Source: a virus. From it: a stretch of 64,000 nucleotides of DNA. Below are positions 1 to 64,000 of this stretch, piece after piece; within the stretch, counting starts at the first letter, position 1; each line of letters begins with the position of its first letter. The position numbers were made by a program, and so were the translations under genes. Under the pieces are notes generated by a model. The model saw only the letters and a program-made list of their open reading frames with translations, was not told where the DNA came from and did no database searches. The stretch lies in the IMG/VR virus record IMGVR_UViG_3300029305_006397, one strand, 5' to 3'.

Positions 1-40
1 TCATCTGCATCAAGGATATGTTCATTGATAATCTTCGGCA

Positions 41-481
41 TTAGGCAACCTCCTGTTTGATTTTCGATTCAGAGTTTTTATGGTCTGCTTCAATTTGGGC
101 CTCTTCGAATGATGAGAATAATTTGGATTCAGGAACCTCAAGTTTAGCGTCTCCGCAAGAAACTTCATAGCTTATATCAGTATCCGTCTCATCGTCTGAG
201 TCGTTATATGCAATAACGGCCTCAACTGTAAAAGGATATTTATCTGCATAATACATCCATTGAGTTTTTGCTAGTTTCCCTGCTTGGCAAAAATATCTGG
301 CAGGGGCATCCCCAAAGACATGAAAAACGGCAGCGCATTTGGCAATGCGGTCGCCTTCAAGTCTTACTTCTCCAGCGCCTTTACAGGCGGGGCAAAGCAA
401 ACCAGGAATCACGAGAGGACGATTTGAACTTTCAACACGATATACCTTGTCACCCACGTTGTATTTGCACTTAATGTTCAT
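41..481 (-). CDS. hypothetical protein (146 aa), CxxCxGxG zinc-finger-like motif
   Basis: ATG at 479-481 follows AGGAGG with a 7-nt spacer. The longer track ORF (to 658) would read through tRNA-Gln, so the internal start is preferred. Confidence 0.6.
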   Translation of the reverse strand: MNIKCKYNVGDKVYRVESSNRPLVIPGLLCPACKGAGEVRLEGDRIAKCAAVFHVFGDAPARYFCQAGKLAKTQWMYYADKYPFTVEAVIAYNDSDDETDTDISYEVSCGDAKLEVPESKLFSSFEEAQIEADHKNSESKIKQEVA

Positions 482-582
482 AGAAACCTCCTGAGATAAA
501 ATGAACCTGCAAACCAATAAAGGATAATCCGACGAATGGCGAAATATTTTTCCGACGATTGGTTGCAGGTTGAATTGTGAAA

Positions 583-657
583 TGGCTGGGGTAGTTGGAT
601 TCGAACCAACGATGTGGGAGTCAAAGTCCCATGCCTTAGCCGCTTGGCTATACCCCA
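583..657 (-). tRNA. tRNA-Gln (anticodon TTG)
   Basis: Reverse complement folds as a cloverleaf: acceptor TGGGGTA/TACCCCA, loop CTTTGAC, T-arm GTTGG-TTCGAAT-CCAAC, encoded CCA. Confidence 0.85.
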
Positions 658-1042
658 ACAGCAGAGAAGTTTAAACCTTGTGTTTTTTTAATGCGGAGCT
701 AACGGGACATTGTTTCAGCTCAGGCATTTCTTCGTAACACATTACTCCTACTTCCAAAGGATGCACTTTAAGACCGTATGTCTTGCTGCTGCGCAGAGGT
801 AGCATTTCCTCCGCTTGAACACTTTCGCAGTTCCCGGCACTAGACACTTTCGTAGTCTCCAACGCCATCGTTTGTATGCTCAATTTACTTTTACCCAGTA
901 GCGAACTGGAGAAGGCTGAACCACCTGGCTATAAATACAACAATGGTCTAAGCGTTAGGCAGACGGTCAAGAATCTGCCCCACGGAATCGTACCGTGCCA
1001 CCTGCGGTAAATAAGACGCAGGATCGAACCTCGCTTTTAGGA

Positions 1043-1384
1043 TTAATTTTGTATGGGTTTTGCAATTCTAAGTGCAATTGCAATACAGTAAATGCATGCC
1101 CATACATAATCAATTATGCCTTTCAAGCTCTCAAAAAATGTAGGCTTACGTTCCATCATACGACTAAGCTCGATCAAACGAACACGACGTTCACGGTCGC
1201 GAGTTTCCTCTACAATATGATGGATATCTGTAAGGTCTCGAAGCTGACGATTAAATTTCAAATTAAGCTCTTCAATTTCATTTTGGTGCTCAATTCTGGA
1301 TTTCTCCATTTCATGAGCATGGATTTCGTTGAGACGCCTGGTTTCATTAATTACCAAATTGATATCGCTGAGAGTGAGATTCAT
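1043..1384 (-). CDS. hypothetical protein (113 aa), coiled-coil with hydrophobic C-terminus
   Basis: Track ORF. AGGAGG lies 6 nt upstream of the ATG. Confidence 0.6.
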   Translation of the reverse strand: MNLTLSDINLVINETRRLNEIHAHEMEKSRIEHQNEIEELNLKFNRQLRDLTDIHHIVEETRDRERRVRLIELSRMMERKPTFFESLKGIIDYVWACIYCIAIALRIAKPIQN

Positions 1385-1428
1385 AGAAGCCTCCTATTGT
1401 TGTTCGTCGATATCTTTGAAAATAAAGA

Positions 1429-1505
1429 TGGTACTCCGGGAGGGACTTGAACCCCCGACTACAGACTTAGAAGGACTGTGCTCTTTCCAACTGAGCTACC
1501 GGAGC
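1429..1505 (-). tRNA. tRNA-Arg (anticodon TCT)
   Basis: Acceptor GCTCCGG/CCGGAGT, D-arm TAGCTCAGTTGGAAAGAGCA, loop CTTCTAA, T-loop GGTTCAAGTCC, encoded CCA. Confidence 0.85.
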
Positions 1506-1509
1506 ATAT

Positions 1510-1585
1510 TGGCAGGGAAGAAGAGATTCGAACTCTTATCTACATCGGTTTTGGAGACCGGAGTTTTGCATTAAACTACTTCCCT
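1510..1585 (-). tRNA. tRNA-Trp (anticodon CCA)
   Basis: Acceptor AGGGAAG/CTTCCCT, loop CTCCAAA, T-arm AAGAG-TTCGAAT-CTCTT, encoded CCA. Lies 4 nt from tRNA-Arg. Confidence 0.8.
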
Positions 1586-1935
1586 ATTTATTATTATTGA
1601 GCCATAGGACTTTCACCTATGGGAGCAAGGGTTAGGTTTCGTGTTTGCAACCACTTTCTAACGGTCTATTTCTAATTACTAATCTTGCCGACCAAGCATC
1701 TACAATTTTACCTTGCTTTTTCATATTTCGTACTTTTAAGAGATTTTCTTTTTGCTCGGCATCAACAGGACTTGAACCTGAACCCTCCGGCCAGCACTAT
1801 CCAGCCAGCATGCTCTCCACCTACACCAGACACCTAATCCCTGCCACACAAACCATCGGCTGTACCTTCCGTTATAGGCTTGTTTGTACGTTGTGGCATA
1901 CTCCATATGGCTTTGTACTCACCACTCAAAAATAA

Positions 1936-2199
1936 TCACGTTTGCTTTTTGCGAAGCGCCTGAACCTTGCGATTAAAAGCATGAATCTCGCTTTTTGTAA
2001 GGTTGGGCTTGATTTCTACGATTGAAAGATTCCATGAATAAAGGATGTCTTTGCTAGTGCCAGATAACTTGTTTGCATTGACTACAAAACGAGCCAATTG
2101 ATCAAGCGTTTCAAACCTACGAACAAAAGCTCCGCGACAATGACGATTAAAAGATTTAAACTTCAATCCTGACCTTGCAAATGCAACTTCATAACGCAT
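1936..2199 (-). CDS. hypothetical basic protein (87 aa)
   Basis: Track ORF. AAAGAGG SD upstream of the ATG. Embedded in the tRNA array. Confidence 0.5.
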   Translation of the reverse strand: MRYEVAFARSGLKFKSFNRHCRGAFVRRFETLDQLARFVVNANKLSGTSKDILYSWNLSIVEIKPNLTKSEIHAFNRKVQALRKKQT

Positions 2200-2480
2200 A
2201 AAGTACCTCTTTCATAACCGGGTTACGATCTACACGGTAGACGGCCTGTCCCCTACCCCTTTAGCCTTGGACTGTTTGGCTTCCCTCGTTGGTTGATGGT
2301 CGCGTCCAACTCTTTCAACCTCTTTCACTGCCCCTCGAACGTATTACCAGTGCCAACACCCACTTAGCGTTAAGCAGAATTACATCGACGTTGTTGGCTG
2401 CGCGAATGACTGCGCGTACATAAGCTTCATTAAATGGCCGTCTGCTGCGGCATCAACTTAAGAAAAGAAAGAAAGGAGTT

Positions 2481-2551
2481 TGCTTCGAGACGGAATCGAA
2501 CCGCCGACAAGAGCCATTCCAGCTTTTACTCTTCCCCTGAGTTACCGAAGC
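2481..2551 (-). tRNA. tRNA-like, possibly tRNA-Phe (GAA), irregular anticodon arm, no encoded CCA
   Basis: Good acceptor (GCTTCGG/TCGAAGC), D-arm (ACTC/GAGT) and T-arm (GGCGG-TTCGATT-CCGTC). The anticodon stem has one mismatch and the loop TGGAATG has G at position 33. Confidence 0.5.
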
Positions 2552-2554
2552 ATG

Positions 2555-2630
2555 TGGAGCTGGCGAAGGGACTTGAACCCGCAACCTGCTGATTACAAAT
2601 CAGCTGCTCTGCCAATTGAGCTACGCCAGC
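2555..2630 (-). tRNA. tRNA-Thr (anticodon TGT)
   Basis: Acceptor GCTGGCG/CGCCAGC, arm CAGCTGA-TTTGTAA-TCAGCAG, T-loop GGTTCAAGTCC, encoded CCA. Confidence 0.9.
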
Positions 2631-2639
2631 CCGATATAT

Positions 2640-2762
2640 TTACTGGGTTTCCAGTAAACGAATACGACGTTTGAGTTTATTGATAATGTTAACATTGACA
2701 ACGGGATCGCGCATCTGCAGGATGTGCATGCGAATGGAGAGAGATTCGATAGAGTTTTTCAT
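2640..2762 (-). CDS. possible small ORF (40 aa)
   Basis: ATG follows AAGAGG. Reads MKNSIESLSIRMHILQMRDPVVNVNIINKLKRRIRLLETQ. Lies between two tRNAs and is below the track size cutoff. Confidence 0.3.
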   Translation of the reverse strand: MKNSIESLSIRMHILQMRDPVVNVNIINKLKRRIRLLETQ

Positions 2763-2792
2763 GGATTTGTACCTCTTTCATTGAATTTTAGA

Positions 2793-2869
2793 TGGAGCAC
2801 CAGACGGGACTCGAACCCGCAAACCTCCGGCTTGGAAGGCCAGCATTCTAACCATTGAACTACTGGTGC
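2793..2869 (-). tRNA. tRNA-Gly (anticodon TCC)
   Basis: Acceptor GCACCAG/CTGGTGC, loop CTTCCAA, T-loop GGTTCGAGTCC, encoded CCA. Confidence 0.9.
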
Positions 2870-3124
2870 ATATACCCTAATCTGTTATCGTACAGATTGG
2901 TAGAAACGCCGGATTTGCACCGGGACTCGCGAGTGTCTTTGGGCGCAGCCAGGGATCGAACCCGGAAATCAAGACTTGGCTTCCTGCATTTTGCCTCTTA
3001 AATTACTGAGCCATAAAACTCCCGGTGGGTTCTCAGGCCCACATTGCCCGTTTACCGAAGCAGTGACGGCAGTCCTTCAGGTGATAAGCTTAAAGTCACC
3101 CTTGCGAATTTGTACGACAGGAGT

Positions 3125-3210
3125 TGGTGAATACAATTGGATTCGAACCAATGCTCGACGACTGAGCCAAAGGCATGGGCCGTCCGTGCTAACCGCTACA
3201 CCATATATTC
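3125..3210 (-). tRNA. noncanonical tRNA-like gene (86 nt) with 16-18 nt anticodon loop (contains CAT)
   Basis: Acceptor GAATATA/TGTATTC, D-arm GTGT-AGCGGTTA-GCAC, T-arm ATTGG-TTCGAAT-CCAAT, encoded ACCA. The stem GACGG/TCGTC encloses CCCATGCCTTTGGCTCAG instead of a 7-nt loop. Confidence 0.45.
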
Positions 3211-3358
3211 ATGCATCCGACTAAGCAGTAGTCGGCACTGTGAAACACGCCGCGTGACACCTCGTCTGCGTCTGCGTCTGCGATTTCAATCAGTGATATC
3301 GCCACTGATCCTCCCCTTGTCATCGGGAAAACTATCTTGACCAAGCGATATTTGGGAC

Positions 3359-3435
3359 TGGTGGGGGCCACAGGACTCGAACCTGTGACCGATCGGTTAT
3401 GAGCCGACTGCTCTGACCAACTGCGCTAGACCCCC
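3359..3435 (-). tRNA. tRNA-Met (anticodon CAT; could be Ile2 or initiator)
   Basis: Acceptor GGGGGTC/GGCCCCC, loop CTCATAA, T-loop GGTTCGAGTCC, encoded CCA. Confidence 0.85.
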
Positions 3436-3814
3436 ATATGTAATGCCCCTGGTTGTATTAAATACATATGCATATGGATAGCTACGTCCCGCGAAGGAGT
3501 ATTCGCGTGTATGCCTGACTTAAATCACGGACTCCAATTGTATTACTATGTGACGCATACTTTCGTTTTTATCCGCTATCTGGACGGGGCAGGTTAAGCG
3601 ATAACCTATGCCTTTCGACAACCCAGCCTCTAATAAGAGGCTGACGCTCATGGCCTAATGTCCTGTTTCAACTCGCCATGACGAGCAATCACCTGCAAGA
3701 ATCGAACCTGCCTGGAAGTCAAGCTTCCTTTACTGCCGCCCAGAAGTGATTAAGATGGATTGTTTGACTTTAATTTGATAAGCGGAGGCCAAACAACCAA
3801 ATTTCTCTCACGAT

Positions 3815-3900
<86 letters not shown>

Positions 3901-3978
3901 AGATTGGTGGGCCTTAACGTCGGCCCAAACGACAGATGGGTTTATGCGCTGCGTAACCTCTTTTGCTCTTAACCGCGA

Positions 3979-4061
3979 TGGTGGGGATGGTGGGACTTGA
4001 ACCCACACGGTCTAGCCGTCGCATTTTGAGTGCGATGCGTCTGCCATTCCGCCACAACCCC
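3979..4061 (-). tRNA. tRNA-Leu (anticodon CAA)
   Basis: Class II tRNA: GGCGGAATGGCAGACGC D-arm, loop CTCAAAA, long variable arm, T-loop GGTTCAAGTCC, encoded CCA. One acceptor mismatch. Confidence 0.85.
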
Positions 4062-4174
4062 GCCTAGTATGGCATGCCGTTCGGCTTACGACGGCCATAA
4101 CGCCGGATTTAGGAAATCACCCAAGAAAGGAGGTGTACATATGAAACCGTATCTCACCCGGAATCAGATGTAAG

Positions 4175-4250
4175 TGGTGAAAGTGGCGGGATTCGAACCC
4201 GCGACTCACAGATTAAAAGTCTGTTACTCTACCGACTGAGTTACACTTCC
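4175..4250 (-). tRNA. tRNA-Lys (anticodon TTT)
   Basis: Acceptor GGAAGTG/CACTTTC, loop CTTTTAA, T-loop GGTTCGAATCC, encoded CCA. First gene of the leftward array. Confidence 0.9.
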
Positions 4251-4258
4251 AAGTAATT

Positions 4259-4276
4259 TTTGCACATAATGTTTAT
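4259..4276 (-). promoter_or_regulatory. conserved 18-nt motif copy A (sense ATAAACATTATGTGCAAA)
   Basis: Ends 8 nt upstream of the tRNA-Lys 5' end. One of 8 near-identical copies in the window. Confidence 0.5.
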
Positions 4277-4317
4277 TGTTTATCAGATCAATCCGAATTA
4301 TCGTTTTCATCTTTATT

Positions 4318-4335
4318 TTTGCATATAATGTTTAT
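4318..4335 (-). promoter_or_regulatory. conserved 18-nt motif copy B (ATAAACATTATATGCAAA)
   Basis: Second copy in the spacer between rtcB and the tRNA array. Confidence 0.5.
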
Positions 4336-4427
4336 AAGCAATAAAAGAATGATTTACTGCCTTTTCAAATGATCGCCATTTGAATGCCTTCGGATTGATT
4401 GATAATAGACAGTGATTCATTTTATCG

Positions 4428-4445
4428 TTTGCACTTAATGTTTAT
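4428..4445 (-). promoter_or_regulatory. conserved 18-nt motif copy C (ATAAACATTAAGTGCAAA)
   Basis: Third copy in the spacer between rtcB and the tRNA array. Confidence 0.5.
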
Positions 4446-4537
4446 TAAAACATCTTAAATCGCCAACGACTGTAATAATACTACCACAAGATTCATAGCT
4501 TGTCAACCCCTTTTTCAAACTTTTTTGAAAAAAATTT

Positions 4538-5713
4538 TCAAGCTTCTGCTTTAAAATTATAGATGGGTTTAAAACGATCTACGATATCTACGGTTGGGCC
4601 AATGCAATTAATAATTTCCTGATAATCCTTGTAAACAAAAGGAGCTTCATCCAAGGTTGATTCATTAATGCATGTGGAATATATGCCATTCATAGTTTCG
4701 GCATATTCTTCTACGGTAAATATCTTCTTTGCCTGTGCGCGAGAATACAGGCGACCAGCTCCATGAGGAGCAGAACAATTCCATTCGGTATTGCCCTTTC
4801 CTCTGCAGATCAAAAGACCATCACGCATATTAAGAGGAATTACAAGAAACTGACCTTGCTGCGCAGAGATTGCGCCTTTGCGCAAAATCATTTCTTTCAC
4901 ATTGATATAATTATGTACACTATCAATGCAATAATCGATTTCACCACCCATAGCAGATACGATTGTATGCAACATTATCCATCTATTCTGTTCAGCAAAT
5001 TCCTGTAGAATTGCAACGTCATGAAGATAATCATCCATGTCCTGTCCGGTAAGATAACAAAGATCGGGATCAATTGCGATATGATGTTCAGACAGCCATT
5101 GCTGGCGCATAACAGGTTCAATAAACTGCAGTTGCTCCATGCGCAAATTATAGTTGTATTTCTTTATGCGATTTACGGCGAGGTTCTGGTAGTATTGAGC
5201 CACTTTCAGGCCGATATTGCGACTGCCTGAATGAACAGCGATATATCCATTTTCATACGCTTCGATGAAATGGTTCCCACCTCCAAGAGTTCCAAGGGTA
5301 CACTTTGCCCTTTCCTGGGTCGCTTTATCCAATTTGTCCCAGCACCGCAATTCTTCGAAATCTCGTTCCCATACCTTCTCAGTCGAATGTACATCCATAC
5401 CAAACGGAATACTAGATCGGATAGCGGCGTCCAATTCATCAAGGCGAGAATCAAAATCAATATTGGTTTGTACAAGTGATACACCACAACCGATATCTAC
5501 GCCAACCAAATTCGGGCATACCTTATCCGTGATATGCATAGTAGTACCGATTACACAGCCAGCTCCGGCATGGGCATCCGGCATGATTCGAATATGTGCG
5601 TCCTTACCCAAAGGAGAATCCGCCATCTTTTTAATTTGATCGATAGCTTGATCCTCAATTGTCTTAGCATAAATGACGACATCATCACCATGGGTAGACT
5701 TATATATTTTCAC
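4538..5713 (-). CDS. rtcB: RtcB-family RNA 3'-phosphate/2',3'-cyclic phosphate to 5'-OH ligase
   Basis: 391 aa with RtcB hallmarks: MPDAHAGAGCVIG, GGGNHFIE, HSGSRNIG, SAPHGAGR. GTG start follows AAGGTGA. Confidence 0.9.
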   Translation of the reverse strand: MKIYKSTHGDDVVIYAKTIEDQAIDQIKKMADSPLGKDAHIRIMPDAHAGAGCVIGTTMHITDKVCPNLVGVDIGCGVSLVQTNIDFDSRLDELDAAIRSSIPFGMDVHSTEKVWERDFEELRCWDKLDKATQERAKCTLGTLGGGNHFIEAYENGYIAVHSGSRNIGLKVAQYYQNLAVNRIKKYNYNLRMEQLQFIEPVMRQQWLSEHHIAIDPDLCYLTGQDMDDYLHDVAILQEFAEQNRWIMLHTIVSAMGGEIDYCIDSVHNYINVKEMILRKGAISAQQGQFLVIPLNMRDGLLICRGKGNTEWNCSAPHGAGRLYSRAQAKKIFTVEEYAETMNGIYSTCINESTLDEAPFVYKDYQEIINCIGPTVDIVDRFKPIYNFKAEA

Positions 5714-5793
5714 TTTTTCTCACCTTCTCAGTAAATTCTTCAAGACTATAAAAGGTATTATAAAACCCCTATAATCCTATTTTATACTCATGA

Positions 5794-6432
5794 TTAAACC
5801 TCATTCAATTCCTTGTACCTTTCCAACAGCGCAGCCATTTCAGGATTCTTATCTGCAATTGCCTGGTAAAGAATAAGTTCCTGATTATCCTTCACCATCT
5901 TGTCCATTTGCTTTTTCAGTGCTTCCTTGGCCTTACGCTGTTCCCGGCGTCTATGATAGGCTTCGAAATCGACCTTACAGACGACTTCTTTTACAGGCAT
6001 AGTCCAGCCACTTTCACGGGCTTCATCCTGTGTAGCAAGACCTGAGACCCTACAAACCTGGAATCCACTAGCTGAATCAACAAGCACATAATCATTTACT
6101 TTTACCAGATGTTCAGGATCGAAAAGTGCAAAATAATAATCCTTCACCGGGTTTGTACCATCAACAAAACGGCAAGCTGCCACCATATAATTTCCAGAAA
6201 CTGCCATATGATTCTTCTCCTTATTCTCTTTTGCTTCTTTTGCAATTTTATATTTGCGACCAACCCATATCAAACTATAGGGACTGTATTCATATGTTCC
6301 ATAGCCATTGTCAAGTTCTACTCTGATACGACTACCATCAAAACAATTTAAAGCTACGATCACGCCATATCTGCCATTGGTATAAGCTTTAGGCGATTGA
6401 ATTTTCACCCGGTCTCCAATAGAAAATTTCAC
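5794..6432 (-). CDS. hypothetical protein (212 aa), N-terminal SH3/KOW-like segment
   Basis: Track ORF trimmed to the GTG at 6430-6432, immediately after the upstream stop. The longer form would overlap the ParB-like gene by 80 nt. Confidence 0.55.
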   Translation of the reverse strand: MKFSIGDRVKIQSPKAYTNGRYGVIVALNCFDGSRIRVELDNGYGTYEYSPYSLIWVGRKYKIAKEAKENKEKNHMAVSGNYMVAACRFVDGTNPVKDYYFALFDPEHLVKVNDYVLVDSASGFQVCRVSGLATQDEARESGWTMPVKEVVCKVDFEAYHRRREQRKAKEALKKQMDKMVKDNQELILYQAIADKNPEMAALLERYKELNEV

Positions 6433-6433
6433 A

Positions 6434-6925
6434 TTAATCACCAGCCTGATTCTTAGCCGATGCGCCTTTGAGCTTTTTAACAACGGGCTTATGTCGCAAA
6501 AGCTTTTCGTCATCCGAAGTAAACACCTTAGTTACGGTAACGACAGATGTATTGGAACCATCCTTGCATTTGGATTTGACCTGTACAATATCTCCAACTT
6601 CAATAGACATGCGCTTTGCAACGCGCCAGGTATATTCCTTATCATTTCCTTCAAATTTGCCGCAGATATATACCGAGACTACGTTATCAAGCTGTTTCTG
6701 CTGCTCAGATACAGAAATATAGGGAATATGATCCATTCCGGCTTCGATAGCTACAAGATAACGAACATAGCCATCGACAAGGACATTATCGGATAGAACT
6801 ACGGGGCGATCCAATTTACCATTTTCTTTGAGGTATGTACGAACGACATCCATTTTGTGAGTACCAGGTTTAGTGTTGCGAAAAGACGACGGTACATAGA
6901 TATCCTTAATGTTGATCTTTTTCAT
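6434..6925 (-). CDS. ParB/Srx-fold N-terminal domain protein (163 aa)
   Basis: Motif LVDGYVRYLVA matches the ParB-like DGxxRxxA signature. Clean ATG start. Confidence 0.65.
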   Translation of the reverse strand: MKKINIKDIYVPSSFRNTKPGTHKMDVVRTYLKENGKLDRPVVLSDNVLVDGYVRYLVAIEAGMDHIPYISVSEQQKQLDNVVSVYICGKFEGNDKEYTWRVAKRMSIEVGDIVQVKSKCKDGSNTSVVTVTKVFTSDDEKLLRHKPVVKKLKGASAKNQAGD

Positions 6926-6954
6926 TATTGTGCCTCCAATTCATATGTCGTGAG

Positions 6955-7395
6955 TTATTCAACAACCAGTTCAAGTTTTGTAAAAGTGGAAAGTTCATCG
7001 ACAAGATAGATTTCAAAGCAATCGCAGCCATCCTGAGTGCCAACGTATTTAAAAGCAATATGTGCAATATCCAATGCTTCTTCTACCATATAATCGTAAC
7101 CATCCTGATCGAGAATCCAGAGGGCATCGGTACATTCAGAAAGGCGCAGATTGTAACCGTAGTCAAAACCCAGCAAGTCAAAGCTGCCTCTATTCTTTTC
7201 GTAATCAAGGACTCGAAGTGTTTTGATGGTACGAGATTCTTTAATTTCTGAGCGAATGCGGCGCAACACAAAAATGGGATCATCAAAAGATTGGGAAACC
7301 TCGTTAATCCATGAATGATCCTGGGTAAATAAAGAACAAGGATTATCGATGATTTGAAGATGAAAAGGATTGGCGACGATGATTTCAGTATTCAT
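6955..7395 (-). CDS. hypothetical protein (146 aa)
   Basis: Track ORF. AAGGAGAG SD upstream of the ATG. Confidence 0.6.
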   Translation of the reverse strand: MNTEIIVANPFHLQIIDNPCSLFTQDHSWINEVSQSFDDPIFVLRRIRSEIKESRTIKTLRVLDYEKNRGSFDLLGFDYGYNLRLSECTDALWILDQDGYDYMVEEALDIAHIAFKYVGTQDGCDCFEIYLVDELSTFTKLELVVE

Positions 7396-7468
7396 AAAAA
7401 TCTCTCCTTATAAAATAATCTTAAACTGGTATTCTTTACAAGGAGTAGAAAATGTGCTATGATATAGA

Positions 7469-7514
7469 CGCATAAAGACCTCCAAGTACGGCATCTTTTC
7501 GCATAAAGACCTCC
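7469..7514 (-). repeat. two 15-nt direct repeats CGCATAAAGACCTCC (7469-7483, 7500-7514)
   Basis: Exact duplicate. On the minus strand each reads GGAGGTCTTTATGCG, i.e. an SD plus ATG heading 15- and 21-codon mini-ORFs. Confidence 0.6.
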
Positions 7515-7599
7515 TGTACTGAAGCCTTTATGTCCAACAAAGCACACTTAACGAAGCCATCCGGTAAAGACGGCCAATTAAGCTGTTTTGTTGTTGGGG

Positions 7600-7647
7600 C
7601 CACCTTGAGTTGATCCGCCAAGATTCAGAACTCAAGGTGGTTTTTAT
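7600..7647 (+). terminator. 12-bp hairpin plus T-run (intrinsic-terminator-like, plus-strand sense)
   Basis: CCACCTTGAGTT...AACTCAAGGTGG followed by TTTTTAT. Orientation is antisense to the flanking genes. Confidence 0.4.
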
Positions 7648-7756
7648 GTTCCAGAACGCTTATCGAACAAGCGTTTGGTTGATATTTCTAATGATACCAC
7701 ATAATGTCACGTTTTGCAATGGTACTAAATGGGATTTTCAGAACATTCGTTCGATT

Positions 7757-8713
7757 TTACGTTTTGTTCGGGCTAATTGGTACATCAAACATATCTACTC
7801 GTCCACGCATAGTAACAAGAAAATTCGGAAGCTCAGACTTGTATTTACTTCGTTTCAATTCATTTTGAATAATTTCAAATCCTCGCTTATTTCGGGAGCG
7901 CTTTTCAAATACCTCAGACATATCAAGTCCTTCCTTATGAAGATTGATCGCAATACGATGCATAATTCCACTTATATAAACATCATACGGGCGAATATCA
8001 TAATCAATATAGCGTTTTGCAATATTTCTAAACGCAGTTTGATGTTTAACGTGGGCAAACCTCCCGTCAGACGAAGATCGAGCTGCCATCTTGAAACAAC
8101 TATCTACATGTTCGCCTTCCAATGGAGAACGAGAAACCGTTCCGAATCGGTTGGGATGTTCCCAAACACTTATTTTGCTAAGTTCTATGAGATCGTTAGC
8201 AAGTTTTGCAGATATTTCCAAATCGTAGATTTCGCCCTCGTCTGTGTGCAAAGTTACAAAGCCATCATGGATATCTTCACTCTTCAAGTGAACCAACACA
8301 TCCAAATTATCATTATAAATGCCTTCATAAATAGAACGCATCAGACAGGTATAGTACAGCACATTGTATTCTTCTTCAGTTTGAATCCTGGAGCAAAGAG
8401 CTTCAAAATCTGCATTTGAGATGTATTTCTTTGAATTTTCCTTATACATTTCCCAAAACACGCCTTTATCAAATCTGCGAACAGCGCTAACGATATCTTT
8501 TCTGTTTATAAAATAAGCATATTTTATAATAATGGTAAGATATTGAGATACAATGCGATCCGATACAGGTTTAGCCTCAATGAGAATATCAGCAATCGAC
8601 TGCTGTGTAAAACTTTCAAAATCATATTCTTCCAAAGCGGTAAATGTTTTTGCAGTTCGTTTCAATCCAGAAGATTCGATTGAATCTAAAAACCGGGCAT
8701 ACGTTTCCTTCAT
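7757..8713 (-). CDS. hypothetical protein (318 aa), possibly a divergent tyrosine-recombinase-like protein
   Basis: Track ORF with an ATG start. Weak resemblance only (LMRSIYEG, GIMHRIA, C-terminal KYK). Adjacent to a clear integrase. Confidence 0.55.
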   Translation of the reverse strand: MKETYARFLDSIESSGLKRTAKTFTALEEYDFESFTQQSIADILIEAKPVSDRIVSQYLTIIIKYAYFINRKDIVSAVRRFDKGVFWEMYKENSKKYISNADFEALCSRIQTEEEYNVLYYTCLMRSIYEGIYNDNLDVLVHLKSEDIHDGFVTLHTDEGEIYDLEISAKLANDLIELSKISVWEHPNRFGTVSRSPLEGEHVDSCFKMAARSSSDGRFAHVKHQTAFRNIAKRYIDYDIRPYDVYISGIMHRIAINLHKEGLDMSEVFEKRSRNKRGFEIIQNELKRSKYKSELPNFLVTMRGRVDMFDVPISPNKT

Positions 8714-8800
8714 TATTATTTCCTCTCTTTCTTTTCAATGGGGATTTGATAACTTTCTTTGGGATAATCAAAAATAAGCATTGTTGCTTGTTATACTCGC

Positions 8801-9247
8801 TCAATAAGGGCCTCGATAAATCTTGCCAGTGAAGTTGCCGTTTTTATCCTGCTCCCATATACAATCATACATACCGATTAAACGATTTCTGTATACCTGG
8901 CTGGGTTCGTTACCTTCGTAAATCTTGTCGTCCTTATATCTGATTTTATCGTATTCATATCGGTTCCAGTCGATGATTTTTGCCACAGGCAGAGGATGTT
9001 GTTTAATGATTTTGCGATACTTACCATCGCTATACCATTCATTGATCTGGCGTTTCTCGAAATGCTCAATATCCCACTTCCAGCTTTCGATATCGACAAC
9101 GCCCTGGGGGATGGGATCTTCAGGAAGATAATAGAGCGTTTTCCTGATCTCGGCGGCACGGGCATTGGTTTCTCTGGTTTTCTTATTCTGCGCAGCGGCA
9201 GCTGCGCCCCAAAGGAAAAGACCTGCGAGAAGTTTAATCATCAACAT
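8801..9247 (-). CDS. hypothetical secreted/membrane-anchored protein (148 aa)
   Basis: AAAGGAG SD before the ATG at 9245-9247. N-terminal signal-like MLMIKLLAGLFLWGAAAAA. Confidence 0.6.
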   Translation of the reverse strand: MLMIKLLAGLFLWGAAAAAQNKKTRETNARAAEIRKTLYYLPEDPIPQGVVDIESWKWDIEHFEKRQINEWYSDGKYRKIIKQHPLPVAKIIDWNRYEYDKIRYKDDKIYEGNEPSQVYRNRLIGMYDCIWEQDKNGNFTGKIYRGPY

Positions 9248-9257
9248 TCGACTCCTT

Positions 9258-10061
9258 TCAAATATATTCAAGACCAAGTTCCACGCTATTGAAAATGCTT
9301 TCTACTTCGGTATCCATGATGCCAATATACTTTAGTGTAACTTGCGGACTGGAATGACCAAACGCCTGTTGAAGTATAACCAGTGCTTTAGACTTATCTT
9401 CTGCGTTGTGCCATCTCCAATAGCCCCACGTTTTTCTCAGTGAATGCGACCCGATATTTTGTTTGATTCCAGCTTCCGCCGCTGTATCTTTTATAACTCT
9501 CCAGAGATATTTAGATTCAATCGGATCGTTTCCCTTTTGAGAAGGAAAAAGGTAATCGTCTAAATTATCTATTGGGTATTCTGAAATGAAATTCATAATT
9601 GCAGCCTGTACAGTTTGATTGAAAAACAGCTTTACAAATTTCTTTTGCTTCTTTTGCTTTTGCGGTTGCAAGGCATAGAATTGTTTAAAAGCAAGGTTTC
9701 CGGCATTATTTCGTTCGAGAAAGAACGACCAGCGCAAAGTGCGAAGATCGGATGCCCGAACACCAACATTGATTCCGATCAAAAACAGTAGCTTGTTTCG
9801 CGAAGCAGTTTTTTTGCGACATACGCCAGAAGCTGACGTAATATGTTTATCAAATATGGCGATCATCGCCTGAATTTCTTCCTGGGTGCGAAATGCGTAC
9901 ACTTCTGAAGATTCGCCTGCAATTTTATTATTGCGGCTTTTATTGATCGAACCATCCAGATTGTACTTGACTTTCTTTTTCTGTTTACCGCCCTGCAAAA
10001 CGCTAAGAGGAACGATGTTTGAAGTGTCCCGTTCAATCGGGAAAGCGACCACATTATTCAT
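9258..10061 (-). CDS. tyrosine recombinase / phage integrase
   Basis: Catalytic boxes GVRASDL (Arg I), HSLRKTWG (His-x-x-Arg), GHSSPQVTLKYIG (His/Tyr). The start chosen is the ATG at 10059-10061, overlapping the upstream stop; the track ORF extends to 10187. Confidence 0.85.
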   Translation of the reverse strand: MNNVVAFPIERDTSNIVPLSVLQGGKQKKKVKYNLDGSINKSRNNKIAGESSEVYAFRTQEEIQAMIAIFDKHITSASGVCRKKTASRNKLLFLIGINVGVRASDLRTLRWSFFLERNNAGNLAFKQFYALQPQKQKKQKKFVKLFFNQTVQAAIMNFISEYPIDNLDDYLFPSQKGNDPIESKYLWRVIKDTAAEAGIKQNIGSHSLRKTWGYWRWHNAEDKSKALVILQQAFGHSSPQVTLKYIGIMDTEVESIFNSVELGLEYI

Positions 10062-10764
10062 GTACGATTTCAATCCTTTCTTTAATTTTTGATGTGTCAA
10101 TGACCAATTCATCTTCATCTCGGCCATTGAAATAAGCGAGGATTTCAGATTTATCGACGGTTGCCCTTTGAATATAACCTTTTTCATCGGCTATATCAAA
10201 GCGGTGGGCAAACCACTTTGCAGTTTCAAGACTCCAAGTCCACGAAAGACCATTGGGGTTACGACCCACAGAGACGCCACGATATACCGTAAGATGCTGA
10301 GGCAACCTTTCGTAATAAGCAAGTTCATCAGCATCCATGAGATACTTTTTATTTGCCTGACGGAACCACGATGCAGCTGTACGCAAGGAAACATTTGCAT
10401 CTTGATTTGGATTTTCTACGTTTACCCATACAGTTGCCAACATCCGATCCCGTTCTTCCTTTGAAAGATAGGTGCGGATATGTTTTAGAAAAGTAAGCTG
10501 ATAAGCTTTTCGGATCATCATGACGACGCCAAATGCATTAGTTTGCTTATCAATTACCGGAAGCATTGCTTCACGAGCAAGATTAAGCTCATTTGAATCT
10601 AACAGATTCAGCATTTTCCATTCGCCATTAATCATCGCTGGATGCGTTGCAGTTTCAAAAACAGGGTGATAGAGAATAAAAGGCAAATCGCTTTGATGGA
10701 TATTCATATATAAGAATATCCTTGCCATTCTCTTGACTTCATTCAAATCAGTTTGCCTTTTCAT
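10054..10764 (-). CDS. putative R-S-ExE mono-ADP-ribosyltransferase-like protein
   Basis: C-terminal LTVYRG ... LSWTWS ... GRDEDELVI fits the Arg / Ser-x-Ser / Glu-x-Glu ART triad spacing. Start is at M6 after GGGAGA (track start 10779). Confidence 0.5.
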   Translation of the reverse strand: MKRQTDLNEVKRMARIFLYMNIHQSDLPFILYHPVFETATHPAMINGEWKMLNLLDSNELNLAREAMLPVIDKQTNAFGVVMMIRKAYQLTFLKHIRTYLSKEERDRMLATVWVNVENPNQDANVSLRTAASWFRQANKKYLMDADELAYYERLPQHLTVYRGVSVGRNPNGLSWTWSLETAKWFAHRFDIADEKGYIQRATVDKSEILAYFNGRDEDELVIDTSKIKERIEIVHE

Positions 10765-10784
10765 GCTCAATTCTCCCATTTATT

Positions 10785-10802
10785 TTTGCACATTATGTTT
10801 GT
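10785..10802 (-). promoter_or_regulatory. conserved 18-nt motif copy D (ACAAACATAATGTGCAAA)
   Basis: Lies about 20 nt upstream of the ART-like gene start. Confidence 0.5.
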
Positions 10803-10877
10803 ATAAAATGCATAATCAGGTTTGCAAGCCCCTGATCTGATATTATTTTACCATATTTTGTACAGAAAATCAATCCC

Positions 10878-10895
10878 TTAAACATGATATGCAAA
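10878..10895 (+). promoter_or_regulatory. conserved 18-nt motif copy D' (TTAAACATGATATGCAAA), opposite orientation
   Basis: 15/18 match to the consensus (three mismatches: T1, G9, A12). Faces copy D across the 10780-10914 spacer. Confidence 0.4.
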
Positions 10896-10914
10896 AATTA
10901 ATTTTCATATGCCA

Positions 10915-11271
10915 TTACATGATTGTTACTTCAATAGAGGTTCCTTCATAATTCCCCGACATGATTTCATAGCAAGAATCGGAAACAGAGGTAATGTTGA
11001 TAAACTGAATCGCTTTATCAAACATATTGTAGATAATCGGGAGTAAATAGCGGTGATTTGAGCACACATGAATATCACAAAGGATTCTTTCAAGAAATGT
11101 TCTTGCCTCAATTTTACAACTGGAAGCTAAAGCTTTTTCAAATTTTCCATGAATATTATACCATTCGTATCCTTCGGTATAAAAATCGGCCATTTTGCGA
11201 ATAGATGGATCGAGATCGAGCAATTCGAAATCGCCATCTGTTTTAAGTGTTATGTCGATTTCAATAAGCAC
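10915..11271 (-). CDS. hypothetical protein (118 aa)
   Basis: Track ORF. GTG start follows GGTGGGG, 3 nt after the upstream stop. Confidence 0.5.
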   Translation of the reverse strand: MLIEIDITLKTDGDFELLDLDPSIRKMADFYTEGYEWYNIHGKFEKALASSCKIEARTFLERILCDIHVCSNHRYLLPIIYNMFDKAIQFINITSVSDSCYEIMSGNYEGTSIEVTIM

Positions 11272-11274
11272 ACT

Positions 11275-11652
11275 CTACCCCACCTTTTCTTCGGTATTCT
11301 CATATCGGATGCGATCCATTATACGCTGAAAAATCCAATGAACGCGCAGAAAGCGATCCCATGACCAACGATCAGAACAATAGAAGGTTTCCCAACGCAG
11401 CATATCAAACCAATCGTATACTGATTTTGATTTCTCTGCTTCTGTTTCCCATAAATGTTCCCAGTTACCCTGACACAAATTTTCCAGTAGGAAATTGGTT
11501 CTCCCAATCATTCCAAATTTCCAGAATAAAAGATTCCTGGCAAAACGAAAATAATCTCGCTGAAAGTTGATAGAGGAGACATACCACGGACATGCATTTT
11601 GTTTTGCTGTAACTTTATTTATAAATTTCCTCGTAATTAAATAATGAAACAT
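11275..11652 (-). CDS. hypothetical protein (125 aa)
   Basis: Track ORF. GGAGGTGG SD; TAAATG junction with the upstream gene. Confidence 0.6.
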   Translation of the reverse strand: MFHYLITRKFINKVTAKQNACPWYVSSINFQRDYFRFARNLLFWKFGMIGRTNFLLENLCQGNWEHLWETEAEKSKSVYDWFDMLRWETFYCSDRWSWDRFLRVHWIFQRIMDRIRYENTEEKVG

Positions 11653-11931
11653 TTATTCCACCTCCGTATCAAACCCCAAGTCCATAAGCAGCTCACGAAC
11701 TTCAGAAATTCCATCACGAAAAGACTGTTGTACAAGAGATTCGGTACGCAATAGCTTTTCATGGTCGATCAACATTTCGTATCTAGACGCACTGATATTC
11801 CTTTTATTAGTATGCTCTGCGTCAAGGAGTTCCTTGACGACCAGCCTTCTTTCTTCTTCCATTTCAGCAAGCTTTTTACACTCTTGGCGGTATAATTCGG
11901 ATACTTTATCGATGACCTCTGACATTTTCAT
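11653..11931 (-). CDS. hypothetical protein (92 aa)
   Basis: ATGA stop/start overlap with the upstream gene. AAAGGAG SD. Confidence 0.55.
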   Translation of the reverse strand: MKMSEVIDKVSELYRQECKKLAEMEEERRLVVKELLDAEHTNKRNISASRYEMLIDHEKLLRTESLVQQSFRDGISEVRELLMDLGFDTEVE

Positions 11932-12179
11932 TTGTTTTTCTCCTTTACCATATCGGCCTGTTTTCTGCAATTCAAGGCATATTCCAGGCTGAAATTATCC
12001 AGATGCCCATAGATACTTAAATCTCTGGCATTCTGCATACAGGCATAGAGCAGCAAAAATCTTTCATTTCGATCTTCATCGCCAACCTCATCCAAAGCAT
12101 TACAGATACAGTTAAGCTCCTCGGCTGACAAACAGACGACTGCTTTTCTTTCCACCTTGGAAACACTATTAATAATCAT
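11928..12179 (-). CDS. hypothetical protein (83 aa)
   Basis: Track ORF. GGAGGC SD; TAAATG junction. Confidence 0.6.
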   Translation of the reverse strand: MIINSVSKVERKAVVCLSAEELNCICNALDEVGDEDRNERFLLLYACMQNARDLSIYGHLDNFSLEYALNCRKQADMVKEKNK

Positions 12180-12389
12180 TTATTCTGCCTCCGTCCATAT
12201 ATCTTTTTCCTGAATAGATGGAATTTCAATTTTTGTTTCGCGCCCATATTTATCTTTGACGTAGAAAATATATTCTATATCTCTATCACCGGAAACGATA
12301 TAGCCTATAGATGCTACAGATCCTACACCGTGCAACATTTCATACGCTTGCAAAAACGCAATAATTTGACTTGTACTTGCAGTTTTCAT
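12180..12389 (-). CDS. hypothetical protein (69 aa)
   Basis: Track ORF. GGAGGT SD. Confidence 0.6.
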   Translation of the reverse strand: MKTASTSQIIAFLQAYEMLHGVGSVASIGYIVSGDRDIEYIFYVKDKYGRETKIEIPSIQEKDIWTEAE

Positions 12390-12390
12390 T

Positions 12391-12717
12391 TTACTTTACC
12401 TCCGTCCAGCCATTGCGCTGGATAATTCTGCGCATATTTTCAGCGCCTACAGGGTTCATGCTATGGATTCTGATGGGGTAATTGCGGCCAGTTTCTTCAA
12501 GCCAATCAAGTAACTTAATATAGTCGCCGCCATACTGGGCATAGTCGCCTGCGTCATGATCAAGGTCAATGAGTTCAATAGGTTCAATGCTTTCAATATC
12601 ACCAAATTCTTTGATTTCATTTTCTCTAATCTGAATCTCTTTAATTGCTCTCCATACGCTATGGCACCAAACATAACCCTCCGGCGCAGGACGAACGTCA
12701 TCCACCCAAAGCTTCAT
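12391..12717 (-). CDS. REC-like protein resembling the 'cyclic-phosphate processing receiver' (cREC) family
   Basis: MKLWVDDVRPAPEGY ... LDHDAGDY ... RIHSMNPVGAENM matches, from memory, the W-DD-R-P-GW / DHD / HS-NP-G pattern of that phage-borne family. ATG follows GGAGAG. Confidence 0.55.
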   Translation of the reverse strand: MKLWVDDVRPAPEGYVWCHSVWRAIKEIQIRENEIKEFGDIESIEPIELIDLDHDAGDYAQYGGDYIKLLDWLEETGRNYPIRIHSMNPVGAENMRRIIQRNGWTEVK

Positions 12718-13049
12718 TTCATCCACTCTCCAAATCCATTTACATAGTGATTTCCATCGCTGCGAACCCTGACAAGCGTAAATGCCCTGGCAATGCGTTC
12801 ACCCAAAGAGATATGCTCTTTATCAAACACATCATCAAATAGGCGCATGAACGTGCTGGGTTTATCGCAGGTATCGATGTAATCATACATGGCTGTACGC
12901 ATGATTTCCGCCATTTTATATTCGCTGTAATGGTGGATAGGACAGGCACATTCTTCCGACATATAAGCCTTGACGCCATCGATTACATCGGCAGTATTTT
13001 CAGATCGACGTTTGCAAGCCATAATGATATTAAACGTTCTTTCAGTCAT
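12714..13049 (-). CDS. hypothetical protein (111 aa)
   Basis: Track ORF. AAGGAGGA SD. Confidence 0.6.
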   Translation of the reverse strand: MTERTFNIIMACKRRSENTADVIDGVKAYMSEECACPIHHYSEYKMAEIMRTAMYDYIDTCDKPSTFMRLFDDVFDKEHISLGERIARAFTLVRVRSDGNHYVNGFGEWMK

Positions 13050-13064
13050 ATTTCTTCGTCCTCC

Positions 13065-13277
13065 TTACGAATATTGAAAACCGCGAAGATCAGCAAAACC
13101 TTGTCCAAATGCTTCTTCAAACAAACCTTGTGCTTCCGCTGCAGATCTGCAGGCAACGGTAATAAAATGCCCAGGTTCTTCAGTAAGCTTTAAAATCAAA
13201 TATTCTCCGTCAATAAGCATCGAGCAGCATTCATACAAACATTCTGCACACTTAGGTGCGCTCAAACGAACTCTCAT
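13065..13277 (-). CDS. hypothetical protein (70 aa)
   Basis: Track ORF. AAAGGA SD. Confidence 0.5.
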   Translation of the reverse strand: MRVRLSAPKCAECLYECCSMLIDGEYLILKLTEEPGHFITVACRSAAEAQGLFEEAFGQGFADLRGFQYS

Positions 13278-13281
13278 TTCA

Positions 13282-13488
13282 TTATTCCTTTCTATTCCAT
13301 TCTTCTTTGGTCATTCCAAGCTCCTTCATGAGCAAGCGATTGACCAAGCCATTAAGCGAGATATTGAATATTTCACAATACTCTTTTATCGCGCTTTCGC
13401 GACCTTTGGGAAGATAAATTCTTGAAGTATAATAAGTTCTTTTATTATATTCCGCCTGATATTGACCCTTGGCATTACCGTTCGACAT
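13282..13488 (-). CDS. small RHH/Arc-like DNA-binding protein (68 aa), paralog of 33931..34149
   Basis: GGAGGG SD before the internal ATG. Shares the pattern ...YNKR.Y......LPKGR...I..YC......NGL.N.LL..ELG....EW with the plus-strand ORF at 33931. Confidence 0.55.
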   Translation of the reverse strand: MSNGNAKGQYQAEYNKRTYYTSRIYLPKGRESAIKEYCEIFNISLNGLVNRLLMKELGMTKEEWNRKE

Positions 13489-13816
13489 GAAATTCCCTCC
13501 AATTGAGAATAAATCCGTTGTTAATGAAGCGTTCGATGAATGCAGCACGACCAGGATCATCGCCAGAAATCATGATGTTAATAGAGTTACTGGGTATAAG
13601 ACAATTTTCCGTTTCAGGAATATCATTATAAAAAGAAAATTCTACATTCATCAGATCAAGGAGATGTCTTAACCTATCAAAAGTTTCATCTCTTAAAAGA
13701 GATAAGTTTTTGATGTAGGTATTTCCATAGGCAACCTTCACGATAGGCGTGATTGCCTGTAAATACTCTTTCATTTTCTCCTGATATCTGCGTTCAATTT
13801 CTTCATTTGAAAACAT
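13475..13816 (-). CDS. hypothetical protein (113 aa)
   Basis: Track ORF. GGAGGT SD. Confidence 0.6.
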   Translation of the reverse strand: MFSNEEIERRYQEKMKEYLQAITPIVKVAYGNTYIKNLSLLRDETFDRLRHLLDLMNVEFSFYNDIPETENCLIPSNSINIMISGDDPGRAAFIERFINNGFILNWREFHVER

Positions 13817-13822
13817 GGCAAC

Positions 13823-13981
13823 TTACCTCCAGGGATTAGAATAAGAGTTCCACAATTCCCTTCCACAATGAGGGCAAAACTTCCACTCATTTTCGATAGC
13901 TTCTTGGTGATCGATTGGCTTCTGGCAAAAGCTGCAGCAATAAACCGGGATATTATCAATTATACACTGAATTTGAAGCAT
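13823..13981 (-). CDS. small zinc-ribbon protein (52 aa)
   Basis: AAAGGAGGA SD before the ATG. CCSFC...CPHC motif. Confidence 0.55.
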   Translation of the reverse strand: MLQIQCIIDNIPVYCCSFCQKPIDHQEAIENEWKFCPHCGRELWNSYSNPWR

Positions 13982-13994
13982 GGCGATTCCTCCT

Positions 13995-14252
13995 TTATTC
14001 TTTATCACAAAGTTCTATACAAATAACTGCTTGTTCATAATATTCTCCACGAGATTCGTCGTAGAAAAGCTGATCTTCCGGATAGATATAGGCAATTTCG
14101 CGACCAACATAATTGATCATATCTTTTGGATAACAATACTCGGCATCGCCCTCGTAATAAATATCACGTTTGCTTTGCTGAACATTGAAATGGCTGATTT
14201 GTATTTTTCCTTCTACGACATGTTCTGCAAACAAAAGATCATGAAGTGTCAT
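13995..14252 (-). CDS. hypothetical protein (85 aa)
   Basis: Track ORF. GAGGAGGA SD. First gene after the terminator/promoter spacer. Confidence 0.6.
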   Translation of the reverse strand: MTLHDLLFAEHVVEGKIQISHFNVQQSKRDIYYEGDAEYCYPKDMINYVGREIAYIYPEDQLFYDESRGEYYEQAVICIELCDKE

Positions 14253-14384
14253 AAAATTCCTCCTCTACATGCAAATCAATATTCACTCATATACCACGGA
14301 GCAATTCAAATTTTCCATCTGAGTTGCATCGTAGAACATGTAACATCAAAATTTCCATCTAACATTTAACTTGTTACATATGAG

Positions 14385-14418
14385 GGTAAATAAGAGGAGA
14401 GGTTTCGCTCTCTCCTCT
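14385..14418 (-). terminator. intrinsic terminator
   Basis: Minus-sense GAGGAGAGAG-CGAAA-CCTCTCCTC then TTATTT, right after the stop at 14426. Related in sequence to the hairpin at 27872-27908. Confidence 0.65.
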
Positions 14419-14425
14419 ATCTCGG

Positions 14426-14665
14426 TTATTCAACTGCTTTCCAATTCCCATATGTAAAAGGATATCCAGCGGCATTTTTTAGGCTCCGCAGAGCCTTTGT
14501 GAGAGCTTCTTCCTGAGCCTCACAAATAGGCCAAGGGTCATCACAGCAGCCTTCTGAGATCAATGTATGGACGCCACGCACACAGCGAATCATATCTTCC
14601 ATTGACCGCATCATAGATTCCATTTTGTTCAAAGAATTATTCAGTCTGTTCTGACTTACATTCAT
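14426..14665 (-). CDS. hypothetical protein (79 aa)
   Basis: Internal ATG follows GAGAGGAG. The longer track ORF overlaps the upstream gene extensively. Confidence 0.5.
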   Translation of the reverse strand: MNVSQNRLNNSLNKMESMMRSMEDMIRCVRGVHTLISEGCCDDPWPICEAQEEALTKALRSLKNAAGYPFTYGNWKAVE

Positions 14666-15209
14666 TGTTACAACACTCCTCTCTGATACGAGCAGCGAGA
14701 TCGTGAAACACCTTTGCCCAAACATCTGCCTGTTCCGGCTTATCGATTTGAATAAACAGAATGGGAAGTATGATCTGGTTGTCCCAATTTTCTCTGAGAT
14801 TATTACCACCTACTTCAACGGCTTTATTCGACGCAGATACCATGACTCCATAAGCTCCATCATCATTCCTTCTCAGAGAAAATCTTGCTTGCCCAATCGG
14901 AATATGGAGCAAATCATATTTGACCTTTTCAAGCTTCTCTCTCAAATAAGAGTCATAATAATCATATTCAGTTTTGAGTTCGCTTTCCTGGCTAAATTCC
15001 TGAATTGCAGAATAGATATCCTCAATGATATCATTCTGAGGAATATCCTGTCGGAATTTTTCCACTGAATCATATTCCTCGGCAGTGCTGCCGCCGAAAT
15101 AGAACCAATTATCTCCGATCCGACATACAATACCATCATTATTAGGACTCTGTTCCAGTTTGATAATGCCATATCGAAGTCCATCTCGAATCATTTCCTT
15201 AAAAATCAT
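14637..15209 (-). CDS. hypothetical protein (190 aa)
   Basis: Track ORF. GGAGGA SD. Confidence 0.65.
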   Translation of the reverse strand: MIFKEMIRDGLRYGIIKLEQSPNNDGIVCRIGDNWFYFGGSTAEEYDSVEKFRQDIPQNDIIEDIYSAIQEFSQESELKTEYDYYDSYLREKLEKVKYDLLHIPIGQARFSLRRNDDGAYGVMVSASNKAVEVGGNNLRENWDNQIILPILFIQIDKPEQADVWAKVFHDLAARIREECCNNECKSEQTE

Positions 15210-15211
15210 GT

Positions 15212-15403
15212 TTATTCCTCCACTTCTTCCGTGTAAATCGTAAATTCATCAGGGTCGCAATCAAACTTCTCACAGAATTTTTCGTTCTCTTTTTCGTGCC
15301 ACCATTTAGCCCCCAATGCAGCATTATAATTGGAATACACTCCGCAGATTTTAATGAACTCCCCCGTTGCTTCGTCTGTTTTTACAATGATATGAACTTT
15401 CAT
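15212..15403 (-). CDS. hypothetical protein (63 aa), tandem paralog of 15413..15610
   Basis: GGAGGA SD. MKVHIIVKTDEATGEFIKICGVY aligns with MNVYIIVATDSITGQFIRICEVY. Confidence 0.6.
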   Translation of the reverse strand: MKVHIIVKTDEATGEFIKICGVYSNYNAALGAKWWHEKENEKFCEKFDCDPDEFTIYTEEVEE

Positions 15404-15412
15404 TGTTTCCTC

Positions 15413-15610
15413 CTACATCTTAATATAAGCTGTACTTTCATGGATTGTAAAACAATAACGATCCATGTTCAGTTCGTTACTGAGTTCTTCATCCTCTTTT
15501 TCGAATCGTTCAACAGCTTTTAACGCTTCAACATGATCGTTGTACACTTCGCAGATACGAATAAACTGTCCAGTTATCGAATCAGTTGCGACAATGATAT
15601 AAACATTCAT
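15413..15610 (-). CDS. hypothetical protein (65 aa), tandem paralog of 15212..15403
   Basis: ATG sits 10 nt after AAGGA. Paralogous sequence. Confidence 0.55.
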   Translation of the reverse strand: MNVYIIVATDSITGQFIRICEVYNDHVEALKAVERFEKEDEELSNELNMDRYCFTIHESTAYIKM

Positions 15611-15615
15611 AATAG

Positions 15616-16152
15616 TCATTCCTTTCTTTCATCAATATTTTCCAAACCAGCTTTCAGGTTGAACACGACTTTTTCAAGACACTCTCTGCAAAAGTGATGT
15701 TCATGGCTGCAAATCTTCACCGCATAAACGTGGTCTACAATTTTGGTATCGGATTCTTTCATCCAGCTTTCTCTATTTACAGCGAAGCAAATATCACAAT
15801 TTGCGAATGTACGGCAAGGTTTTACTTTGATTTCCGGCAACAATTTTTCTTTCTCAGATTCATAATTCGATTCCACTTTTCGCAGAAGAACCTCCGCAAT
15901 AAACCTGAGATAAAAATTACGCTGACCATCGTCATCAAAACCACCTTTATACGCATCATCGAAATTATGATAATATACGCATACGCCATTTGCATCAGGG
16001 AAGCTGCATGTAAGTTCACCCCAACGCAATCGCACATAGCCAATCAGCTTTCGTTCCGATTGTGTTTCATAATATACATCGTATTGTTCCGGACATCTCC
16101 AAGACGTTTCCACAAATACGATGCTTTTCATATCGTTGAATTGAAAAGTCAT
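15616..16152 (-). CDS. hypothetical Cys-rich protein (178 aa)
   Basis: Track ORF. AGAGGTG SD. CDIC...CSHEHHFCREC cluster. Confidence 0.65.
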   Translation of the reverse strand: MTFQFNDMKSIVFVETSWRCPEQYDVYYETQSERKLIGYVRLRWGELTCSFPDANGVCVYYHNFDDAYKGGFDDDGQRNFYLRFIAEVLLRKVESNYESEKEKLLPEIKVKPCRTFANCDICFAVNRESWMKESDTKIVDHVYAVKICSHEHHFCRECLEKVVFNLKAGLENIDERKE

Positions 16153-16188
16153 CCTTTCGCACCTCTTTTTTATTTGAAAAGTTGTTCG

Positions 16189-16515
16189 TTATTCGAGCCA
16201 TTGTATAGCTTTATATTCTTTATCATTTGGCTTACGCAAAAACAGCAGCCATGTTTTACCATGCTCTGCCATTATCTCTTGGTCATCCAGATATAAACAA
16301 AACTCTTTGAACTCGATCCATCTGCTTGGGATGACGCCAGGTGGAAATAGTTCGCCGGGTTTTACTTCACGACTATAACGTTCTTCTATCCAGACCATCG
16401 GTGCAAATGAGGTTCGGCAATCCAGAACATCATAAGCCATTTCAATACTAAGAGGAAGATTCTTTTCAAATACTTGGCCCCATGTAAGTTCCATTGCTTT
16501 GTCTAATCTTCCCAT
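16189..16515 (-). CDS. hypothetical protein (108 aa)
   Basis: Internal ATG follows GGAGGA. Confidence 0.55.
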   Translation of the reverse strand: MGRLDKAMELTWGQVFEKNLPLSIEMAYDVLDCRTSFAPMVWIEERYSREVKPGELFPPGVIPSRWIEFKEFCLYLDDQEIMAEHGKTWLLFLRKPNDKEYKAIQWLE

Positions 16516-16763
16516 ACAGGTTTCCTCCAATCCAGTTTTTGTCCGCACTGCTTACAATAATGAGCTGATCTATAAACCACATCATTGCAAACAGGACAAC
16601 GATCACCATTGAACTTCGGCGATTTGACAACGTACTTCGGGATTTGCTTTTCAAGGGCAAAGCCTATAACATCAAGTTCTTTTGTGGCGGGAATTTTTCC
16701 GTCATAAACCTGACAACCTATTTTAAAATAGACTTTTCTATATTCATCTGATCCGATTTTCAT
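16503..16763 (-). CDS. zinc-ribbon protein (86 aa)
   Basis: Track ORF trimmed to the ATG. CPVC...CKQC motif. Confidence 0.55.
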   Translation of the reverse strand: MKIGSDEYRKVYFKIGCQVYDGKIPATKELDVIGFALEKQIPKYVVKSPKFNGDRCPVCNDVVYRSAHYCKQCGQKLDWRKPVWED

Positions 16764-16768
16764 TATTC

Positions 16769-16918
16769 TCACGCATCCTTACGCATTTCCTTTGCAAGTA
16801 TATCGCATGTCTTACGAACAGGACAGAGTGAACAAATAATTGGCTTATCAGAAAAATAGCAGTCGATGCAAACTGCATCTACCGCTTCAAGGTATTTCTT
16901 ATACTGTTCTTTCGTCAT
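16769..16918 (-). CDS. small Cys-rich ORF (49 aa)
   Basis: Not in the track (<60 aa). GTGAGGTG SD plus ATG. Fills an otherwise empty gap. Confidence 0.4.
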   Translation of the reverse strand: MTKEQYKKYLEAVDAVCIDCYFSDKPIICSLCPVRKTCDILAKEMRKDA

Positions 16919-16928
16919 AAACTACACC

Positions 16929-17513
16929 TCACTTAGAGTTCCATTTGTTTTCCCACTTGGTTCCTTTGAAATTGAATCCGTCAATCATGTAGTGGGAAAT
17001 TTCATCCAATATTTCATCAGGCGTCTCATGAATAAACCTTTTCATATTCACTGTCGTTCTATCGTGATTATATTCATCAATGAAATCCATGATTTCTTTT
17101 ACCGTGATATCGTTCCTTTGGATTTTATAAAAATCAGGATACCAACGATCAGAGAAAATTCCATTAAAGTAATCAGTGGCATACATGCCAGACATCATCG
17201 GAACCTTATAACCATGGCTATAAACAATTTCGCTGATCCCCTTATTCTGTTCTCCGGTCTCAAAATCTGCTGCCGTAATGCTTGCATCTTCATAGTCTGA
17301 GAAAGTTCCTGAATACATCATGTAGCATTTCTTTCCAGGAATATCTTCATACCAATCCTCAGTAATATCTGCGCCAATCAAAGTTGCATGTCCGCAACCT
17401 GCGCAAATCAAAAGAAGGTTTTTATCATTTTCAATCGCTTTATCAAGTTTGGCGGATTCAGTCATGTGGATTCTTCCACATTTGCAAATCCTCATATCAT
17501 ATTTATTGCCCAT
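16929..17513 (-). CDS. hypothetical protein (194 aa)
   Basis: ATG sits 7 nt after GGAGGA. CKCG...CAGCG motif. Confidence 0.6.
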   Translation of the reverse strand: MGNKYDMRICKCGRIHMTESAKLDKAIENDKNLLLICAGCGHATLIGADITEDWYEDIPGKKCYMMYSGTFSDYEDASITAADFETGEQNKGISEIVYSHGYKVPMMSGMYATDYFNGIFSDRWYPDFYKIQRNDITVKEIMDFIDEYNHDRTTVNMKRFIHETPDEILDEISHYMIDGFNFKGTKWENKWNSK

Positions 17514-17544
17514 ATTAAATCCTCCGCATATTTTACTCATGCTG

Positions 17545-17760
17545 TTAGTAAAGAATCGTCACCTTTTCATCGTCTCCAAGAAGCATCCAATTGTGAATCA
17601 GAACTTTTCCCTCGTCAATGTTTTCGTTCTTACATAACTTAGCTAGAGCTTCGTTTTTAATACTATCGGTAAAAATATAATCGCCATCCACACATACAAT
17701 AGCGATTTTAGCCGAATTGAAATTGGGATGATCGTACATGATATAAATCCAATTCTTCAT
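17545..17760 (-). CDS. hypothetical protein (71 aa)
   Basis: Track ORF in the co-directional array. Confidence 0.5.
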   Translation of the reverse strand: MKNWIYIMYDHPNFNSAKIAIVCVDGDYIFTDSIKNEALAKLCKNENIDEGKVLIHNWMLLGDDEKVTILY

Positions 17761-17772
17761 AACTTGTTTTAC

Positions 17773-17937
17773 TTAACCCCCCACCTCATGCCAATAATCC
17801 AGATTGACAAGCAACCATCTCGGATTCATTCTTTTATCAACAGTTTCGATGATAGCAGTATTATCTTCGTACAAACGAACGATCTTTCCGAAAAGTACGG
17901 GCAATACAGAACTTTGTATGGCAGTTCCTACGTCCAT
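17773..17937 (-). CDS. hypothetical protein (54 aa)
   Basis: AGGAGGA SD. TAATG junction with the upstream gene. Confidence 0.45.
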   Translation of the reverse strand: MDVGTAIQSSVLPVLFGKIVRLYEDNTAIIETVDKRMNPRWLLVNLDYWHEVGG

Positions 17938-18233
17938 TAAGATTCCTCCTGCCAAAATTTGACCAGATGATAATCAAAGACAAGCTCTGCGTCCATACGC
18001 TTAAAGGCCGTCTTGAAATTTTCCATGTGAAGAAGCTCCCACATTTCTGCCGGAAGCTCAAACCAAACCTCGGCCACACGATCATTTGTAGGCAAATCGA
18101 ATTTGCCTCGGCTGCCCCAGGCATCAAAGCAATGGAGAAAATCATTCACGGCTCCATTGACGCCATTGTAATTGACCACGGATACCATACCGTGAACATT
18201 CTGAAAAGCATATACGCACTTGCAATTCTTCAT
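17937..18233 (-). CDS. hypothetical protein (98 aa)
   Basis: Track ORF. GGAGGAGGAG SD. Confidence 0.6.
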   Translation of the reverse strand: MKNCKCVYAFQNVHGMVSVVNYNGVNGAVNDFLHCFDAWGSRGKFDLPTNDRVAEVWFELPAEMWELLHMENFKTAFKRMDAELVFDYHLVKFWQEES

Positions 18234-18371
18234 TTACTCCTCCTCCATTGCTTCAATGTCTGATCCCAAACTTGGATTCCAAATCGATTCAGCCTTCAAA
18301 GTATTCCCGCAGGAGCATTTTTCACTGAACCAAACCCAATAACCACAGCAGTGGCAATGCCATTTATACAT
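18234..18371 (-). CDS. small Cys-rich ORF (45 aa)
   Basis: Not in the track. AAGGAG SD plus ATG. HCHCCGYW...CSCG. Confidence 0.4.
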   Translation of the reverse strand: MYKWHCHCCGYWVWFSEKCSCGNTLKAESIWNPSLGSDIEAMEEE

Positions 18372-18383
18372 TGAACATTCTCC

Positions 18384-18620
18384 TTAATCCAAGATCAATT
18401 CACCAGTGCTTTTGATTTTCGGCACATACTGGATGTAGTCGGGATGCAGAACCCATTCAATAAAGGGCGAAAGCACCTCACCGCATATGCTCATTTCAGC
18501 ATCATCCATTCTATCCACATTCAGCTTAATGCCAAGTTTCTTAAAAATGTTCTCTAACTGCTCGTCAAAAGAATAATCGATTTTTCTATTCAATTCCAAC
18601 CACCCTCTCCATTTCTTCAA
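18384..18620 (-). CDS. hypothetical protein (about 70-78 aa; start uncertain, TTG candidates)
   Basis: Track ORF. No in-frame ATG near the 5' end. Confidence 0.4.
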   Translation of the reverse strand: MKKWRGWLELNRKIDYSFDEQLENIFKKLGIKLNVDRMDDAEMSICGEVLSPFIEWVLHPDYIQYVPKIKSTGELILD

Positions 18621-18681
18621 CCAGTTCCAGAAGTTCCAGCAGCGTCAGTGTGATAGGACTGCCACATCTCTTATCAGTCAT
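18586..18681 (-). CDS. possible micro-ORF (31 aa)
   Basis: GGAGGA SD. ATGA overlap with the upstream stop. Confidence 0.3.
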   Translation of the reverse strand: MTDKRCGSPITLTLLELLELVEEMERVVGIE

Positions 18682-18920
18682 GAATAATTGTCCTCCTCCA
18701 CAATCAGACCAATCTGATTTATAATCAATTCCAGATATTTGTTGACCCATTCCAAAGTTACATAAAACTGTTCGTGTCCAGACTGCCACCATTCTATAAC
18801 AGCTTTTTCGGCATCATCTGCAAACTGAGGGTATTCGCCATGCAGTTTCCTGTATTGAATTGCAGCAGTTCCGGCGATAGCCTGACACAAAGCCAATTCT
18901 CCATAGCTGATATTTTCCAT
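18678..18920 (-). CDS. hypothetical protein (80 aa)
   Basis: Track ORF. AGGAGA SD. Confidence 0.6.
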   Translation of the reverse strand: MENISYGELALCQAIAGTAAIQYRKLHGEYPQFADDAEKAVIEWWQSGHEQFYVTLEWVNKYLELIINQIGLIVEEDNYS

Positions 18921-18932
18921 CTTATTTTTCTC

Positions 18933-19307
18933 CTACATTTCCACGTTGAAAGAACCTTCACACTCCGGGCATACCGCATGTAGTCCAAGATCGTCCATGT
19001 AGATTCTGTTTGCATCATAAAATTCATTACCGCAGTTAGGGCAGGTGTGCAACGAAACCTGAGCCATACAATACTCTCTGTGCGCGTCAGCTTTGATCCT
19101 GTTAATCAGGGTCTGAGGGATCACAATCAATGTGCTGTCGTAGTTGAACATGGGACTATCTGCATCACAATCAAGCTGCTCTGCAAGGTATTTTTCTATC
19201 TCGCTTTCCTTTTCTCCGGCAGGATCAAGGGCTTCAAAACAATGTTCGATTCCATATTTCGTTTCTTCCCAACCATGATAAAGGTTAATGTAATACATCT
19301 TACTCAT
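18933..19307 (-). CDS. hypothetical protein (124 aa) with C-terminal double zinc ribbon
   Basis: ATG follows AAGGAG. CPNCG...CPEC. The N-terminal 30 codons of the track ORF overlap another coding frame. Confidence 0.55.
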   Translation of the reverse strand: MSKMYYINLYHGWEETKYGIEHCFEALDPAGEKESEIEKYLAEQLDCDADSPMFNYDSTLIVIPQTLINRIKADAHREYCMAQVSLHTCPNCGNEFYDANRIYMDDLGLHAVCPECEGSFNVEM

Positions 19308-19471
19308 ATCAAATTCCACTCCTTTTGATAATAATCGATAGCAAGCTGGCAATCTTTCTTCCGGGGATATCTGCCGAAGCATGTGTATGTACTCCACATT
19401 TTACGTCCCAAATCATAAACACACCACCAGATTTTTCCATTCAGGGCGATTCGCTTCCTGGGTTCGAACAT
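19304..19471 (-). CDS. small ORF (55 aa)
   Basis: Not in the track. GGAGGC SD plus ATG. ATGA overlap with the downstream gene. Confidence 0.4.
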   Translation of the reverse strand: MFEPRKRIALNGKIWWCVYDLGRKMWSTYTCFGRYPRKKDCQLAIDYYQKEWNLI

Positions 19472-19491
19472 AGGTTATGCCTCCGATTTCT

Positions 19492-19698
19492 TTATTCTTT
19501 TATTCCCTGCGACATTTGAAAGACAATCCAAGCAGCATCATTCAAACGTCTGATTGTGCTGGTAGCATCGGGATCGCTATATTCCATATCATCAGCAACG
19601 GCAGCAATCATATCATGCACGGCATACAGAACATCTTCTGCTTCCTCATATATCCAATGTTCCTTCAGGATTTTATCAAAGCGTTCTTTCCAGTTCAT
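19492..19698 (-). CDS. hypothetical protein (68 aa)
   Basis: Track ORF. GAGGAA SD. Confidence 0.55.
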   Translation of the reverse strand: MNWKERFDKILKEHWIYEEAEDVLYAVHDMIAAVADDMEYSDPDATSTIRRLNDAAWIVFQMSQGIKE

Positions 19699-19712
19699 GA
19701 CTCATTCCTCAT

Positions 19713-19904
19713 TTAATCTGTATTTGATTTCAGGTGATAGTAATTTATTTTATAACCACAGCTGGGACAAGTGACCGCATGTACGCCAAGTTCATTTACC
19801 TTTGGAAAATACAAGGTGTATCCACAGGGGCAGAAAACGGCATCAAAGCCCTCTTTTACCTTGATTGAATGTTCCATTATAATGGTGTTCACATCCACTT
19901 CCAT
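19713..19904 (-). CDS. zinc-ribbon protein (63 aa)
   Basis: GGGAGTG SD before the internal ATG. CPCG...CPSCG. Confidence 0.5.
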   Translation of the reverse strand: MEVDVNTIIMEHSIKVKEGFDAVFCPCGYTLYFPKVNELGVHAVTCPSCGYKINYYHLKSNTD

Positions 19905-19926
19905 TCTTTTCACTCCCACATTTTAA

Positions 19927-20241
19927 TCAGTTTCTAGGAATATATTTCTCAATCATCTGCATTACAGGATCATAAATTGTTACCACCGCAACTTGATTGC
20001 AATGATGTGTGACCTTGGGCATATCCAACACATGAAAAATTTCCATACCAGCAACTCTATTTGCCCACTTCATCAATCGTTCTACTTCATGTTTGAGGGT
20101 AGAAATATGTGAATAGGCACTGCGCTTGCGAATCTTAATGGTGTAGCCAGCAGCATAATGTTCGTGATTCTTGCAAAAATCAAAATCATATCTGCTGCGT
20201 TCCATAAGGTTTTGAATATATTTGGGGACAGGCTTATCCAT
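19927..20241 (-). CDS. hypothetical protein (104 aa)
   Basis: Track ORF. GGAGGTG SD. Confidence 0.6.
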   Translation of the reverse strand: MDKPVPKYIQNLMERSRYDFDFCKNHEHYAAGYTIKIRKRSAYSHISTLKHEVERLMKWANRVAGMEIFHVLDMPKVTHHCNQVAVVTIYDPVMQMIEKYIPRN

Positions 20242-20254
20242 GTCGCACCTCCAC

Positions 20255-20575
20255 TCATACCTTGCAGAATTGATATTCGTTTTCCGTAATCAAACCTTCC
20301 AACAGCATTTCATACAGCGTTCTATATTCTGCGTTCCTTCTCGAAGAACAGAAACAGAAGCCATCCCAATGTCCAATACAACTATCGTAGTTTTCATTCG
20401 ACTGGGCTTGCAGTTTATTGGCAAGATCGTACTTCCCAAAGAAATTTGCCTTATACATGGCAGCTTTAAGAGTCAGTTCATCAATAATCATCTCCTGCTG
20501 TTCGACAGTTTTATGAAGATTGACAAGCTCTACTCCAAACTCCTTTGTTATGCTTTGTCTGCGATAACTTTCCAT
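20255..20575 (-). CDS. hypothetical protein (106 aa)
   Basis: Track ORF. ATG follows GGGGG. Confidence 0.5.
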   Translation of the reverse strand: MESYRRQSITKEFGVELVNLHKTVEQQEMIIDELTLKAAMYKANFFGKYDLANKLQAQSNENYDSCIGHWDGFCFCSSRRNAEYRTLYEMLLEGLITENEYQFCKV

Positions 20576-20994
20576 TTGAACCCCCATCCAGAAATGTTTT
20601 CATCCCACCATTTGTTGTACGCATCGCGCATTACCATGGGATCAAGGTCGAAAATATAAGCAGCGCCTTCCATTACACCACGGGATTTTCCGAGATACCA
20701 CTCATAATCATGAGAATTTGAAGGAGCTTCTTTGGACTGCATTTCATACTTAGCTGCCTTCTGAAACACAATTTCGGGAATTTTCTTCCCTTCAACAATC
20801 ACGAATACACGATTTTCCATCTCAAAAATCCTCCATGGGAATACCAACGATTCCCCAAGTCCATTCGTATTCGCCGTCACAGCTAGATACATAATTACTC
20901 TTTTATTACCATCCCATCGGATTAAAGAGGCATATAAATATTTGTATTCATTACTTCCACCTTCTTCAATCACGATATTCTTCGTCGGTATCAA
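20548..20994 (-). CDS. hypothetical protein (about 140-148 aa; TTG/GTG start uncertain)
   Basis: Track ORF. Overlaps the 3' end of the small ORF 20966..21127. Confidence 0.5.
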   Translation of the reverse strand: MIPTKNIVIEEGGSNEYKYLYASLIRWDGNKRVIMYLAVTANTNGLGESLVFPWRIFEMENRVFVIVEGKKIPEIVFQKAAKYEMQSKEAPSNSHDYEWYLGKSRGVMEGAAYIFDLDPMVMRDAYNKWWDENISGWGFKWKVIADKA

Positions 20995-21127
20995 TTTCCA
21001 TTCGATTCAACACATCCAAAAGCGCATCGTGAAAACCATCTTTGTATCCACGATCATAAGACATATCTTCATCCCATTCATTGCAACAGTCAAGCAGTTC
21101 GTCAATCACGGTTTTCAGTTTTTCCAT
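20966..21127 (-). CDS. small acidic ORF (53 aa)
   Basis: Not in the track. AGGAGGA SD plus ATG. Confidence 0.4.
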   Translation of the reverse strand: MEKLKTVIDELLDCCNEWDEDMSYDRGYKDGFHDALLDVLNRMEIDTDEEYRD

Positions 21128-21128
21128 C

Positions 21129-21347
21129 TCAAAATCCTCCTGCTAGACATACATAGCCCAAGCTATGATCCATTTGATATTTCAGGTATTCTTCATAGGC
21201 TTTTCTTCCAAGGTTATAAACGATACTCTTACTTACTCTGTCATGCCGCAGTACGGCATTATAGAGAGCAGGATATTTCGCTTTTACTTTGGGATTATGA
21301 GTGATATCGTAGTTGTTGTTTATGATATATACAGTGTTGTCGTACAT
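21129..21347 (-). CDS. hypothetical protein (72 aa)
   Basis: Track ORF. AAAGGAAG SD. Confidence 0.55.
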   Translation of the reverse strand: MYDNTVYIINNNYDITHNPKVKAKYPALYNAVLRHDRVSKSIVYNLGRKAYEEYLKYQMDHSLGYVCLAGGF

Positions 21348-21362
21348 TTAATGCTTCCTTTC

Positions 21363-21650
21363 TTACGCAGGATAGAGCGACGCACAGAACCTTGCCAATC
21401 TATGCCAGAGGGTATAAGTGGCGATATTCATGCGTACATTCTCCGGGATTCCACGGCTTACAAACCAGATATGCGACTGCTTGAACAGCTTTTCTGCAAG
21501 CTCACGTTCATACACATTAAACTCTGCTTCCCAGCGGCGTCTGCGACGGTAGGTGTCCCACATGCAGCCATATCGAGTAGAGCATACAATCTGATAGGGT
21601 ACGTTTTCTATCACTTCATCTCTGCTCATTACGATTTCAAGTGTTGCCAT
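21363..21650 (-). CDS. hypothetical protein (95 aa)
   Basis: Track ORF. GGAGGA SD. Confidence 0.6.
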   Translation of the reverse strand: MATLEIVMSRDEVIENVPYQIVCSTRYGCMWDTYRRRRRWEAEFNVYERELAEKLFKQSHIWFVSRGIPENVRMNIATYTLWHRLARFCASLYPA

Positions 21651-21653
21651 AGC

Positions 21654-21956
21654 TTATTCCTCCAGACTTTCAAACTGTTCATAGATGGGCAGTTCCGGCA
21701 GCGGTTCAAAGTCTCCATCAAAACGAATCCATGCGCAATCATGTTCAAGGGCGAAGTCCAAGCATGCTTTCAGATCATCAGGAATAGGTTCATTACAAAA
21801 TTCATCGTAATCTTCAGCAAGTACAAAGCATCCATACAAACAATCATAGGCTTCTACGTTATAAACGATAACATCGTATTCATGATCTACCATTTCCCTG
21901 AAGGTTTTAGGCTTGAGATGTTCCGTAGAAAGATAAAGGATTTTATAGATTTCCAT
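21654..21956 (-). CDS. hypothetical acidic protein (100 aa)
   Basis: Track ORF. GGAGGA 5 nt before the internal ATG. Confidence 0.55.
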   Translation of the reverse strand: MEIYKILYLSTEHLKPKTFREMVDHEYDVIVYNVEAYDCLYGCFVLAEDYDEFCNEPIPDDLKACLDFALEHDCAWIRFDGDFEPLPELPIYEQFESLEE

Positions 21957-21968
21957 AGTTTCCTCCAT

Positions 21969-22340
21969 TTATCCGATCCAAAATTCCGATCCGTCAAATA
22001 CAGGATAATCTTTGCCATCAATGGTGATGTATTGATTAACAGGTGCGCTGCCATCAGCCTGATATGTATGTTTAACCTCAGAAACTTCACCAGTTTTCAT
22101 GTCAACTTTGCAATCAGTAGTGGCCTTAAATCCGTCATTCCATACAGATGTGAAGGTCGCATTCTTAATATCATCGTCCTCGGTCGTAAATCGTTCAGCA
22201 TCAGCATCCACATGGACGGCAAAATAAGTTCCTCCATTCTCAATACAATCATCAATCTGGAGGGAGAGTTCTTTCAGAAAATCTTCCTTACTGGCATACT
22301 TCATGCCGGAACCATTATCCGACTCAATATAAAATTTCAT
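21969..22340 (-). CDS. hypothetical protein (123 aa)
   Basis: ATG follows GGAG, just downstream of the upstream stop. The longer track ORF overlaps the upstream gene. Confidence 0.55.
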   Translation of the reverse strand: MKFYIESDNGSGMKYASKEDFLKELSLQIDDCIENGGTYFAVHVDADAERFTTEDDDIKNATFTSVWNDGFKATTDCKVDMKTGEVSEVKHTYQADGSAPVNQYITIDGKDYPVFDGSEFWIG

Positions 22341-22344
22341 ATTC

Positions 22345-22602
22345 TTACTCCATTTCACGTTTAATAATGACAACAGGGGCATCATCTGAGGGCTGATAGA
22401 CACAGGTCTGAATGCACTTCCGGCAGCTATCGTATTCGACCACGGCTACCATGTCCTTATCCTCACAGCAATCACGTTTGCCGTTGGGAATGAAATCGAT
22501 GTATACGCCAGGGAAATCATTGGGTTCATCTACTTCATGCTTTGCCCATACCTTGATTTTTCCAAGCGGAGTATCTATATAAAACTCTCGTTTATTTTCC
22601 AT
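22345..22602 (-). CDS. hypothetical protein (85 aa)
   Basis: Track ORF. AAAGGAG SD. Confidence 0.6.
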   Translation of the reverse strand: MENKREFYIDTPLGKIKVWAKHEVDEPNDFPGVYIDFIPNGKRDCCEDKDMVAVVEYDSCRKCIQTCVYQPSDDAPVVIIKREME

Positions 22603-22607
22603 CTGAT

Positions 22608-22823
22608 TTACTCCTTTGCTTCAACTTCGATAATAAGGTTCTGATCCATTGGATAGATGTAAATGACTTCCATATCAAGGGCAACGTTATCAACGCCCAG
22701 CAATTCATCTTCTACCCTGTACAGCTCGGTATAATCGTTTTCATCGTCATGCCATTCTTTGACGATAATCTCTCGACCCTGAAGCTGGATTCCTGCATCC
22801 AACATATCTCTGATAGTAATCAT
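22608..22823 (-). CDS. hypothetical protein (71 aa)
   Basis: GGAGG 5 nt before the ATG. Confidence 0.55.
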   Translation of the reverse strand: MITIRDMLDAGIQLQGREIIVKEWHDDENDYTELYRVEDELLGVDNVALDMEVIYIYPMDQNLIIEVEAKE

Positions 22824-22834
22824 TTGAACCTCCA

Positions 22835-22981
22835 CTACCAATCGTATTTTCCGTTCAACTCTTTGCGCATTTCATCATAGTCGCCATCGAATCCATCCGG
22901 GCCACAGAAGTGGAGAATAGAAAGAGTGGATTCTTTGCCAAATGCGTTGTAATATTCCAGAATGTCCTGACGATTCAACAT
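22835..22981 (-). CDS. small ORF (48 aa)
   Basis: Not in the track. GGAGGAA SD plus ATG. Fills a gap. Confidence 0.4.
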   Translation of the reverse strand: MLNRQDILEYYNAFGKESTLSILHFCGPDGFDGDYDEMRKELNGKYDW

Positions 22982-23469
22982 ACTTTTGCTTTTCCTCCCC
23001 ACAATTCATCGAATTTTGCAGTGCGCTCAGTAGGAGCTTTGCGAATTTCTTCTTTCATTTCATGGACAGCCTTTTGGATACCTGCAAGTGATTCTTTGTA
23101 TGAAAGATATTTGGTACACCAGCCAGGATAAACCTGACACATGCCATATTCCACGCATTCCCGAAGGAAATTTCCAACTTGAGTTGCTTCCTTGAGGACT
23201 TCCTTCTTTTCCTGCCAAGAATCATACCAAAGGTAGTCGAGGAAAATATCAATAGAGAAACCCTCATAGTAACCCGGTTCAATCTTCACATCGAAAAAGC
23301 GGAAGTTGTACTTATTCAGAATAAACTGGATTTCTTCTCGGTCAGCTTCAATGGTATCGGCAATTACATCGTAAACATCCTCTCCATCTTCCACTTCAAA
23401 GTCATCAGGATTATACACGTTCAAGCCGATGGTGATATAGTCCGAGGATTTATAGTTGATGGTTCCCAT
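22975..23469 (-). CDS. hypothetical acidic protein (164 aa)
   Basis: Track ORF. AAAGGAG SD. Confidence 0.65.
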   Translation of the reverse strand: MGTINYKSSDYITIGLNVYNPDDFEVEDGEDVYDVIADTIEADREEIQFILNKYNFRFFDVKIEPGYYEGFSIDIFLDYLWYDSWQEKKEVLKEATQVGNFLRECVEYGMCQVYPGWCTKYLSYKESLAGIQKAVHEMKEEIRKAPTERTAKFDELWGGKAKVC

Positions 23470-23486
23470 ATTGATAATCTCCTTTA

Positions 23487-23654
23487 TTATTTTGTGAATG
23501 TTTTAGAATTGCCATTCTTGTCGGTAATAGTTACGCTTGTACCAGTAGAGTACCAGTATTTAATACTGTTCCAAACCATATCTAATGTTTCACAGTCGTT
23601 ACCACATTCGACATAGCTTCTTCCAGTGTGATTATTTTTGATCGTAAATTCCAT
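23487..23654 (-). CDS. small ORF (55 aa)
   Basis: Not in the track. AAAGGAG SD plus ATG. Confidence 0.4.
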   Translation of the reverse strand: MEFTIKNNHTGRSYVECGNDCETLDMVWNSIKYWYSTGTSVTITDKNGNSKTFTK

Positions 23655-23679
23655 TCAAGATTCTCCTTTACGATAACAC

Positions 23680-23910
23680 CTACGTTTCATTGAAAAAGTC
23701 GTTAGTATCCAGACGGCGCAACATGGATTTGACTACCGCATTGATTTCCTGCAGAGTTCCAAACCAGAGTTCGCCGCCATTTAGGGATAATGAACAAAGG
23801 TTAGTTCCTTCAATGGGGTTCACCTCCAAAACACTCTGCATCAGCATCTTAGAGTTGTTCATTTCCATCCAAAGGGCGCAATCGCCGCGAATCATCTCCA
23901 AATATTCCAA
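23680..23910 (-). CDS. hypothetical protein (76 aa), TTG start
   Basis: Track ORF. GAGGAAGGGGA sits 7 nt before the TTG. Confidence 0.5.
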   Translation of the reverse strand: MEYLEMIRGDCALWMEMNNSKMLMQSVLEVNPIEGTNLCSLSLNGGELWFGTLQEINAVVKSMLRRLDTNDFFNET

Positions 23911-24402
23911 TTACCATTCCCCTTCCTCAAATTCAAAGCCCATAAGGTTTTCAATGCGCAGCACATGATCTTCCATCCAACGGAAATAAAAGTCATAGTG
24001 CTTGAGGGCAACATGGGTATCCATGTAGTTGAGATAGTAGGTCAAATCTTCTTCGGGATTGATTTCACCAGCATCCAGCAGATCACGATATTCGATCAGT
24101 TTGATGTATCCATCTTCTTCATCGAAGTTTTCCACACCATCTTCCTTTGCATCTGCTGCATATCTTTCTATTTCATCTTTGATTGCTTCGCGAATATCGT
24201 CTTTATCATTTTCAAAGGCATCGTTCAGATCGAATCTCGCCTGTTCAAATACACCTCGGAAGATAGAGTTAATATTCATATCTTTATTGGCAATCATATC
24301 CTTGAGAATATCCCAAAGATCATACTTGACATCTTCCAGCATAGTCAGATCGCATACCCCACAATCCAGCAGAGTACAGAGAATGCTATCTTTGTAATCC
24401 AT
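23911..24402 (-). CDS. hypothetical highly acidic protein (163 aa)
   Basis: Track ORF. AGGAGG SD. Confidence 0.65.
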   Translation of the reverse strand: MDYKDSILCTLLDCGVCDLTMLEDVKYDLWDILKDMIANKDMNINSIFRGVFEQARFDLNDAFENDKDDIREAIKDEIERYAADAKEDGVENFDEEDGYIKLIEYRDLLDAGEINPEEDLTYYLNYMDTHVALKHYDFYFRWMEDHVLRIENLMGFEFEEGEW

Positions 24403-24411
24403 TTGAACCTC

Positions 24412-24558
24412 CTATCCAATTCGATCAATGTGTTCTACAGGCACTTTATAATCAGTTTTTCCATCTGAGAAATATGCCTTGCCATCTGCAAAGCTGATAC
24501 CATTTTCATCGACGGCGCGGACGATCAATCCGACTTCATCAAAATAGGCAATAATCAT
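24412..24558 (-). CDS. small ORF (48 aa)
   Basis: Not in the track. AAGGAGGC SD plus ATG. Confidence 0.4.
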   Translation of the reverse strand: MIIAYFDEVGLIVRAVDENGISFADGKAYFSDGKTDYKVPVEHIDRIG

Positions 24559-24571
24559 TATGTTTGCCTCC

Positions 24572-24880
24572 TTATACCTCGATGTACTTCGTCAGTATGG
24601 GATAATAACCCCATGTGCCGCCAAACTTATCGGCGATAGAATCAAAGATTGCTTCCATCTGTTCCTCTCGACTGGAATACTCCTCGCCATCTTCGTCGTA
24701 ATCCATATCTTCCATACACTCGATTGCATCATCAAGGTCATTGCAAAGGACAGCTCCCAAAGAAAAGGCATTACCGAAGGGCGTAGTAGGGATAGAGAAC
24801 CGCACAATATCCGGCACATCATCGTCTCTCTCCATATATCGAACAGCTACATAGTAGTCGTGCATTACGGTATTTCCCAT
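24572..24880 (-). CDS. hypothetical acidic protein (102 aa)
   Basis: AAGGAGGA before the internal ATG. Confidence 0.55.
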   Translation of the reverse strand: MGNTVMHDYYVAVRYMERDDDVPDIVRFSIPTTPFGNAFSLGAVLCNDLDDAIECMEDMDYDEDGEEYSSREEQMEAIFDSIADKFGGTWGYYPILTKYIEV

Positions 24881-24890
24881 ATTGTCCTCC

Positions 24891-25484
24891 TTAGTATTCA
24901 AATCGTACTTCGTCTTTGTGGAAGTCTACATAGAAGTCAGCTTCATTGCCGCAGCCTTTAACACCACAAATCTGCTGGATAGCGCAGCAATCATCGAATT
25001 TTCCGATCATAAGTGCGCCGTACTTCTTCTTACAGTCAACGCACATTGCAGACCAACATCCACTTTCATCATTATTGAAATCATCAAAAACAACTTCTGT
25101 CTTATCTTCGCTAGTGAAGATCATGTGTCTTGCAATCGGATCGGGTTCATCCTCGGTCTGCTCACGGCGTTCATGAGCCTCTACGATATGATACAGGCCA
25201 GCATCCTTAACGGCCTTATGTACAGCTTCATTCCAGCCGAAGCTATCATCTTCCATGAGGTCGCGCTTGATCTTAGCGATGATATTGAGCTGATCGTCAT
25301 TGAACATGCCCTCATAGACAAGCTCCACATCTTCAATATCAACCTGCCGCTGATAACGCAGGTATGCTTCTCTCATTTCATCAAAGGTCAGGGTCAAAGA
25401 TACTTTATTTCCACTGAAGTCACGGTTGATCGTCAAATTTTCCATCCAGATCACCTTGTCCTTTCCCGTCCAGATATACTCCAT
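24891..25484 (-). CDS. hypothetical Cys-rich protein (about 185-197 aa; start uncertain)
   Basis: Track ORF. Candidate ATGs at 25484 and 25445 each have an SD. Confidence 0.55.
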   Translation of the reverse strand: MEYIWTGKDKVIWMENLTINRDFSGNKVSLTLTFDEMREAYLRYQRQVDIEDVELVYEGMFNDDQLNIIAKIKRDLMEDDSFGWNEAVHKAVKDAGLYHIVEAHERREQTEDEPDPIARHMIFTSEDKTEVVFDDFNNDESGCWSAMCVDCKKKYGALMIGKFDDCCAIQQICGVKGCGNEADFYVDFHKDEVRFEY

Positions 25485-25875
25485 TCTTAGCTTCCTGCTC
25501 ACGCTCCCACTTTCGCTGTTCTTCCCGGACTTCCCATACATGGTCAGACAGCTCTTTAATTACGATCTCCACAGCGCCCTCTGCACCATTGCTTCTGAAC
25601 CATGCGCGAACATTATCTTTCGTAGTGCTGATATTCGGAAACTCATACCATTCAAGGTAGAATTTAATGGTATTCAGCAAGGTATCCCATGCAATAACCT
25701 CCGGCTTCATGCGAAGATTCAGCATACGCTTGTAGGTTTTCTGATCGTTATCCATCATCAGGATAATCTCGTCGATAAAATCGGAGGTGTTGATTCCTCC
25801 GCCCTGTAATCCCCAACGCTCATTGAGGACTTCGTTGATCTTTTGTTGCTTGTTCGCAAGATGTTTAGCTATCAT
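25420..25875 (-). CDS. hypothetical protein (151 aa)
   Basis: Track ORF. TGGAGGA SD. Confidence 0.65.
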   Translation of the reverse strand: MIAKHLANKQQKINEVLNERWGLQGGGINTSDFIDEIILMMDNDQKTYKRMLNLRMKPEVIAWDTLLNTIKFYLEWYEFPNISTTKDNVRAWFRSNGAEGAVEIVIKELSDHVWEVREEQRKWEREQEAKNGVYLDGKGQGDLDGKFDDQP

Positions 25876-26240
25876 TCGTAATCCTCCATTTTTCGATCTC
25901 TGTTGGGCTTGCCAACGTATTTTCCTTTCAAACGCAGAATAAAACCATGGAGTCCGGTTACAGCGTTGCTATGAGAAAACATGTTGGTATTGGGATAGTA
26001 GAACAGATTACTTTCTTCTACGTCGAACATATACATGTTTGCAAAAATTGCACGTTCGATTTCCATTTGAGTAAATGGCGTAGCAAAAATGTACCGAGAA
26101 CCAATGCTGCTTGCCAGATCGAATCCGGCTACCAGACGATTGCTTAAACGATCATGGGAAATGTAGATGGGTTTTCCGTCTGCGTGATATTCACAAAAGT
26201 CAGAAAATCCGCTGATATAAGGGATGTATTCATGCTCCAT
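25872..26240 (-). CDS. hypothetical protein (122 aa)
   Basis: Track ORF. TAGGAGA SD. Confidence 0.6.
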   Translation of the reverse strand: MEHEYIPYISGFSDFCEYHADGKPIYISHDRLSNRLVAGFDLASSIGSRYIFATPFTQMEIERAIFANMYMFDVEESNLFYYPNTNMFSHSNAVTGLHGFILRLKGKYVGKPNRDRKMEDYE

Positions 26241-26249
26241 ATTGATCTC

Positions 26250-26639
26250 CTATTCCAGTTCATTCACAAGCTCAACGAGTGCGCCGTAGGTATTTTCACA
26301 CACCATGCCGCACATGTAGTTATGGATTTCAGTAATCCACTGGTATACAAATTCGTCATCATCATCTTCATACTGGCAATCTTCAAACCAATGCTTCTTA
26401 GTAAAGGTTCTGAATTTTTCCATGTTCCGGGTAATGAGGTCAGCCCACTTACATACAGCAGTGACATCAGAAGCATCGAATTTTTCCACTTCGACCTTCT
26501 TGATGATCTCCATGCAGAACCTATCGTAGTTCTCCTTGAAGGGTTCGGGGATGTAGCAGACGGTTACTTCGGCATCGTACACGGTATCGTAGGTATCAAA
26601 ATCGTCCTGGGAAATTGCCACGAGTTCATACAAAGTCAT
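26250..26639 (-). CDS. hypothetical acidic protein (129 aa)
   Basis: ATG follows the conserved leader AAAGATAGGAGGAAG. Confidence 0.6.
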   Translation of the reverse strand: MTLYELVAISQDDFDTYDTVYDAEVTVCYIPEPFKENYDRFCMEIIKKVEVEKFDASDVTAVCKWADLITRNMEKFRTFTKKHWFEDCQYEDDDDEFVYQWITEIHNYMCGMVCENTYGALVELVNELE

Positions 26640-26884
26640 AAGATTCTTCCTCCTATCTTTTGATAACGGATTCATGGGAGCGTTAGCGATACACCTTTAT
26701 AACCGGATGGGCAAGGCCGCTATTCTGTGATTCTTAATCTACTCTTCAGGTTAAACCCTTATGTTACCATCGGTTCCCAATCATTTAAGGCCATCCCAGG
26801 TCTTGATTCGCCTCCGTCTATCTTTCAGCGCACCCACTACTTTAGATATGTGGTGTGTAGCTTTAACCAGCCGAAGCTGGCCTA

Positions 26885-27169
26885 TCAGCGTTTGCGCTCA
26901 TAAGGTTCGTACCCTTCCATGTCCCATTTTCCATCGAACAACTCTCCGTTAAGCCATCCTTCGGAGTCGAAGTAGTTGACGCGCAGCCAACCATTTTCCT
27001 GATAGGTTTTGACAATAATTTCGTCCGGGCGGACACTCATTGTAACCAACTCTCCGTTTTCATTGTGGCCGATAAAATCAGAGTCAGAGTCACCATACTC
27101 TGCCATAATCTGTTTGCGAACCTCGACTTCGCCAAATCGTGCGGACAGTTCATTGGGAATGCTTTTCAT
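26885..27169 (-). CDS. hypothetical protein (94 aa)
   Basis: AAGGAGG before the internal ATG. Confidence 0.55.
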   Translation of the reverse strand: MKSIPNELSARFGEVEVRKQIMAEYGDSDSDFIGHNENGELVTMSVRPDEIIVKTYQENGWLRVNYFDSEGWLNGELFDGKWDMEGYEPYERKR

Positions 27170-27455
27170 AAGAACCTCCTTGTTTTTCCATCTCGGCAAT
27201 CATTGCAGCTTTCATCATGCTTTTAGCCGTTTCGTTAATAACGCTTAAGACACGATCTCCATACAAGTAATAGTAGTCAAACCGATCAAAGCTCTTATGG
27301 TATTCGCCCATCGGTTCGACAAGCTCTCCATCCTTGTTTTTTATTGTGCCGAAGCTGCATAGGAACCGATTGTCATTTATCCAATAGCCGACCAAACTTC
27401 CATCAAACGCCCTCCCATCTGCGCTGGTTACGAGTGCGCCAGCGTACAAATTCAC
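27150..27455 (-). CDS. hypothetical protein (up to 101 aa; GTG start uncertain)
   Basis: Track ORF. The 5' end overlaps a small TM ORF in another frame. Confidence 0.45.
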   Translation of the reverse strand: MNLYAGALVTSADGRAFDGSLVGYWINDNRFLCSFGTIKNKDGELVEPMGEYHKSFDRFDYYYLYGDRVLSVINETAKSMMKAAMIAEMEKQGGSYEKHSQ

Positions 27456-27567
27456 GGTGACGCTTGATTCTGTTATAGTGTTTAACGACCTTTTTCCATC
27501 CGTACATTACCGCCTCGGAAATTCCAACGGCAATGCTCAGGCTTCCCATGAGGACGATAATGCTCAT
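27403..27567 (-). CDS. possible small membrane protein (54 aa)
   Basis: Not in the track. AGGAGG SD plus ATG. MSIIVLMGSLSIAVGISEAVMYGW followed by a basic tail. Confidence 0.35.
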   Translation of the reverse strand: MSIIVLMGSLSIAVGISEAVMYGWKKVVKHYNRIKRHREFVRWRTRNQRRWEGV

Positions 27568-27582
27568 TTGATTTACCTCCTG

Positions 27583-27846
27583 TTATTCTTCTTCGTACCT
27601 CTCTGCCAATTCATCGGCAGCGCAAGCATATACATCATCGGCATCTCTTGCCCAAAGTTCATGATTGATAGCATACAAGAGTTCCTTGCACAGATCGACA
27701 AGCTCAGACTTGCTCAGTTCATGCCCATAATTTGCAAGTGCATCAAACAGGCAATCCGGGCAATCTCTCAGACCTTCAATAATGCTCTGCATCGTCAGGG
27801 TCTTAGAATTTTCCATCTGCATACCTTCCTTCTTTTCTTTTAGCAT
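27583..27846 (-). CDS. hypothetical acidic protein (77-87 aa)
   Basis: Track ORF. GAAGGAAGG SD favors an ATG near 27816. Confidence 0.55.
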   Translation of the reverse strand: MLKEKKEGMQMENSKTLTMQSIIEGLRDCPDCLFDALANYGHELSKSELVDLCKELLYAINHELWARDADDVYACAADELAERYEEE

Positions 27847-27871
27847 ATCGGATACTTTGGATTTTCCGATG

Positions 27872-27908
27872 TAGCATTAAAGAATCAGGAGAGGCTTTCG
27901 CCTCTCCC
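27872..27908 (-). terminator. intrinsic terminator
   Basis: Minus-sense GGAGAGGC-GAAA-GCCTCTCC then TGATTCTTTAAT, about 25 nt after the stop at 27933. Confidence 0.55.
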
Positions 27909-27932
27909 TATCTCCCATCTGCGTTTATGCTG

Positions 27933-28280
27933 TTAGTCACCGCCGACTGCGCCAACCACCAAACAATCGTATTCTTCCGGCAGGTCATAGTCCCAATCAA
28001 GCTGGGCTTCAACGTACAAAACCTTTTCAACGTACAGGATTTCGCCAAACTGACAGAGGAAATCTTTGGCCTGTTCTTCATACCGGGCATCACAGGTTAC
28101 AAATACGCTGTTCGTTCCGGCAAGATTTTCCAGCTTAAAAAGCTCCTCATTGTCGCGCACGTTATTGAAGATCGCAAGGAAATCTCTTGCATACTTGTTC
28201 AGGTCTGCGCTCAGTTCGACCTTAATCTGCACGGCATCCTTCTTCTCCGTATAAAACTTCATCTTCATGTGATTTTCCAT
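27933..28280 (-). CDS. hypothetical protein (115 aa)
   Basis: Track ORF. AAAGAAAGG before the ATG. Lies downstream of hammerhead a. Confidence 0.6.
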   Translation of the reverse strand: MENHMKMKFYTEKKDAVQIKVELSADLNKYARDFLAIFNNVRDNEELFKLENLAGTNSVFVTCDARYEEQAKDFLCQFGEILYVEKVLYVEAQLDWDYDLPEEYDCLVVGAVGGD

Positions 28281-28306
28281 CCTTTCTTTTCTTGCAGGTG
28301 TGGCTT

Positions 28307-28396
28307 CCTACGACACAAGCGGAAGGAAAGATAGGAAGGAAGAAAACCTTCCGCTTGTCATTTCGGCTGGTTGCCGTCCAGCTCTCGTCAGGTAGG
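28307..28396 (-). ncRNA. type-I hammerhead ribozyme (HH-a)
   Basis: Minus-sense CCTAC-CUGACGAG-[GCTGG/CCAGC]-CGAAA-[12-bp stem III]-GUC/GTAGG. All core nucleotides are present and stem I is CCTAC/GTAGG. Predicted cut is between 28312 and 28311. Confidence 0.75.
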
Positions 28397-28594
28397 TGTG
28401 GTTAATTTGAATGATTTGGTAGTCAATGCTGCCAGCTTTTGTTCGCAAGCGGTGTAGCTACCTCTATAAATGGTTTTCCAGTTATAACGGCATCTGCCGC
28501 CAACAGTGTAGAATCGTCTTTCTTTGAGTTCCCATACAGGCTTCAGGTCAAAGCCAATCGTTTCAGAAATTACATATCTTGCTTTGTTAGCCAT
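28388..28594 (-). CDS. hypothetical protein (68 aa)
   Basis: Track ORF. GGAGGC SD. Its UGA stop is the UGA of the hammerhead CUGA core. Confidence 0.6.
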   Translation of the reverse strand: MANKARYVISETIGFDLKPVWELKERRFYTVGGRCRYNWKTIYRGSYTACEQKLAALTTKSFKLTTPT

Positions 28595-28602
28595 GTTGCC
28601 TC

Positions 28603-28794
28603 CTACTTAATCGCAATGCGTTTAGAATTGTTCTCCAAGACAGCTTCAATTTTCCGTTTGACATGCAGCATGTTTTCTTTTACATGATTTGCAAGGGCTT
28701 CCATACCCTCTGTAGGATTTTCCATGCTATCTGCTTCATGCTGCAATGCGTTCATAATCCATCTAAGCTCGTTATGAGTTAAGGTCTGCATCAT
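28603..28794 (-). CDS. hypothetical protein (63 aa)
   Basis: ATGATG follows AAGAGGGTG. The upstream part of the 141-aa track ORF covers ribozyme HH-b and another gene's frame. Confidence 0.55.
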   Translation of the reverse strand: MMQTLTHNELRWIMNALQHEADSMENPTEGMEALANHVKENMLHVKRKIEAVLENNSKRIAIK

Positions 28795-28830
28795 TTGTAG
28801 ACACCCTCTTTCTTTTCTATATGGTGATTT

Positions 28831-28897
28831 TCCACGACACAGCCGGAATTTTCCGACTATGTTTCGACCGGGCATCACCCGGTTCTCGTCAGGTGGA
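28831..28897 (-). ncRNA. type-I hammerhead ribozyme (HH-b)
   Basis: TCCAC-CUGACGAG-[ACCGGG/CCCGGT]-CGAAAC-[10-bp stem III, GGAAAAUUCC apex]-GUC/GTGGA. Cut is between 28836 and 28835. Confidence 0.8.
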
Positions 28898-28900
28898 TTG

Positions 28901-29062
28901 TTACTTGAGTTCCCATTTTTCCATCCACGGCTCTCCTTGCCGATCATACTTATCTGCGTACATTCGATCAAGGGCTTCCTGCGCTTTCTTTTCCGATGAA
29001 TAGATTTCTCTGATTCCTTCGTCACCATAGCAGCCGGACATGATAACGTAAACGTACTTCAT
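28901..29062 (-). CDS. small ORF (53 aa)
   Basis: Not in the track. AGGAGG 5 nt before the ATG. Its TAA stop is 3 nt before HH-b. Confidence 0.45.
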   Translation of the reverse strand: MKYVYVIMSGCYGDEGIREIYSSEKKAQEALDRMYADKYDRQGEPWMEKWELK

Positions 29063-29071
29063 ACATACCTC

Positions 29072-29287
29072 CTAACCATCATTCCATGCGTAATCGTACC
29101 AGAGGGAAATCACATCGTTTTCCGGCTCAAAAGGCGTATCATCAAACGACAGGGCATTCAGACCTTCATCCTTAAGCCGCTGCATTGCCATCGTTTCCAG
29201 CTCCTCGTTGGATTTTCCGACTGCATCTTCGTCGTCAATGTATACCTTATAGAAACGCTTTACCTCAGCCATGATAGCTACTGCCAT
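29072..29287 (-). CDS. hypothetical acidic protein (71 aa)
   Basis: Track ORF. Conserved leader GGAAAGATAGGAGGAAA. Confidence 0.6.
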   Translation of the reverse strand: MAVAIMAEVKRFYKVYIDDEDAVGKSNEELETMAMQRLKDEGLNALSFDDTPFEPENDVISLWYDYAWNDG

Positions 29288-29383
29288 AAGTGTTTCCTCC
29301 TATCTTTCCTTATGCGTTTGGCTTTAGGGGCTTGTGACCTTATGCCTTGCCGCATTAACAGGGCTTATGCCCTGCCACTCTGC

Positions 29384-29569
29384 TTAATCTCGATTGGAAA
29401 GCTCCGTGTGATAGATATGCACACTCTGAAGGCGTCTGCTTCCAAATTTCCGTCGAAATTCCTCTTTCGCATCTTTCATGTTTGCCTTGCTACCGTTTCG
29501 ATGATCGCTTACATACTCAAATTCTCCGTAATCGTGACCATCATCATAAAGCGCAATGTAGTTTTTCAT
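29384..29569 (-). CDS. hypothetical protein (61 aa)
   Basis: Track ORF. AGGAGGC SD. Confidence 0.55.
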   Translation of the reverse strand: MKNYIALYDDGHDYGEFEYVSDHRNGSKANMKDAKEEFRRKFGSRRLQSVHIYHTELSNRD

Positions 29570-29580
29570 GCCGCCTCCTG

Positions 29581-29778
29581 TTAATCCATAGTGTAGTCAT
29601 TGATTCTACAAAATTCCGACCAGTCTCCGCCAAGTCGCCGGATAAGCTCCCTTTCGATCTTGACGCGCTCTTGCGGATAACGCTTGTTCTTCGGGTAGAG
29701 GATTTCCTGCGCAACAATGATTCCATAGGTGCTTACCAAATCTTCATGCGAATAATCCATGTACTTGTTTTTCCGCAT
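29581..29778 (-). CDS. hypothetical protein (65 aa)
   Basis: Track ORF, translationally coupled to its neighbors. Confidence 0.55.
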   Translation of the reverse strand: MRKNKYMDYSHEDLVSTYGIIVAQEILYPKNKRYPQERVKIERELIRRLGGDWSEFCRINDYTMD

Positions 29779-29781
29779 GGT

Positions 29782-30027
29782 TTAACCCTCCATCATGCAG
29801 CCCATTTCAAGCTGTACACGGTGATTGAAATCTTCCATCGCAGCCTTAAGGTCATTCAGGAAGTAATGACCGTGACAATAGGATTTTCCGTTCATACAAA
29901 ACCATGTAATCCACATGATTCCCTGACTTGTTTCAGTTTTTGCCAGAACAACTTCGCCCTCAATGACAGGCTCCGCATGGATAATCTCACAATTTTCCGA
30001 GTAGTTTTTGTTGTAGCGCCTTTCCAT
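29782..30027 (-). CDS. hypothetical protein (81 aa)
   Basis: Track ORF. Conserved leader GGAAAAGATAGGAGGAAA. Confidence 0.6.
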   Translation of the reverse strand: MERRYNKNYSENCEIIHAEPVIEGEVVLAKTETSQGIMWITWFCMNGKSYCHGHYFLNDLKAAMEDFNHRVQLEMGCMMEG

Positions 30028-30082
30028 GTATGTTTCCTCCTATCTTTTCCTTATGGTTTCCATGGATATTTCCATGGGGTTT

Positions 30083-30150
30083 CCCACGACGCTCTCAGGA
30101 TTTTCCATCAAGCGTTTCGGTTGCTAACCGGGCAGCCATCATCAGGTGGG
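30083..30150 (-). ncRNA. type-I hammerhead ribozyme (HH-c)
   Basis: CCCAC-CUGAUGA-U-[GGCUGC..GCAACC]-GAAAC-[stem III with GGAAAAUCC apex]-GUC/GTGGG. The stem II closing pair is noncanonical. Cut is between 30088 and 30087. Confidence 0.65.
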
Positions 30151-30151
30151 G

Positions 30152-30355
30152 TTAAAAAACGAATCCGGCATAAACCATCTTGTTTCCGTCCAGCATCCTC
30201 CATGCGTTAGCATCGTCCCATGCCGTACAACAGTAACGTTTTTCCGACCTGTCATATTCGCCGCGGATATAGACCCGATTTGCAGACTCTTTCAACTTGA
30301 AAAATTCTCCATGCTTCAGGTCTTTCAGCTTGTACATTCCTGCATCTCTTTCCAT
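30152..30355 (-). CDS. hypothetical protein (67 aa)
   Basis: Track ORF. Its stop is 1 nt before HH-c. Confidence 0.55.
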   Translation of the reverse strand: MERDAGMYKLKDLKHGEFFKLKESANRVYIRGEYDRSEKRYCCTAWDDANAWRMLDGNKMVYAGFVF

Positions 30356-30356
30356 G

Positions 30357-30551
30357 TTAGGCTCCCTTCTTAATCCGCTTTACTTCGATATGATCGTAGC
30401 CTTTATCCGGGTGAAGAAAATTCCGAATACCATAGCTTCGTGCTTCCTGCTCATTAGTTGCTTCGATCTTGTGATATTCCAAGGCCATGCCAGATTTTCC
30501 GACACCAATTCGATAGAGATATTTCCTTGCCATTGTGCTTCCTCCGTTCAT
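30357..30551 (-). CDS. hypothetical protein (64 aa)
   Basis: Track ORF. ATGA overlap with the upstream small ORF. Confidence 0.55.
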   Translation of the reverse strand: MNGGSTMARKYLYRIGVGKSGMALEYHKIEATNEQEARSYGIRNFLHPDKGYDHIEVKRIKKGA

Positions 30552-30721
30552 TTACCGATTGCCTCGGCGTAGTATTCGTCGAAATTTCCGAAAACTTCCA
30601 GATACACCATGCCACCATTGCCCCGATAAGGCCGGATATTTTTCATGATGAATCGATATTCCGTGAACATCAATGCAAGCACACAAAGGGCAATACATGC
30701 TCCAATCGCCAGCTTTTTCAT
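30548..30721 (-). CDS. small membrane/secreted protein (57 aa)
   Basis: Not in the track. Conserved leader GATAGGAGGAAAATC plus ATG. MKKLAIGACIALCVLALMF signal-like N-terminus. Confidence 0.45.
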   Translation of the reverse strand: MKKLAIGACIALCVLALMFTEYRFIMKNIRPYRGNGGMVYLEVFGNFDEYYAEAIGK

Positions 30722-30757
30722 GATTTTCCTCCTATCTTTTCCATGTGGTTTTGACTT

Positions 30758-30823
30758 CCCACGACAGGCCAGCTCAAGGCCAGCCTGTTTCGGCTCGTTG
30801 TCAACTCGCCATCGTCAGGTGGG
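30758..30823 (-). ncRNA. type-I hammerhead ribozyme (HH-d)
   Basis: CCCAC-CUGACGA-U-[GGCGAG..CGAGCC]-GAAAC-[9-bp stem III CAGGCUGGC/GCUGGCCUG]-GUC/GTGGG. Cut is between 30763 and 30762. Confidence 0.7.
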
Positions 30824-30828
30824 TATGC

Positions 30829-31290
30829 TTACCATTCCTCCAATTCTTCCTCCAGATCGGCGATTTCTTCCTCCAGATCATCGGCATCCGACTGGTAATT
30901 GCTTCTCCAGATTGCCATTCTCAGGCTTTCGATTTCTTCCTCGTCCAGCTCATTCATTCCGGCAAGCTCACGATTGGAATTGATTTCGTCGATTTGTTCC
31001 TCGACTTCTTCTTCGTAACTTTCCTTGAGTTCTTCCAGCTCGTACTGTTTTTCTTCCAGTTCGGCGCGGATAACTTTCTCGGAACGGATTCCAACCCATT
31101 CATACACGGATTCCGGCTCAAACCAAAGCAGATCATTTAGACCAGTTTCGGTCATTCCATCCGGGTACAAATCCTCCAGAACAGCCTCCAGCTGCGCACA
31201 TTTTCCGGCGTTGCGTACACGATCAAGGGTATCGACAGCTCCAGACCATGCCTCGAAAGTTTCCAAATCAAGCTCGTATGTGATTTTCAT
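30829..31290 (-). CDS. hypothetical very acidic protein (153 aa)
   Basis: Track ORF. SD GGAAGGGG. Confidence 0.65.
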   Translation of the reverse strand: MKITYELDLETFEAWSGAVDTLDRVRNAGKCAQLEAVLEDLYPDGMTETGLNDLLWFEPESVYEWVGIRSEKVIRAELEEKQYELEELKESYEEEVEEQIDEINSNRELAGMNELDEEEIESLRMAIWRSNYQSDADDLEEEIADLEEELEEW

Positions 31291-31397
31291 TGTAAAATTC
31301 CCCTTCCTATCTTTCCAAATGATTGACAGGAAGGGGCAAACTATGATATATTTCTGTATAGGAAGGGCGGAAGGAAATTCCCTCCACCCCCATGCGG

Positions 31398-31481
31398 TTA
31401 GATTTCGTCCGGGTTATCCGTGGCGCGAATAATCCCATCAGACCACATCCAGCCGTATTTAGTCCGATACAGGGCTTTCAT
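31398..31481 (-). CDS. possible micro-ORF (27 aa)
   Basis: AGGAAGGAGGA SD plus ATG directly after the bidirectional terminator. Confidence 0.25.
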   Translation of the reverse strand: MKALYRTKYGWMWSDGIIRATDNPDEI

Positions 31482-31505
31482 GGCGGTTGTCCTCCTTCCT
31501 ATCTT

Positions 31506-31555
31506 TTTATAAAAAGCGGTCTTGTGTTGGTAGCACAAGGCCGTTTTTATCTTTT
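31506..31555. terminator. bidirectional intrinsic terminator
   Basis: 10-bp stem CGGTCTTGTG/CACAAGGCCG (one mismatch), flanked by an A-run on one side and TTTTTATCTTTT on the other. Confidence 0.6.
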
Positions 31556-31766
31556 AAAGCCGTTTTTTCTACGATACGGCAAAACGCTTGACCCATGCTA
31601 TATGGGAATGAATCGGGGTTCAAGGGATTGCCCCGGTCGCCTCCAGCCGTGTTCTTACATGCCGCTGGACACAGGTAGCCTGCATAATCATCTCATTCTC
31701 CGGCTACAGAGTTTTGCGCGGTTTCGATAGACGCACATTTATTGGCGGTTGCTATCGGGAATGGTT

Positions 31767-31828
31767 AACCCAGACCAGCCCATGTGGGCGTGGTTTCGTC
31801 GCAATTTTCAGCGACTCGTCAGTGGGTT
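31767..31828 (-). ncRNA. type-I hammerhead ribozyme (HH-e)
   Basis: AACCCA-CUGACGAG-[UCGC/GCGA]-CGAAAC-[stem III]-GUC/TGGGTT. The UGA of the core is the stop codon of 31819..32016. Cut is between 31773 and 31772. Confidence 0.8.
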
Positions 31829-32016
31829 TCAGGGTATTCCATTGCTATGGCTCTGACGGCTTCAATATCCGTCAACATTCCTCTTTCATATACGCGCAAA
31901 ATATTTTCTATGCGTGTTTTTCTTAATTCTTTGATAGACGTTAACATTAACGTATTTTCTGCATCTGTCTGAAGCATATCTTGCGCAAACTCATGCACAT
32001 AGCGTTTTCTTCTCAT
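31819..32016 (-). CDS. hypothetical protein (65 aa)
   Basis: Track ORF. SD GAAGGGAAGG. Its stop is embedded in HH-e. Confidence 0.6.
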   Translation of the reverse strand: MRRKRYVHEFAQDMLQTDAENTLMLTSIKELRKTRIENILRVYERGMLTDIEAVRAIAMEYPETH

Positions 32017-32038
32017 GTTTATACCTTCCCTTCTCTTT

Positions 32039-32107
32039 CCATACCCACGCCCCGGCAGGGCGTGACGCTCACGGCTTAAATGGCTTTTTATAGTCGCCGT
32101 GACGACT
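32039..32107 (-). ncRNA. pistol ribozyme (Pistol-f)
   Basis: AGUCG-UCACGG-CGACU hairpin. The loop is complementary to the downstream CCGUGA (pseudoknot). Then GCG, P3 UCACGCCC/GGGCGUGG, G/U, AUGG pairing with CCAU. Same spacing as the env25 pistol as I recall it. Cut is between 32044 and 32043. Confidence 0.75.
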
Positions 32108-32418
32108 CAGACAATTATGCAGCGTTTGAACGGATTTTCGCAGGGGTCGCAACCGAAACCGAAATTTTCTCCGTATATATCGATATACTGAAGTCCAGCG
32201 AATTTGCCGTTCTGAATGGTTTTTAACTCCATTGTAGCGCGGCGCATAGCCTGTTTTGCCTGTTTAATGGTTACGTCGTCGATATTGTAGAATCTGTTTA
32301 GCTTGTTTTGAATTTTATTCAAGAAATTCATTGCAAGGTCATTTGTAACATTCTTTTTATCGGACTCCATGAAACAGTCAAACCCGTATGCACGAAGATA
32401 AAAACCCTGTTTTTTCAT
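32107..32418 (-). CDS. hypothetical protein (103 aa)
   Basis: Track ORF. SD GGGAGGG. The last base of its TGA stop (A, 32107) is the first base of pistol P1. Confidence 0.6.
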   Translation of the reverse strand: MKKQGFYLRAYGFDCFMESDKKNVTNDLAMNFLNKIQNKLNRFYNIDDVTIKQAKQAMRRATMELKTIQNGKFAGLQYIDIYGENFGFGCDPCENPFKRCIIV

Positions 32419-32441
32419 TGTATAACCCTCCCTATCTATTT

Positions 32442-32507
32442 TTGAACCCGCCCCAAACGGGGCGACGCTTTGGGCCTAATCAACTATTTAAAGTCGCCCA
32501 AACGACT
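32442..32507 (-). ncRNA. pistol ribozyme (Pistol-g)
   Basis: AGUCG-UUUGGG-CGACU-UUAAAUAGUUGAUUAGG-CCCAAA-GCG-UCGCCCC-GUUU-GGGGCGG-G/U-UCAA. The linker UUAAAUAGUUG is identical to the env25 pistol as I recall it. The pseudoknot and P2 covary with Pistol-f. Cut is between 32447 and 32446. Confidence 0.8.
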
Positions 32508-32763
32508 AAACGCGCATTACATTGTCAAGATAAATGCGCATTGCACCCTTACGAATATATGCCCGACCTGCCGTCGAATAGTGGACTTTATGACGATGAA
32601 AACCCACATATCCTTCAGGGTTAACCCATGCCGCAATATAATCGCATTCGAATTTATCGCCGTCGTCGGGTTCCCAAAGTGCAACGCCGAAACAGTTGGA
32701 AAAATGGCAAACGCCAACCGGGGCAATATTAGAATAACGCTTGTAAAGTGCTACATTTTTCAT
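32506..32763 (-). CDS. hypothetical protein (85 aa)
   Basis: Track ORF. SD GAGGGAAGG. Its TAG stop overlaps pistol P1. Confidence 0.6.
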   Translation of the reverse strand: MKNVALYKRYSNIAPVGVCHFSNCFGVALWEPDDGDKFECDYIAAWVNPEGYVGFHRHKVHYSTAGRAYIRKGAMRIYLDNVMRV

Positions 32764-32797
32764 TGTGTTTTACCTTCCCTCTTTTTTTTAGGTTATT

Positions 32798-32852
32798 CAC
32801 CCGACGCCCGGCAGGGCGTTTCGTCTTAATTTTCAAAGACTCTTCAGGGGCG
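32798..32852 (-). ncRNA. type-I hammerhead ribozyme (HH-h)
   Basis: CGCCC-CUGAAGAG-[UC..GA]-CGAAAC-[GCCC-UGCC-GGGC]-GUC/GGGTG. Cut is between 32803 and 32802. Confidence 0.8.
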
Positions 32853-32855
32853 TTA

Positions 32856-33176
32856 TTATCTCAAGTTGTCGTTATATGCAATATCCCTGTTTTTGATTGC
32901 AATTTCGATTCGCTTTTTGCTAACGTCGCCGCCGAAAATGTGACGGGCGTATTCGCGCAAAAACTCATAGAGATATTTTGCGGTTGTATTGGAGTAACAC
33001 CAATTCCGACCCAAAGTCAACGCCGCCGCGCCCTGCGCGTCATAATCAACGATTGCAATAACGCTGTCATAAGACTGGAAAATAACAGCATTATTGGAGT
33101 GAATGATAAACTGGTTTGCAACGGGGCGACCACTTCGGGGGGATACCATGTTCCTAACACTTGCATATTTCATCAT
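32856..33176 (-). CDS. hypothetical protein (106 aa), first gene of the ribozyme-punctuated operon
   Basis: Track ORF. SD GGAAGGTG. The 18-nt motif lies about 25 nt upstream. Confidence 0.6.
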   Translation of the reverse strand: MMKYASVRNMVSPRSGRPVANQFIIHSNNAVIFQSYDSVIAIVDYDAQGAAALTLGRNWCYSNTTAKYLYEFLREYARHIFGGDVSKKRIEIAIKNRDIAYNDNLR

Positions 33177-33203
33177 GTTTTACACCTTCCTATTCTTTTC
33201 TTG

Positions 33204-33221
33204 TTTGCAAGTAATGTTTAT
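33204..33221 (-). promoter_or_regulatory. conserved 18-nt motif copy E (ATAAACATTACTTGCAAA)
   Basis: Lies upstream of the first gene of the leftward operon. Confidence 0.5.
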
Positions 33222-33664
33222 TACTATGCATAAACCCGACTTTCGACGGGCTTTAGTCGCCTGTTATAATCTCGTTTGAATGTCAAGCCCTAAGCAGCTT
33301 GCAGGGACTTTCGGCGTATGCGGTACTTGTTTGCATTCTGCCGGATTTGTGATTCTTTCTCGATTCTAACAAGCGTCTAAAGCCTATTGAGTAGACTTTA
33401 GTTAGAAAAGATAGAAAAGATAAAGGTTTGAGGGCTTTTAATGAGGCTGTAAAAACAGCGTCAAGACTTAGGATTATACGCGCCCTTATTAGGGGATTTT
33501 TCGACGGCCTGCACCTTTGCGGTATAGGTTTTTAATTAACCATTGCAGCCCCGGACTTGCGACCATTCGCCCTGCGACCTTTGCCGCTTTTTTCGCCTTT
33601 TTGAGACGGGGTTCAATCGTGCGCGTAGTATCCTTTGCGCCCTTGAATTTATTCAATTTTCAAG

Positions 33665-33693
33665 TTGCCTTTTGCGTACAAACGTGGTATAAT
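33665..33693 (+). promoter_or_regulatory. sigma70-like promoter with extended -10 (TTGCCT-17-TGgTATAAT)
   Basis: Read directly. The -10 is embedded in the palindrome CGTGGTATAATAACCACG. A GC-rich untranslated tract follows. Confidence 0.45.
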
Positions 33694-33786
33694 AACCACG
33701 TTCGGCACGGCCTCGGCTTCCCTCTCAACCTTGCAGGGCTTGCGTCCTCTCGGGGTTCGTGGTTCGGCCTCGGGCTTGTGTCGTTC

Positions 33787-33814
33787 GGGTTCCGGTTCCG
33801 GGGTTCCGGTTCCG
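33787..33814. repeat. perfect tandem duplication of 14-mer GGGTTCCGGTTCCG
   Basis: Two exact copies: 33787-33800 and 33801-33814. Confidence 0.8.
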
Positions 33815-33844
33815 TTGCCGTCCTGACGTGTATTATGTTACACC

Positions 33845-33858
33845 ATATTGCGCAATAC
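33845..33858. promoter_or_regulatory. palindromic operator-like site ATATTGCGCAATAC
   Basis: Repeated at 33903-33916, upstream of the RHH-like gene. Confidence 0.45.
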
Positions 33859-33902
33859 GTCAACCCGTATTTTTAACCAAAAATATCAATTCGTATTTGT
33901 GT

Positions 33903-33916
33903 ATATTGCACAATAC
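33903..33916. promoter_or_regulatory. palindromic operator-like site ATATTGCACAATAC
   Basis: Second copy, 15 nt before the ATG at 33931. Confidence 0.45.
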
Positions 33917-33930
33917 ATTATAGGATTATT

Positions 33931-34149
33931 ATGTACGATAAAGATAAAGCGATAAAAAGACAAAACGATTTTAATAAATCGAATTATGATAGATTAAACA
34001 CGACTATACCGAAGGGACGCAAGGCCGATATAGTTGCATATTGCGATAGTATTGGAACCACGCCAAACGGCTTAATTAATGAATTGTTGCGGTTTGAATT
34101 GGGGTTTACACCTGAACAATGGAAGGAACGGGCGACGGCTGAAGAATAG
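33931..34149 (+). CDS. small RHH/Arc-like DNA-binding protein (72 aa)
   Basis: Track ORF. Paralog of 13282..13488 (NYDRLNTTIPKGRKADIVAYC...NGLINELL..ELG..PEQW). Confidence 0.55.
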   Translation: MYDKDKAIKRQNDFNKSNYDRLNTTIPKGRKADIVAYCDSIGTTPNGLINELLRFELGFTPEQWKERATAEE

Positions 34150-34254
34150 TAATACTGTATTTTTTGTTTAATGTTGCTATACTTTATAGCTAACCGTTTA
34201 CGGTTAATTATATGCGGTTAATTAACCGTGTTTGAAAATTGGGGCGAATTTTAG

Positions 34255-34278
34255 CGACGGCGCAAACCGTCGTTTTTT
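34255..34278 (+). terminator. intrinsic terminator
   Basis: CGACGG-CGCAAA-CCGTCG followed by TTTTTT. Confidence 0.55.
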
Positions 34279-34933
34279 GTTGTGCGCTGTTGGGCGTTTG
34301 GGGCTGTTTGCAAGGCCAGGGCGACTGTTACCGGGGGCGGCGGTTGCCGTGGGTTTGCTTGATTTTTGCGGCGGCGATAGCCCCCGGATTTATTCGACCA
34401 AAAAAGCGAAAAAATTAGCTAATATCGCATTTTAGGCGACAGCCCCGGCCCCTAGGGGTATTTTACACTTTTTTAACATTTTCGCGCGATCCGCCGTCTG
34501 GTGTCTGGTATATCTATGACATATTGATTTTTGAACCGCATTCCGATCCTAAAAATGCTGCAAGATCGCAATTCAAAATCCACTTTGATTTAATCGACGG
34601 TATACTTCAACGGTAGCAGCTTTTACTATTTTCAAAAAGCTATTGAAACTCAGTGTCTTTTTAGGTCAATTTAAATCACCCTCAAGCCTGGACTTTCATG
34701 ATTTCTACCTATAATACCTCTCCTCTTTTACCTGTCGCAAAATAAATAAGACGAATCAAAGTCAATCTGATTCATTGTAAAAACTATTGAGTTTCAGCAC
34801 TTATTTCAATAAATACAACCAGTCTTTTCGAATACAAATACTAAAATTTTCGACGGTAAACCGTTGTTCACTTTTCGTGTTATTTTGAAAAGCTCTGAAA
34901 TCTAATAGTTTTAAAGAATATTGTCATTTGATC

Positions 34934-34962
34934 TTGACAACTAACCTTATCTGTGTTAAAAT
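34934..34962 (+). promoter_or_regulatory. sigma70-type promoter TTGACA-17 nt-TAAAAT
   Basis: Consensus -35, 17-nt spacer, near-consensus -10. Points toward the rightward block. Confidence 0.55.
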
Positions 34963-34988
34963 CATTATAGTTATGTTGTCCATTGTTT

Positions 34989-35026
34989 TTTGCACTTAAT
35001 TTTTATCAATAAACATTATGTGCAAA
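34989..35026. promoter_or_regulatory. inverted pair of the 18-nt motif (TTTGCACTTAATTTTTAT / ATAAACATTATGTGCAAA)
   Basis: Two copies in opposite orientation separated by 2 nt form a 38-bp near-palindrome about 30 nt downstream of the -10. Confidence 0.55.
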
Positions 35027-35246
35027 TTATATTGCGTTGCTTATGTTTATGCGCAGCAACTAACATCTCCATGGAGCGCGGAAGCGCGACCGTAACCCCG
35101 GAGGGCGTAAGCCCGTAGGTCGTAGCCCCCCTTCCCCAGAGGGAAGGTATGAAGCGCAGCGTAAGCAAGCGACCCCTGCTGCGCCCCACGCGCGGCAGTA
35201 TACTATAATCTTTCTAAGTTAATCTATATAAGTATTGAAGTGAAAA

Positions 35247-35268
35247 TTTCCACGCAAATCTGTGGAAA
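35247..35268. promoter_or_regulatory. inverted repeat TTTCCAC-N8-GTGGAAA (operator/iteron-like, DnaA-box-like half sites)
   Basis: Read directly. Repeated at 35290-35310. Confidence 0.45.
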
Positions 35269-35289
35269 AAAACGCACCCTCTATAAATA

Positions 35290-35310
35290 TTTCCACAAAA
35301 TCGCGTGGAT
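35290..35310. promoter_or_regulatory. inverted repeat TTTCCAC-N8-GTGGA(T)
   Basis: Second copy, 36 nt before the TTG start of 35346. Confidence 0.45.
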
Positions 35311-35345
35311 TTTTTATCAGAGGCTGAAAGGAGGGAAACATGTGA

Positions 35346-36197
35346 TTGGATTTTCAAGATAAAGACAAAACTGAATATCCTGAAACACGAAATAAAGAGC
35401 TAAGTTATTATCAACAACGTTTTTTGAAACTGCCAAGAATGATAATCGAAAATTTCAACATCGGAGATCAGCGTCTAGCTGTATATACTTATTTGGCAAT
35501 ACGATGTGGACTTGATTATAAAGTTGACACAGATTTAAAAACGATCATTCTTTCTTTCGGTAAAAAACCCGATAGACATCCAGGTCAAATAAATGATAAA
35601 ACTGAAAACTCCTTATCAAAACTGATCGAGCTTGGGTATATAAAAAAGTTAAGCCAGGATTGCGATTTAAATGTCAATCAAACCTTCTTTTTCGATCAGG
35701 AATGGATAGATAACAATTGCCCTCAATTCACGATTGCTTATATAGACGAAATCGAACGAATACTGAGCAGTGACATTTCAAATAAAGACATCACCCTTTT
35801 AGTGTTCGCTTATTTAAGATTAAAGATACACAGGCGTCCAAATTCTATGCCAAAGAAATATTGGGGAAATCAGGAAGGCTATAAGGCCGATAATCCAGAG
35901 GTTTATAACTGTTATTATCGAGACATTGCTAAAGAGCTTGGACTAACAGTTCATGTAGTTCAAAAGGCGGTTGATGCTTTAATTGAGATTGGCTTAATAT
36001 ATGCAGAAGAACTCCCCAGACATTTGGTGAAAAGCAGCAATGGACAAGAAAGATGGATGACTGGACAAACACTTTTTTGCAATACATACAAACGCGATGC
36101 AAAATATGAGTTTGTCAAAGGTAAACAGTATTATGAGAAAGAGATCAAAAATAAAAAGAAAATAATAGAACAAGCGAAAGGAGGTAACTCCATATGA
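35346..36197 (+). CDS. putative winged-helix DNA-binding protein (replication initiator or transcription regulator), 283 aa
   Basis: Track ORF with a TTG start 10 nt after AAAGGAGGG. Two HTH-like segments. Function is inferred from position and composition only. Confidence 0.55.
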   Translation: MDFQDKDKTEYPETRNKELSYYQQRFLKLPRMIIENFNIGDQRLAVYTYLAIRCGLDYKVDTDLKTIILSFGKKPDRHPGQINDKTENSLSKLIELGYIKKLSQDCDLNVNQTFFFDQEWIDNNCPQFTIAYIDEIERILSSDISNKDITLLVFAYLRLKIHRRPNSMPKKYWGNQEGYKADNPEVYNCYYRDIAKELGLTVHVVQKAVDALIEIGLIYAEELPRHLVKSSNGQERWMTGQTLFCNTYKRDAKYEFVKGKQYYEKEIKNKKKIIEQAKGGNSI

Positions 36198-36397
36198 ATA
36201 CGCAAAATCATACAGGTATTTATCCTGTAAGTGCTTTTACGACCAAAGATGATCCAGATTTAAAAGCGGAAGATTTTAACAGCGGTGCAGATTGGCGAGA
36301 AATACATTCTTTAATCAGGGACATATCAGACGATGATTGCTTTGCAGAATACGCTCATGATTTTTTTGAAGAATATGAATCGGTTATTGCTGATTAA
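36194..36397 (+). CDS. hypothetical acidic protein (67 aa)
   Basis: Track ORF. AAAGGAGGT SD. Confidence 0.55.
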   Translation: MNTQNHTGIYPVSAFTTKDDPDLKAEDFNSGADWREIHSLIRDISDDDCFAEYAHDFFEEYESVIAD

Positions 36398-36456
36398 TCT
36401 AAAATTCTCAGACTAAGTAAGGATGAATGAAATGGGTAAATAAAGAAGGTGTTTGT

Positions 36457-39342
36457 ATGCCTCTGGATAAGCAAATTCAAATTATCTCGACTGATACTGC
36501 GGGATTCTACAGCAACCATGAGGCAAGGTTGCATTTGAAAAATCATAAACTTCGAAGCGAAAGAAAAATACTTAAAAAAGGCGGAGTCGTTAAAAGAGCA
36601 AATGGAGACAAACGGATCGTTATTGGTTTAGATGAAATTGAAAATAAGCTTGCCGTATTTGGTATTTACTCTACTGACATAGAAGACATCATAAACGAAC
36701 GCTTTAATTTTGACGACTATACCTTAGAGGATATAGGCGAAATTAAGCATTTGATTTCCGATTACAACTTGAAAAAGAAGCTAATTGAAATCAAGAACGC
36801 TGCAATCAGCGAAAGCAAAGAGCAGCTTTTGAAGCTCTTGGCGAATAAAGTCCAGGAGAACGTAAGCTCAAATGGAAGGCATCATACGAGGTACTTGAGA
36901 GAGAATAGCGTTGTAAACAGTAATATCATTTCGGTATTTGATTCGTCCTTTACGAGAATGATCGGAGCAAAGGAAAATGAATTATGCGAAGATTTTATGG
37001 TGATTCAGGTATTTTACTTTGATGTATTGAAAGATATTCTGTATCATGGGTATACATACAAGGGCGAGAAATATATTTATTTTACTTCATCTGCCGGACA
37101 GATCAGGACAAAAAAAGCGGTTTTTGTAAAAGAAAAAATCTGGAACGAGCATGAGCGTACAATTATGTGTGGATTAACGCTTGACGAGATAAATCGCAAG
37201 GGAGGTAACAATCCCAATAAGCATCTGGCTTATATGGCTTTGAGCAATTCAGCCACTGATTTGTGGCCTGAGTTCGATATTGATAAAGCCATTGTAATCG
37301 ATGATTTTGAAACCAATGTATTTGGAACCTACGATCTCGTGGATGATGCGGACTATACTATTACCAGGGTTTCAGATTTTGTTCCTATATCTCATACAGA
37401 TGGCGCTGGTATGATACTCCCCTGTGCCTTTGGAAAGACCCAGAAAAATAAAATGGTTCGATTACCGTGGATTAAAGGATTGCTTGGCGTTTTTGATTTT
37501 AGGAAGTTTATAATTGATCAAGGAGCTTCGCCAGTAATTCGAGATATTTACGGAAAAGAACACAATTTGATTTCCGAAGATATCCAGGTAGTTTTCACCA
37601 AATCTCAGCATAAAATGTGGAAATACTATAACTCCTGGAACGAATATAAAGCGGCTTATAAGAAATATGGTTGTACTGCCGGATATACCAATGAAGAAGA
37701 GTTGAATATTCCTAATGCGTCCATCAACTATCAAATGCTTCAAACACTGACGGATATTACTCCGGAAGAGATTTTAAAAATTGCAAATAAATCTATTGGC
37801 TGTTTGGAAAATATGACGAGCAGTATAGATAACATTCGAGCAGCATTTGGTGGAGCAAATTATAATCAGGATAAGAGTAGTTTGAACAAAGCATTAGATT
37901 TATACCCTGATCTATTAAACGATGATTGGATTAAGAGAACCCTCCGGGCAATTCGCGATAGCTTGATCAAGGATTATAAAGCTGGAAAATTGAGAGTGCG
38001 AGGCAAATACACATTCTTACTCCCTGATTTTTATGCTGCATGCCAATATTGGTTCCTTGGGATCGAGGAACCGGAAGGGCTTTTGCAAGATGGAGAGGTA
38101 TTTTGTTGGTTATTTCCTGAAAGCGAAAAATTAGATTGCTTGCGAAGTCCTCATTTATATCGCGAACATCCTATTCGCAGGAATGTCGCATGGATAGGTT
38201 ATAAAGAAAGACAAGCCAAGATCAGAGAATGGTTTGGTACAAACGCAGTTTATACGAGCTGCCATGATTTGATCAGCAAGATTTTGCAGTTTGATGTTGA
38301 CGGAGATAAGAGTCTGGTGGTGGCAGATAAAACTATTATTGACGTTGCAGAGCGTAATATGCAAGGAATTGTTCCTTTGTATTATAACATGCGTAAAGCT
38401 TCTCCAGTGCAATTGAATAACGAAACGATCTATAACGGGTTGAACGCAGCATTTGTTGGCGGTAATATTGGAATATACAGCAATAATATTTCAAAGATTT
38501 GGAATAGTGAAGTTTTCATAAGCGGCAGCAATGAAGAACGTCGGGAAGCATTGGATATTATTAAGTTGCTTTGTATGGAAAATAATTTCGTTATCGATTA
38601 TGCCAAAACTCTGTATAAACCAGAACGCCCTAAGCACATTCACGAAAGAATCCTGGCCTTTACAAGAAATAAGCTTCCTCATTTTTTCGTTTATGCTAAA
38701 GACAAGCTGGACGATCAAGTGGAAAAACGCAATGGCAGTTTCGTAAATCAGTTGGATGATATAATACCTGTCCCCAGGTTCCATTTCAAAAAACTTGGTT
38801 TAGAAAAAGTTGAACATAGGTTTTTAATGCATGATTCAAATTGCACTGCAAGAGTAGCTTTTACAGATTCGGGTAAAATCATTTCAGAAGAGACAGACCC
38901 TTTAATTTTGGCGTACCATGCATTAAATAAAAAATATTTTTTGGACTTGGGAGAAGTATTACAGGTGAACTATTGCAATACTGAGTTGATATCAATATAC
39001 GCTAAAAATGGTGCTCTTGCCAAGAAGCAGCAAATGATCGAAGAAACGAAAAGCATTCTATCTGAATTTGGATATAATCAAAATCAAATTGTAGATATTT
39101 TAGTCGATTATGTGTATGGGAAAAATAGGTCGAATGCAAAAGCACTGCTATGGCTTTGCTATGGCGATTCGATTTATAAGAATATGCTACAATATTTAAT
39201 TCCGGATTTTAAGACGATACAGTGCGTAGATTGCGATGCATTATTTTCTGTTTCTGCTAAAAATCAATATGCATGCCGTTGTCCAGAATGTGCTAAAAAG
39301 CAGAAAAAGGCCGAAAGGCAATTAAAAAAGATGCTGTCTTAA
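36457..39342 (+). CDS. putative single-chain two-barrel RNA polymerase (YonO / RdRP-like), 961 aa
   Basis: CLRSPHLYREHPI ... 40 aa ... FDVDGDKSLVV (DVDGD at 38293-38307) parallels NRAPTLH ... NADFDGD of beta-prime and DxDGD of RdRP/YonO. C-terminal CxxC...CxxC zinc ribbon. ATG follows GAAGGTG (track start 36427). Confidence 0.5.
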   Translation: MPLDKQIQIISTDTAGFYSNHEARLHLKNHKLRSERKILKKGGVVKRANGDKRIVIGLDEIENKLAVFGIYSTDIEDIINERFNFDDYTLEDIGEIKHLISDYNLKKKLIEIKNAAISESKEQLLKLLANKVQENVSSNGRHHTRYLRENSVVNSNIISVFDSSFTRMIGAKENELCEDFMVIQVFYFDVLKDILYHGYTYKGEKYIYFTSSAGQIRTKKAVFVKEKIWNEHERTIMCGLTLDEINRKGGNNPNKHLAYMALSNSATDLWPEFDIDKAIVIDDFETNVFGTYDLVDDADYTITRVSDFVPISHTDGAGMILPCAFGKTQKNKMVRLPWIKGLLGVFDFRKFIIDQGASPVIRDIYGKEHNLISEDIQVVFTKSQHKMWKYYNSWNEYKAAYKKYGCTAGYTNEEELNIPNASINYQMLQTLTDITPEEILKIANKSIGCLENMTSSIDNIRAAFGGANYNQDKSSLNKALDLYPDLLNDDWIKRTLRAIRDSLIKDYKAGKLRVRGKYTFLLPDFYAACQYWFLGIEEPEGLLQDGEVFCWLFPESEKLDCLRSPHLYREHPIRRNVAWIGYKERQAKIREWFGTNAVYTSCHDLISKILQFDVDGDKSLVVADKTIIDVAERNMQGIVPLYYNMRKASPVQLNNETIYNGLNAAFVGGNIGIYSNNISKIWNSEVFISGSNEERREALDIIKLLCMENNFVIDYAKTLYKPERPKHIHERILAFTRNKLPHFFVYAKDKLDDQVEKRNGSFVNQLDDIIPVPRFHFKKLGLEKVEHRFLMHDSNCTARVAFTDSGKIISEETDPLILAYHALNKKYFLDLGEVLQVNYCNTELISIYAKNGALAKKQQMIEETKSILSEFGYNQNQIVDILVDYVYGKNRSNAKALLWLCYGDSIYKNMLQYLIPDFKTIQCVDCDALFSVSAKNQYACRCPECAKKQKKAERQLKKMLS

Positions 39343-39358
39343 ATAGCACAAAATGAGC

Positions 39359-39389
39359 GCTAAAACCATTGAAATTCAATGGTTTTAGC
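39359..39389 (+). terminator. 14-bp perfect hairpin after the RNAP-like gene
   Basis: GCTAAAACCATTGA-AAT-TCAATGGTTTTAGC followed by ATTTACTATAATTT (weak U-tract). Confidence 0.5.
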
Positions 39390-39504
39390 ATTTACTATAA
39401 TTTGAAATATGCCGAATTTCAGTGTTTTTTGTTTTATCAAAATTGACAGAATCGGATAGGAGATGTTCATTTGGGAGAAATTTCCTGTACGCGGAGGAAT
39501 AAAT

Positions 39505-39864
39505 ATGAATAAACAAAATATATCTAAAAGCTATACTAAAGCGATGTTGATTCGTGATACGGCAGATAAGTGTTTTTTGTCTGAAACTCCCGTTGAAAGA
39601 ATGGGAGTTAAACGAGCGTTAGCAATTACAACCGCCGTATACAACACTTTAGAGGCAAAAGTAAAAGAGCTACTTTCCTGTGCTGCTCCTGGAGTAGATA
39701 TAGCTATAAAGCTATTCGAAGGGATCACATTAAAGGGAAGGCATGTTCCTGAAATTATCAAGCAGAACAATCTAACGGGTGAAATGATGGTGTATAAGGC
39801 ACACATTAAACCGGAAGCGCAATTTTCAAAAAGACTTAGAGATTCGCTGATTGTTCAAAATTAA
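39505..39864 (+). CDS. HU/IHF-family (type II) DNA-binding protein
   Basis: MNKQN..., then GITLKGRHVPEIIKQNNLTGEMMVYKAHIKPEAQFSKRLRD fits the HU arm pattern (R-x-x-R-N-x-x-TGE ... P-x-F-x-x-x-K-x-L-x-D). GGAGGA SD. Confidence 0.6.
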   Translation: MNKQNISKSYTKAMLIRDTADKCFLSETPVERMGVKRALAITTAVYNTLEAKVKELLSCAAPGVDIAIKLFEGITLKGRHVPEIIKQNNLTGEMMVYKAHIKPEAQFSKRLRDSLIVQN

Positions 39865-39971
39865 TCCTATATATCCAGCGGAAACGCTGTTTATATATAA
39901 ACGGGTCGGGACTTTGAGATAGGTTCCGGCCTGACTTCTTTCATTCATATTTACACCTTTCTCTAGCTGCG

Positions 39972-40005
39972 CCACGGTTGTTAAAAGCAGCCGTGGTGTT
40001 ATTTT
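39972..40005 (+). terminator. intrinsic terminator
   Basis: CCACGGTTG-TTAAAAG-CAGCCGTGG followed by TGTTATTTT. Confidence 0.6.
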
Positions 40006-40030
40006 GAAGGTAACTGTGATGAAAAGTTTG

Positions 40031-40108
40031 ATGGAAGTAGTTTAAGGCAAAACAGCTGAAGGTACAAAACAAAAACGGAAGTTGAGGGTGCAAATCCCTC
40101 CTTCCATC
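40031..40108 (+). pseudogene. tRNA-like element lacking a recognizable anticodon arm
   Basis: Acceptor ATGGAAG/CTTCCAT. The D-arm GTTT-AAGGCA-AAAC is nearly identical to that of tRNA-Trp at 1510-1585. T-like arm GAGGG-TGCAAAT-CCCTC. The middle 29 nt do not pair. Confidence 0.35.
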
Positions 40109-40113
40109 CGTAT

Positions 40114-40191
40114 TGCGGAGTGGAGAAGCGGACTATCTCGCCAGCCTCATAAGCTGGAGATCGCTGGTTCGAATCCAGCCTCTCGCAACCA
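40114..40191 (+). tRNA. tRNA-Met-like (anticodon CAT) with one bulged nucleotide in the acceptor 3' strand
   Basis: D-arm GAGA/TCTC, arm CCAGC-CTCATAA-GCTGG, T-arm GCTGG-TTCGAAT-CCAGC. Acceptor TGCGGAG pairs with CTC(T)CGCA. Encoded ACCA. Confidence 0.6.
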
Positions 40192-40194
40192 CAT

Positions 40195-40269
40195 GTGGAG
40201 TTCGTATAATGGTTAGTACCTGAGATTTTCAATCTCAAAACAGGGGTTCAACTCCCCTACTCCTCACCA
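40195..40269 (+). tRNA. tRNA-Glu (anticodon TTC)
   Basis: Arm TGAGA-TTTTCAA-TCTCA, T-arm AGGGG-TTCAACT-CCCCT, encoded CCA. One acceptor mismatch. Confidence 0.8.
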
Positions 40270-40438
40270 GTTAGTTTTTTGCTGTAATGATCTTCGGACT
40301 TATGGCTTAAATCGCATGCTTCGGATTCCTTCGGGGCCGAGGCTTTATTTTGAAAAATTGTTCGCTAGTCAGTATGCGACTAATAAAATACTGATCAGAA
40401 ACTACCATCTGATTTCTTTTAAATCAGGTGGTTTATAT

Positions 40439-40515
40439 CAGGGTGTATATCAGTTTGGTAGATGGCCGCATTTGGGATGCGGAGGCCGCTGGTTCGAATC
40501 CAGTCACCTTGACCA
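40439..40515 (+). tRNA. tRNA-Pro (anticodon TGG)
   Basis: C1-G72 acceptor CAGGGTG/CACCTTG, arm CCGCA-TTTGGGA-TGCGG, T-loop GGTTCGAATCC, encoded CCA. Confidence 0.85.
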
Positions 40516-40557
40516 TGATCGTACTCAAGAATGCTACGGCGCTTGGGTCTATTTATA

Positions 40558-40584
40558 GGGTGGCGATGCCACCCTTTTATTTTT
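40558..40584 (+). terminator. intrinsic terminator inside the tRNA array
   Basis: GGGTGGC-GAT-GCCACCC followed by TTTTATTTTT. Confidence 0.6.
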
Positions 40585-40588
40585 ACAT

Positions 40589-40678
40589 GCTGATATGGCC
40601 GAGTCTGGCTTAAGGCGGTGGTCTTGAAAACCATTGGAGGTAACACTCACGGAGGTTCGAATCCTTCTATCAGCGCCA
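40589..40678 (+). tRNA. tRNA-Ser (anticodon TGA)
   Basis: Class II: acceptor GCTGATA/TATCAGC, loop CTTGAAA, long variable arm, encoded CCA. Confidence 0.85.
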
Positions 40679-40831
40679 GTATTAGCTCTCCTGCATAAAA
40701 ATGTGCTATTGATGACAGAAACAGGAGATAAGAGTCCCGCAAGTAGACACGCGGTTCAGTGCTCGTACAGGTGTTTTGTTGAGCAAGCAGTCTATTAAGA
40801 ATAAACACTGACAGCAGGAAAGACTGCATAT

Positions 40832-40923
40832 GGAGAGGTGGCTGAGTGGCTGAAAGCGGCACCCTGCTAAGATGTTTGCCCTGGTGACAGGGCACGAGAG
40901 TTCGAATCTCTCCCTCTTCGCCA
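40832..40923 (+). tRNA. tRNA-Ser (anticodon GCT)
   Basis: Class II: GGAGAGG acceptor, loop CTGCTAA, variable arm GCCCTGGTGACAGGGC, encoded CCA. Confidence 0.8.
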
Positions 40924-41094
40924 AACAAATGTGGTTCCGGTAGAGCCTGACGCATCAGTACCGACCTTGATGGAAAGGGTATCCCGTAGCTAAGACGAGT
41001 CCATAGGCGGGGATTTCTGCCACGTTGATTTAGCTCATCTGCCAAGTGCAGAAGGAGTTCCTGGATGTGTTACACAACTAGCGCATCCTGATTT

Positions 41095-41169
41095 GGTTCT
41101 ATAGTTTAGGGGCTAGAATGCCAGCCTGTCACGCTGGAGACACGGGTTCGATTCCCGTTAGAGCCGCCA
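41095..41169 (+). tRNA. tRNA-Asp (anticodon GTC)
   Basis: Arm CCAGC-CTGTCAC-GCTGG, T-loop GGTTCGATTCC, encoded CCA. Confidence 0.85.
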
Positions 41170-41228
41170 ATTTGCCTCACACGCCTCTTTGTCGTATGAC
41201 AAATGCGGACTAAGTGAGGTTTTTTCAT

Positions 41229-41304
41229 GGGGTTATAGCTCAGTTGGAAGAGCGCGTGCTTTGCAAGCATGAGGTCAAGGGTTCGAGACCCTTTAGCTCC
41301 ACCA
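41229..41304 (+). tRNA. tRNA-Ala (anticodon TGC)
   Basis: G3:U70 pair present, loop TTTGCAA, encoded CCA. Confidence 0.85.
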
Positions 41305-41306
41305 AT

Positions 41307-41378
41307 CGCCGGGTGGTGTAAATGTTAGCACCGCAGACTATGATTCTGCGAATAAAGGTTTAAATCCTTTTCCGGCGA
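41307..41378 (+). tRNA. tRNA with anticodon ATG (nominally His), no encoded CCA
   Basis: Acceptor CGCCGGG/TCCGGCG, D GTGT/GCAC, arm GCAGA-CTATGAT-TCTGC, T-arm AAAGG-TTTAAAT-CCTTT. A34 and the lack of a G-1 feature are atypical for His. Confidence 0.6.
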
Positions 41379-41711
41379 TTATGTTATCTATTTCCCAACA
41401 TACTGTCATGCGTGGGTGGAATAAGAAGAGACGGGCGTTTTCGGTCGGCATAAACCGAAGTTTGGCATTTGAGGTCAAATGAGTTTGATGAATGCAATCC
41501 CGTGCTGCTATGCGGTATTTGCAGGAGAACAACAGGGGTTTGCGTATAACCACAAGGCAGCTAGGTACAATCCGAAAGAAAAACGGTTATAAAGGGCGTC
41601 CCGCCACCTATATCCCAAGTGTGGAACGATAAAGCAGGTGTTTCGCTGCCTATAAATGCGAAATTTAATCAGCTCCGTGTTGGATATTTTGACATGCGGA
41701 GCATTTTATAT

Positions 41712-41787
41712 GGCATCATAGCTCAGTCGGTAGAGCAGCTGGCTGTTAACCAGCAGGTCAAGAGTTCGAGCCTCTTCGGTGCCTCCA
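41712..41787 (+). tRNA. tRNA-Asn (anticodon GTT)
   Basis: Arm GCTGG-CTGTTAA-CCAGC, T-loop AGTTCGAGCCT, encoded CCA. Confidence 0.85.
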
Positions 41788-41908
41788 CGGGTAGATAAGA
41801 TAACAAAACGCGCCACTACCCCAAGGCAGATACATACGCATTCGAGAAGCGCAATGGCTGCGATCAAATTGGCAGATGTGTAGGCGGCAGACTTAACTGT
41901 CTTTATTT

Positions 41909-41985
41909 GCTGTCATAGCTACAATTGGCAGAGCGACGGATTTGTAATCCGTAGGTTCAGAGTTCGAGTCTCTGTGGCAGCTCCA
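41909..41985 (+). tRNA. tRNA-Thr (anticodon TGT), second copy
   Basis: Acceptor GCTGTCA/TGGCAGC, arm ACGGA-TTTGTAA-TCCGT, encoded CCA. Confidence 0.85.
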
Positions 41986-42019
41986 AACTGTAGCAGCTAC
42001 GAAAGGTTAGGAATTTAGA

Positions 42020-43357
42020 ATGGATTTTATGAATGAAATATCGAAAATTGGACTTACGAAAGATCAATATGATGAATGCCTTCAATTGATTATTGACAAG
42101 AAGAATAATGTAATCGATATTGATTGGCAGGAAATCTGTGATCGATTCAGCTTGCCGATCACAACTGATTATTTGAGGAAAGCAAATGCAGGCGTATTCG
42201 GCGGAGCTTTTATAGCTGAGTATTTAAAGACAAAAGAAACATGCCAGGTAGAAACAAAGTATAGTGGCAGCAGTGAAATTTCAATTAATAAAGACGGTAA
42301 TTATACGAGCACGAAACTTATTGAAATGAATGAAGAGCAATCTAAAGATCCCTCTTATATATTGAAAGCACATGGATTTGATCCCATATGTTGGCAGCTG
42401 ATTAGTGCAAGAAATAATATTCGACAGGTTATTTCAAAAGCAGATGGCGTAGTTACTTTATATGCCAGCTTCATTACAGTGAGGCCTATATCAGAAGTTG
42501 AATTGCCCCTTGAAAAAATTGAAGAGTTTTTTGATAAACTTGATCGGAATTATTCTCTTCCAAGATTACAGGAGAATCGAATTTATCTGAGTGGAGACAA
42601 AATGCTTCTGATCGATATCGCTGACTTGCACATGAACTTACAGGCTTCGATGTTTACTACCGGAAACGAATATAATTGCGAGATTGCAGAAAAATTATTT
42701 TTTCATGTTATCGAAGATGTTTTAAACCGCACAAAGAATTATAAATTTGAAGAAATCAATTTTATTATTGGCGGAGATATGCTTAATGGAGACAATCTGG
42801 CTGGGACAACTACAAAAGGTACAGCTCAGGTGAGTGATTTGCATTATTATGACGCATATGAAAAATTATGTGCAATGACAATTAAAGCAATTGATTTGTT
42901 GAAGAGAAAGTGCAGAGTAAACGTGATTTATGTAATGGGGAATCATGATGAGTTAACCGGGTTTAAACTGGCAAAATATATTGATGCTTGGTTTAGAGAT
43001 GATGACGGAGTGACTGTTGATTATCAGCCGTTTGCACGAAAGTATCGTTTGTATGGTAAAACGCTTTTATGTTTTGCTCATGATGGTAAGATTCAAAAAT
43101 TACCAGCTATTATAGCGGATGAAGCAAGAGATTTGTGGGGAAAAGCTACAATGACAGAAGTGTTTTTGCAGCACTTGCATACTGAACAGGTATTAATCGA
43201 AGATAATAACATTAGGATTCAGCGCTTGCCTACTATTAGCGGTAGAAGCAAATGGAGTGCTGATCAGGGATATAATTCCCGGCGTCAATGTAAATCCTTT
43301 ATTTTTGATGCCGAGGAAGGATTGAAAGATATTTTATATACGACGATCCCGGCATAA
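42020..43357 (+). CDS. calcineurin-like metallophosphoesterase domain protein (445 aa)
   Basis: Motifs DIADLH, GGDMLNGDN, VMGNHDE, FAHDG, LQHLH in canonical order. Confidence 0.65.
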   Translation: MDFMNEISKIGLTKDQYDECLQLIIDKKNNVIDIDWQEICDRFSLPITTDYLRKANAGVFGGAFIAEYLKTKETCQVETKYSGSSEISINKDGNYTSTKLIEMNEEQSKDPSYILKAHGFDPICWQLISARNNIRQVISKADGVVTLYASFITVRPISEVELPLEKIEEFFDKLDRNYSLPRLQENRIYLSGDKMLLIDIADLHMNLQASMFTTGNEYNCEIAEKLFFHVIEDVLNRTKNYKFEEINFIIGGDMLNGDNLAGTTTKGTAQVSDLHYYDAYEKLCAMTIKAIDLLKRKCRVNVIYVMGNHDELTGFKLAKYIDAWFRDDDGVTVDYQPFARKYRLYGKTLLCFAHDGKIQKLPAIIADEARDLWGKATMTEVFLQHLHTEQVLIEDNNIRIQRLPTISGRSKWSADQGYNSRRQCKSFIFDAEEGLKDILYTTIPA

Positions 43358-43374
43358 GAGGAAGGTGAAGAGCA

Positions 43375-44403
43375 ATGGCAAGTTCCGGCAATAAGCCATT
43401 GAGAAAAAAAGAGGCCATTGCTACGCCAGAAACAATGAATTGTTTGCGATGCAATAAGCCTTTTGATAGAGATATTTTTTATGATTCAGATAGTGAACAA
43501 TTTCAGTCCGTTGGCAAAATCCCTTATTGTAAGGAATGTCTGGATGAAATGCGCCGACAGAATGTAAAGAAGTATAAGAACTTAGGTTATCGTAATTATG
43601 AGCGTAAAGCAGTTGAGCGAGTTTGCATGATGCTTGATTTGTATTATGCCGATAAGATTTTTGATGCCGCAATTGGAGAAAAAGAGAAGTGTCCAGACAC
43701 ACCGTTTATGTCTTGCTACATGAAACATGTAAAGCTATACCAATATCGAAAAAAGGATTACAACTCTACAATTGCAGACAGATACAAAGAGGCAAAAGAT
43801 AGCATACCAATTATGTCGATGAACATGCTTGAAGATGAAAAGGTAGAAGAAGAACTTCGAAAAGCGGAACAGTTTTTTGGAAGTGGGTTTGAACCTGAAG
43901 ATTATAAGTTTCTTTATGATCAATATACGGACTGGACAACCAGGCATGAATGCGAAACAAAGTCTCAGGAAGAGATGTTTAAATCGATCTGCTTTACCCA
44001 GTTGGATTTGCTGAAAGCAAATCGAATGGGATTAGACACAAAGGATTTGAATTTTACTTTTTTGAAGCAGCTTGAAGCTGCAAAGCTGCAGCCCAAGCAA
44101 AATGCAAGCGAAACTGTGGCGGACACTCAAACATTTGGTACTTTAATTGATAAATGGGAAAACACCCGGCCCATACCAGAAATCGATGAAGAATTGCGGG
44201 ATGTTGACAAAATCGGCCTTTATATAGATGTATTTTTCAGGGGACATTTGGCAAAAATGATGGGCTTGAAAAATGGCCTATCTAATTTGTATACGAAGTT
44301 TATTGAAAAGTATACTGTAAAGAAGCCTGAATATAAAGATAATGAGGACGGAGAAGCCTTGTTTGATATGATTTTTGGAAGATCGGATTTGGGCGATAAT
44401 TAA
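43375..44403 (+). CDS. putative terminase small subunit (342 aa)
   Basis: Called by position, immediately upstream of and coupled (TAATG) to the large terminase. N-terminal CxxC...CxxC. Confidence 0.45.
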   Translation: MASSGNKPLRKKEAIATPETMNCLRCNKPFDRDIFYDSDSEQFQSVGKIPYCKECLDEMRRQNVKKYKNLGYRNYERKAVERVCMMLDLYYADKIFDAAIGEKEKCPDTPFMSCYMKHVKLYQYRKKDYNSTIADRYKEAKDSIPIMSMNMLEDEKVEEELRKAEQFFGSGFEPEDYKFLYDQYTDWTTRHECETKSQEEMFKSICFTQLDLLKANRMGLDTKDLNFTFLKQLEAAKLQPKQNASETVADTQTFGTLIDKWENTRPIPEIDEELRDVDKIGLYIDVFFRGHLAKMMGLKNGLSNLYTKFIEKYTVKKPEYKDNEDGEALFDMIFGRSDLGDN

Positions 44404-46196
44404 TGGCTGATGATTTAAGAAAAACAAAATCAGAAAGACAGATCGCAAATGAAAAATCGAGAAGGATATTAGAGGGTGTAGCATATTGGTGTTCATTTTA
44501 CAGGCATAATCCGCATCGTTTCGCAAAGGATTATTTGAACATCACTTTGAAATTATTTCAGAAAATATTACTATATGCGATGATGTGCAATACGCACTTT
44601 ATGTTTTGGGCAAGCCGTGGCTTGGGTAAAACCTGGCTAACGGCTTTGTTTTGTGTGGTTCGTTGCATTTTATTTCCCAAGACAAAAATATGCGTAGCAT
44701 CTTCTACTCGAACGCAAGCAAACGAAGTTCTATCAAAGATCGTTGACGATTTCATGAAGAACTATGATTGGGGATCGGAGAATTTACGGCGAGAAGCATC
44801 ATATTTCAATGTTGGTGCAAATAAGGCCGAGATACATTTTTATAATGGTTCATGGATCAAGGTTGTAACTGCTGGCGATACAGGACGCGGTAATCGCGCC
44901 AATATCTTGATCGTAGACGAATTTAGAATGGTTGATAAAGACACTATTGATACTGTTCTTAAAAAATTTCTTACATCATCAAGGCAACCTGCTTATTTGA
45001 ACTTACCATCTTATAAAGATAAAGATGAATACATGGAGAGTAATATTGAGATTTACATGAGTTCATGCTGGTATAAGAGCCATTGGAGTTATAGCAAATC
45101 TCAGGCGTATACAGTGAATTTACTTGGAGCCAGAGATAGATACTTTGTTTGCGCCCTCCCCTATCAGATTGCAATTAAAGAAATGCTTCTGAAACGATCC
45201 GATGTAGAAGATGAAATGAGCGAAACCGATTTTGATGAAACGAAGTTTAATATGGAAATGGGATGTTTGCCATTTGGAGATACAGATGGCGCATTTTTTA
45301 CCTATGACGATGTTTCGCAAAGACGTAGATTAAAAACGGCTGTATATCCCACGACTTTGGTTGGCAATAGCAGAAATTTGAAGATTCCTGAAGTTGCGAC
45401 CAATGAACGCAGAATACTGTCTGTTGACGTTGCACTGATGGCGTCAAAGAAAACGAAAAATGACGCCAGCAGCATTATTATAAATAGCGCAATTCCGACA
45501 AATAATAATAGTTACACATCAAATATTGTTTATTTGGAAAATCACGAAGGATTAAATACGGATGAACTTGCTTTGATCGTGAGACGATTATTTGAAATGT
45601 ACAAATGTACAGATTTGGTTATAGATACTAATGGTTCCGGCCTTGGAGTTTACGACAAATTGATTCAAGACATGGTTGATCCGGCAACTGGAGAACTTTA
45701 TCGAGCTCTGAGTTGTTGTAATGATAAAGTAATGGCCGAAAGATGCAAAGTGCCAAATGCAAAGAAAGTAATTTGGAGCATAAAGGCTACAGCTTCATTT
45801 AATAATGAGATTTGTATTCTGTTGAGAAGCGGATTCAAAATGGGAAAGATCAATCTTCTTATTCGAGAGGACGAGGCCGACGAAGCTTTACGCGAAAGGA
45901 TCAAGGGGTTTGAACGTATGCCTGATTATGAAAAAATGCAATACAGGTTGCCATATATTCAAACAACTTTATTAATCTACGAACTAATCAACTTGGATCA
46001 TGAGGTAAAGGGAACGAACATACGAATAACCGAGAAATCAGGAATGCGTAAGGATAGGTATAGCTCTTTGGCATATAATTATTGGGTTCAGTGTCAGCTG
46101 GAAAGAGAACTTCTGCAGACAAGTAAAAATGGGTTTGATATTAAGGAATATGCCAATAAAATGCGTAGACTGAACAGAAGACCCACTACATATTGA
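44403..46196 (+). CDS. terL: terminase large subunit
   Basis: 597 aa. Walker A ASRGLGKTW, Walker B ILIVDEF, C-terminal nuclease-sized domain. Followed by a portal-sized gene. Confidence 0.8.
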   Translation: MADDLRKTKSERQIANEKSRRILEGVAYWCSFYRHNPHRFAKDYLNITLKLFQKILLYAMMCNTHFMFWASRGLGKTWLTALFCVVRCILFPKTKICVASSTRTQANEVLSKIVDDFMKNYDWGSENLRREASYFNVGANKAEIHFYNGSWIKVVTAGDTGRGNRANILIVDEFRMVDKDTIDTVLKKFLTSSRQPAYLNLPSYKDKDEYMESNIEIYMSSCWYKSHWSYSKSQAYTVNLLGARDRYFVCALPYQIAIKEMLLKRSDVEDEMSETDFDETKFNMEMGCLPFGDTDGAFFTYDDVSQRRRLKTAVYPTTLVGNSRNLKIPEVATNERRILSVDVALMASKKTKNDASSIIINSAIPTNNNSYTSNIVYLENHEGLNTDELALIVRRLFEMYKCTDLVIDTNGSGLGVYDKLIQDMVDPATGELYRALSCCNDKVMAERCKVPNAKKVIWSIKATASFNNEICILLRSGFKMGKINLLIREDEADEALRERIKGFERMPDYEKMQYRLPYIQTTLLIYELINLDHEVKGTNIRITEKSGMRKDRYSSLAYNYWVQCQLERELLQTSKNGFDIKEYANKMRRLNRRPTTY

Positions 46197-46215
46197 TGAT
46201 AAGGAGGTGAAATGC

Positions 46216-47796
46216 ATGAGTAAAAAACGAAATAGAAATCGACATTCATATACTAGACAGCCTAAAGAAACATATGTGGAAGCTTATAAAAAGCGCGATT
46301 ACCAAAAAGACGAAGCTTCATTTGAAAGAGCTCTTTCAGATGGCGGGAGATTAGATTTAGGAGCTTTTAAAAGGTTGATGCTCAGAGATATTTGCACGAA
46401 CACAAGTATTATTGAAAGTGGTTATTTGGGCAGAATACCTTTAAAGGAAGCCTGCAAAGCATTGAATAATCCAAGGAGAGAATGGCGCATTCTGCTTGAA
46501 GTTTCAGAGGAGCTTATGCATATTTCGCCTCATTATTATCGATTAAATACTATGTACAGCAATATGGCGTTATTCTGTTGGTGGATTGATTTATATGATG
46601 TGAAAGAAAATGCTCAGGTTGATACGATCAAGAAAACGTATGCGGCGCTATCTGCTAGAATTGAAAACATGCATTTAAAGCACGAGTTTTCAAAAATTAT
46701 GAGGGTATTACCCTATCAAGATATATATTGTGGTCTAGCTATTGAGAGTTCAACGGACTTTTTCTTTCAGAGAATAGACTATCGGATTTGTAAATTATAT
46801 CAGATTCAAGACGGACTATATAATTTCAAAATAGATTTGACAAAAATTAAGCCAAAGGAACTTGGAGCTTATCCTGATTATGTACAGCAAGCATACATTG
46901 AATATCATGATAAGATGGAAAAGGGGCTGCTTACTTCGTGTTGGTATAGCCCTCCTGCTGAAAGCCAGATTTGCGTAAAGCTTAACGATCAGTGGCCTTT
47001 CCCGTTTCCTCTTATGATTTCGTTGGTGCAGGACATTCTTGATTTAGAAATATATAAAAAGTTAAAGCTTCAATCTGCGAGAACTGATAATTATAAAGCA
47101 ATTATGGTTAAGGTTCCGATTGATGAAACTACGATTGATAAGCCGCTGTTAACGCCAGAAACTTTAAGTATTTTTGCAGAGATCAATAGAGAAAGTATGA
47201 CAGACGACATCGGTTTGTTGTACAATCTCGGCTCCGAAGGAGAGGCAATCAGCTTTAAGGATTCCAATAATACCAGGAATAATGTTTCTGATGCCGTAAA
47301 TGAGCTTTATAATTCTTCTGGCGAAAGCAGAGAATTATTTAACGGAAGCTCTTCTGGTACGGCAGTAACATATTCAGTAGAAAATGATTCTGGTTTTGTA
47401 TATGGGTTGTATCGTCAATTTGAAAGGTGGATCAATCGATATATCAAGTTAAAGAAGTATAATAAGACTGCTTTCAAATTCTATTTTTACTTATTGGATA
47501 TTACAATATTCAACAGAGACAACGTTTCAAAAAGATATAAAGAAGCATGCTCTCTGGGCGTAACTGTAATTGATAAATGGTTAGCTACGCTTGATATGAC
47601 TCCATCAAGAATGATGGGGTCTTATATTTTGCATGAAGATATTTTCGATTTTTCAAGTCATTTTAAGCCGTTAAGTTCTTCTTTTAATAGTTCTGCAGAA
47701 GATACTTCTTCGGGCAGGCCAACAAATGAAGAAAAGGGCAAACAATTGACAGAAGAAGGCGAAAAAACCAAAGACAATGAGAAAAACGATAGATAG
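46216..47796 (+). CDS. putative portal protein (526 aa)
   Basis: Called by position after terL and by size. ATG sits 8 nt after AAGGAGG. Confidence 0.6.
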   Translation: MSKKRNRNRHSYTRQPKETYVEAYKKRDYQKDEASFERALSDGGRLDLGAFKRLMLRDICTNTSIIESGYLGRIPLKEACKALNNPRREWRILLEVSEELMHISPHYYRLNTMYSNMALFCWWIDLYDVKENAQVDTIKKTYAALSARIENMHLKHEFSKIMRVLPYQDIYCGLAIESSTDFFFQRIDYRICKLYQIQDGLYNFKIDLTKIKPKELGAYPDYVQQAYIEYHDKMEKGLLTSCWYSPPAESQICVKLNDQWPFPFPLMISLVQDILDLEIYKKLKLQSARTDNYKAIMVKVPIDETTIDKPLLTPETLSIFAEINRESMTDDIGLLYNLGSEGEAISFKDSNNTRNNVSDAVNELYNSSGESRELFNGSSSGTAVTYSVENDSGFVYGLYRQFERWINRYIKLKKYNKTAFKFYFYLLDITIFNRDNVSKRYKEACSLGVTVIDKWLATLDMTPSRMMGSYILHEDIFDFSSHFKPLSSSFNSSAEDTSSGRPTNEEKGKQLTEEGEKTKDNEKNDR

Positions 47797-47807
47797 GAAG
47801 TGGAATT

Positions 47808-49295
47808 ATGCCAGAAATAAACATTCAACAGTCTGCATTATCCTTTCCCGTGTTTTTCGAAAAAAAAGAGGAATATACACTGGAAGATAGCAGATTCACA
47901 AAAGTGAAAATATGGCTTATGCACTTGGGAAAAAACAAAAATAATAGTGTTTTTGAAAAAGATGTAGTAGATGCAGCTATTGACACTTTGGAATATATAC
48001 CTATCGTTGGCTTTATTGAAAAGAACAACGAAGGAGAAAACGATTTTTCAGATCACAGATATATTATCACGAAAGATAAAAAGGGCGTTAGAAGAAAATA
48101 TTTGGGCAGCGCCTATGGTGTGATTTTATCTTCGGAAGATAATAACGCTCATTATGAGGATCGCATATGCGATGACGGAGAAACAAGGACATTCCTTGTT
48201 GTTGACGGCGTGATTTGGAATATGTTTGAAGATAGTGCTGAAATCATGGATAGAGACTTAATCAAGCCTCATTCTATGGAATTAAAGCAGGATACTCTGG
48301 ATTCATACGACGGCTACGAAGATGAAGAAGGAGCATTTCATTTTACGAAGTTCTCTTTTAGGGCCGCTTGTATTTTAGGAGAAAATAAAGAGCCTGCAAT
48401 GATCAACAGCACAGTTGAAGTTCAATTCACAATGACAGATTTTGTAAAGGATCTTCAGGCTGAATTAAACGATAAATATACTGCTTTCACCAAACTGGTG
48501 AATGAGAAATCTAATCAAGGAGGTATAGAAATTATGCCAAATACCAATTTTTCCCAGACGGTACTTGAGCAGTTTTCCGACATCTCCGCAATTGTAAGTC
48601 AATATGAAAGCGTTTCTGACAGATGGGGCAATGCAGTTCCCCGTTTTTATTTGTCAGATATTCAGGAGAATGAAGCAATTGTTGTCGATAGAAAAAATAA
48701 CTATCGATACTATGGTTTGTCATTCACCCTTAATGGCGACAAGCCTGAAATTGACTTTGCAAGTGCTGTGAGAAAGAAGCTGCAGTACGCAAATTACGAG
48801 GAAGGTTCCGATGCACCTGAAGGTTTTGATTTTGGTAAGCATATTGAAGAAATCGAAACTGTTGCTTACGAAAAAGTTGAAGAAGCAGCTGCCAACATCG
48901 CAACCGCAGAAGAAGCAAAAAATAGGGCAGAAGCCGAGTATACCGCAATGAAGGCAGATTATGATGATATGAAACCTAAGTATGACAAGTATGTCAAAGC
49001 AGATGAGGAGCGTCAGGAAGAAGAGCTGAAGGCTCAAAAGGACGCCGTTTTTGCAAAATTCGAAACCAAGCTTGGAGAACTTGCTGAGTTTACCGAACTT
49101 AAGTCTCATAAGGAAGAACTTTCTGTTGAAGACATTGAGAATAAGTGCTCTGTGCTGTACGTTAAGGCCGATCTGGCAGCAAATGCTAATTTTACCAAGC
49201 AGAAGCCTGCGGCAATTGTAGACGTAATGAATTTGGATGCGGATTCTGATCTTTATGTAGATACTATTTATGGTCGCATCCCAGTGAAGCGTTAA
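47808..49295 (+). CDS. putative prohead protease/scaffolding protein (495 aa)
   Basis: Lies between portal and capsid genes. C-terminal charged coiled-coil (AEEAKNRAEAEY...EERQEEELKAQKD). Confidence 0.5.
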   Translation: MPEINIQQSALSFPVFFEKKEEYTLEDSRFTKVKIWLMHLGKNKNNSVFEKDVVDAAIDTLEYIPIVGFIEKNNEGENDFSDHRYIITKDKKGVRRKYLGSAYGVILSSEDNNAHYEDRICDDGETRTFLVVDGVIWNMFEDSAEIMDRDLIKPHSMELKQDTLDSYDGYEDEEGAFHFTKFSFRAACILGENKEPAMINSTVEVQFTMTDFVKDLQAELNDKYTAFTKLVNEKSNQGGIEIMPNTNFSQTVLEQFSDISAIVSQYESVSDRWGNAVPRFYLSDIQENEAIVVDRKNNYRYYGLSFTLNGDKPEIDFASAVRKKLQYANYEEGSDAPEGFDFGKHIEEIETVAYEKVEEAAANIATAEEAKNRAEAEYTAMKADYDDMKPKYDKYVKADEERQEEELKAQKDAVFAKFETKLGELAEFTELKSHKEELSVEDIENKCSVLYVKADLAANANFTKQKPAAIVDVMNLDADSDLYVDTIYGRIPVKR

Positions 49296-49315
49296 TTAAT
49301 TAAACGATCCTAGCA

Positions 49316-49341
49316 ACCGCCAGCTCGGCGGTTTTTATTTT
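49316..49341 (+). terminator. hairpin plus T-run immediately before a highly expressed head gene
   Basis: ACCGCC-AGCTC-GGCGGT followed by TTTTTATTTT. Confidence 0.5.
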
Positions 49342-49356
49342 AAGGAGGAAAATACT

Positions 49357-49899
49357 ATGGCAATTTATACTGTATTCGAGTCTGTCAATATGGGCTCTAC
49401 CCATTTTGCAGAAAGAATTTTTGATGCCGTTTGCGAAAACAATGTAGAAAACGGTACTTTTGGTTATCTTGATGGTCTGGCTGATGGTTATAGCCATATT
49501 TATAAGTTTGTTCCTGGCTTTAAGGCTGGTAAGAAGGTTGTAGTTGTGGATCACCCTGCATGGAATCCCGATACCTGCCGCATTACCAATCAGCGCAGAG
49601 ACCAGTTCATTAACGAAGCAGGCGTTCCTTTCCGTGTTCGTGTTGTAAAGGTTAATGATGAATTTGGCATTACCGCCGAAGGTTTTACTGCCGAGACTCG
49701 CGAAGCTGCAGATGCAGATAAATATCTGTCTATTGATGCTTCCGGTAAGCTGGCAGTTGCAGATGCTGCAAGCGAAGATGCAGTTATGAACGCAAAGATT
49801 GAGCGTAAGCGCATGACTGGCGCTGCCATTCATACTGCAATTCGTGATTATGGCCGCACCTGCGTGATTTACGAAGCTAAAGTTGAATCTTTGGCTTAA
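49357..49899 (+). CDS. putative head decoration/auxiliary capsid protein (180 aa)
   Basis: Directly upstream of the major capsid gene. Codon usage shifts to CTG/CGT/GGT as in the capsid gene. Strong SD. Confidence 0.5.
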   Translation: MAIYTVFESVNMGSTHFAERIFDAVCENNVENGTFGYLDGLADGYSHIYKFVPGFKAGKKVVVVDHPAWNPDTCRITNQRRDQFINEAGVPFRVRVVKVNDEFGITAEGFTAETREAADADKYLSIDASGKLAVADAASEDAVMNAKIERKRMTGAAIHTAIRDYGRTCVIYEAKVESLA

Positions 49900-49921
49900 T
49901 TTGGGATAGGAGGACGAGATT

Positions 49922-50956
49922 ATGCCTAGAGTAAATTTTAGCACTGAAGATATGAGCACTTTTGAACTCGCCCGCGATTTGATGCGTGGCGATTTTTCTA
50001 TGCATGTAGATAAGGAAAAGATTACTCGTAAAGACCTGGAAAATTATCTGCGTGACAAGATTAATAACGATGTCCTGAAGGGAGCAACCCTGTTCCAGGC
50101 TTATCGTCGCAATAATGTGGTTCTTTTTGAAATTATCGAAGAAATTGTGAATGTTACCATCGGCGAAGATGTTCTGACTTCTCCTTTTATCGATTCTTTC
50201 GTAGAAGTAAAGAATCGTCAGCTTGGAGATCAGACCGCATTCTATCATGAAGGCGGCCTTCTGTCCGTTGCTTCTTTTGCAGGCAACCATTGGGATACCA
50301 ATCGTCAGAGCATTGATCTGGGTGAAGAGTTTACCCTGCCGAAGGAATGGATTTTCATTCATGTATATGACGAACTGGAACGCTTCCTGCTCGGTATCGT
50401 TTCTCTTGAGAGACTGCTCGACAAGGTATATAAGAGCATTAATAAGTACATCCAGGATCGCCTGTATGTTCAGTTCCAGAATGTTGCACAGAGCGTACCT
50501 GCCGATTTTACCATGTCTGGCAACAGCGAAGAAGCCGTTGGTCTGCTGTGTGATAAAGTGCAGGCAGCTGGTGGATATGCTGGCCTGACAATTGCTGGCA
50601 CTAAGGCTGCTCTGCGTAAGCTGGCTGGCATTGTTCCCGATAAGATGTTTGCTGAATCTCAGAAGGAAGCAAAAGCAAATACTGGTTCTATCGGCGAATG
50701 GGAAGGCAACAAGCTGATGGTTATTCCTCAGACTATGAAGGCTAATACCTTTGAGCTGGCTCTGGACGACAATATGCTGTTTATTATGGGCGGCGACGTT
50801 AAGCCTATCAAGCTTGAGTTCATTGGTGATACCCGCAGCGATATGGATACCACTGGTAAGAAGTATAACGATATGACCATGGACTTCCAGATTCAGACTT
50901 GCATGGGCCTGGGTATGGTTATGCCCCAGTATTTCGGCGTATTTAATTTTGCATAA
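49922..50956 (+). CDS. putative major capsid protein (344 aa)
   Basis: Position in the head module, size like lambda-E-type capsid proteins, strongly optimized codon usage, AGGAGGA SD. Confidence 0.65.
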   Translation: MPRVNFSTEDMSTFELARDLMRGDFSMHVDKEKITRKDLENYLRDKINNDVLKGATLFQAYRRNNVVLFEIIEEIVNVTIGEDVLTSPFIDSFVEVKNRQLGDQTAFYHEGGLLSVASFAGNHWDTNRQSIDLGEEFTLPKEWIFIHVYDELERFLLGIVSLERLLDKVYKSINKYIQDRLYVQFQNVAQSVPADFTMSGNSEEAVGLLCDKVQAAGGYAGLTIAGTKAALRKLAGIVPDKMFAESQKEAKANTGSIGEWEGNKLMVIPQTMKANTFELALDDNMLFIMGGDVKPIKLEFIGDTRSDMDTTGKKYNDMTMDFQIQTCMGLGMVMPQYFGVFNFA

Positions 50957-51002
50957 GAGTTAGCCTCGACTAACACAGATATATGAAAGGTGGATTTTAG
51001 TT

Positions 51003-51596
51003 ATGGGAAGACCTGCTAAAAATACCGCTGAAGAAGTTGCTGCGGTTTCAACCGCAGCAACTATCGATAATGCGGAAAATATGGAAATGAAAGAAAATAA
51101 TGTGGCTCCGGCCAAAGAAGCGAAAGCGGCTGCTACTTCTAAAGTAGTAGAGCCTTTAAATGATGCAGATGAAATTGAAGTAGTTTCTTTGATTCCTAAT
51201 GTAAGTTACAAAGATAATCGAAGTGGAGATTTCTATCAGTGGGACGAGGTTGGCCATACTGAATATATGACTTTTGAAACCCTGAAGAACATGTGGCGTA
51301 ATTGTAAGGGTTATTTCCGTAATATGTGGTTAAAGCCTATGGATAACCGTGTTATTAGTAAATTTGGCCTGACAAGCGTATTTGAAAAATACGAGTTCCT
51401 GATGGAAGCAAAGAATTATACCAGAGCCAATATCAGCAAAATTTGCGAGAATATTTCTGCTACACCCAATGGCATGAAGCAGTCTATTTGCAAGAAGATC
51501 AAAGATTTGATTGTTAATGGAGAACTTGCTGATGTTATGGTAATTCGCGCACTTGAGAATCATTTGAAGCTGGACTTGATTTCGCTTTTAAAGTAA
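51003..51596 (+). CDS. hypothetical head-module protein (197 aa)
   Basis: Track ORF. AAAGGTGGA SD. Confidence 0.55.
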   Translation: MGRPAKNTAEEVAAVSTAATIDNAENMEMKENNVAPAKEAKAAATSKVVEPLNDADEIEVVSLIPNVSYKDNRSGDFYQWDEVGHTEYMTFETLKNMWRNCKGYFRNMWLKPMDNRVISKFGLTSVFEKYEFLMEAKNYTRANISKICENISATPNGMKQSICKKIKDLIVNGELADVMVIRALENHLKLDLISLLK

Positions 51597-51617
51597 GTGA
51601 ACGTGGAAGGAGTAGGT

Positions 51618-52100
51618 ATGATGCATACTCCATATGAAAAACTATATGAAAATCTTTTGCCCAAGTTTATTAGCTTCAAAATACCTATGATGGACGTAGA
51701 TGAGGTAAAAGATTATCTACATGATTATTTGATTCCTGCGATTTCCAGATTTCATGTTTGTAGAAAAGACTTGAGTGATCGAAATGACATTTTGCAGAGG
51801 TTTAATGTAGAACTTAATTCGGCTGAAATAGAAATACTGAGTAATTATATGTTATTGGAGTATATCGACTCTACATATGTTAGAACTCCTACTTTATTAC
51901 AGGTTAATTTACCTTCAACCGACTTTCATGCTTTTAGTCCCGGAAATTTTTTAGGTGAGCTAATGGCAATGCATAAAACCTATAAAGCTGAAAATGAAAC
52001 TTTGATTTCGAGGTATGCCTGGATGGGCGAAAAAACAAACAAAACGCTTTCCGGAGGAACGGGATATAAAAAATCAAAAATGTTTTACGGTGATTATTAA
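51618..52100 (+). CDS. hypothetical head-tail connector candidate (160 aa)
   Basis: ATG follows GGAAGGAG (track start GTG 51597). Confidence 0.5.
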   Translation: MMHTPYEKLYENLLPKFISFKIPMMDVDEVKDYLHDYLIPAISRFHVCRKDLSDRNDILQRFNVELNSAEIEILSNYMLLEYIDSTYVRTPTLLQVNLPSTDFHAFSPGNFLGELMAMHKTYKAENETLISRYAWMGEKTNKTLSGGTGYKKSKMFYGDY

Positions 52101-52122
52101 TGAATAGAAAGGAGGCATTGCG

Positions 52123-53172
52123 GTGAATTGCTTGGATAGATTCAATAAAAAAATGAAGCTACATGGAAGCTCAATTAGAGAGGCGAACATTCGATATAGC
52201 CAAGAGCTGATCCAGGAAACATTTACCGATGATGCTTCATTTTCTTTAGGGATTTATTTTTGGGAGCTGGGTGTAAAAAGCTATGATGGAAGAGATACAA
52301 TCCCGATTCGAATTTATAAAAGGACGTTTTCTAATGCGAACGGCGTAACCATGAAGTTTCAAACATTACATGATATGCCAGTGGTTGTTGGAGATATTTT
52401 ATACGATTCAAAAGATAACTCATATTTGATTTGTACGGAGTCTTTTGATATAGATGGTATCCATTATCAAGGTAAGTTGACGCTTTGTAACTGGATTTTA
52501 AAGTGGCAGGATAAACATGGACGCATATTGGAATATCCATGTCATGATATAAATGCAACACAATATAATAGCGGAGAAAGAGGCAATCAGCAGTTTACTA
52601 TTGGTTCAAGCCAGCATTTGCTTGTGTTGCCATGTGATCAAAACACAATAGTTTTAAATACTCCTCAAAGATTCTTCCTTGATAAAAACATGGATAATCC
52701 AACGTCTTTTATTGTCACTCAGAATGATACGACAAGCTATAATTATGGATCAAAGGGATTGGTACGAGTTACTGTGATGCAGTGCCCTACAAATAATGCG
52801 ACGGATCGATTTGATTTGGGAGTATGTGATTATAGGGATTTTGAATCTGTTAGAACAGATAATATGACCTGTAAAACGGTTTCAAAATCTGTAATTACAT
52901 ATGAAACCAAAATCATTAAATCAGGTGGCGATCCGCAAAGATTTGTAGGCAGATTCTTTGATGAAAATGGTATAGAAATTACAGGTATTGAACCTGCGTG
53001 GATAATCACCAGTGATTTCAATGATAAATTAGAAGTGGAGACATCCGATAATTGGATTGAAATAGCGATTGATAATGATGAATTTATTGACGAAGAGTTG
53101 AAACTTACTCTTTCTGATAATGACGGTAATTATATATCAAATCTAATTATTCGGGTTGAATCGTTATTATAA
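52123..53172 (+). CDS. hypothetical structural protein (349 aa)
   Basis: GTG start 7 nt after AAAGGAGG. Confidence 0.55.
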   Translation: MNCLDRFNKKMKLHGSSIREANIRYSQELIQETFTDDASFSLGIYFWELGVKSYDGRDTIPIRIYKRTFSNANGVTMKFQTLHDMPVVVGDILYDSKDNSYLICTESFDIDGIHYQGKLTLCNWILKWQDKHGRILEYPCHDINATQYNSGERGNQQFTIGSSQHLLVLPCDQNTIVLNTPQRFFLDKNMDNPTSFIVTQNDTTSYNYGSKGLVRVTVMQCPTNNATDRFDLGVCDYRDFESVRTDNMTCKTVSKSVITYETKIIKSGGDPQRFVGRFFDENGIEITGIEPAWIITSDFNDKLEVETSDNWIEIAIDNDEFIDEELKLTLSDNDGNYISNLIIRVESLL

Positions 53173-53663
53173 TGGCGAATAGCTCTATTATTGGTACTGC
53201 AAAGAATAAAATCATCAAAGAGTTTATTAAAGACAACGACATTGTTCAAGCCATTGATAGCTCTACTATTACATCTCCCGAAAAACTATATAATACCCAT
53301 ATTTTTGATTATCATCAAAATCCCTATACATTAAACACCGTACAGACTTTTATTACAATTCAAGTGCATATTCCAGAATCTTTTTATGATGCAGATGGAA
53401 CATTTATTAACCCTACAGTAGAAATATGGATTATATCGCATGAAAGCCATATGAGAGTTGATAATGTTCCAAAGGTTACACAAAATCGAAATGATTACTT
53501 GTCTTCTTTGATAGATCACAAATTGAATGGAAGATCGGGATTCGGTATTGGCAAAATGAAACTTTCAAGCAATGTAGAAGGTTCATATCAGCAAGATTAT
53601 TTATATCGTAAATTGACGTTCAAATGTACTGATTTAAACAATACCTTATGCGAAATAGAATAG
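53172..53663 (+). CDS. hypothetical structural protein (163 aa)
   Basis: TAATG coupling to the upstream gene. Confidence 0.55.
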   Translation: MANSSIIGTAKNKIIKEFIKDNDIVQAIDSSTITSPEKLYNTHIFDYHQNPYTLNTVQTFITIQVHIPESFYDADGTFINPTVEIWIISHESHMRVDNVPKVTQNRNDYLSSLIDHKLNGRSGFGIGKMKLSSNVEGSYQQDYLYRKLTFKCTDLNNTLCEIE

Positions 53664-53673
53664 GTGATGGAAT

Positions 53674-54480
53674 ATGTTTGAAGTAGATGAAATGATGCTA
53701 TATAGAGGCAAAGATATAGAATTGACGCCTCAGATTATAGTAACACAGCCCACGATTGATCAAATTATAGAGTTTGGCGAAAGGCGATATTTTAGCGCCG
53801 TACAGACTTTAACTGCTGTTGGAGCAGATTTGAAATGGCAGTTGTGGGATGCAGGTGAAGATTATACGAAAATCGATGATTACGATTTATTTGTAAGATT
53901 GATTTTTAGGATGGTGTCCAGCCAAAAAGAATTGCTTGAAAAAATGCCGAACGAAGAACGCGCAAAACTCACCGAGGAAGAAAAAAAAGAGTATCTTATT
54001 AATCCTCTTCAATTGATATTGAAAGACATTGATTTTGTGAATTTCGTTCCAATGGCACATGTGCAAAACAAAGAAATTGTTTTATACGATAAAGCGCAAG
54101 ATATAATGATCGGCAGAATGACATATATGCGTCTAGTAGATACTATTCGAAAAATGCATGGATACAAAAGAAATAATGAAACACCTGCCAATGAAAAAAC
54201 TAAAATGGATTTGATTGAAGATGCCAGAGATGAATATGCGGCAAATTTAAACAAACCATATAAAAGTGTTCTATTGCCTCTGGTTTCGACGTTGTCTGTA
54301 AAAAGCGGACAATACGGCGGAGATGGCATTTGGAACATGAAGATAAACCGCTTTTTCTATGACATTAAACGAATAGGGAAAGTGCAAGATGCTACCATGC
54401 TGCTGCAAGGAGCATATTCTGGGTTCGCCAATTTAAAGGGCGTTGACAAAACTCGCCTGGATATTTGGGGAGACTTATAA
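53674..54480 (+). CDS. hypothetical structural protein (268 aa)
   Basis: Track ORF in the head-tail joining region. Confidence 0.55.
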   Translation: MFEVDEMMLYRGKDIELTPQIIVTQPTIDQIIEFGERRYFSAVQTLTAVGADLKWQLWDAGEDYTKIDDYDLFVRLIFRMVSSQKELLEKMPNEERAKLTEEEKKEYLINPLQLILKDIDFVNFVPMAHVQNKEIVLYDKAQDIMIGRMTYMRLVDTIRKMHGYKRNNETPANEKTKMDLIEDARDEYAANLNKPYKSVLLPLVSTLSVKSGQYGGDGIWNMKINRFFYDIKRIGKVQDATMLLQGAYSGFANLKGVDKTRLDIWGDL

Positions 54481-54500
54481 ACTTAATACATCATTCGACT

Positions 54501-54529
54501 GGCTTTCGTTTAAACGGGAGCCTATTTTG
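54501..54529 (+). terminator. hairpin plus T-run before the major tail gene
   Basis: GGCTTTCG-TTTAAA-CGGGAGCC (two G:U pairs) followed by TATTTTGATT. Confidence 0.4.
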
Positions 54530-54545
54530 ATTGGAGGAAAATACT

Positions 54546-55334
54546 ATGGCATTTAATAAGAATGAACTGATTCTGGATCGCGTTCGCTCTCTGGTTGCTT
54601 TTGATCTGGAAACTGAAAAGATGCTGCTGCGTCTGACCTCTCTGGAAGACCCTTCTTTGAATTGTACCGCAGAAGGCGAAGAAGTTGTTGACGCTATCGG
54701 CGCTCTGATTACCACTCTGTATCGTGCTAAGAAGGCCACTTTCTCTGCGACTAATTCTCTGGTTTCTCTCGATCTGGCTGCTGCACAGTATGGTACTAAG
54801 AAGGTTATTGGCGCTCAGGATGCAAAGATTACCGATTATACCTATGAAATCATTAAGATTCCTGCTGACGCTACTACTGTTACCCTGAAGCATAAGCCTG
54901 CAAACGATATTAAGTGGATTTATTCTATTGCAAATAATGACGTAGGTACTGCTTACGGTGCTGGTGCAGACGCTTCTGAAACTGAGTTTGTTATTGATAA
55001 GACCACTGGCACTATCACTCTGCCTACTGGCCTGAAGGGTAGCATTTATGTTGAATATCAGTTTGAAAATGAAAACGCTTTGATGATCAGCAATAAGGCA
55101 TCTAACTTCCCGGAGGCTTGCAGCGTAGTTATCTATGCTTACTTCCGTGATAAGTGCAATGAAAACCTGCTGTATTCCGGCAAGATTATTTGCCGTAAGG
55201 CAAAGCTGAATCCTGAACAGGTAGAGTTGGCTCTGACTTCCACTGGCAAGCACGCCTTCGAGTTCCAGATGTTCAAGGATTATTGCGCAGAGGAAGGCGA
55301 CGATGAATTGTTCGCCATCATCGTATCCGAATAA
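54546..55334 (+). CDS. putative major tail protein (262 aa)
   Basis: Optimized codon usage like the capsid gene. Its 19-nt initiation region is identical to that of 49357. A strong terminator follows it. Lies upstream of the chaperone/tape-measure genes. Confidence 0.55.
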   Translation: MAFNKNELILDRVRSLVAFDLETEKMLLRLTSLEDPSLNCTAEGEEVVDAIGALITTLYRAKKATFSATNSLVSLDLAAAQYGTKKVIGAQDAKITDYTYEIIKIPADATTVTLKHKPANDIKWIYSIANNDVGTAYGAGADASETEFVIDKTTGTITLPTGLKGSIYVEYQFENENALMISNKASNFPEACSVVIYAYFRDKCNENLLYSGKIICRKAKLNPEQVELALTSTGKHAFEFQMFKDYCAEEGDDELFAIIVSE

Positions 55335-55350
55335 TATTGGATATTGTATT

Positions 55351-55389
55351 GGGATGGGGGAGTTATACTCCCCTCCCTTATTATTTTTT
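55351..55389 (+). terminator. intrinsic terminator
   Basis: GGGGGAG-TTATA-CTCCCCT followed by TTATTATTTTTT. Confidence 0.7.
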
Positions 55390-55406
55390 GATTGGAGGTG
55401 TTTGTT

Positions 55407-55790
55407 ATGGCTGAAAAAAATAAAATGAATGCTGTTTGTGCTATTTGCGGACGAGAATACTATATGTGTTTGAGTTGCGAAGAGCATAGAAAGCTGAATC
55501 CTTGGAAGCGATACACAGATACATCTGAGCACTATAAGATTTTTCAGATTTTGCATGGCGTAACTATTGGAGTCTACGATAAAGAAGAGGCAAAATCAAA
55601 ACTGCTGACGGTTGATTTATCTGACAAAGAAACTTTTAAGGATAATATTCTCAAGAAAATTAATGACATTCTGAAAGAAGATACGAAGCACGTTGAAGTT
55701 CCCGCAGAAGAGCTCAACGAAGAAAACGTGGCTGAAAAGCCTAAGTATATCCGAAAAAGGAAACAACCTGATGTAGTGGAAGTGGAATAA
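55407..55790 (+). CDS. hypothetical zinc-ribbon protein (127 aa)
   Basis: ATG follows GGAGGTG. CAICG...CLSC. Confidence 0.55.
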   Translation: MAEKNKMNAVCAICGREYYMCLSCEEHRKLNPWKRYTDTSEHYKIFQILHGVTIGVYDKEEAKSKLLTVDLSDKETFKDNILKKINDILKEDTKHVEVPAEELNEENVAEKPKYIRKRKQPDVVEVE

Positions 55791-55914
55791 ACACATTTTT
55801 TGCGCATCGGGACAGATGTGTGAATAAGGTTTATTATAGGAAGACATTATTTACACTACACCAGTGGATTGATGACTTCCTTTTTTTTACGGTAGAGAAA
55901 GAAGTGTGAAGTGA

Positions 55915-56121
55915 ATGACAAAAAGTGATATAACAGGCATTCTTTACGCAGATGAAAGCTGTGTATTCTTTAGAAACCCAAAGCAATCCGCATTTTATAA
56001 ATTTCGAGGTGCGGAACTGGTAGATTTGTTTGTTGACGATAAACTTCAATTTGTATATGTGTTTTGGAAAGCAGATCACGATAAATTGAAAATGGAATGG
56101 CAAGAGCGCAGCCACGATTGA
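55915..56121 (+). CDS. hypothetical protein (68 aa)
   Basis: Track ORF. Weak SD. Confidence 0.4.
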   Translation: MTKSDITGILYADESCVFFRNPKQSAFYKFRGAELVDLFVDDKLQFVYVFWKADHDKLKMEWQERSHD

Positions 56122-56134
56122 GAGGTGTTGTGCT

Positions 56135-56662
56135 TTGGAGAACCCAGGAAAAAAATTTGAAGACGATTTTAAAAACAGTATGCCAGAATACTGTATGGTA
56201 CATAGATTAAAAGATACGGCACAGGCATATAATCAAAGCACCAATACAAAATTCACACGGCATAACAAGTGTGATTTTTTTATATTTGATTCTATTCGGA
56301 AAACTTTGTATTGTTTTGAATGTAAATCAACGAAATACAAATCAATGGCTTGGCAGCAAGATGAGGATGCTCCGGATAGATTGATTAAATGGCATCAAAT
56401 TGAGTCATTAACGAAGCTTGGGAAATACAATGGTATTGAAGCTGGATTTATATGCAATTTTAGAGACGAAAAGAATAACATGGAGCGATGTTATTTTATA
56501 GAAATATCCCTTTTTAATGCGATGCGCGGACGAAGTAGTAAAAAATCATTTGATGAGATCGACTTAATTCAGAATGGAGCTATTCGAATTAAAGGGGATA
56601 GAAAAATAAAAAGATACCATTGGAATATGAATGAATTTTTTGAAAGAGGTATGAAGATATGA
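56135..56662 (+). CDS. recU: RecU-like Holliday junction resolvase (PD-(D/E)xK nuclease)
   Basis: GKKFEDDF..., CDFFIFD...YCFECKST (D...ExK), KWHQIESL matches the RecU HQIEH motif. TTG start 7 nt after GAGAGGTG. Confidence 0.65.
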   Translation: MENPGKKFEDDFKNSMPEYCMVHRLKDTAQAYNQSTNTKFTRHNKCDFFIFDSIRKTLYCFECKSTKYKSMAWQQDEDAPDRLIKWHQIESLTKLGKYNGIEAGFICNFRDEKNNMERCYFIEISLFNAMRGRSSKKSFDEIDLIQNGAIRIKGDRKIKRYHWNMNEFFERGMKI

Positions 56663-57279
56663 AGAATGGTGTATATGTGTTTGACGGAGTAGAAAAAGAA
56701 TATAACTATATTACTGATATGACTGCATTGACAAAAGCAAGGTTCGTTACGATGGTTTCTCAATTGCTGATTGGAGAGGATTATTTATCCATTCTTAGGA
56801 ATCTGGTGTTTGATTTTATTCTGATTAAATTGATGACGGATGTAGATGTTTCCTATATTACTGATCCTGAGAATGCAGATTGTATCTCTATGATGGAGGA
56901 ATTTGTATTGGGGTCTGGAATTGCCGAAACGCTAAAGACCGATATGCGCGAAGGTTTATTAGATGAATTGAATAAAGCCGTGGATGACAATATTGAATAT
57001 CGCACTGGTATTCATAAGAGTCCTATTGCAGATGCAGTCGCCAATCTTGTAAAAACACTTGAGAAACAAGTGCAGAATATTGATGCGGGAAAAATTATGG
57101 GGATCGCAGAAGCATTAAGCAAAATCAGCGGAGAATTTACTCCTGAAAAAGTTAATGAGGCGTATTTCAATAGTCCGATGTTTAAGCAGAGACAAGCGGA
57201 GTTGCTTGCTGAACGCGGAAAGCGCGACGATGCACTTAATGCTGTTATGGTCGAATTTGCAAATAAGAAAAAGAAGTGA
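56659..57279 (+). CDS. hypothetical protein, tail assembly chaperone candidate (206 aa)
   Basis: Called only by position upstream of the tape-measure gene. Acidic. Confidence 0.45.
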   Translation: MKNGVYVFDGVEKEYNYITDMTALTKARFVTMVSQLLIGEDYLSILRNLVFDFILIKLMTDVDVSYITDPENADCISMMEEFVLGSGIAETLKTDMREGLLDELNKAVDDNIEYRTGIHKSPIADAVANLVKTLEKQVQNIDAGKIMGIAEALSKISGEFTPEKVNEAYFNSPMFKQRQAELLAERGKRDDALNAVMVEFANKKKK

Positions 57280-57284
57280 CGCAA

Positions 57285-57734
57285 ATGGATTTTAGAAGCA
57301 TAAGCGACTTGGAAGATTATTTGCTTTCTAAATGCAAGGAAGCTGTAAATTTAATGCAAGCAAGTGCATTTCAGGTTATAGAAGGATTTATAAAACAATA
57401 TTACGCAGAATATGACCCTGTAATGTACGAGCGCACATATCAATTATTCAAATCTTTGGTAAAGTCTGAAATACGGCCCACGGCAAATGGTTGGGAAGCT
57501 GATGTATATTTTGACTTGGAAAGACTAGATTATCATGTAAAAAAAATAAATGGTGTTTTATATGACAACAAAGGGTGGTCTGAACAAAAAACTCTGTCTT
57601 CAGCTGCACATGGTCATCATGGAGGAAAGTATGCTGGGACGGCTATTTGGGATGAGCCGATGATTGTTTTGACAAAACATCAAAGAAGCATATTAAAGAA
57701 TGCTTTATTAAATGCTGGCATTCCGGTGAGATAA
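57285..57734 (+). CDS. hypothetical protein (149 aa)
   Basis: Track ORF trimmed to the first ATG. Confidence 0.5.
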   Translation: MDFRSISDLEDYLLSKCKEAVNLMQASAFQVIEGFIKQYYAEYDPVMYERTYQLFKSLVKSEIRPTANGWEADVYFDLERLDYHVKKINGVLYDNKGWSEQKTLSSAAHGHHGGKYAGTAIWDEPMIVLTKHQRSILKNALLNAGIPVR

Positions 57735-57758
57735 CCGGAATGCCGTTTTATTTTGTTT
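57717..57758 (+). terminator. intrinsic terminator overlapping the stop codon
   Basis: GGCATTCCGG-TGAGATAA-CCGGAATGCC followed by GTTTTATTTTGTTT. A second weaker hairpin lies at about 57777-57800. Confidence 0.65.
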
Positions 57759-57840
57759 GAAATTACCGCACCTTTTTGCGGGTGCGTTTACTGGCCGTTT
57801 TACGGCTTTGATGCACTTTACGAAAAGGATGTGATTACAT

Positions 57841-60800
57841 ATGGCGGATGAAAGATTTAGAGCGTTACTTAGTGCAGAGTTAGAATCTGGTGCGCTTGAT
57901 AATATAAAGAAACAACTTAATGGATTGAGCGAAGAGCCAATTCGAATTGGGATTGAGCTTGATCTTAGAGAGACACAAAGGCAATTAAATGCTATTACTG
58001 ACACTTTTCGGGATTTAAACCGGACAATGAGAGGTTTACGTTTCGAAAATCTATTTCATAATTTCAATTCTTCTTCTGCGAGTTTAAGAAGAATCGCGGA
58101 AACATTTGGAAATTTAGAAGATAACATTGTAGGTATTCGCAATGCGTTAGGTACTATTGATAACGATGCCGGAATTGCATCAATTACACAAACGATAAAC
58201 GAGATGAACCGCGCAACTGCAAACGCTGTTGATCAAATGCGAGAGCTAATTGAAGTCACTCGTAATCAAAATTTTAGTTTTAATCTCAATATGGGTGCTG
58301 GCAATACGACGGCGGCTTATGGTAGAGCTGCAAGACAAAGCATTGCAGAGTTGCGTCAGCAGGCATCAGCTATTGAAGAAGCGTTCCGTGTTGCTACAAA
58401 TGCAACACAAGGATATGAGGCCGTTTTCAGGGCTGCTGCCGGAACCAATCAAATGGGCAGACTTTTTGAGATTGCGCCTAATATTGGCGATACAACTCAA
58501 AGTTTGCGACAACAGATGGACGTATACAGAGAGTATATACAGATTCAGCAAGAAATTGCTAGGATTAGAGGTATTGATCTTTCAGGAGTTACCGCTGGAT
58601 TTGTACGATCTGCAAATGAAATTATTGATGCTGCTGAACGAGTTCAAGATGGTACTGCCCAAACAGAACAAAACATTGAGCGGTTAAGAGGCATTTTAGG
58701 TGGCGGTATTGGAGCCGAAGAATTGGCTGCGCAGATCGACCGTGTATGCAGCAGTCTCGAAGAGATCAGAACTTCGTTAAGTGGACTCGGAGAAAATATT
58801 CGACTTGACGGGCTGACCGCCTCTTTTGACAGATTATCTGCTACGATTGAAAATCTATTGCATAATGCAACGATTATTAGAACCGTGTTGGGAAATGGCC
58901 TTGGAGCCGCTGGATCGCAGATTAATGACGTTGTTCAAAGCACGGGACGGCTTTACGATATCAATTTAGATACGATGTCTTCTGAAATTGGCAATGTAAC
59001 GGAAGCCATGAGGCGATTGGGGTTCTGTGACGAATCAATTCGATCTGTAACGGATAGTCTTTCAAATATGGAAATTGCCATTCGAAAGATTACCATTGCC
59101 ACAAGAAATACTGGAGGTATTAACCTTTCCATTGAAGGAAAGAACCAATATGGAGATACAGTTACCAATCGAAGATCGGTATATGAAGTGCAGGAAGAAG
59201 GAACCATGTTCCCGACGCTTATCAACGAGGATCGTGGCACAAGGTTGGTTCGCACATTCAAAGAAATTGATGCGGCTTATTCCGAATTGAAAAAATCAAT
59301 TCAGGAAATGAGCAGCCTGGAAGGCAAGCTTGTTGGCCTTGACGCTAGAGAAAATATGGCCGAAATTGTTGCTGTTAATAATCGACTTCGTGAGTTACAG
59401 CAACGGATCGTTGACCTATACGACACGCACGGCAACGATTTTTCTGCTGAACAAATTCGGAATTTAGATATGGTGGCGGCTTCTGCCGCAGAAAGCCTTA
59501 CACAACTGAGGGCAAGAACCCAAGATGCGGCAAATCATGACGCCGTAAATCAATCGTTTAGGGAACTTGGAGATACAATCCGGCGAATTGGTAGCCTGGA
59601 AGGCAAGCTGCTTTCTCTTGATCCAAATAAGGATCAGGCGCAAATTGAAGAATTGCGCAGAGAATTGGATGCTTTATACCTTTCATACAATCGGATATTT
59701 GCAGAAAACCGACATCGTTTTTCTACGAATCAGATAGACCAGCTCGAAAACGAATTTCAATCTGCAGCTGAAAAAGTAGCTATTCTTGACGCGAAGCTGC
59801 AAGATGTTTCTGCAGCGAAGTTGAAAGCGCAGATTGACGAGATTAACAGAGGATTGGATACTTCCAAATACGAGAAGGAAGTTAAATCGGTAGAAGCTGC
59901 TTTTAAAAAGCTTGGAGTTCAGAGCGACGCGGCGAAAGAGGCAATTAGGCAGCTTAAAGAATCATTTGAAACATTAAAAGAATCCAAAGGCAATGAAGAA
60001 GCCATGCTTGCTGCGGCAACAGCTTATGCGACGGCTTTGGAGAAGGCCAAGAATATTGTAGATATTGACAAACTTAATCCTAGACAACAATTGACCAGTG
60101 AAATTAAAACATGGCTTACTCAGAATGGCAATGCAGCAGCTGACGCCAGAGCAGAAGTTGAAAAATTGCTCCAGACTATTGAAGCTTGCAGTGAGACGGA
60201 TATCGATAAACACGCAGCTGAATGGGGGCGATTAAAAAAAGCAATTGATAGTTCGCAGGATTCAGCTCTGAATTTACAAAATGTAATTACAAAACTTGCA
60301 TCGCAGTATTTATCCTTTACTGATATTTGTAATTACATAAAGATGGCCTTCAAGGCAATGTATGAAAACGTCCTTGAAATTGATACGGCAATGACCAATC
60401 TGTACAAGGTTACAGATGAAACGGCAGATAGGTACGACAAGTTCCTAACAACCGCTGCCAAGAAATCCAAAGACCTTGGAAGAAATATGGCAAGCTATAT
60501 CGAGCAGACAGCTGACTGGACAAAGCTCGGTTATTCATTGGACGAAGCAGAGCAGTTATCCGAACTTTCCAGCGTTTATTCAAACGTAGGTGAAGTAGAC
60601 GATTCTACAGCTGTAAGTGATATAGTTACGGCTATGAAGGCTTTTAATATTGAAGCCAAAGATGCTGTGAAAATTATCGATAGTTTGAATGAGCTTGGAA
60701 ACAGGTTCGCTACAAACGCTGCCGATCTGGGAACAGGTTTGACAAAATCTGCTTCTGCTATGAACGCAGCTGGAGTAGATATGCAGCATACGTTAGCAAT

Positions 60801-63800
60801 GCTGACTGGTATTACCGAGATTACTCAGAACTCTTCTGAGGCGGGTAACGCGCTTAAAGTGTTTAGCATGCGCATCCGTGGCATGAAGGGAGAGTTGGAA
60901 GAACTTGGTGAAGAAGTAGGCGAAAACGTAGATTCCATCAGCAAGGTGCAGACTCAGATTCTGAATCTGACCAAAGGCAAAGTTAACATATTTGACGATG
61001 CCGGACAATTCAGAGATTATTATGAGATTATGCAAGATATTGCTAATGAATGGGACAAACTGAATAGTATTGATAGGTCTAATCTCTCTGAAATTCTGTT
61101 TGGTAAAATGCGTGGAAACCAAGGTCAGGCGTTGATCCAGGCATTCCAATCCGGTCAAATTACAAAAGCCCTTGAAACCGCACAGAAATCCGCTGGTTCT
61201 GCGATGGCAGAGCAGGAAAAATGGATGGAGAGCCTGGAAGCAAAGCTTGGCTCTCTGGATGCAGTTATTCAGAAGATTTCTGAAAATGTCTTAGATTCAG
61301 ATTTGCTTAAAGGTGGCATCGATCTGCTTACCGGGATTTTGTCTGTAGTTGAGCAGATTACGGATAGTCTTGGTTCGTTTGGTACTTTGTTAGTTGGATT
61401 ACCGATTGGTATTTTTGCAGGTGGCGCTGTTAATGAATTGGTTAGACTCGCAACTGCCGCAGCAAATACGGCCGAAGGCTTTAATTTACTGGGTAGTATT
61501 GGGCCTGCATTGAATGTAGGATTCAAGTCTGTAACCAAAGCTGTTGGTGGATTAAAAGGAGCGTTTGCCGCATTAGGAAAAGTAATTGCAGCAAATCCGA
61601 TTTTAGCAATTGCAACTGGCGTGTTAACTGTAATTTCTATTATAGAAGCTGTTCATACTTCAGCAAGCGAAGCCGCCGAAAAGTTTAACGATGCTGTTGC
61701 GGAATATGATACCGCAAAGCAAAAGGTTGCCGATGTAAATACAGAACTGAATACATGCATTTCCAGGATGGAAGAGCTTGAACGGAAAAAGGGATTAACT
61801 TTTGTTGAGCAGCAAGAGTTAGAAGATTTAAGAGAAGCAACGGCACTTTTGGAAACTCAGGCCCTTTTGGCAGAAAAAGAAGTGCAAAGAAAGGCTAAGG
61901 AAGTTGCCACATCTGCTTATGAATCTTATGATAAGAATTTTGGAAGCTTCAATGATGAAGCACTTGAGTATTATACAAAAATGTATGATACAAGTATGAG
62001 TGGTAGGCACAAGGAATGGCAAAAGTATGACGCTAAAAATTTAGCCAGCATGTTCGGAGCTTATACTGAGGCGGTAAAAGCTAAAAATGAGCTTGAAGCA
62101 ACAATGGCTCGGTATGCGAACGGAGAATCTATTTCTGCTGCAGAATTTGCATCGATTCAAGGATATGAAACTTTTATTTCTGAATATGATCAATTGGTCG
62201 CAGATATTGAAGCTTCTATTACCACTTTAAATGGATATCAACTTAATTTAGCATCGTTGCCAGAAGAAACTTTTTCTGAATTTCCTTGGCTTAAAGCGTT
62301 TAAAAACGAGGTAGATTCAGCAGTAGACTACTACTTGCAAGTTTTTGAACCAGGTGTTTGGAAGCAACAACAGTATGATGCATTATTTGATACTGAACCA
62401 TACGCAGCAGCCAAAAAAGCATTGCTCGAAATAGCTTCTGCGAATAAAACTGTTGGTGTGACACTTGATGATGTGAAAACTCAATTTGGTGATTCATACG
62501 GCACATTCCTTGAAGATTTATGGGCAGCTGGCTTTGAGCTTGAAGATTTTATTAATAATATCAATTCTGAGGCAGGAATTATTGATTTAAATACTGCAAG
62601 CAAACAAACTCTTAAAGATTTTTACGAAGCAAATGATATTGATCCTGAAGGTGAAAACGAGGTCGGAATAAATGTAGAAGTAGGCGTCAATGAAAGGCCG
62701 AATCAATCCGGCTTAACTGTACTTCAATTGATGGATTATATTGATAGTCTGAACGAAGAAGATAAGGTTTTATTCTATTCTCTTGAAATTGATTGGAGTA
62801 CCGCGACTATCGAAGACATTGAATCAATGATGGCATCTGCCAAACTTGGAACAGAAGGTGGCAAGATATCATTTGCAGATTTAATGGGAGACAAAGAATA
62901 TTTGGCCTTTATTGAAGAACAGACCAAAAAAGCTACGGCTTTAAAAGAAGCTTTGGCATTGATCGATGAAGGTAAAATAGAAAAAATTGATTATCAAGGT
63001 TTGCAAGAATTATTCAAGACTCCAGTAACTACCGAAACGTCAAGAGACTGGTATTCAAATCAATTAATAGCATTAGAAACAGAAACAAATGAAGCTATTG
63101 ATCAATATGTAGCATTGGGAGAAGATGCTGTTGCTCAAACTCAAATTGCTTCGCAGAAGAATGTATTAAAACCTGCATTTACATATGACCCAGAAGCAGT
63201 TGATCCAAGCAAGATTACTGACTATATTGATGCCGCAGAAAATCTTTATTCATATTTAGAAGATGGAATTGAAAGAAAAGATTTAATGGGATTGGCTTAT
63301 GATATGCCGGAACTTGGTATCAACTGGACTGTGGCTCAAGATGAACTTGACGCCGAAGCCACAAAAGCAATAAAAAATATTCGAAGATCAATTGTTGATT
63401 TTTATAGTGAGCAATATGATGCAGCTACAAGTGCAGCTGAAAGAGCAAGAATTATTAATGAACAAAGAGCTGTTCTCTCAATATTTGATCTGCTTGGAAT
63501 TAAAGATGCCGAAAGCTTCGATTTTGAAGATACTTCTCAAATTAGATCGATTATAAGTGGATTGCAGGATGATCTTAGAGACGTAATTTCCGGAGAAATG
63601 AGTGAAGCAGAGAAAGCCAGTATGGTAACTGATCTGCTAGAAAACCATTCTGAGGTGCTGCTTGAAGCCGGAATTACAAATCTCAACACCAGTAATCTGG
63701 AAGAAAGTTTAAATACTCTGATTACCACTTACAAGGATCGGATTGTATCTATTCTAACGACTGCGCGAGATGCACTTAACCCGACTGATAATGCAAATGA

Positions 63801-64000
63801 AATTGCTTTGCTTAATCAAGCTATTGATGCATACACAAAAGATATTTGGGCGAATACGCCTGTTGCAGAACATAAGCTCGATACAAGCGCGATAACTGGA
63901 TATATTTCTGATATTGAAAGTATGTATGGTGCTCTTGAGGATGGGATTGATAGATTAGAGCTTTATCAGTTGTCTTTGAAATACCCTGAATTGTACATTG
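57841..64000 (+). CDS. tail tape-measure protein (partial, over 2050 aa, runs off the window)
   Basis: The frame stays open from the ATG at 57841 to the window end; checked in frame at 60361 and 63961. Core segment NLYKVTDETADRYDKF...LGRNMASYIEQTADWTKLGYSLDEAEQLSELSSVYSNVGEV...AMNAAGVDMQHTLAMLTGITEITQNSSEAGNALKV is typical of tape-measure proteins. Hydrophobic helices near 61380-61660. Coiled-coil rich. Confidence 0.85.
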   Translation, partial: MADERFRALLSAELESGALDNIKKQLNGLSEEPIRIGIELDLRETQRQLNAITDTFRDLNRTMRGLRFENLFHNFNSSSASLRRIAETFGNLEDNIVGIRNALGTIDNDAGIASITQTINEMNRATANAVDQMRELIEVTRNQNFSFNLNMGAGNTTAAYGRAARQSIAELRQQASAIEEAFRVATNATQGYEAVFRAAAGTNQMGRLFEIAPNIGDTTQSLRQQMDVYREYIQIQQEIARIRGIDLSGVTAGFVRSANEIIDAAERVQDGTAQTEQNIERLRGILGGGIGAEELAAQIDRVCSSLEEIRTSLSGLGENIRLDGLTASFDRLSATIENLLHNATIIRTVLGNGLGAAGSQINDVVQSTGRLYDINLDTMSSEIGNVTEAMRRLGFCDESIRSVTDSLSNMEIAIRKITIATRNTGGINLSIEGKNQYGDTVTNRRSVYEVQEEGTMFPTLINEDRGTRLVRTFKEIDAAYSELKKSIQEMSSLEGKLVGLDARENMAEIVAVNNRLRELQQRIVDLYDTHGNDFSAEQIRNLDMVAASAAESLTQLRARTQDAANHDAVNQSFRELGDTIRRIGSLEGKLLSLDPNKDQAQIEELRRELDALYLSYNRIFAENRHRFSTNQIDQLENEFQSAAEKVAILDAKLQDVSAAKLKAQIDEINRGLDTSKYEKEVKSVEAAFKKLGVQSDAAKEAIRQLKESFETLKESKGNEEAMLAAATAYATALEKAKNIVDIDKLNPRQQLTSEIKTWLTQNGNAAADARAEVEKLLQTIEACSETDIDKHAAEWGRLKKAIDSSQDSALNLQNVITKLASQYLSFTDICNYIKMAFKAMYENVLEIDTAMTNLYKVTDETADRYDKFLTTAAKKSKDLGRNMASYIEQTADWTKLGYSLDEAEQLSELSSVYSNVGEVDDSTAVSDIVTAMKAFNIEAKDAVKIIDSLNELGNRFATNAADLGTGLTKSASAMNAAGVDMQHTLAMLTGITEITQNSSEAGNALKVFSMRIRGMKGELEELGEEVGENVDSISKVQTQILNLTKGKVNIFDDAGQFRDYYEIMQDIANEWDKLNSIDRSNLSEILFGKMRGNQGQALIQAFQSGQITKALETAQKSAGSAMAEQEKWMESLEAKLGSLDAVIQKISENVLDSDLLKGGIDLLTGILSVVEQITDSLGSFGTLLVGLPIGIFAGGAVNELVRLATAAANTAEGFNLLGSIGPALNVGFKSVTKAVGGLKGAFAALGKVIAANPILAIATGVLTVISIIEAVHTSASEAAEKFNDAVAEYDTAKQKVADVNTELNTCISRMEELERKKGLTFVEQQELEDLREATALLETQALLAEKEVQRKAKEVATSAYESYDKNFGSFNDEALEYYTKMYDTSMSGRHKEWQKYDAKNLASMFGAYTEAVKAKNELEATMARYANGESISAAEFASIQGYETFISEYDQLVADIEASITTLNGYQLNLASLPEETFSEFPWLKAFKNEVDSAVDYYLQVFEPGVWKQQQYDALFDTEPYAAAKKALLEIASANKTVGVTLDDVKTQFGDSYGTFLEDLWAAGFELEDFINNINSEAGIIDLNTASKQTLKDFYEANDIDPEGENEVGINVEVGVNERPNQSGLTVLQLMDYIDSLNEEDKVLFYSLEIDWSTATIEDIESMMASAKLGTEGGKISFADLMGDKEYLAFIEEQTKKATALKEALALIDEGKIEKIDYQGLQELFKTPVTTETSRDWYSNQLIALETETNEAIDQYVALGEDAVAQTQIASQKNVLKPAFTYDPEAVDPSKITDYIDAAENLYSYLEDGIERKDLMGLAYDMPELGINWTVAQDELDAEATKAIKNIRRSIVDFYSEQYDAATSAAERARIINEQRAVLSIFDLLGIKDAESFDFEDTSQIRSIISGLQDDLRDVISGEMSEAEKASMVTDLLENHSEVLLEAGITNLNTSNLEESLNTLITTYKDRIVSILTTARDALNPTDNANEIALLNQAIDAYTKDIWANTPVAEHKLDTSAITGYISDIESMYGALEDGIDRLELYQLSLKYPELYI

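Follow-up and report, generated by a model that had tools for sequence, protein, structure and literature searches.

The processing of polycistronic phage and prophage RNA by several hammerhead ribozymes has been documented (PMC3088659; PMC6765202). In Clostridium scindens, Azorhizobium caulinodans and Agrobacterium tumefaciens, Perreault et al. 2011 found several type I hammerheads between co-directional phage-type genes, as at the locus described here, and cleavage of the polycistronic RNA was shown for those hammerheads both in vitro and in E. coli (PMC3088659). Their account differs from ours in that it draws no relation between the ribozymes and stop codons (the term 'stop codon' occurs 0 times in PMC3088659), and the present locus gathers nine ribozymes of three classes within 5 kb. 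Harris et al. 2015 (PMC4604425) describe pistol and twister ribozymes in the vicinity of hammerheads and phage genes, which is the same neighbourhood as that of the Rfam-level members found here. Reviews still treat the purpose of hammerhead, twister and pistol ribozymes in bacteria and phages as unsettled (PMC6155905; PMC6765202). The pistol and twister texts that we searched assign these ribozymes neither a function nor a fixed position relative to the ends of ORFs. Likewise, we found no description of an overlap between stop codons and ribozymes in the literature searched, the original twister and pistol discovery papers lying outside this search.

Set beside these examples, the locus is a new, unusually dense case of the published ribozyme arrays in polycistronic phage RNA. 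Weinberg et al. 2015 are also said to have placed pistol and twister ribozymes near hammerheads and phage genes. In the early mRNAs of T7, processing by RNase III leaves a hairpin at the 3' end. These intercistronic cuts thus endow the upstream message with a stable 3' hairpin, as we propose for the array; unlike in T7, however, the RNA is here predicted to cut itself, which would generate 2',3'-cyclic-phosphate and 5'-OH ends and would make a host enzyme unnecessary. RiboJ-type insulators carry a self-cleaving ribozyme 5' of a ribosome-binding site and so give a defined, context-independent 5'-OH leader. RiboJ is an engineered 5'-UTR part, whereas in the array most ribozyme bodies would stay with the upstream gene. 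Finally, a ribosome at a stop codon prevents RNA from folding within ~10 nt downstream, as is known from intrinsic terminators and attenuation, and the same principle underlies the idea, discussed below, that translation might switch the ribozymes.

The window (the whole 64,000-nucleotide stretch of DNA analysed, from IMG/VR virus record IMGVR_UViG_3300029305_006397) is phage DNA. Its genes include those for a large terminase, an integrase, the ligase RtcB and a single-subunit RNA polymerase of the YonO/crAss type, and 22 tRNA genes are present (ARAGORN). On the minus strand, small genes preceded by strong Shine-Dalgarno sites are packed into a dense array from ~33.2 kb to 20 kb, the ribozyme-punctuated part of which, made of co-directional genes, extends from ~33.2 kb down to 27.9 kb. 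Genes and ribozymes of the array are all on the minus strand, with the ribozymes in the intergenic gaps. Most gene junctions measure 1-15 nt, and each longer junction at 28.3-32.9 kb corresponds to one ribozyme, giving a total of six hammerheads, two pistols and one twister (Table 1). Each ribozyme nearly fills its gap, and the ~15-45 nt that separate it from the following start codon are enough space for the Shine-Dalgarno region.

Table 1. Ribozymes of the array, their predicted cleavage positions and the ORFs that precede them (positions are those of the window).
Feature	Position	Strand	Details
Type I hammerhead	28307..28396	-	stem I CCUAC/GUAGG, core CUGACGA, stem II, GAAA, long stem III
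Predicted cleavage, hammerhead 28307..28396	after C17 at 28312	-	descriptor match with full core; below Rfam gathering score
68-aa ORF	28388..28594	-	ATG, AGGAGG Shine-Dalgarno; stop UGA 28390-28388 = U4-G5-A6; ORFan
Type I hammerhead	28831..28897	-	3 nt past UAA of ORF 28901..29062; core UGA in frame downstream; predicted cleavage at 28836
Twister, type P5	29325..29384	-	RF02684, 50.9 bits vs 37.6; nt 1 (29384) = last A of UAA
ORF upstream of twister	29384..29569	-	stop UAA
Type I hammerhead	30083..30150	-	extra U after A9; 1 nt past UAA of ORF 30152..30355; predicted cleavage at 30088
Type I hammerhead	30758..30823	-	extra U after A9; 5 nt past UAA of ORF 30829..31290; predicted cleavage at 30763
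Type I hammerhead	31767..31828	-	stem I AACCCA/UGGGUU, core CUGACGA; weak Rfam matches RF03152, RF00008
Predicted cleavage, hammerhead 31767..31828	after C at 31773	-	
65-aa ORF	31819..32016	-	ends ...GAA ACC CAC UGA; UGA 31821-31819 = hammerhead core
Pistol	32039..32107	-	RF02679, 67.9 bits vs gathering 34.5; P1 AGUCG...CGACU; nt 1 = 32107
Expected cleavage site, pistol 32039..32107	G32044/U32043	-	from family consensus
103-aa ORF	32107..32418	-	stop UGA 32109-32107
Pistol	32442..32507	-	RF02679, 68.4 bits vs gathering 34.5; P1 nt 1-2 = 32507, 32506
Expected cleavage site, pistol 32442..32507	G32447/U32446	-	
85-aa ORF	32506..32763	-	stop UAG 32508-32506
Type I hammerhead	32798..32852	-	directly 3' of UAA UAA of ORF 32856..33176; core UGA = third in-frame stop; predicted cleavage at 32803

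Neither the 18 promoter-like matches (12.7 +/- 3.1 in shuffles), in a scan blind to promoters of the phage's own YonO-like polymerase, nor the 15 terminator-like matches (9.6 +/- 3.5 in shuffles) exceeded the shuffled background. Two strong minus-strand hairpins with U tracts (31539-31521 and 27908-27887) suggest that the array comprises at least two transcription units. The 263-nt stretch at 31510-31772, from a hammerhead cut site through the first of these hairpins, was considered as a structured non-coding RNA and rejected (z = -1.5, no Rfam match).

A megablast search of the region against GenBank phages gave no match, and ORFs 28388..28594 and 31819..32016 have no relatives in IMG/VR. ORF 28388..28594, the only one for which a protein database was searched, returned a single cluster of 97% identity. 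The ORFs are contained in 14 public metagenome contigs; the stretch comprising the ORF and the hammerhead is base-for-base identical in the 13 contigs that span the compared region, and gene calls on identical public contigs place the ORF ends where we do. A reassignment of UGA as a sense codon was also considered and rejected, as there is no suppressor tRNA among the 22 and TAA, TAG and TGA all terminate ORFs of the array.

Both pistols are full-length matches to RF02679 above its gathering score, and the twister exceeds that of RF02684. The hammerheads were called with a motif-plus-stem descriptor in place of Rfam: they are absent from the Rfam calls on the whole window, at the gathering threshold or at E <= 1, none of the six reaches the gathering score of a hammerhead model (RF00163, RF03152 and RF00008; best 18-26 bits vs thresholds of 34-56), and a match at E <= 10 is listed for just two of them. 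Short stems, or an additional 5' hairpin, characterise the Rfam models and are missing from the window copies. All six display the complete type I core (C3-U4-G5-A6-N7-G8-A9, G12-A13-A14, the A15.1-U16.1 pair and an H17 that is not G): each reads CUGA(C/U/A)GA and GAAA, with U-C where cleavage is predicted, and in two copies stem II is separated from A9 by an additional U. Three helices surround the core, with 5-6 bp in stem I, which is open, and 5-8 bp in stem II and 6-14 bp in stem III, both capped by loops. With a stricter first descriptor, four hammerheads were found in the window, as opposed to ~0.25 per shuffled window. The window hammerheads are real by motif and are predicted to be self-cleaving; the cleavage positions, and the 2',3'-cyclic-phosphate and 5'-OH ends, of the array ribozymes are those to be expected from knowledge of their families.

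Close inspection of the junctions reveals that, measured from the last base of the upstream stop codon, all nine ribozymes begin between 10 nt before it and 5 nt past it. The stop is the core UGA in two of the hammerheads, a UAA followed by 1, 3 or 5 nt in three others, and a UAA UAA that abuts stem I in the last, while both pistols and the twister share 1-2 nt with the stop. The original prediction had located two of these stops in hammerhead cores and two at the beginning of pistol P1 helices, and its coordinates are confirmed. ORF 28388..28594, like the others on the minus strand, ends ...ACA CCU ACC UGA, where UGA supplies U4-G5-A6 of the core CUGACGAG in hammerhead 28396..28307; stem I forms between CCUAC, its 5' strand, and a GUAGG located 80 nt further on. 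ORF 31819..32016 ends ...ACC CAC UGA CGAG, with the UGA again in the hammerhead core, and the P1 helices of the pistols start with the A of UGA (32107) and with the A and G of UAG (32507, 32506). The geometric premise is in fact broader than was stated, as it holds for 9/9 array ribozymes and, among the matches listed, for about two thirds of type I hammerheads in phage contigs.

From this geometry the original prediction had derived a regulatory proposal, namely that translation of the upstream ORF could gate folding and cleavage of the ribozyme. The upstream ORFs are probably translated, judging from their Shine-Dalgarno sites and from public gene calls. A ribosome with a stop codon in its A site keeps ~5-7 nt unwound and covers ~9-10 nt beyond the stop; given this reach, a terminating ribosome would have to open stem I or P1 and, where the core UGA is the stop, the start of stem II as well. 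We infer from these known footprints that, at termination, stem I or P1 cannot be folded while the ribosome is in place, the stop of the upstream ORF lying within reach of a helix that the ribozyme requires. In a switch of this kind, the melting of stem I or P1 by the terminating ribosome would make the separation of the cistrons follow their translation status, either because cleavage occurs only when the upstream ORF is not translated or because the ribosome ejects the 3' product and renders the cut irreversible. The physical overlap on which it depends is certain for the nine array ribozymes and for the two thirds of type I hammerheads mentioned above, among the matches listed. In addition, both core stops of the window read UGA-C. 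Termination in this context is weak in E. coli, which could lengthen the dwell time of the ribosome.

The placement of ribozymes relative to stop codons was then surveyed in the phage contigs of IMG/VR, using DNA search patterns that are neutral as to the upstream sequence, and candidate ribozymes were confirmed with our own stem-checking descriptors. The upstream stop was assigned by a longest-ORF rule, applied to upstream ORFs of 40 aa or more, and not by a gene finder. The survey covered the first 120 matching stretches of each collection scan. Redundancy was handled by clustering the upstream proteins only, the patterns skew which subfamilies were sampled, and the counts are minima among the matches listed. 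At least 142 unique type I hammerheads were recovered, 137 of which had enough flank (their upstream proteins form 126 clusters). Among the matches listed, 85/129 start at -12..+3 nt relative to the upstream stop, and stem I begins a median of 0 nt past the last base of that stop (quartiles -9 and +6). Counted from the core C, the stop falls within -15..+1 in 96/142 of the matches listed, with 13, 13 and 15 at -8, -9 and -10 (41/142), and in 31/137 the upstream stop is the core UGA itself. On the other side, the next start codon lies a median of 22 nt past the hammerhead (IQR 17-35, among the matches listed).

Decoy CTGA sequences from the same loci provided a reference for these figures. A stop at -15..-1 accompanies 45% of type I hammerheads and 3.4% of the decoys (p = 3e-53), and a stop at the core UGA (+1) 22.6% and 7.8%, respectively (p = 5e-8; all among the matches listed). 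About one third of the core-UGA class could consist of chance ORFs, given 7.8% vs 22.6%. Stop-adjacent placement of ribozymes is far above chance. Terminator-like hairpins of the same loci (n = 606) keep their distance, lying a median of 21 nt past the stop with 4% at 0-3 nt, whereas type I hammerheads and pistols do not (among the matches listed). The tight 5' gap of type I hammerheads also persists when the 3' gap is loose (15/24 vs 73/103, among the matches listed), which simple compaction of the whole gap does not predict. Proximity of this degree, so much closer than that of terminator-like hairpins and maintained when the downstream gap is loose, is also what a ribosome-dependent switch would call for; as the steric clash is general and terminator-like hairpins avoid the position, the idea is a reasonable one.

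The two other classes behave similarly. Among the matches listed, the stop is no more than 9 nt from P1 in 16/23 pistols outside the window, and in 4/23 the last A of UAA is nucleotide 1 of P1. Twisters have a stop within -13..+6 of GCAGAG in 47/109 cases (~43%), with a UAG that overlaps GCAGAG in six and an internal GCAGAG-UGA stop in seven (among the matches listed). Ribozyme-embedded stop codons recur in three classes, hammerhead, pistol and twister. The pistols bear additionally on the role of the ribosome: P1 is a persistent hairpin, yet it lies 0-3 nt from the stop or overlaps it, whereas none of the free hairpins found 5' of type III hammerheads is 0-3 nt from a stop (both among the matches listed). 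The notion that persistent structure is kept beyond the reach of the ribosome therefore fails for pistols, and their closeness to stops, compared with free hairpins, counts in favour of the switch. At the same time, the 3' product of pistols is retained by a helix other than P1, the one that the ribosome would melt, and product release driven by the ribosome can therefore not be a logic common to these ribozymes.

Is the core UGA preferred as a stop? A hammerhead core presents UGA in one of three frames, so the chance expectation is 1/3. In the window it is in frame in four of six hammerheads (P(>=4) = 0.10), serving as the stop in two (P(>=2/6 | 1/3) = 0.65) and as a back-up 3-4 codons on in the other two; its use is at chance level for the reading frame, and the window alone holds no evidence of a preference. 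In the survey, the naive ORF rule enlarges the in-frame class beyond 1/3 (47 / 27 / 25, among the matches listed), a result in favour of the switch. However, when a Shine-Dalgarno site is required and read-through ORFs are counted, the numbers become 30, 25 and 16 (p = 0.11, among the matches listed), and the effect is weaker for longer ORFs. With p = 0.11-0.56 for Shine-Dalgarno-supported ORFs, the excess vanishes, which speaks against the switch, and we dropped it as evidence. In-frame ORFs that reach the core UGA outnumber those with an earlier stop by 31 to 18 under the naive rule and, in the same ratio, by 20.2 to 10.0 after Shine-Dalgarno filtering and cluster weighting (among the matches listed). 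A switch is further disfavoured by N7 (the tetranucleotide stop context), which shows no bias in the core-stop class among the matches listed. The upstream proteins of the core-UGA class are very diverse (among the matches listed). Taken together, the data fit an ORF that takes the ribozyme's UGA when it arrives in the right frame, and need no more.

Type III hammerheads offer an informative contrast. Cleavage in this type takes place near the 5' end, so that the ribozyme body departs with the downstream RNA. At least 104 unique copies were found, 96 of them with an upstream ORF (73 clusters), and the gap between stop and ribozyme has a median of 29.5 nt (IQR 20-36, among the matches listed). 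Only 2/96 start at -12..+3, compared with 85/129 for type I (Fisher p = 4e-26, among the matches listed). Conversely, a perfect hairpin of at least 6 bp ends 0-3 nt 5' of the ribozyme in 53/104 type III and in 0/137 type I hammerheads, and it starts a median of 7 nt past the stop (among the matches listed). Because type III hammerheads avoid the stop, contact with the ribosome is no shared requirement of these ribozymes, and their spacing points to the 3' end of the upstream mRNA, rather than ribosome contact, as the selected feature.

Packing against the stop combined with capping of the 3' end of the upstream mRNA is probably the explanation of this arrangement. According to this model, self-cleavage would cut the array transcript between cistrons, so that each upstream cistron would end with its stop, a short spacer, the folded ribozyme body and a 2',3'-cyclic phosphate, while the downstream RNA would start as a 5'-OH leader. 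Type I hammerheads and pistols cleave near their own 3' end, and their body would consequently remain as the 3' terminal structure of the upstream mRNA, where it may shield the new end; as the upstream mRNA keeps the body, nothing would be lost by pressing the ribozyme against the ORF. Departure of the 3' product would leave the 5' half of stem I, together with the CUGANGA core, as a single-stranded spacer through which an ORF could read. The first persistent helix would then be stem II, 12-16 nt from an abutting stop, and the core UGA would be the last stop available before this hairpin, 3 nt off. Ribozyme-embedded stops would thus represent the tight extreme of the packing rule, used when the frame of the ORF happens to match. 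A terminating ribosome would transiently melt stem I or P1, a clash that may be tolerated since a single folding event suffices for the ribozyme. Type I and type III hammerheads would both leave an upstream mRNA composed of a stop, a short spacer, a stable structure and a cyclic phosphate; in type I the stable structure would be the ribozyme body itself and, in half of the type III cases, the hairpin in the gap.

The stop-adjoining ribozymes accordingly look like a widespread phage packing rule rather than proof of a translation-controlled switch. Of the regulatory proposal, the clash between ribosome and helix stands, whereas the regulatory step is unsupported, given the distance kept by type III hammerheads and the frame excess that is not robust. 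A single-turnover ribozyme moreover needs only one ribosome-free interval, and brief occlusion may cost it little. Translation-coupled switching is plausible, although the sequence data lend it no support, and we regard it as unlikely that cistron separation follows translation status. We similarly doubt that type I hammerheads, pistols and many twisters have been selected to lie inside the footprint of the terminating ribosome so that the ribosome times or licenses the cut, or drives release of the downstream fragment. If this were true, the fate of each cistron would be set by the translation of its upstream neighbour, and embedded stops would be the signature of that coupling.

Three positional rules emerge from these comparisons, none of which we found stated in the literature searched. 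Where the cut lies near the 3' end of the ribozyme, the ribozyme abuts or overlaps the upstream stop; type III hammerheads, with their cut near the 5' end, lie ~30 nt from it, half of them with a preceding hairpin (among the matches listed); and roughly one fifth of the phage type I hammerheads among the matches listed provide the stop codon themselves. The rules point to a concrete job for these ribozymes, which would create the 3' end of the upstream mRNA and cap it; through them, ribosome-gated cleavage, the alternative, also becomes directly testable. A practical consequence is that, in phage genomes, ORFs that overlap ribozymes by a few nucleotides are to be expected when genes are called and RNAs annotated.

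A different origin of the arrangement would be recombination, with the conserved ribozyme sequences acting as joints for the shuffling of small ORFan genes between phages and the core UGA as a catch-all stop for one frame, so that stop overlap would be a by-product of cassette boundaries. The array does consist of ORFan genes flanked by ribozymes, and unrelated phage contigs share stem sequences with them, for example the stem II sequences GCUGGACGGCAACCAGC and GUCUUUGAAAAUUAAGAC and the stem I CCCAC/GUGGG. Several ribozymes are followed by AAGATAGGAGG, a conserved, extended Shine-Dalgarno motif, and the high diversity of upstream proteins in the core-UGA class would fit. The near-identical contigs, however, reveal no mosaicism at the scale compared, and cassette shuffling leaves the hairpin 5' of type III hammerheads unexplained. 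We consider this origin very unlikely.

We attach even less weight to the possibility that the overlaps belong to a design for ligation or circularisation, in which RtcB would rejoin 5'-OH and 2',3'-cyclic-phosphate ends into circular or re-joined mRNAs. The ligase is encoded in the same window (4538..5713, Pfam E = 3.8e-63), and the hammerheads that start at 30150 and 30823 have an identical stem I, so that a nicked hammerhead could be re-created from the RNA between the two cut sites. RtcB nonetheless adjoins a 12-gene tRNA array, which makes tRNA repair the ordinary explanation for its presence, and other fragments are interrupted by the twister and pistols.

One member of the array is followed by no cistron, which fits the packing model. 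Downstream of hammerhead 31767..31828 there are ~220 nt of non-coding RNA and the strong terminator-like hairpin at 31512-31548, so that this hammerhead seems to belong to the end of the gene before it.

Stop codons built into a ribozyme are also found among the twisters of IMG/VR phages, where the upstream ORF ends on a UGA within the ribozyme (GCAGAG-UGA) in 7 of 109 cases and on a UAG whose G starts the GCAGAG motif in six more of the 109. These overlaps are the counterpart of the hammerhead core stop, in which the upstream ORF terminates at the UGA of the CUGANGA core. In 53 of 104 type III hammerheads of the IMG/VR phage contigs, a perfect, GC-containing hairpin begins about 7 nt past the upstream stop and ends 0–3 nt 5' of the ribozyme. 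No such hairpin precedes any of the 137 type I hammerheads in these contigs.

Particular stem sequences recur among the type I hammerheads. Those with stem II GUCUUUGA(A/G)AAUUAAGAC almost always carry (U)AA directly before stem I, and this is often the stop codon itself; these bases could engage the loop UUA in a tertiary contact, or simply reflect an AT-rich context. Two further hammerheads of the window share an identical stem I, CCCAC/GUGGG, and both have an additional U separating A9 from stem II; the same stem I is seen again in unrelated phage contigs.

The predicted minimum-energy fold of hammerhead 28897-28831, computed with 60 nt of upstream context, pairs a coding GUGGAU located ~30 nt upstream with AUCCAC, the 5' strand of its stem I. 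This pairing would represent a possible competing hairpin, to be opened by translation; it may also be a product of chance. Hammerhead 31828-31767 is followed on its 3' side by ~220 nt of non-coding RNA, and the folding z-score of the 263-nt stretch that includes the terminator-like hairpin is -1.5. The extended Shine-Dalgarno motif AAGATAGGAGG has eight matches with at most one mismatch in the window against 0.9 expected, six of which lie on the minus strand 5' of start codons, often directly 3' of a ribozyme.

A third pistol ribozyme lies within a tRNA array, flanked by tRNA-Leu on one side and tRNA-Met on the other, and no ORF is found upstream of it. Therefore, the placement of ribozymes in this phage extends to tRNA precursors. 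The array adjoins a gene for a full-length RtcB RNA ligase, an enzyme whose substrates, 2',3'-cyclic-phosphate and 5'-OH ends, are the same as those generated by self-cleaving ribozymes. The ordinary explanation for this gene is tRNA repair; alternatively, RtcB might re-ligate or circularise the ribozyme-cut RNAs. The phage also encodes a 971-residue protein matching the Pfam 'RdRP' family, the hallmark of the single-subunit RNA polymerases of YonO/crAss type in phages. Part of the genome is probably transcribed by the phage's own polymerase, which could bear on the use of ribozymes instead of terminators to set RNA ends. Two other structured RNAs, RAGATH-36 and drum, are located inside or adjoining the two tRNA arrays of the window, and one tRNA gene, to which ARAGORN assigns a two-base anticodon, may be unusual or intron-containing.

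Features of the window and example loci (L numbers, surveyed metagenome or IMG/VR phage contigs)
Feature	Position or loci	Strand	Remark
Hammerheads, stem II GUCUUUGA(A/G)AAUUAAGAC	32798-32852	-	also L020, L051, L071, L076, L094, L163, L199, L205, others
Hammerheads, stem I CCCAC/GUGGG	30083-30150, 30758-30823	-	also L029, L048
AAGATAGGAGG sites	26649-26659, 29296-29306, 30036-30046, 30728-30738, 31303-31313, 31495-31505	-	at most one mismatch
GUGGAU/AUCCAC predicted pairing	28897-28935	-	
Region 3' of hammerhead 31828-31767	31398-31766	-	
Folded 263-nt stretch	31510-31772		
Terminator-like hairpin	31512-31548		17 bp, bidirectional; after non-coding RNA
27-codon ORF	31398-31480	-	strong Shine-Dalgarno site; 3' of hairpin
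Pistol	3617-3686	-	61.6 bits
tRNA-Leu	3815-3900		
tRNA-Met	3359-3435		
tRNA, 'anticodon (ca)', undetermined	3125-3210	-	ARAGORN; Rfam tRNA 46.9 bits
RAGATH-36	839-1000	-	73.2 bits
drum	41483-41590	+	62.1 bits
RtcB	4538-5713	-	Pfam E = 3.8e-63
'RdRP' protein	36427-39342	+	PF05183, E = 4e-10
Twisters with internal or overlapping stops	L356, L367, L371, others		IMG/VR
Type III hammerheads with hairpin	L028 8376-8426 (-), L100, L191, L193, L195, L210, L225		IMG/VR

Follow-up and report, generated by a model that had tools for sequence, protein, structure and literature searches.

The spacer between two small genes of this phage lies within a long leftward operon of small phage genes and reads as a type-P5 twister ribozyme (29384..29325, minus strand) followed by a 37-nt translation leader. 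We give this assignment a probability of roughly 0.88 on the strength of sequence and structure models. The window, by which we mean the whole 64,000-nt stretch of DNA that was analyzed, comes from a complete 146-kb virus record with terminal repeats. A whole-window Rfam scan placed RF02684, the type-P5 twister family, at these positions with 50.9 bits against a gathering score of 37.6, i.e., 13 bits over the threshold. The match spans model positions 1-58 of 58, with E = 5e-10 in a local search. This is the only RF02684 match in the 146-kb phage record. The type-P5 twister reportedly goes back to Roth et al. 2014, as reviewed. After removal of one weaker, overlapping match from the same clan, a local scan of 29200-29480 returned no other Rfam family at E ≤ 10 on either strand; over the same interval, strands, and cutoff, the hammerhead, pistol, twister-sister, hatchet, HDV-like, and hairpin models had no match.

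These results both support and correct a sequence-only reading of the same DNA. That reading had placed a ribozyme-equivalent element of a class other than hammerhead or pistol directly after a stop codon, in the position occupied by the operon's ribozyme series. The position is borne out (TAA 29386-29384 to ATG 29287), the hammerhead and pistol cores that it failed to see are likewise missing from the model scans, and the other class appears to be the type-P5 twister. Its suggestion that the spacer held no known ribozyme core, and could represent a novel class, conflicts with a full-length RF02684 match above threshold and with two pseudoknots that can both form. It had also recorded a loose resemblance to twister while being unable to fit the consensus. 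The RF02684 model does fit, and the pieces named in that resemblance belong to the twister core, with AAUGCG supplying the U^A site plus P2 and CAAGCC lying in L4. Judged by its sequence, the element is a twister, a known class, and belongs, as an unexceptional representative, to a common family of phage ribozymes.

Twisters are built from essential stems P1, P2, and P4 and from two pseudoknots, T1 and T2 (PMC5408937). All three stems are present here, with P2 and P4 at the short end of the range. The conserved loop nucleotides and the U-A dinucleotide beside P1 (GAG.G, UAAUGC, UC.CAAGC) all fit the cmscan consensus line, and the topology is that of type P5, with P1 and P4 closed by loops and the chain ending where P5 would lie. 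P1 contains the perfect hairpin CAGGGC-AUAA-GCCCUG (29374-29359) that the earlier reading had singled out. Pseudoknot T1 can form through three Watson-Crick pairs between GUG 29378-29376 and CAC 29336-29334, and T2, as read from the sequence, can form between GC 29350-29349 and GC 29331-29330; both lie outside the scoring of the Rfam covariance model, and T2 is GC/GC in all sequences examined and therefore offers no covariation. The junction containing the predicted U^A site is UAA 29357-29355, and the published twister cleavage site is a U-A in junction J1-2 (PMC5408937). The defining sequence and structure hallmarks of a twister are thus all present, and catalysis is predicted from them.

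Like the type-P5 twister of the literature (RF02684, clan CL00120; PMC5408937), the element runs in the order P2 strand, GAGNG, closed P1, U^AA, P2 strand, GC, and P4 with loop UCNCAAGC. It differs in having a P2 of three pairs followed by an A/G mismatch at the fourth (A29384/G29351), a P4 of three pairs, one extra C in L4, about 4 extra nucleotides in the region that joins T2 to P4, and no closing P5 helix. The mismatch at the fourth P2 pair results from fusion of the stop codon to the ribozyme: position 1 of the twister model is the final A of the 61-aa ORF's stop. A closing P5 helix, which is optional in this type, was considered and rejected: across 45 phage twisters, cognate 5'-flank/3'-tail duplexes averaged -10.36 kcal/mol versus -10.42 kcal/mol for non-cognate ones (permutation p = 0.55). 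In the window, UUUCC.AUC (29400-29392) and GAU.GGAGG are joined in the MFE fold, an arrangement that would mask the Shine-Dalgarno sequence; this P5-like fold was also dropped, because cognate duplexes were no stronger than non-cognate ones in that set.

Table. Predicted parts of the twister ribozyme, its leader, and the flanking genes (window coordinates).
Feature	Position	Strand	Details
Upstream 61-aa ORF	29384..29569	minus	has homologues; called as a 61-aa gene in related contigs
Spacer	29383..29288	minus	96 bases; between 61-aa ORF stop and 71-aa ORF ATG
P2 3'-side strand GCA	29381..29383	minus	pairs with UGC 29354-29352 (cmscan alignment)
Loop L1 strand GAGUG	29376..29380	minus	read from sequence
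P1 hairpin	29358..29375	minus	7 pairs GCAGGGC/GCCCUGU (29375-29369 / 29364-29358), loop AUAA
Predicted scissile U^A	29356..29357	minus	U29357/A29356; model alignment and published U-A site (PMC5408937)
P2 5'-side strand UGC(G), then GC	29349..29354	minus	GC 29350-29349 is the T2 strand
P4 and loop L4	29326..29340	minus	AGG 29340-29338 / CCU 29328-29326; L4 UCACAAGC plus extra C 29329
CGCAU box	29312..29316	minus	complement of AUGCG 29355-29351; P2 competitor, candidate post-cleavage 5'-terminal helix (P2')
Leader core GAAAGAUAGGAGG	29296..29308	minus	recurrent; holds Shine-Dalgarno GGAGG 29300-29296, 8 nt before ATG
Downstream 71-aa ORF	29072..29287	minus	ATG at 29287

Five related metagenome contigs with the same gene order, reached via homologues of the 71-aa protein, all carry an RF02684 match in the same spacer (44.9 to 46.7 bits). 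The spacer alignment shows no change in the catalytic core or the CGCAU box across the window and the five relatives, and the ribozyme-fused stop codon is TAA or TGA. P1 is an 18-nt hairpin in the window and in relative L003 and a 43-nt branched stem with its basal pairs kept in the others (L004-L006, L008), so that distal P1 varies freely, as a twister predicts. A 25-nt indel separates the short- and long-P1 forms among these near-identical phages, whose 71-aa proteins are 81-97% identical. The relatives are too alike to reveal compensatory changes in P2, P4, T1, or the CGCAU helix. At another locus (L007:2277-2716), the upstream gene overlaps a 63%-identical homologue of the 71-aa protein by 4 nt, leaving no spacer and no ribozyme, and the ribozyme has therefore been gained or lost between related phages. 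A related-locus search with the 61-aa protein found one locus (L002), with no ribozyme match there, and one such search with the 71-aa protein found no locus, the homologues used above having come from a separate search. No blastn match to 28000-31000 was found in the phage GenBank collection.

Three pattern scans of IMG/VR returned 131 unique phage ribozymes of this subfamily; because the patterns prescribed the letters of the conserved core, information comes only from the positions left free. The middle pair of T1, left free in 48 phage twisters, is U-A in 34, G-C in 9, A-U in 3, U.G in 1, and a mismatch in 1. It is thus canonical or wobble in 47/48 and covaries, and the U-A of the window is the commonest form. 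At least 5 consecutive P1 pairs form in 112 of the 131 ribozymes, whose P1 comes in 122 different sequences; the two outer pairs of P4 form in 123. The departures seen in the window recur as well, 14/131 having an A/G mismatch as their fourth P2 pair and 12/131 an extra L4 nucleotide. The surroundings are similarly regular: a stop codon ends 0-2 nt upstream of the ribozyme in 62 of 138 records, and a Shine-Dalgarno sequence with a start codon follows within 70 nt in 114 of them (median, 30 nt). On these counts, the predicted twister of the window is a typical member of an abundant phage family.

Several individual records from the survey deserve mention. One phage contig carries five type-P5 twisters within about 2.7 kb (L101:2682-5402, plus strand), each with its own leader and start codon; L220 and L234, which are the same contig, are listed with it under five-twister arrays. 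On the minus strand of L036, near 4136-4173, lies the 5' half of a twister (GCAGAGUG, then a P1 with GCAUAAGC in its loop like that of the window, followed by UAAUGCGGC); no recognizable P4/L4 comes after it, and this looks like a truncated or decayed copy. Four sequencing runs, in contig form and one of them RNA, were compared with 28600-30100, and the RNA run covered the spacer over a 33-nt piece only. A 1116-nt gut-metatranscriptome contig (run X20 record 5) matches window positions 29352-29384 over 33 nt only, with 2 mismatches and unrelated flanks, and probably represents a twister from some other organism, similar in its P1.

Given that sequence and structure models place the element in the family, that the relatives conserve it, and that its phage context is typical, we infer a course of events that comprises cleavage, a strand swap, and an effect on stability or translation. 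As the polycistronic RNA emerges, P2 (GCA/UGC), the P1 hairpin, P4, and the T1 and T2 pseudoknots would fold, and the RNA would cleave itself between U29357 and A29356, a position predicted by homology (PMC5408937). Since the cut falls one nucleotide after P1 in the type-P5 permutation, the upstream message, with the 61-aa gene, would end in a stable 3' hairpin, one nucleotide past the GC-rich P1, and would carry a 2',3'-cyclic phosphate. The downstream message, with the 71-aa gene, would start at A29356 and carry a 5'-OH there, with 69 nt ahead of its start codon, and would retain P4, the CGCAU box, and the Shine-Dalgarno sequence. After the cut, AUGCG at the new 5' end would probably switch from the upstream GCA to the downstream CGCAU. 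Such a switch would free the upstream fragment and leave a 5'-terminal stem-loop right before the ribosome-binding site.

The long-range AUGCG/CGCAU helix proposed in the sequence-only reading survives inspection to the extent that the strands are complementary and pair in the MFE fold of the spacer, where they enclose GGC/GCC and AGG/CCU, although this nested fold as a whole does not exceed shuffled sequence significantly in stability (z = -1.5 to -2.0). This helix and P2 are mutually exclusive, and energy folding of the full spacer favors the helix over P2, so that an inactive conformer is possible. Across the survey, one of the words CCGCA, CGCAU, or GCAUU (complements of AAUGCGG) lies beyond P4 in 30 of 102 downstream-tail clusters, which are not fully independent, against a background of 11-12% (p about 1e-6), both for windows drawn at random from the same strand of the same contigs and for the 44-nt stretches that precede other ribosome-binding sites. 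The box is therefore found in only about 30% of phage type-P5 twisters, with an enrichment of about 2.5-fold over these genomic and other-leader backgrounds; shuffle controls overstated it at about 4-fold. Pairing between the tail and the opening 7 nt of the 3' product is seen in 63 of the 102 MFE folds versus 37.7 ± 4.3 with shuffled tails, and a CGCAU-type box often abuts the Shine-Dalgarno sequence directly. P2 is invariant in all collected sequences and thus gives no covariation for the box against P2. We found no earlier description of a CGCAU-type box in the literature examined, a scope outside which the original twister paper (Roth et al. 2014) lies.

A post-cleavage strand swap is the most economical reading of AUGCG/CGCAU, with its function put forward conditionally. 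We tentatively suggest, as a possibility that we would not yet favor over its negation, that a (C)CGCAU(U) box located between P4 and the Shine-Dalgarno sequence in a sizeable fraction of phage type-P5 twisters displaces the upstream P2 strand after the cut. The box could thereby make cleavage irreversible, release the P1-ended upstream message, and leave the downstream message capped by a near-blunt stem-loop, with a 5'-OH, immediately before the ribosome-binding site.

An alternative hypothesis is that AUGCG/CGCAU, together with GGC/GCC and AGG/CCU, is the main structure before cleavage and acts as a conformational switch that keeps the ribozyme off or tunes translation, with cleavage being conditional. 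This nested fold is indeed the MFE structure of the spacer, and complements that compete with P2 are enriched downstream of phage type-P5 twisters, but a post-cleavage role fits the same data equally well. Moreover, transcription reaches the box about 35 nt later than P2, which lets the ribozyme fold first; the stability of the nested fold is not significantly above that of shuffles (z = -0.3 to -2.0); and no ligand- or protein-binding feature was identified in the spacer. We consider such a switch unlikely.

It is more improbable still that the element is a decayed twister relic that no longer cleaves and serves only as a structured intergenic spacer or leader. Its several departures from the consensus (a 3-bp P2 with an A/G mismatch, a 3-bp P4, the extra L4 C, and the longer joining region) could be taken as signs of decay, and truncated twisters do exist in phage contigs, L036 without P4 being one example. 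However, each departure is also found in other phage twisters, the score stands 13 bits above the curated threshold, no strongly conserved loop nucleotide is lost, and both pseudoknots are preserved. The core is also invariant in the five relatives even though P1 length and the flanking leader vary.

The three GCAUAAG repeats on which the earlier reading had partly relied are present in the window (GCATAAG at 29370-29364, 29345-29339, and 29315-29309), but the triple is lost in the five related loci and is near chance level, with about 0.7 triple 7-mers within 62 nt expected per shuffled 64-kb window. Copy 1, which is the P1 loop, is missing from the relatives with a long P1; L003 has a changed copy 2; and copy 3 has a 1-nt deletion in 5/5 relatives. 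The repeats were accordingly rejected as binding sites. The comparison of homologous spacers thus retains the core and the CGCAU box and discards the repeat triple, and with it goes the proposed protein-binding leader, which had rested on those repeats. That the spacer represents a new class of self-cleaving RNA, or a protein-binding leader assembled from the repeats, is highly improbable: three exact 7-mers within 62 nt and a position equal to that of the operon's other ribozyme spacers speak for it, but a known class accounts fully for the first 60 nt, and the repeats are unconserved in relatives and occur at about the shuffled rate.

The exact 22-nt "conserved leader" of the sequence-only reading occurs once in the window, even with 3 mismatches allowed, whereas its 13-nt core, RAAAGAUAGGAGG, does recur at about six minus-strand sites, where it lies upstream of other minus-strand genes. 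No terminator-like site (GC-rich hairpin plus T-run) was found in 28800-29900, and no promoter-like site (-35/-10 hexamer pair) was found inside the spacer. Two promoter-like sites lie outside the spacer, a count equal to the shuffle expectation. Promoter- and terminator-like sites therefore offer no alternative reading of the spacer.

Other structured RNAs occur in the same window. Three pistol ribozymes were found at 3617-3686, 32039-32107, and 32442-32507 (all minus strand; 61.6-68.4 bits against a threshold of 34.5), and two of the three lie in the leftward operon of the twister. A type-I hammerhead-like layout (CCCAC, CUGAUGA or CUGACGA, CGAAAC, a stem-loop, GUC, GUGGG) can be read at 30050-30130 and at 30745-30820, both on the minus strand; Rfam hammerhead models had no match at E ≤ 1 across 20000-40000, nor at E ≤ 10 across 30000-30900. 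A RAGATH-36 RNA lies at 839-1000 (minus strand, 73.2 bits) and a drum RNA at 41483-41590 (plus strand, 62.1 bits), and two tRNA clusters, at 586-4250 (minus strand) and 40031-41982 (plus strand), together hold 22 tRNA matches.

Twisters have been found near phage genes and near other ribozymes, and a role in polycistronic processing has been proposed while their function was left open (PMC6765202, PMC10085705). The operon in the window resembles those clustered phage ribozymes (PMC6765202, PMC10085705) in having pistol ribozymes and hammerhead-like cores, and to these reports we add a count, over 138 phage examples, of how closely stop codon, ribozyme, and Shine-Dalgarno sequence are packed. 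A second point of comparison is the RiboJ-type insulator (PMC6206723), in which upstream RNA is likewise cut off by a self-cleaving ribozyme and the ribosome-binding site of the insulated gene is immediately preceded by a hairpin. RiboJ was engineered from a hammerhead and given a designed hairpin (PMC6206723), whereas here the hairpin would be formed by the cleaved 5' end and a natural CGCAU box.

With the unassigned spacer read as a twister, the leftward operon has at least three ribozyme classes (hammerhead-like, pistol, and twister) in equivalent positions, and the annotation of the phage's ribozyme series is completed. Three classes in equivalent positions fit the published idea that the cut matters and the ribozyme class does not. 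The survey, for its part, quantifies the packing of stop codon, ribozyme, and ribosome-binding site in phage contigs. If true, box-based capping would be a natural counterpart of engineered ribozyme insulators. The box observation leads to a testable idea on how both cleavage products might be released and protected, which bears on the role of ribozymes in phages.

Follow-up and report, generated by a model that had tools for sequence, protein, structure and literature searches.

A conserved RNA module of about 55-80 nt lies at 31635-31559, between a hammerhead ribozyme and a terminator-like hairpin in a phage operon. We favour, with somewhat better than even confidence, the reading that this is a non-coding RNA (ncRNA): the hammerhead cut and the terminator would release the module, likely as a small stable RNA that acts with a partner. 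Phage operons punctuated by ribozymes are already known, and a hammerhead and a terminator that together excise a small conserved RNA would be one use for such cuts. The module is absent from Rfam, is found in phage types that have almost no genes in common, has stems that compensate and appears to be delivered by at least three routes, which points to a function of its own. Its small size makes it a short, well-defined target for biochemistry.

A first-pass annotation had proposed a discrete RNA of about 265 nt, running from the hammerhead cut to the terminator. Its core idea is partly supported here, in narrowed form. Beyond close relatives, conservation is limited to the 3′ third, so the relevant unit appears to be the 55-80-nt motif rather than the whole 265 nt.

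THE LOCUS AND ITS CLOSE VARIANTS

The window, by which we mean the whole 64,000-nt stretch that was analysed, is the first 64 kb, reversed, of a virus record of 146,162 bases. Among the features of the record are a gene for a YonO-type polymerase (36427-39342), a pair of tRNA arrays and numerous small ribozymes. All coordinates of the stretch are read on the minus strand unless the plus strand is named. In that direction the local gene order is headed by an 85-aa gene, followed by a pistol ribozyme (32507-32442), a 103-aa gene, a second pistol ribozyme (32107-32039), a 65-aa gene (32016-31819) and a type I hammerhead ribozyme (31828-31767). The stretch that had been flagged as an RNA comes next. 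It opens with a 5′ part (31766-31641) with the hairpins H0, H1 and H2 and continues into the conserved motif, which consists of the P0 hairpin (31635-31614; CGGGG/CCCCG, loop CAAUCCCUUGAA), the P1 hairpin (31606-31592; CCCAU/AUGGG), the unpaired linker UCAAGCGUUU (31591-31582) and the P2 hairpin (31580-31559; GCCGU/ACGGC, 12-nt loop AUCGUAGAAAAA). A bidirectional hairpin terminator (31548-31512), a leader with a 27-codon ORF (31480-31398) and a 153-aa gene (31290-30829) complete the order.

The 27-codon ORF and the 153-aa gene have a leader in common, AAAGAUAGGAAGG(G/A)GG, ahead of their start codons (window 31510-31495 and 31316-31300; contig L126, 3975-3995). For the 153-aa gene, a pairing of this leader with CCCCUUCCU, which lies 28 nt upstream, is possible and would mask the ribosome-binding site.

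Close variants of the region come from two sources. L121, a Logan contig, has the whole stretch at 96% identity, its adjacent 153-aa gene being only ~89% identical in DNA. Contigs of four public runs, compared with the region, give three more variants (X7, X8 and X16). The 65-aa protein has no relatives in viral contigs and finds only itself among 5.8 billion proteins; contigs in which this protein is unchanged match the window at 99.6-100% identity and add no information.

THE HAMMERHEAD RIBOZYME

The hammerhead is built from stem I (AACCCA/UGGGUU), stem II (GUCGC/GCGAC) and stem III (seven pairs with one bulge). Its core boxes are intact, with CUGACGA at 31822-31816 and GAAA within CGAAAC, and the cleavage triplet is GUC. 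A hammerhead with a predicted cut between C31773 and U31772 had been annotated before, and this assignment stands on the complete core, the three stems and a match to the full Rfam model RF00163 at 31828-31767 (24.0 bits, E 0.0033 in a 1-kb search), which falls below the gathering score of 34 because of the long loops in stems II and III. The 65-aa gene runs into the ribozyme, its TGA stop codon lying inside the CUGA box. Near-identical copies of the hammerhead are found in L121 and L126; the L126 copy fronts a different downstream sequence.

Self-cleavage, as predicted from the fold, would thus take place at the end of the 65-aa gene. The leftward operon transcript would be cut at C31773/U31772, leaving a 5′-OH end, and the downstream RNA would extend for ~260 nt to the terminator, with its U-run at 31515-31511.

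In 2011 Perreault et al. reportedly described several hammerhead ribozymes along one polycistronic transcript of a prophage or phage. The hammerhead of the window resembles these in being of type I, with a complete core, between small phage genes and one of a series of ribozymes on the same strand. It differs in what follows it: ~260 nt of ncRNA with a motif and a terminator, rather than the leader of the next gene.

THE CONSERVED MOTIF

Discovery and membership. The starting clue was a 34-nt blastn match between 31595-31562 and a gene-free gap in contig L122 (E 3e-4 in a small search), where there is a hairpin with an identical loop and a compensated stem. A pattern made from the bases common to the window and L122 was found in 4 viral contigs and 40 metagenome contigs; about half of the 40 have both hairpins, the rest being chance matches. 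Viral and metagenome contigs together provide ~21 distinct copies. There is one copy per locus and, by self-search, one in the whole 146-kb genome, where the surrounding region likewise has no duplicate. An 18-nt exact pattern taken from P0 gave one chance match, in a GC-rich contig, and was set aside.

Layout. The motif consists of P1 (4-6 pairs, loop of 4-18 nt), the linker UCAAGCGUUU and P2 (4-9 pairs) with the loop AUCGUAnAAnAA. A long form adds the upstream hairpin P0, whose loop begins (C)AAU or AAA and ends AA. The window has the long form, with P0 pairing 31635-31631 with 31618-31614, P1 31606-31602 with 31596-31592 and P2 31580-31576 with 31563-31559; both hairpins, the linker and the loop are present in order and in register. 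This copy starts ~135 nt past the hammerhead cut, and its P2 ends 10 nt before the terminator. Hairpins at the position of P0, with different stem sequences, are found in L122, L134, L140, L164, L167, L168, L128 and L130.

Model. Since MAFFT was unable to align the variable P1 loops, a covariance model was seeded from three members of equal length and the rest were aligned by Infernal. The first model, R1, with its three-member seed, was built without the window sequence and scores the window at 43 bits. The rebuilt model, R2, finds 31606-31555 of the window with 59.2 bits (E 2.4e-15), its sole strong match in 1.6 Mb of relatives' loci. Matches of 17.5 bits at L071 1948-2013 and L114 2076-2141, which have UGAAGCGUUU and a shortened loop, may be degenerate relatives or chance; with their weak scores, they and a 14.5-bit match in L181 were not accepted as members.

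Covariation. Across the 21 distinct sequences, all five pairs of P1 change on both sides, with 96% of cells paired, and four of the six pairs of P2 do so. For the two stems together this amounts to 9 of 11 pairs, and 92.6% of cells pair as against 58.3% in shuffles, the counts resting on an alignment that was fitted to the covariance model. When the partners are slid by 1-3 columns, 30-49% of cells pair. None of 500 shuffles reaches the observed covariation score.

Fixed bases. The linker is identical in every member found, and it was part of the search pattern. All members were selected by an exact pattern that covered both linker and loop, so the invariance of these two elements is partly built in. 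Within the lineage of the window, L121, X7, X8 and X16 all keep the linker intact, with variation at the positions beside it. Two natural variants, G31569>U in X7 and A31565>U in L121, hit the two variable positions of the P2 loop, and the other changes within the lineage sit just outside the stems. Between the window and L121 there are 3 changes in the 86 nt of the motif, all at variable positions, and ~12 in the 126 nt of the 5′ part; the neighbouring gene is ~89% identical.

Extensions. An extra hairpin after P2, with a loop ending GCCU(U/A)(G/C)ACGUGGC, is seen in the long-form copies of L122 (3172-3215), L134 (downstream of 4942) and L151 (downstream of 4906). A box GUGUCGGG(U/C)(G/A)UAA follows P2 in a group of phi29-like phages, and a similar box is also found upstream in L127-L130. 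The motif may have subtype-specific 3′ extensions.

FOLDING AND THE 5′ PART

Folding energy gives the stretch a z-score of -1.88 if the terminator is counted in; parts that exclude it score -0.2 to -1.1. The energies are ordinary and by this measure the stretch is not more structured than chance, so that a claim of structure has to rest on comparison with other sequences. Four helices had been named in the first-pass annotation, and all are present: GUAGCC/GGCUAC is H1 (31707-31702 with 31680-31675), CCAGC/GCUGG is H2 (31668-31664 with 31647-31643) and, from the coincidence of their coordinates, CCCAU/AUGGG is P1 and (C)GGGG/CCCC(G) is P0. The description of the region as helix-rich is not borne out by the energy, which is at chance level; that it is structured RNA is supported by comparison, two of the four helices, P1 and P0, being stems of a motif that is conserved and covaries.

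The 5′ part has a third pairing, H0, in minimum free energy folds (31757-31752 with 31730-31725). The pairing of H1 is kept in L121 and X7, where A31705>C occurs with U31677>G and linked changes fall at 31701/31702 and 31681-31683; in H2 the variation among close variants is confined to the loop. Such micro-variation is all that backs H1, and the 5′ 130 nt appear to be lineage-specific. In blastn of GenBank phages and in nhmmer and nucleotide searches of relatives' loci, 31766-31641 had no homolog beyond close relatives. A search for homologs in other phages, which the first-pass annotation had suggested, therefore divides the RNA: the 3′ third (31635-31559) recurs and the rest is not conserved beyond close relatives.

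CATALOGUE SEARCHES AND OCCURRENCE IN OTHER PHAGES

We searched for the motif among known RNAs and genomes. Rfam 15, with drum, the RAGATH motifs and the other self-cleaving ribozyme classes in its library, gave no match to the minus strand of 31766-31559 at E up to 10, and no match over the motif copies of 16 other loci at E cut-offs of 1 and 0.1. A pattern scan of 185,579 prokaryote species, with one genome each, found no true copy; its nine matches were rejected as low-scoring stretches of coding sequence that have no such hairpins. In blastn against 50,697 GenBank phage records a motif copy found no other copy, only a chance match of 25 nt, and 31380-32120 had no match among GenBank phages. 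A full-text literature search for the linker and loop strings returned unrelated primers only; supplementary lists may still hold the motif. From these results with Rfam 15, prokaryote genomes, GenBank phages and the literature we treat the motif as uncatalogued.

The copies occur in several settings. In L131 and its near copies, a promoter (TTGACA, 17 nt, TATAGT) precedes the motif and a terminator follows ~25 nt later. The unit lies on the strand opposite to all neighbouring genes and faces convergent genes; because of this orientation we regard it as a stand-alone small RNA gene, and its layout from promoter to terminator makes a discrete RNA plausible in the window as well. In L139, L145 and L148 the motif is found inside tRNA arrays, where the model match ends 5-8 nt before the next tRNA. 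In L148 (146,165 bases), a different motif copy (6946-7107) lies 5 nt upstream of a 95-nt tRNA-Ile(UAU) in a nine-tRNA array. L127-L130, L140, L143, L151, L167 and L168 are phages of ~18 kb whose protein-primed type B DNA polymerase and p6-like DNA-binding protein mark them as phi29-like; in these the motif comes after TATAAT-like boxes, and the genes that begin 35-55 nt beyond it are unrelated. Several phages besides this group likewise have it ~35-55 nt before a start codon. L122 and L134 have a protein family in common with the phage of the window, and in L122 the motif comes ~135 nt after a pistol ribozyme.

Several known identities were considered and dropped. The pRNA of phi29 has a different topology, the motif has no Rfam match and it also occurs in phages that are not phi29-like. 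Short forms lack strands required for an HDV-like fold, and pairs required for a sarcin-ricin or T-loop mimic are absent. A -10 promoter box in the loop UAnAAU was dropped because the final base of the loop varies and there is covariation in the stems.

THE TERMINATOR AND THE 3′ END

The strong bidirectional terminator of the first-pass annotation is upheld: the scan reads the hairpin 31548-31512 on both strands, and it folds with -14.7 kcal/mol. It has the make-up of an intrinsic terminator, a G+C-rich hairpin and then a U-run, here at 31515-31511 of the minus strand, and leftward transcripts would be expected to terminate there.

In the near-identical variant of run X8, homology to the window ends exactly at 31559, the last base of P2, and resumes at 31311. 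The intervening 247 nt (31558-31312) are replaced by 64 other bases at the 31311/31559 joint of the X8 contig. From this gap we conclude that the terminator, the leader, the 27-codon ORF and a plus-strand promoter-like site form one 247-nt indel. Since the terminator lies within this indel and a close variant lacks it, the 3′ end of the RNA is not a conserved feature. A 248-nt contig from an RNA library (run X16) covers 31732-31487, which is mostly inside the predicted RNA and matches neither predicted end. It is weak evidence for the RNA; contigs cannot show ends, and this one may derive from DNA.

For a discrete RNA of ~265 nt, then, the non-coding character of the stretch, the conserved motif and the stand-alone unit of L131 speak in favour. 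Against it are a terminator that is not a conserved partner of the motif, the presence in L126 of the hammerhead without the RNA, and the disagreement of the X16 contig with both predicted ends.

A FREE RNA OR A CIS-ACTING LEADER

In the reading that we favour, the functional core would be the last third, 31635-31559, that is P0, P1, the linker UCAAGCGUUU and P2 with its loop AUCGUAnAAnAA. The unvarying unpaired bases may form a binding surface for a putative protein or RNA partner common to many hosts or phages, since bases fixed in this way suggest recognition by a partner that is common across hosts. The hammerhead and the terminator would be this phage's means of freeing the module from a long transcript. 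Other phages would make it from a promoter and terminator of its own, or would free it by tRNA processing within tRNA arrays. The genes downstream of the motif in different phages are unrelated to one another, and no protein gene associated with the motif was identified. One module with three or more routes of production and unrelated genes downstream is best explained by an RNA acting on its own, probably in trans.

The chief alternative, which we consider unlikely, though it deserves serious weight, is that the motif is a cis-acting leader element and not a free RNA, the hammerhead merely separating two messages. In one version, the motif alters the polymerase that is transcribing it, which then passes the terminator 10 nt further on, in the manner of HK022 put or the Bacillus EAR; in another, it stabilises the downstream cistrons at their 5′ end or marks them for processing. 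The position of the terminator invites this alternative: it is a strong one, directly after the motif and in the middle of a co-directional gene array. As same-strand genes continue past it, termination must be partial or overcome, which a cis role fits equally well. Beyond the terminator, the minus strand has a single promoter-like site, a weak one with 9 of 12 matches that extends over the start of the 153-aa gene. In X8, 64 bases separate the motif from the point at 31311, just before the 153-aa gene, where homology to the window is regained, and a leader role would also suit the phi29-like copies, which come after TATAAT-like boxes and 35-55 nt before genes, and the copies in tRNA arrays, where the motif is in the tRNA leader. 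On the other side, the unit of L131 ends at its terminator and faces convergent genes, the genes downstream of the motif are a different set in each phage, a terminator stands behind the motif in only two of ~10 lineages, and there is no similarity to any Rfam family.

The comparison with antitermination can be made concrete. HK022 putL and putR and the Bacillus EAR are processive antitermination RNAs, with two hairpins and a position early in transcription units. The motif also has two hairpins, of similar size, with a strong terminator directly after it, a likeness of layout only; the stand-alone copy of L131 does not fit a purely cis-acting role.

The layout of the copies in tRNA arrays recalls phage T4, whose tRNA cluster encodes stable RNAs (species 1 and 2, from rnaC and rnaD) that are not tRNAs and are presumably freed by tRNA processing. 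The copies of L139, L145 and L148 are likened to these by their place inside tRNA arrays. The copy of the window is outside such an array, and a ribozyme and a terminator would release it.

A further step from a free RNA would be a joint claim, which we put forward tentatively as a possibility: that the UCAAGCGUUU/AUCGUAnAAnAA motif is a new functional RNA class with a specific biochemical activity, delivered by interchangeable routes in unrelated phages; that its carriers are phi29-like podophages, a 146-kb SPbeta-like phage with YonO and phages with tRNA arrays; and that its activity may be to bind and reprogram a universal host machine (RNA polymerase, ribosome or an RNase), or self-cleavage.

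A POSSIBLE RIBOZYME OF ITS OWN

Self-cleavage by the motif is also an alternative in its own right, and as such we consider it improbable. The motif would be a self-cleaving ribozyme of an undescribed class, or else the site of a specific RNase, and would punctuate the operon. Like self-cleaving ribozymes, it is small and has many fixed unpaired bases between variable stems, and it is found in the places of phage ribozymes: between genes, beside tRNAs and 150-170 nt from a hammerhead (window) or a pistol (L122). The candidate bases for a pseudoknot are among those that never vary. Against self-cleavage, an Rfam 15 scan of the motif loci found no ribozyme near the motif outside the window and L122. 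In the window and L131, moreover, terminators stand directly behind the motif, and Weinberg et al. (PMC5737381) held that terminators behind the drum and skipping-rope RNAs argue against self-cleavage.

The RNAs of that report (PMC5737381, 2017) are small, with many fixed bases and covarying stems, are often phage-borne and sometimes have an intrinsic terminator, and do not occur in consistent 5′ UTRs. Our motif is like them in size, fixed bases, covarying stems, phage carriage and, in the window, the terminator behind it. It differs in having no sequence or model match to them; the window's own match to drum is elsewhere, at 41483-41590.

Theta ribozymes (Kienbeck et al. 2024, PMC10879173) are HDV-like and are small structured RNAs beside the tRNA genes of viruses, in uncultured gut phages. 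The motif resembles them as a small structured RNA of uncultured phages that lies beside tRNAs. The theta fold is a nested double pseudoknot, whereas the motif has consecutive hairpins, and its short forms lack the strands of the HDV fold.

CASSETTE EXCHANGE AROUND THE RIBOZYMES

The surroundings of the module are in flux. X7 and X8 retain the pistol (32107-32039) and the hammerhead, with other genes between them in place of the 65-aa gene; window positions 31829-32063 are exchanged for 273 other bases in X7 and 517 in X8. To judge by such variants, the ribozymes appear to be conserved seams for the exchange of gene cassettes. The 3′ edge of the motif, where the homology of X8 breaks off, would be another such seam, which bears on the evolution of these arrays.

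In 115 relative loci, collected through the 153-aa protein and the YonO polymerase, there was no nucleotide or nhmmer match to the region. In the closest of these relatives, L080 and L051, with a polymerase ~60% identical, the 85-aa gene is followed directly by the 153-aa gene, and the whole 1.2 kb from the pistol to the 27-codon ORF is missing. In L126 (3842-4000), the hammerhead agrees with that of the window in each of its first 38 bases; a GGUACAUG/CAUGUACC hairpin with a U-run follows and then directly the 153-aa homolog, so that there is no long RNA. Because L080 and L051 lack the 1.2 kb and L126 has the hammerhead without the RNA, we regard the flagged RNA as an accessory insert and not a fixed part of the operon.

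These same absences are what could be said for the stretch as functionless filler, left over from the shuffling of cassettes between ribozymes and transcribed while neither stable nor used; the lack of homologs of the 5′ part beyond close relatives and the ordinary folding energy agree with it. Filler would hardly account for a motif that is conserved across unrelated phage types with compensatory changes, and that within the lineage varies less than the coding sequence next to it, its changes being confined to variable positions, and we judge this alternative very improbable.

The spacer from a DUF8033 gene to the 85-aa gene holds a hammerhead in the window (32847-32790) and a pistol ribozyme in L080 (5967-6034) and L051 (5985-6052). 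One class of ribozyme would seem to have been exchanged for another in the same spacer.

CODING POTENTIAL

The only minus-strand ORFs in the stretch are of 23 aa (31691-31620), 38 aa from a TTG start (31623-31507) and 21 aa. The first-pass annotation saw no convincing ORF and named a 23-codon candidate, and we agree with it. Across the five near-identical variants the candidate frame has 23 aa (window and X8) or 61 aa (L121 and X16), or is interrupted by a stop (X7). The frame is thus not kept open among close variants, and silent changes are not favoured: between the window and L121 there are ~5 replacement changes and 2 silent ones.

The 61-aa form arises from an extra base behind 31659 in L121 and X16, which fuses the two frames of 23 and 38 aa. 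A gene for a small protein, disrupted by a frameshift in the window and reading 61 aa from an ATG at 31691 through motif and terminator to a TAA at 31507, has that fused ORF and a GGAG 6 nt before the ATG of the window in its favour. It is most unlikely, since the window, X6 and X8 have a broken frame and X7 a stop in it, there are more replacement than silent changes, the GGAG is absent from L121, the leader AAAGAUAGGAAGG that precedes two neighbouring genes is lacking, and the frame would cross RNA stems that covary in other phages, most of whose copies have the loop AAUAA, which puts a TAA stop into it.

The 27-codon ORF behind the terminator is not a typical type I toxin, because its peptide is not hydrophobic. 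The plus-strand promoter-like site (31323-31352; TTGACA, an 18-nt spacer and TATATT with a TG, 11 of 12 matches) is directed through this ORF toward the two-way terminator and could yield an antisense RNA of ~190 nt against it.
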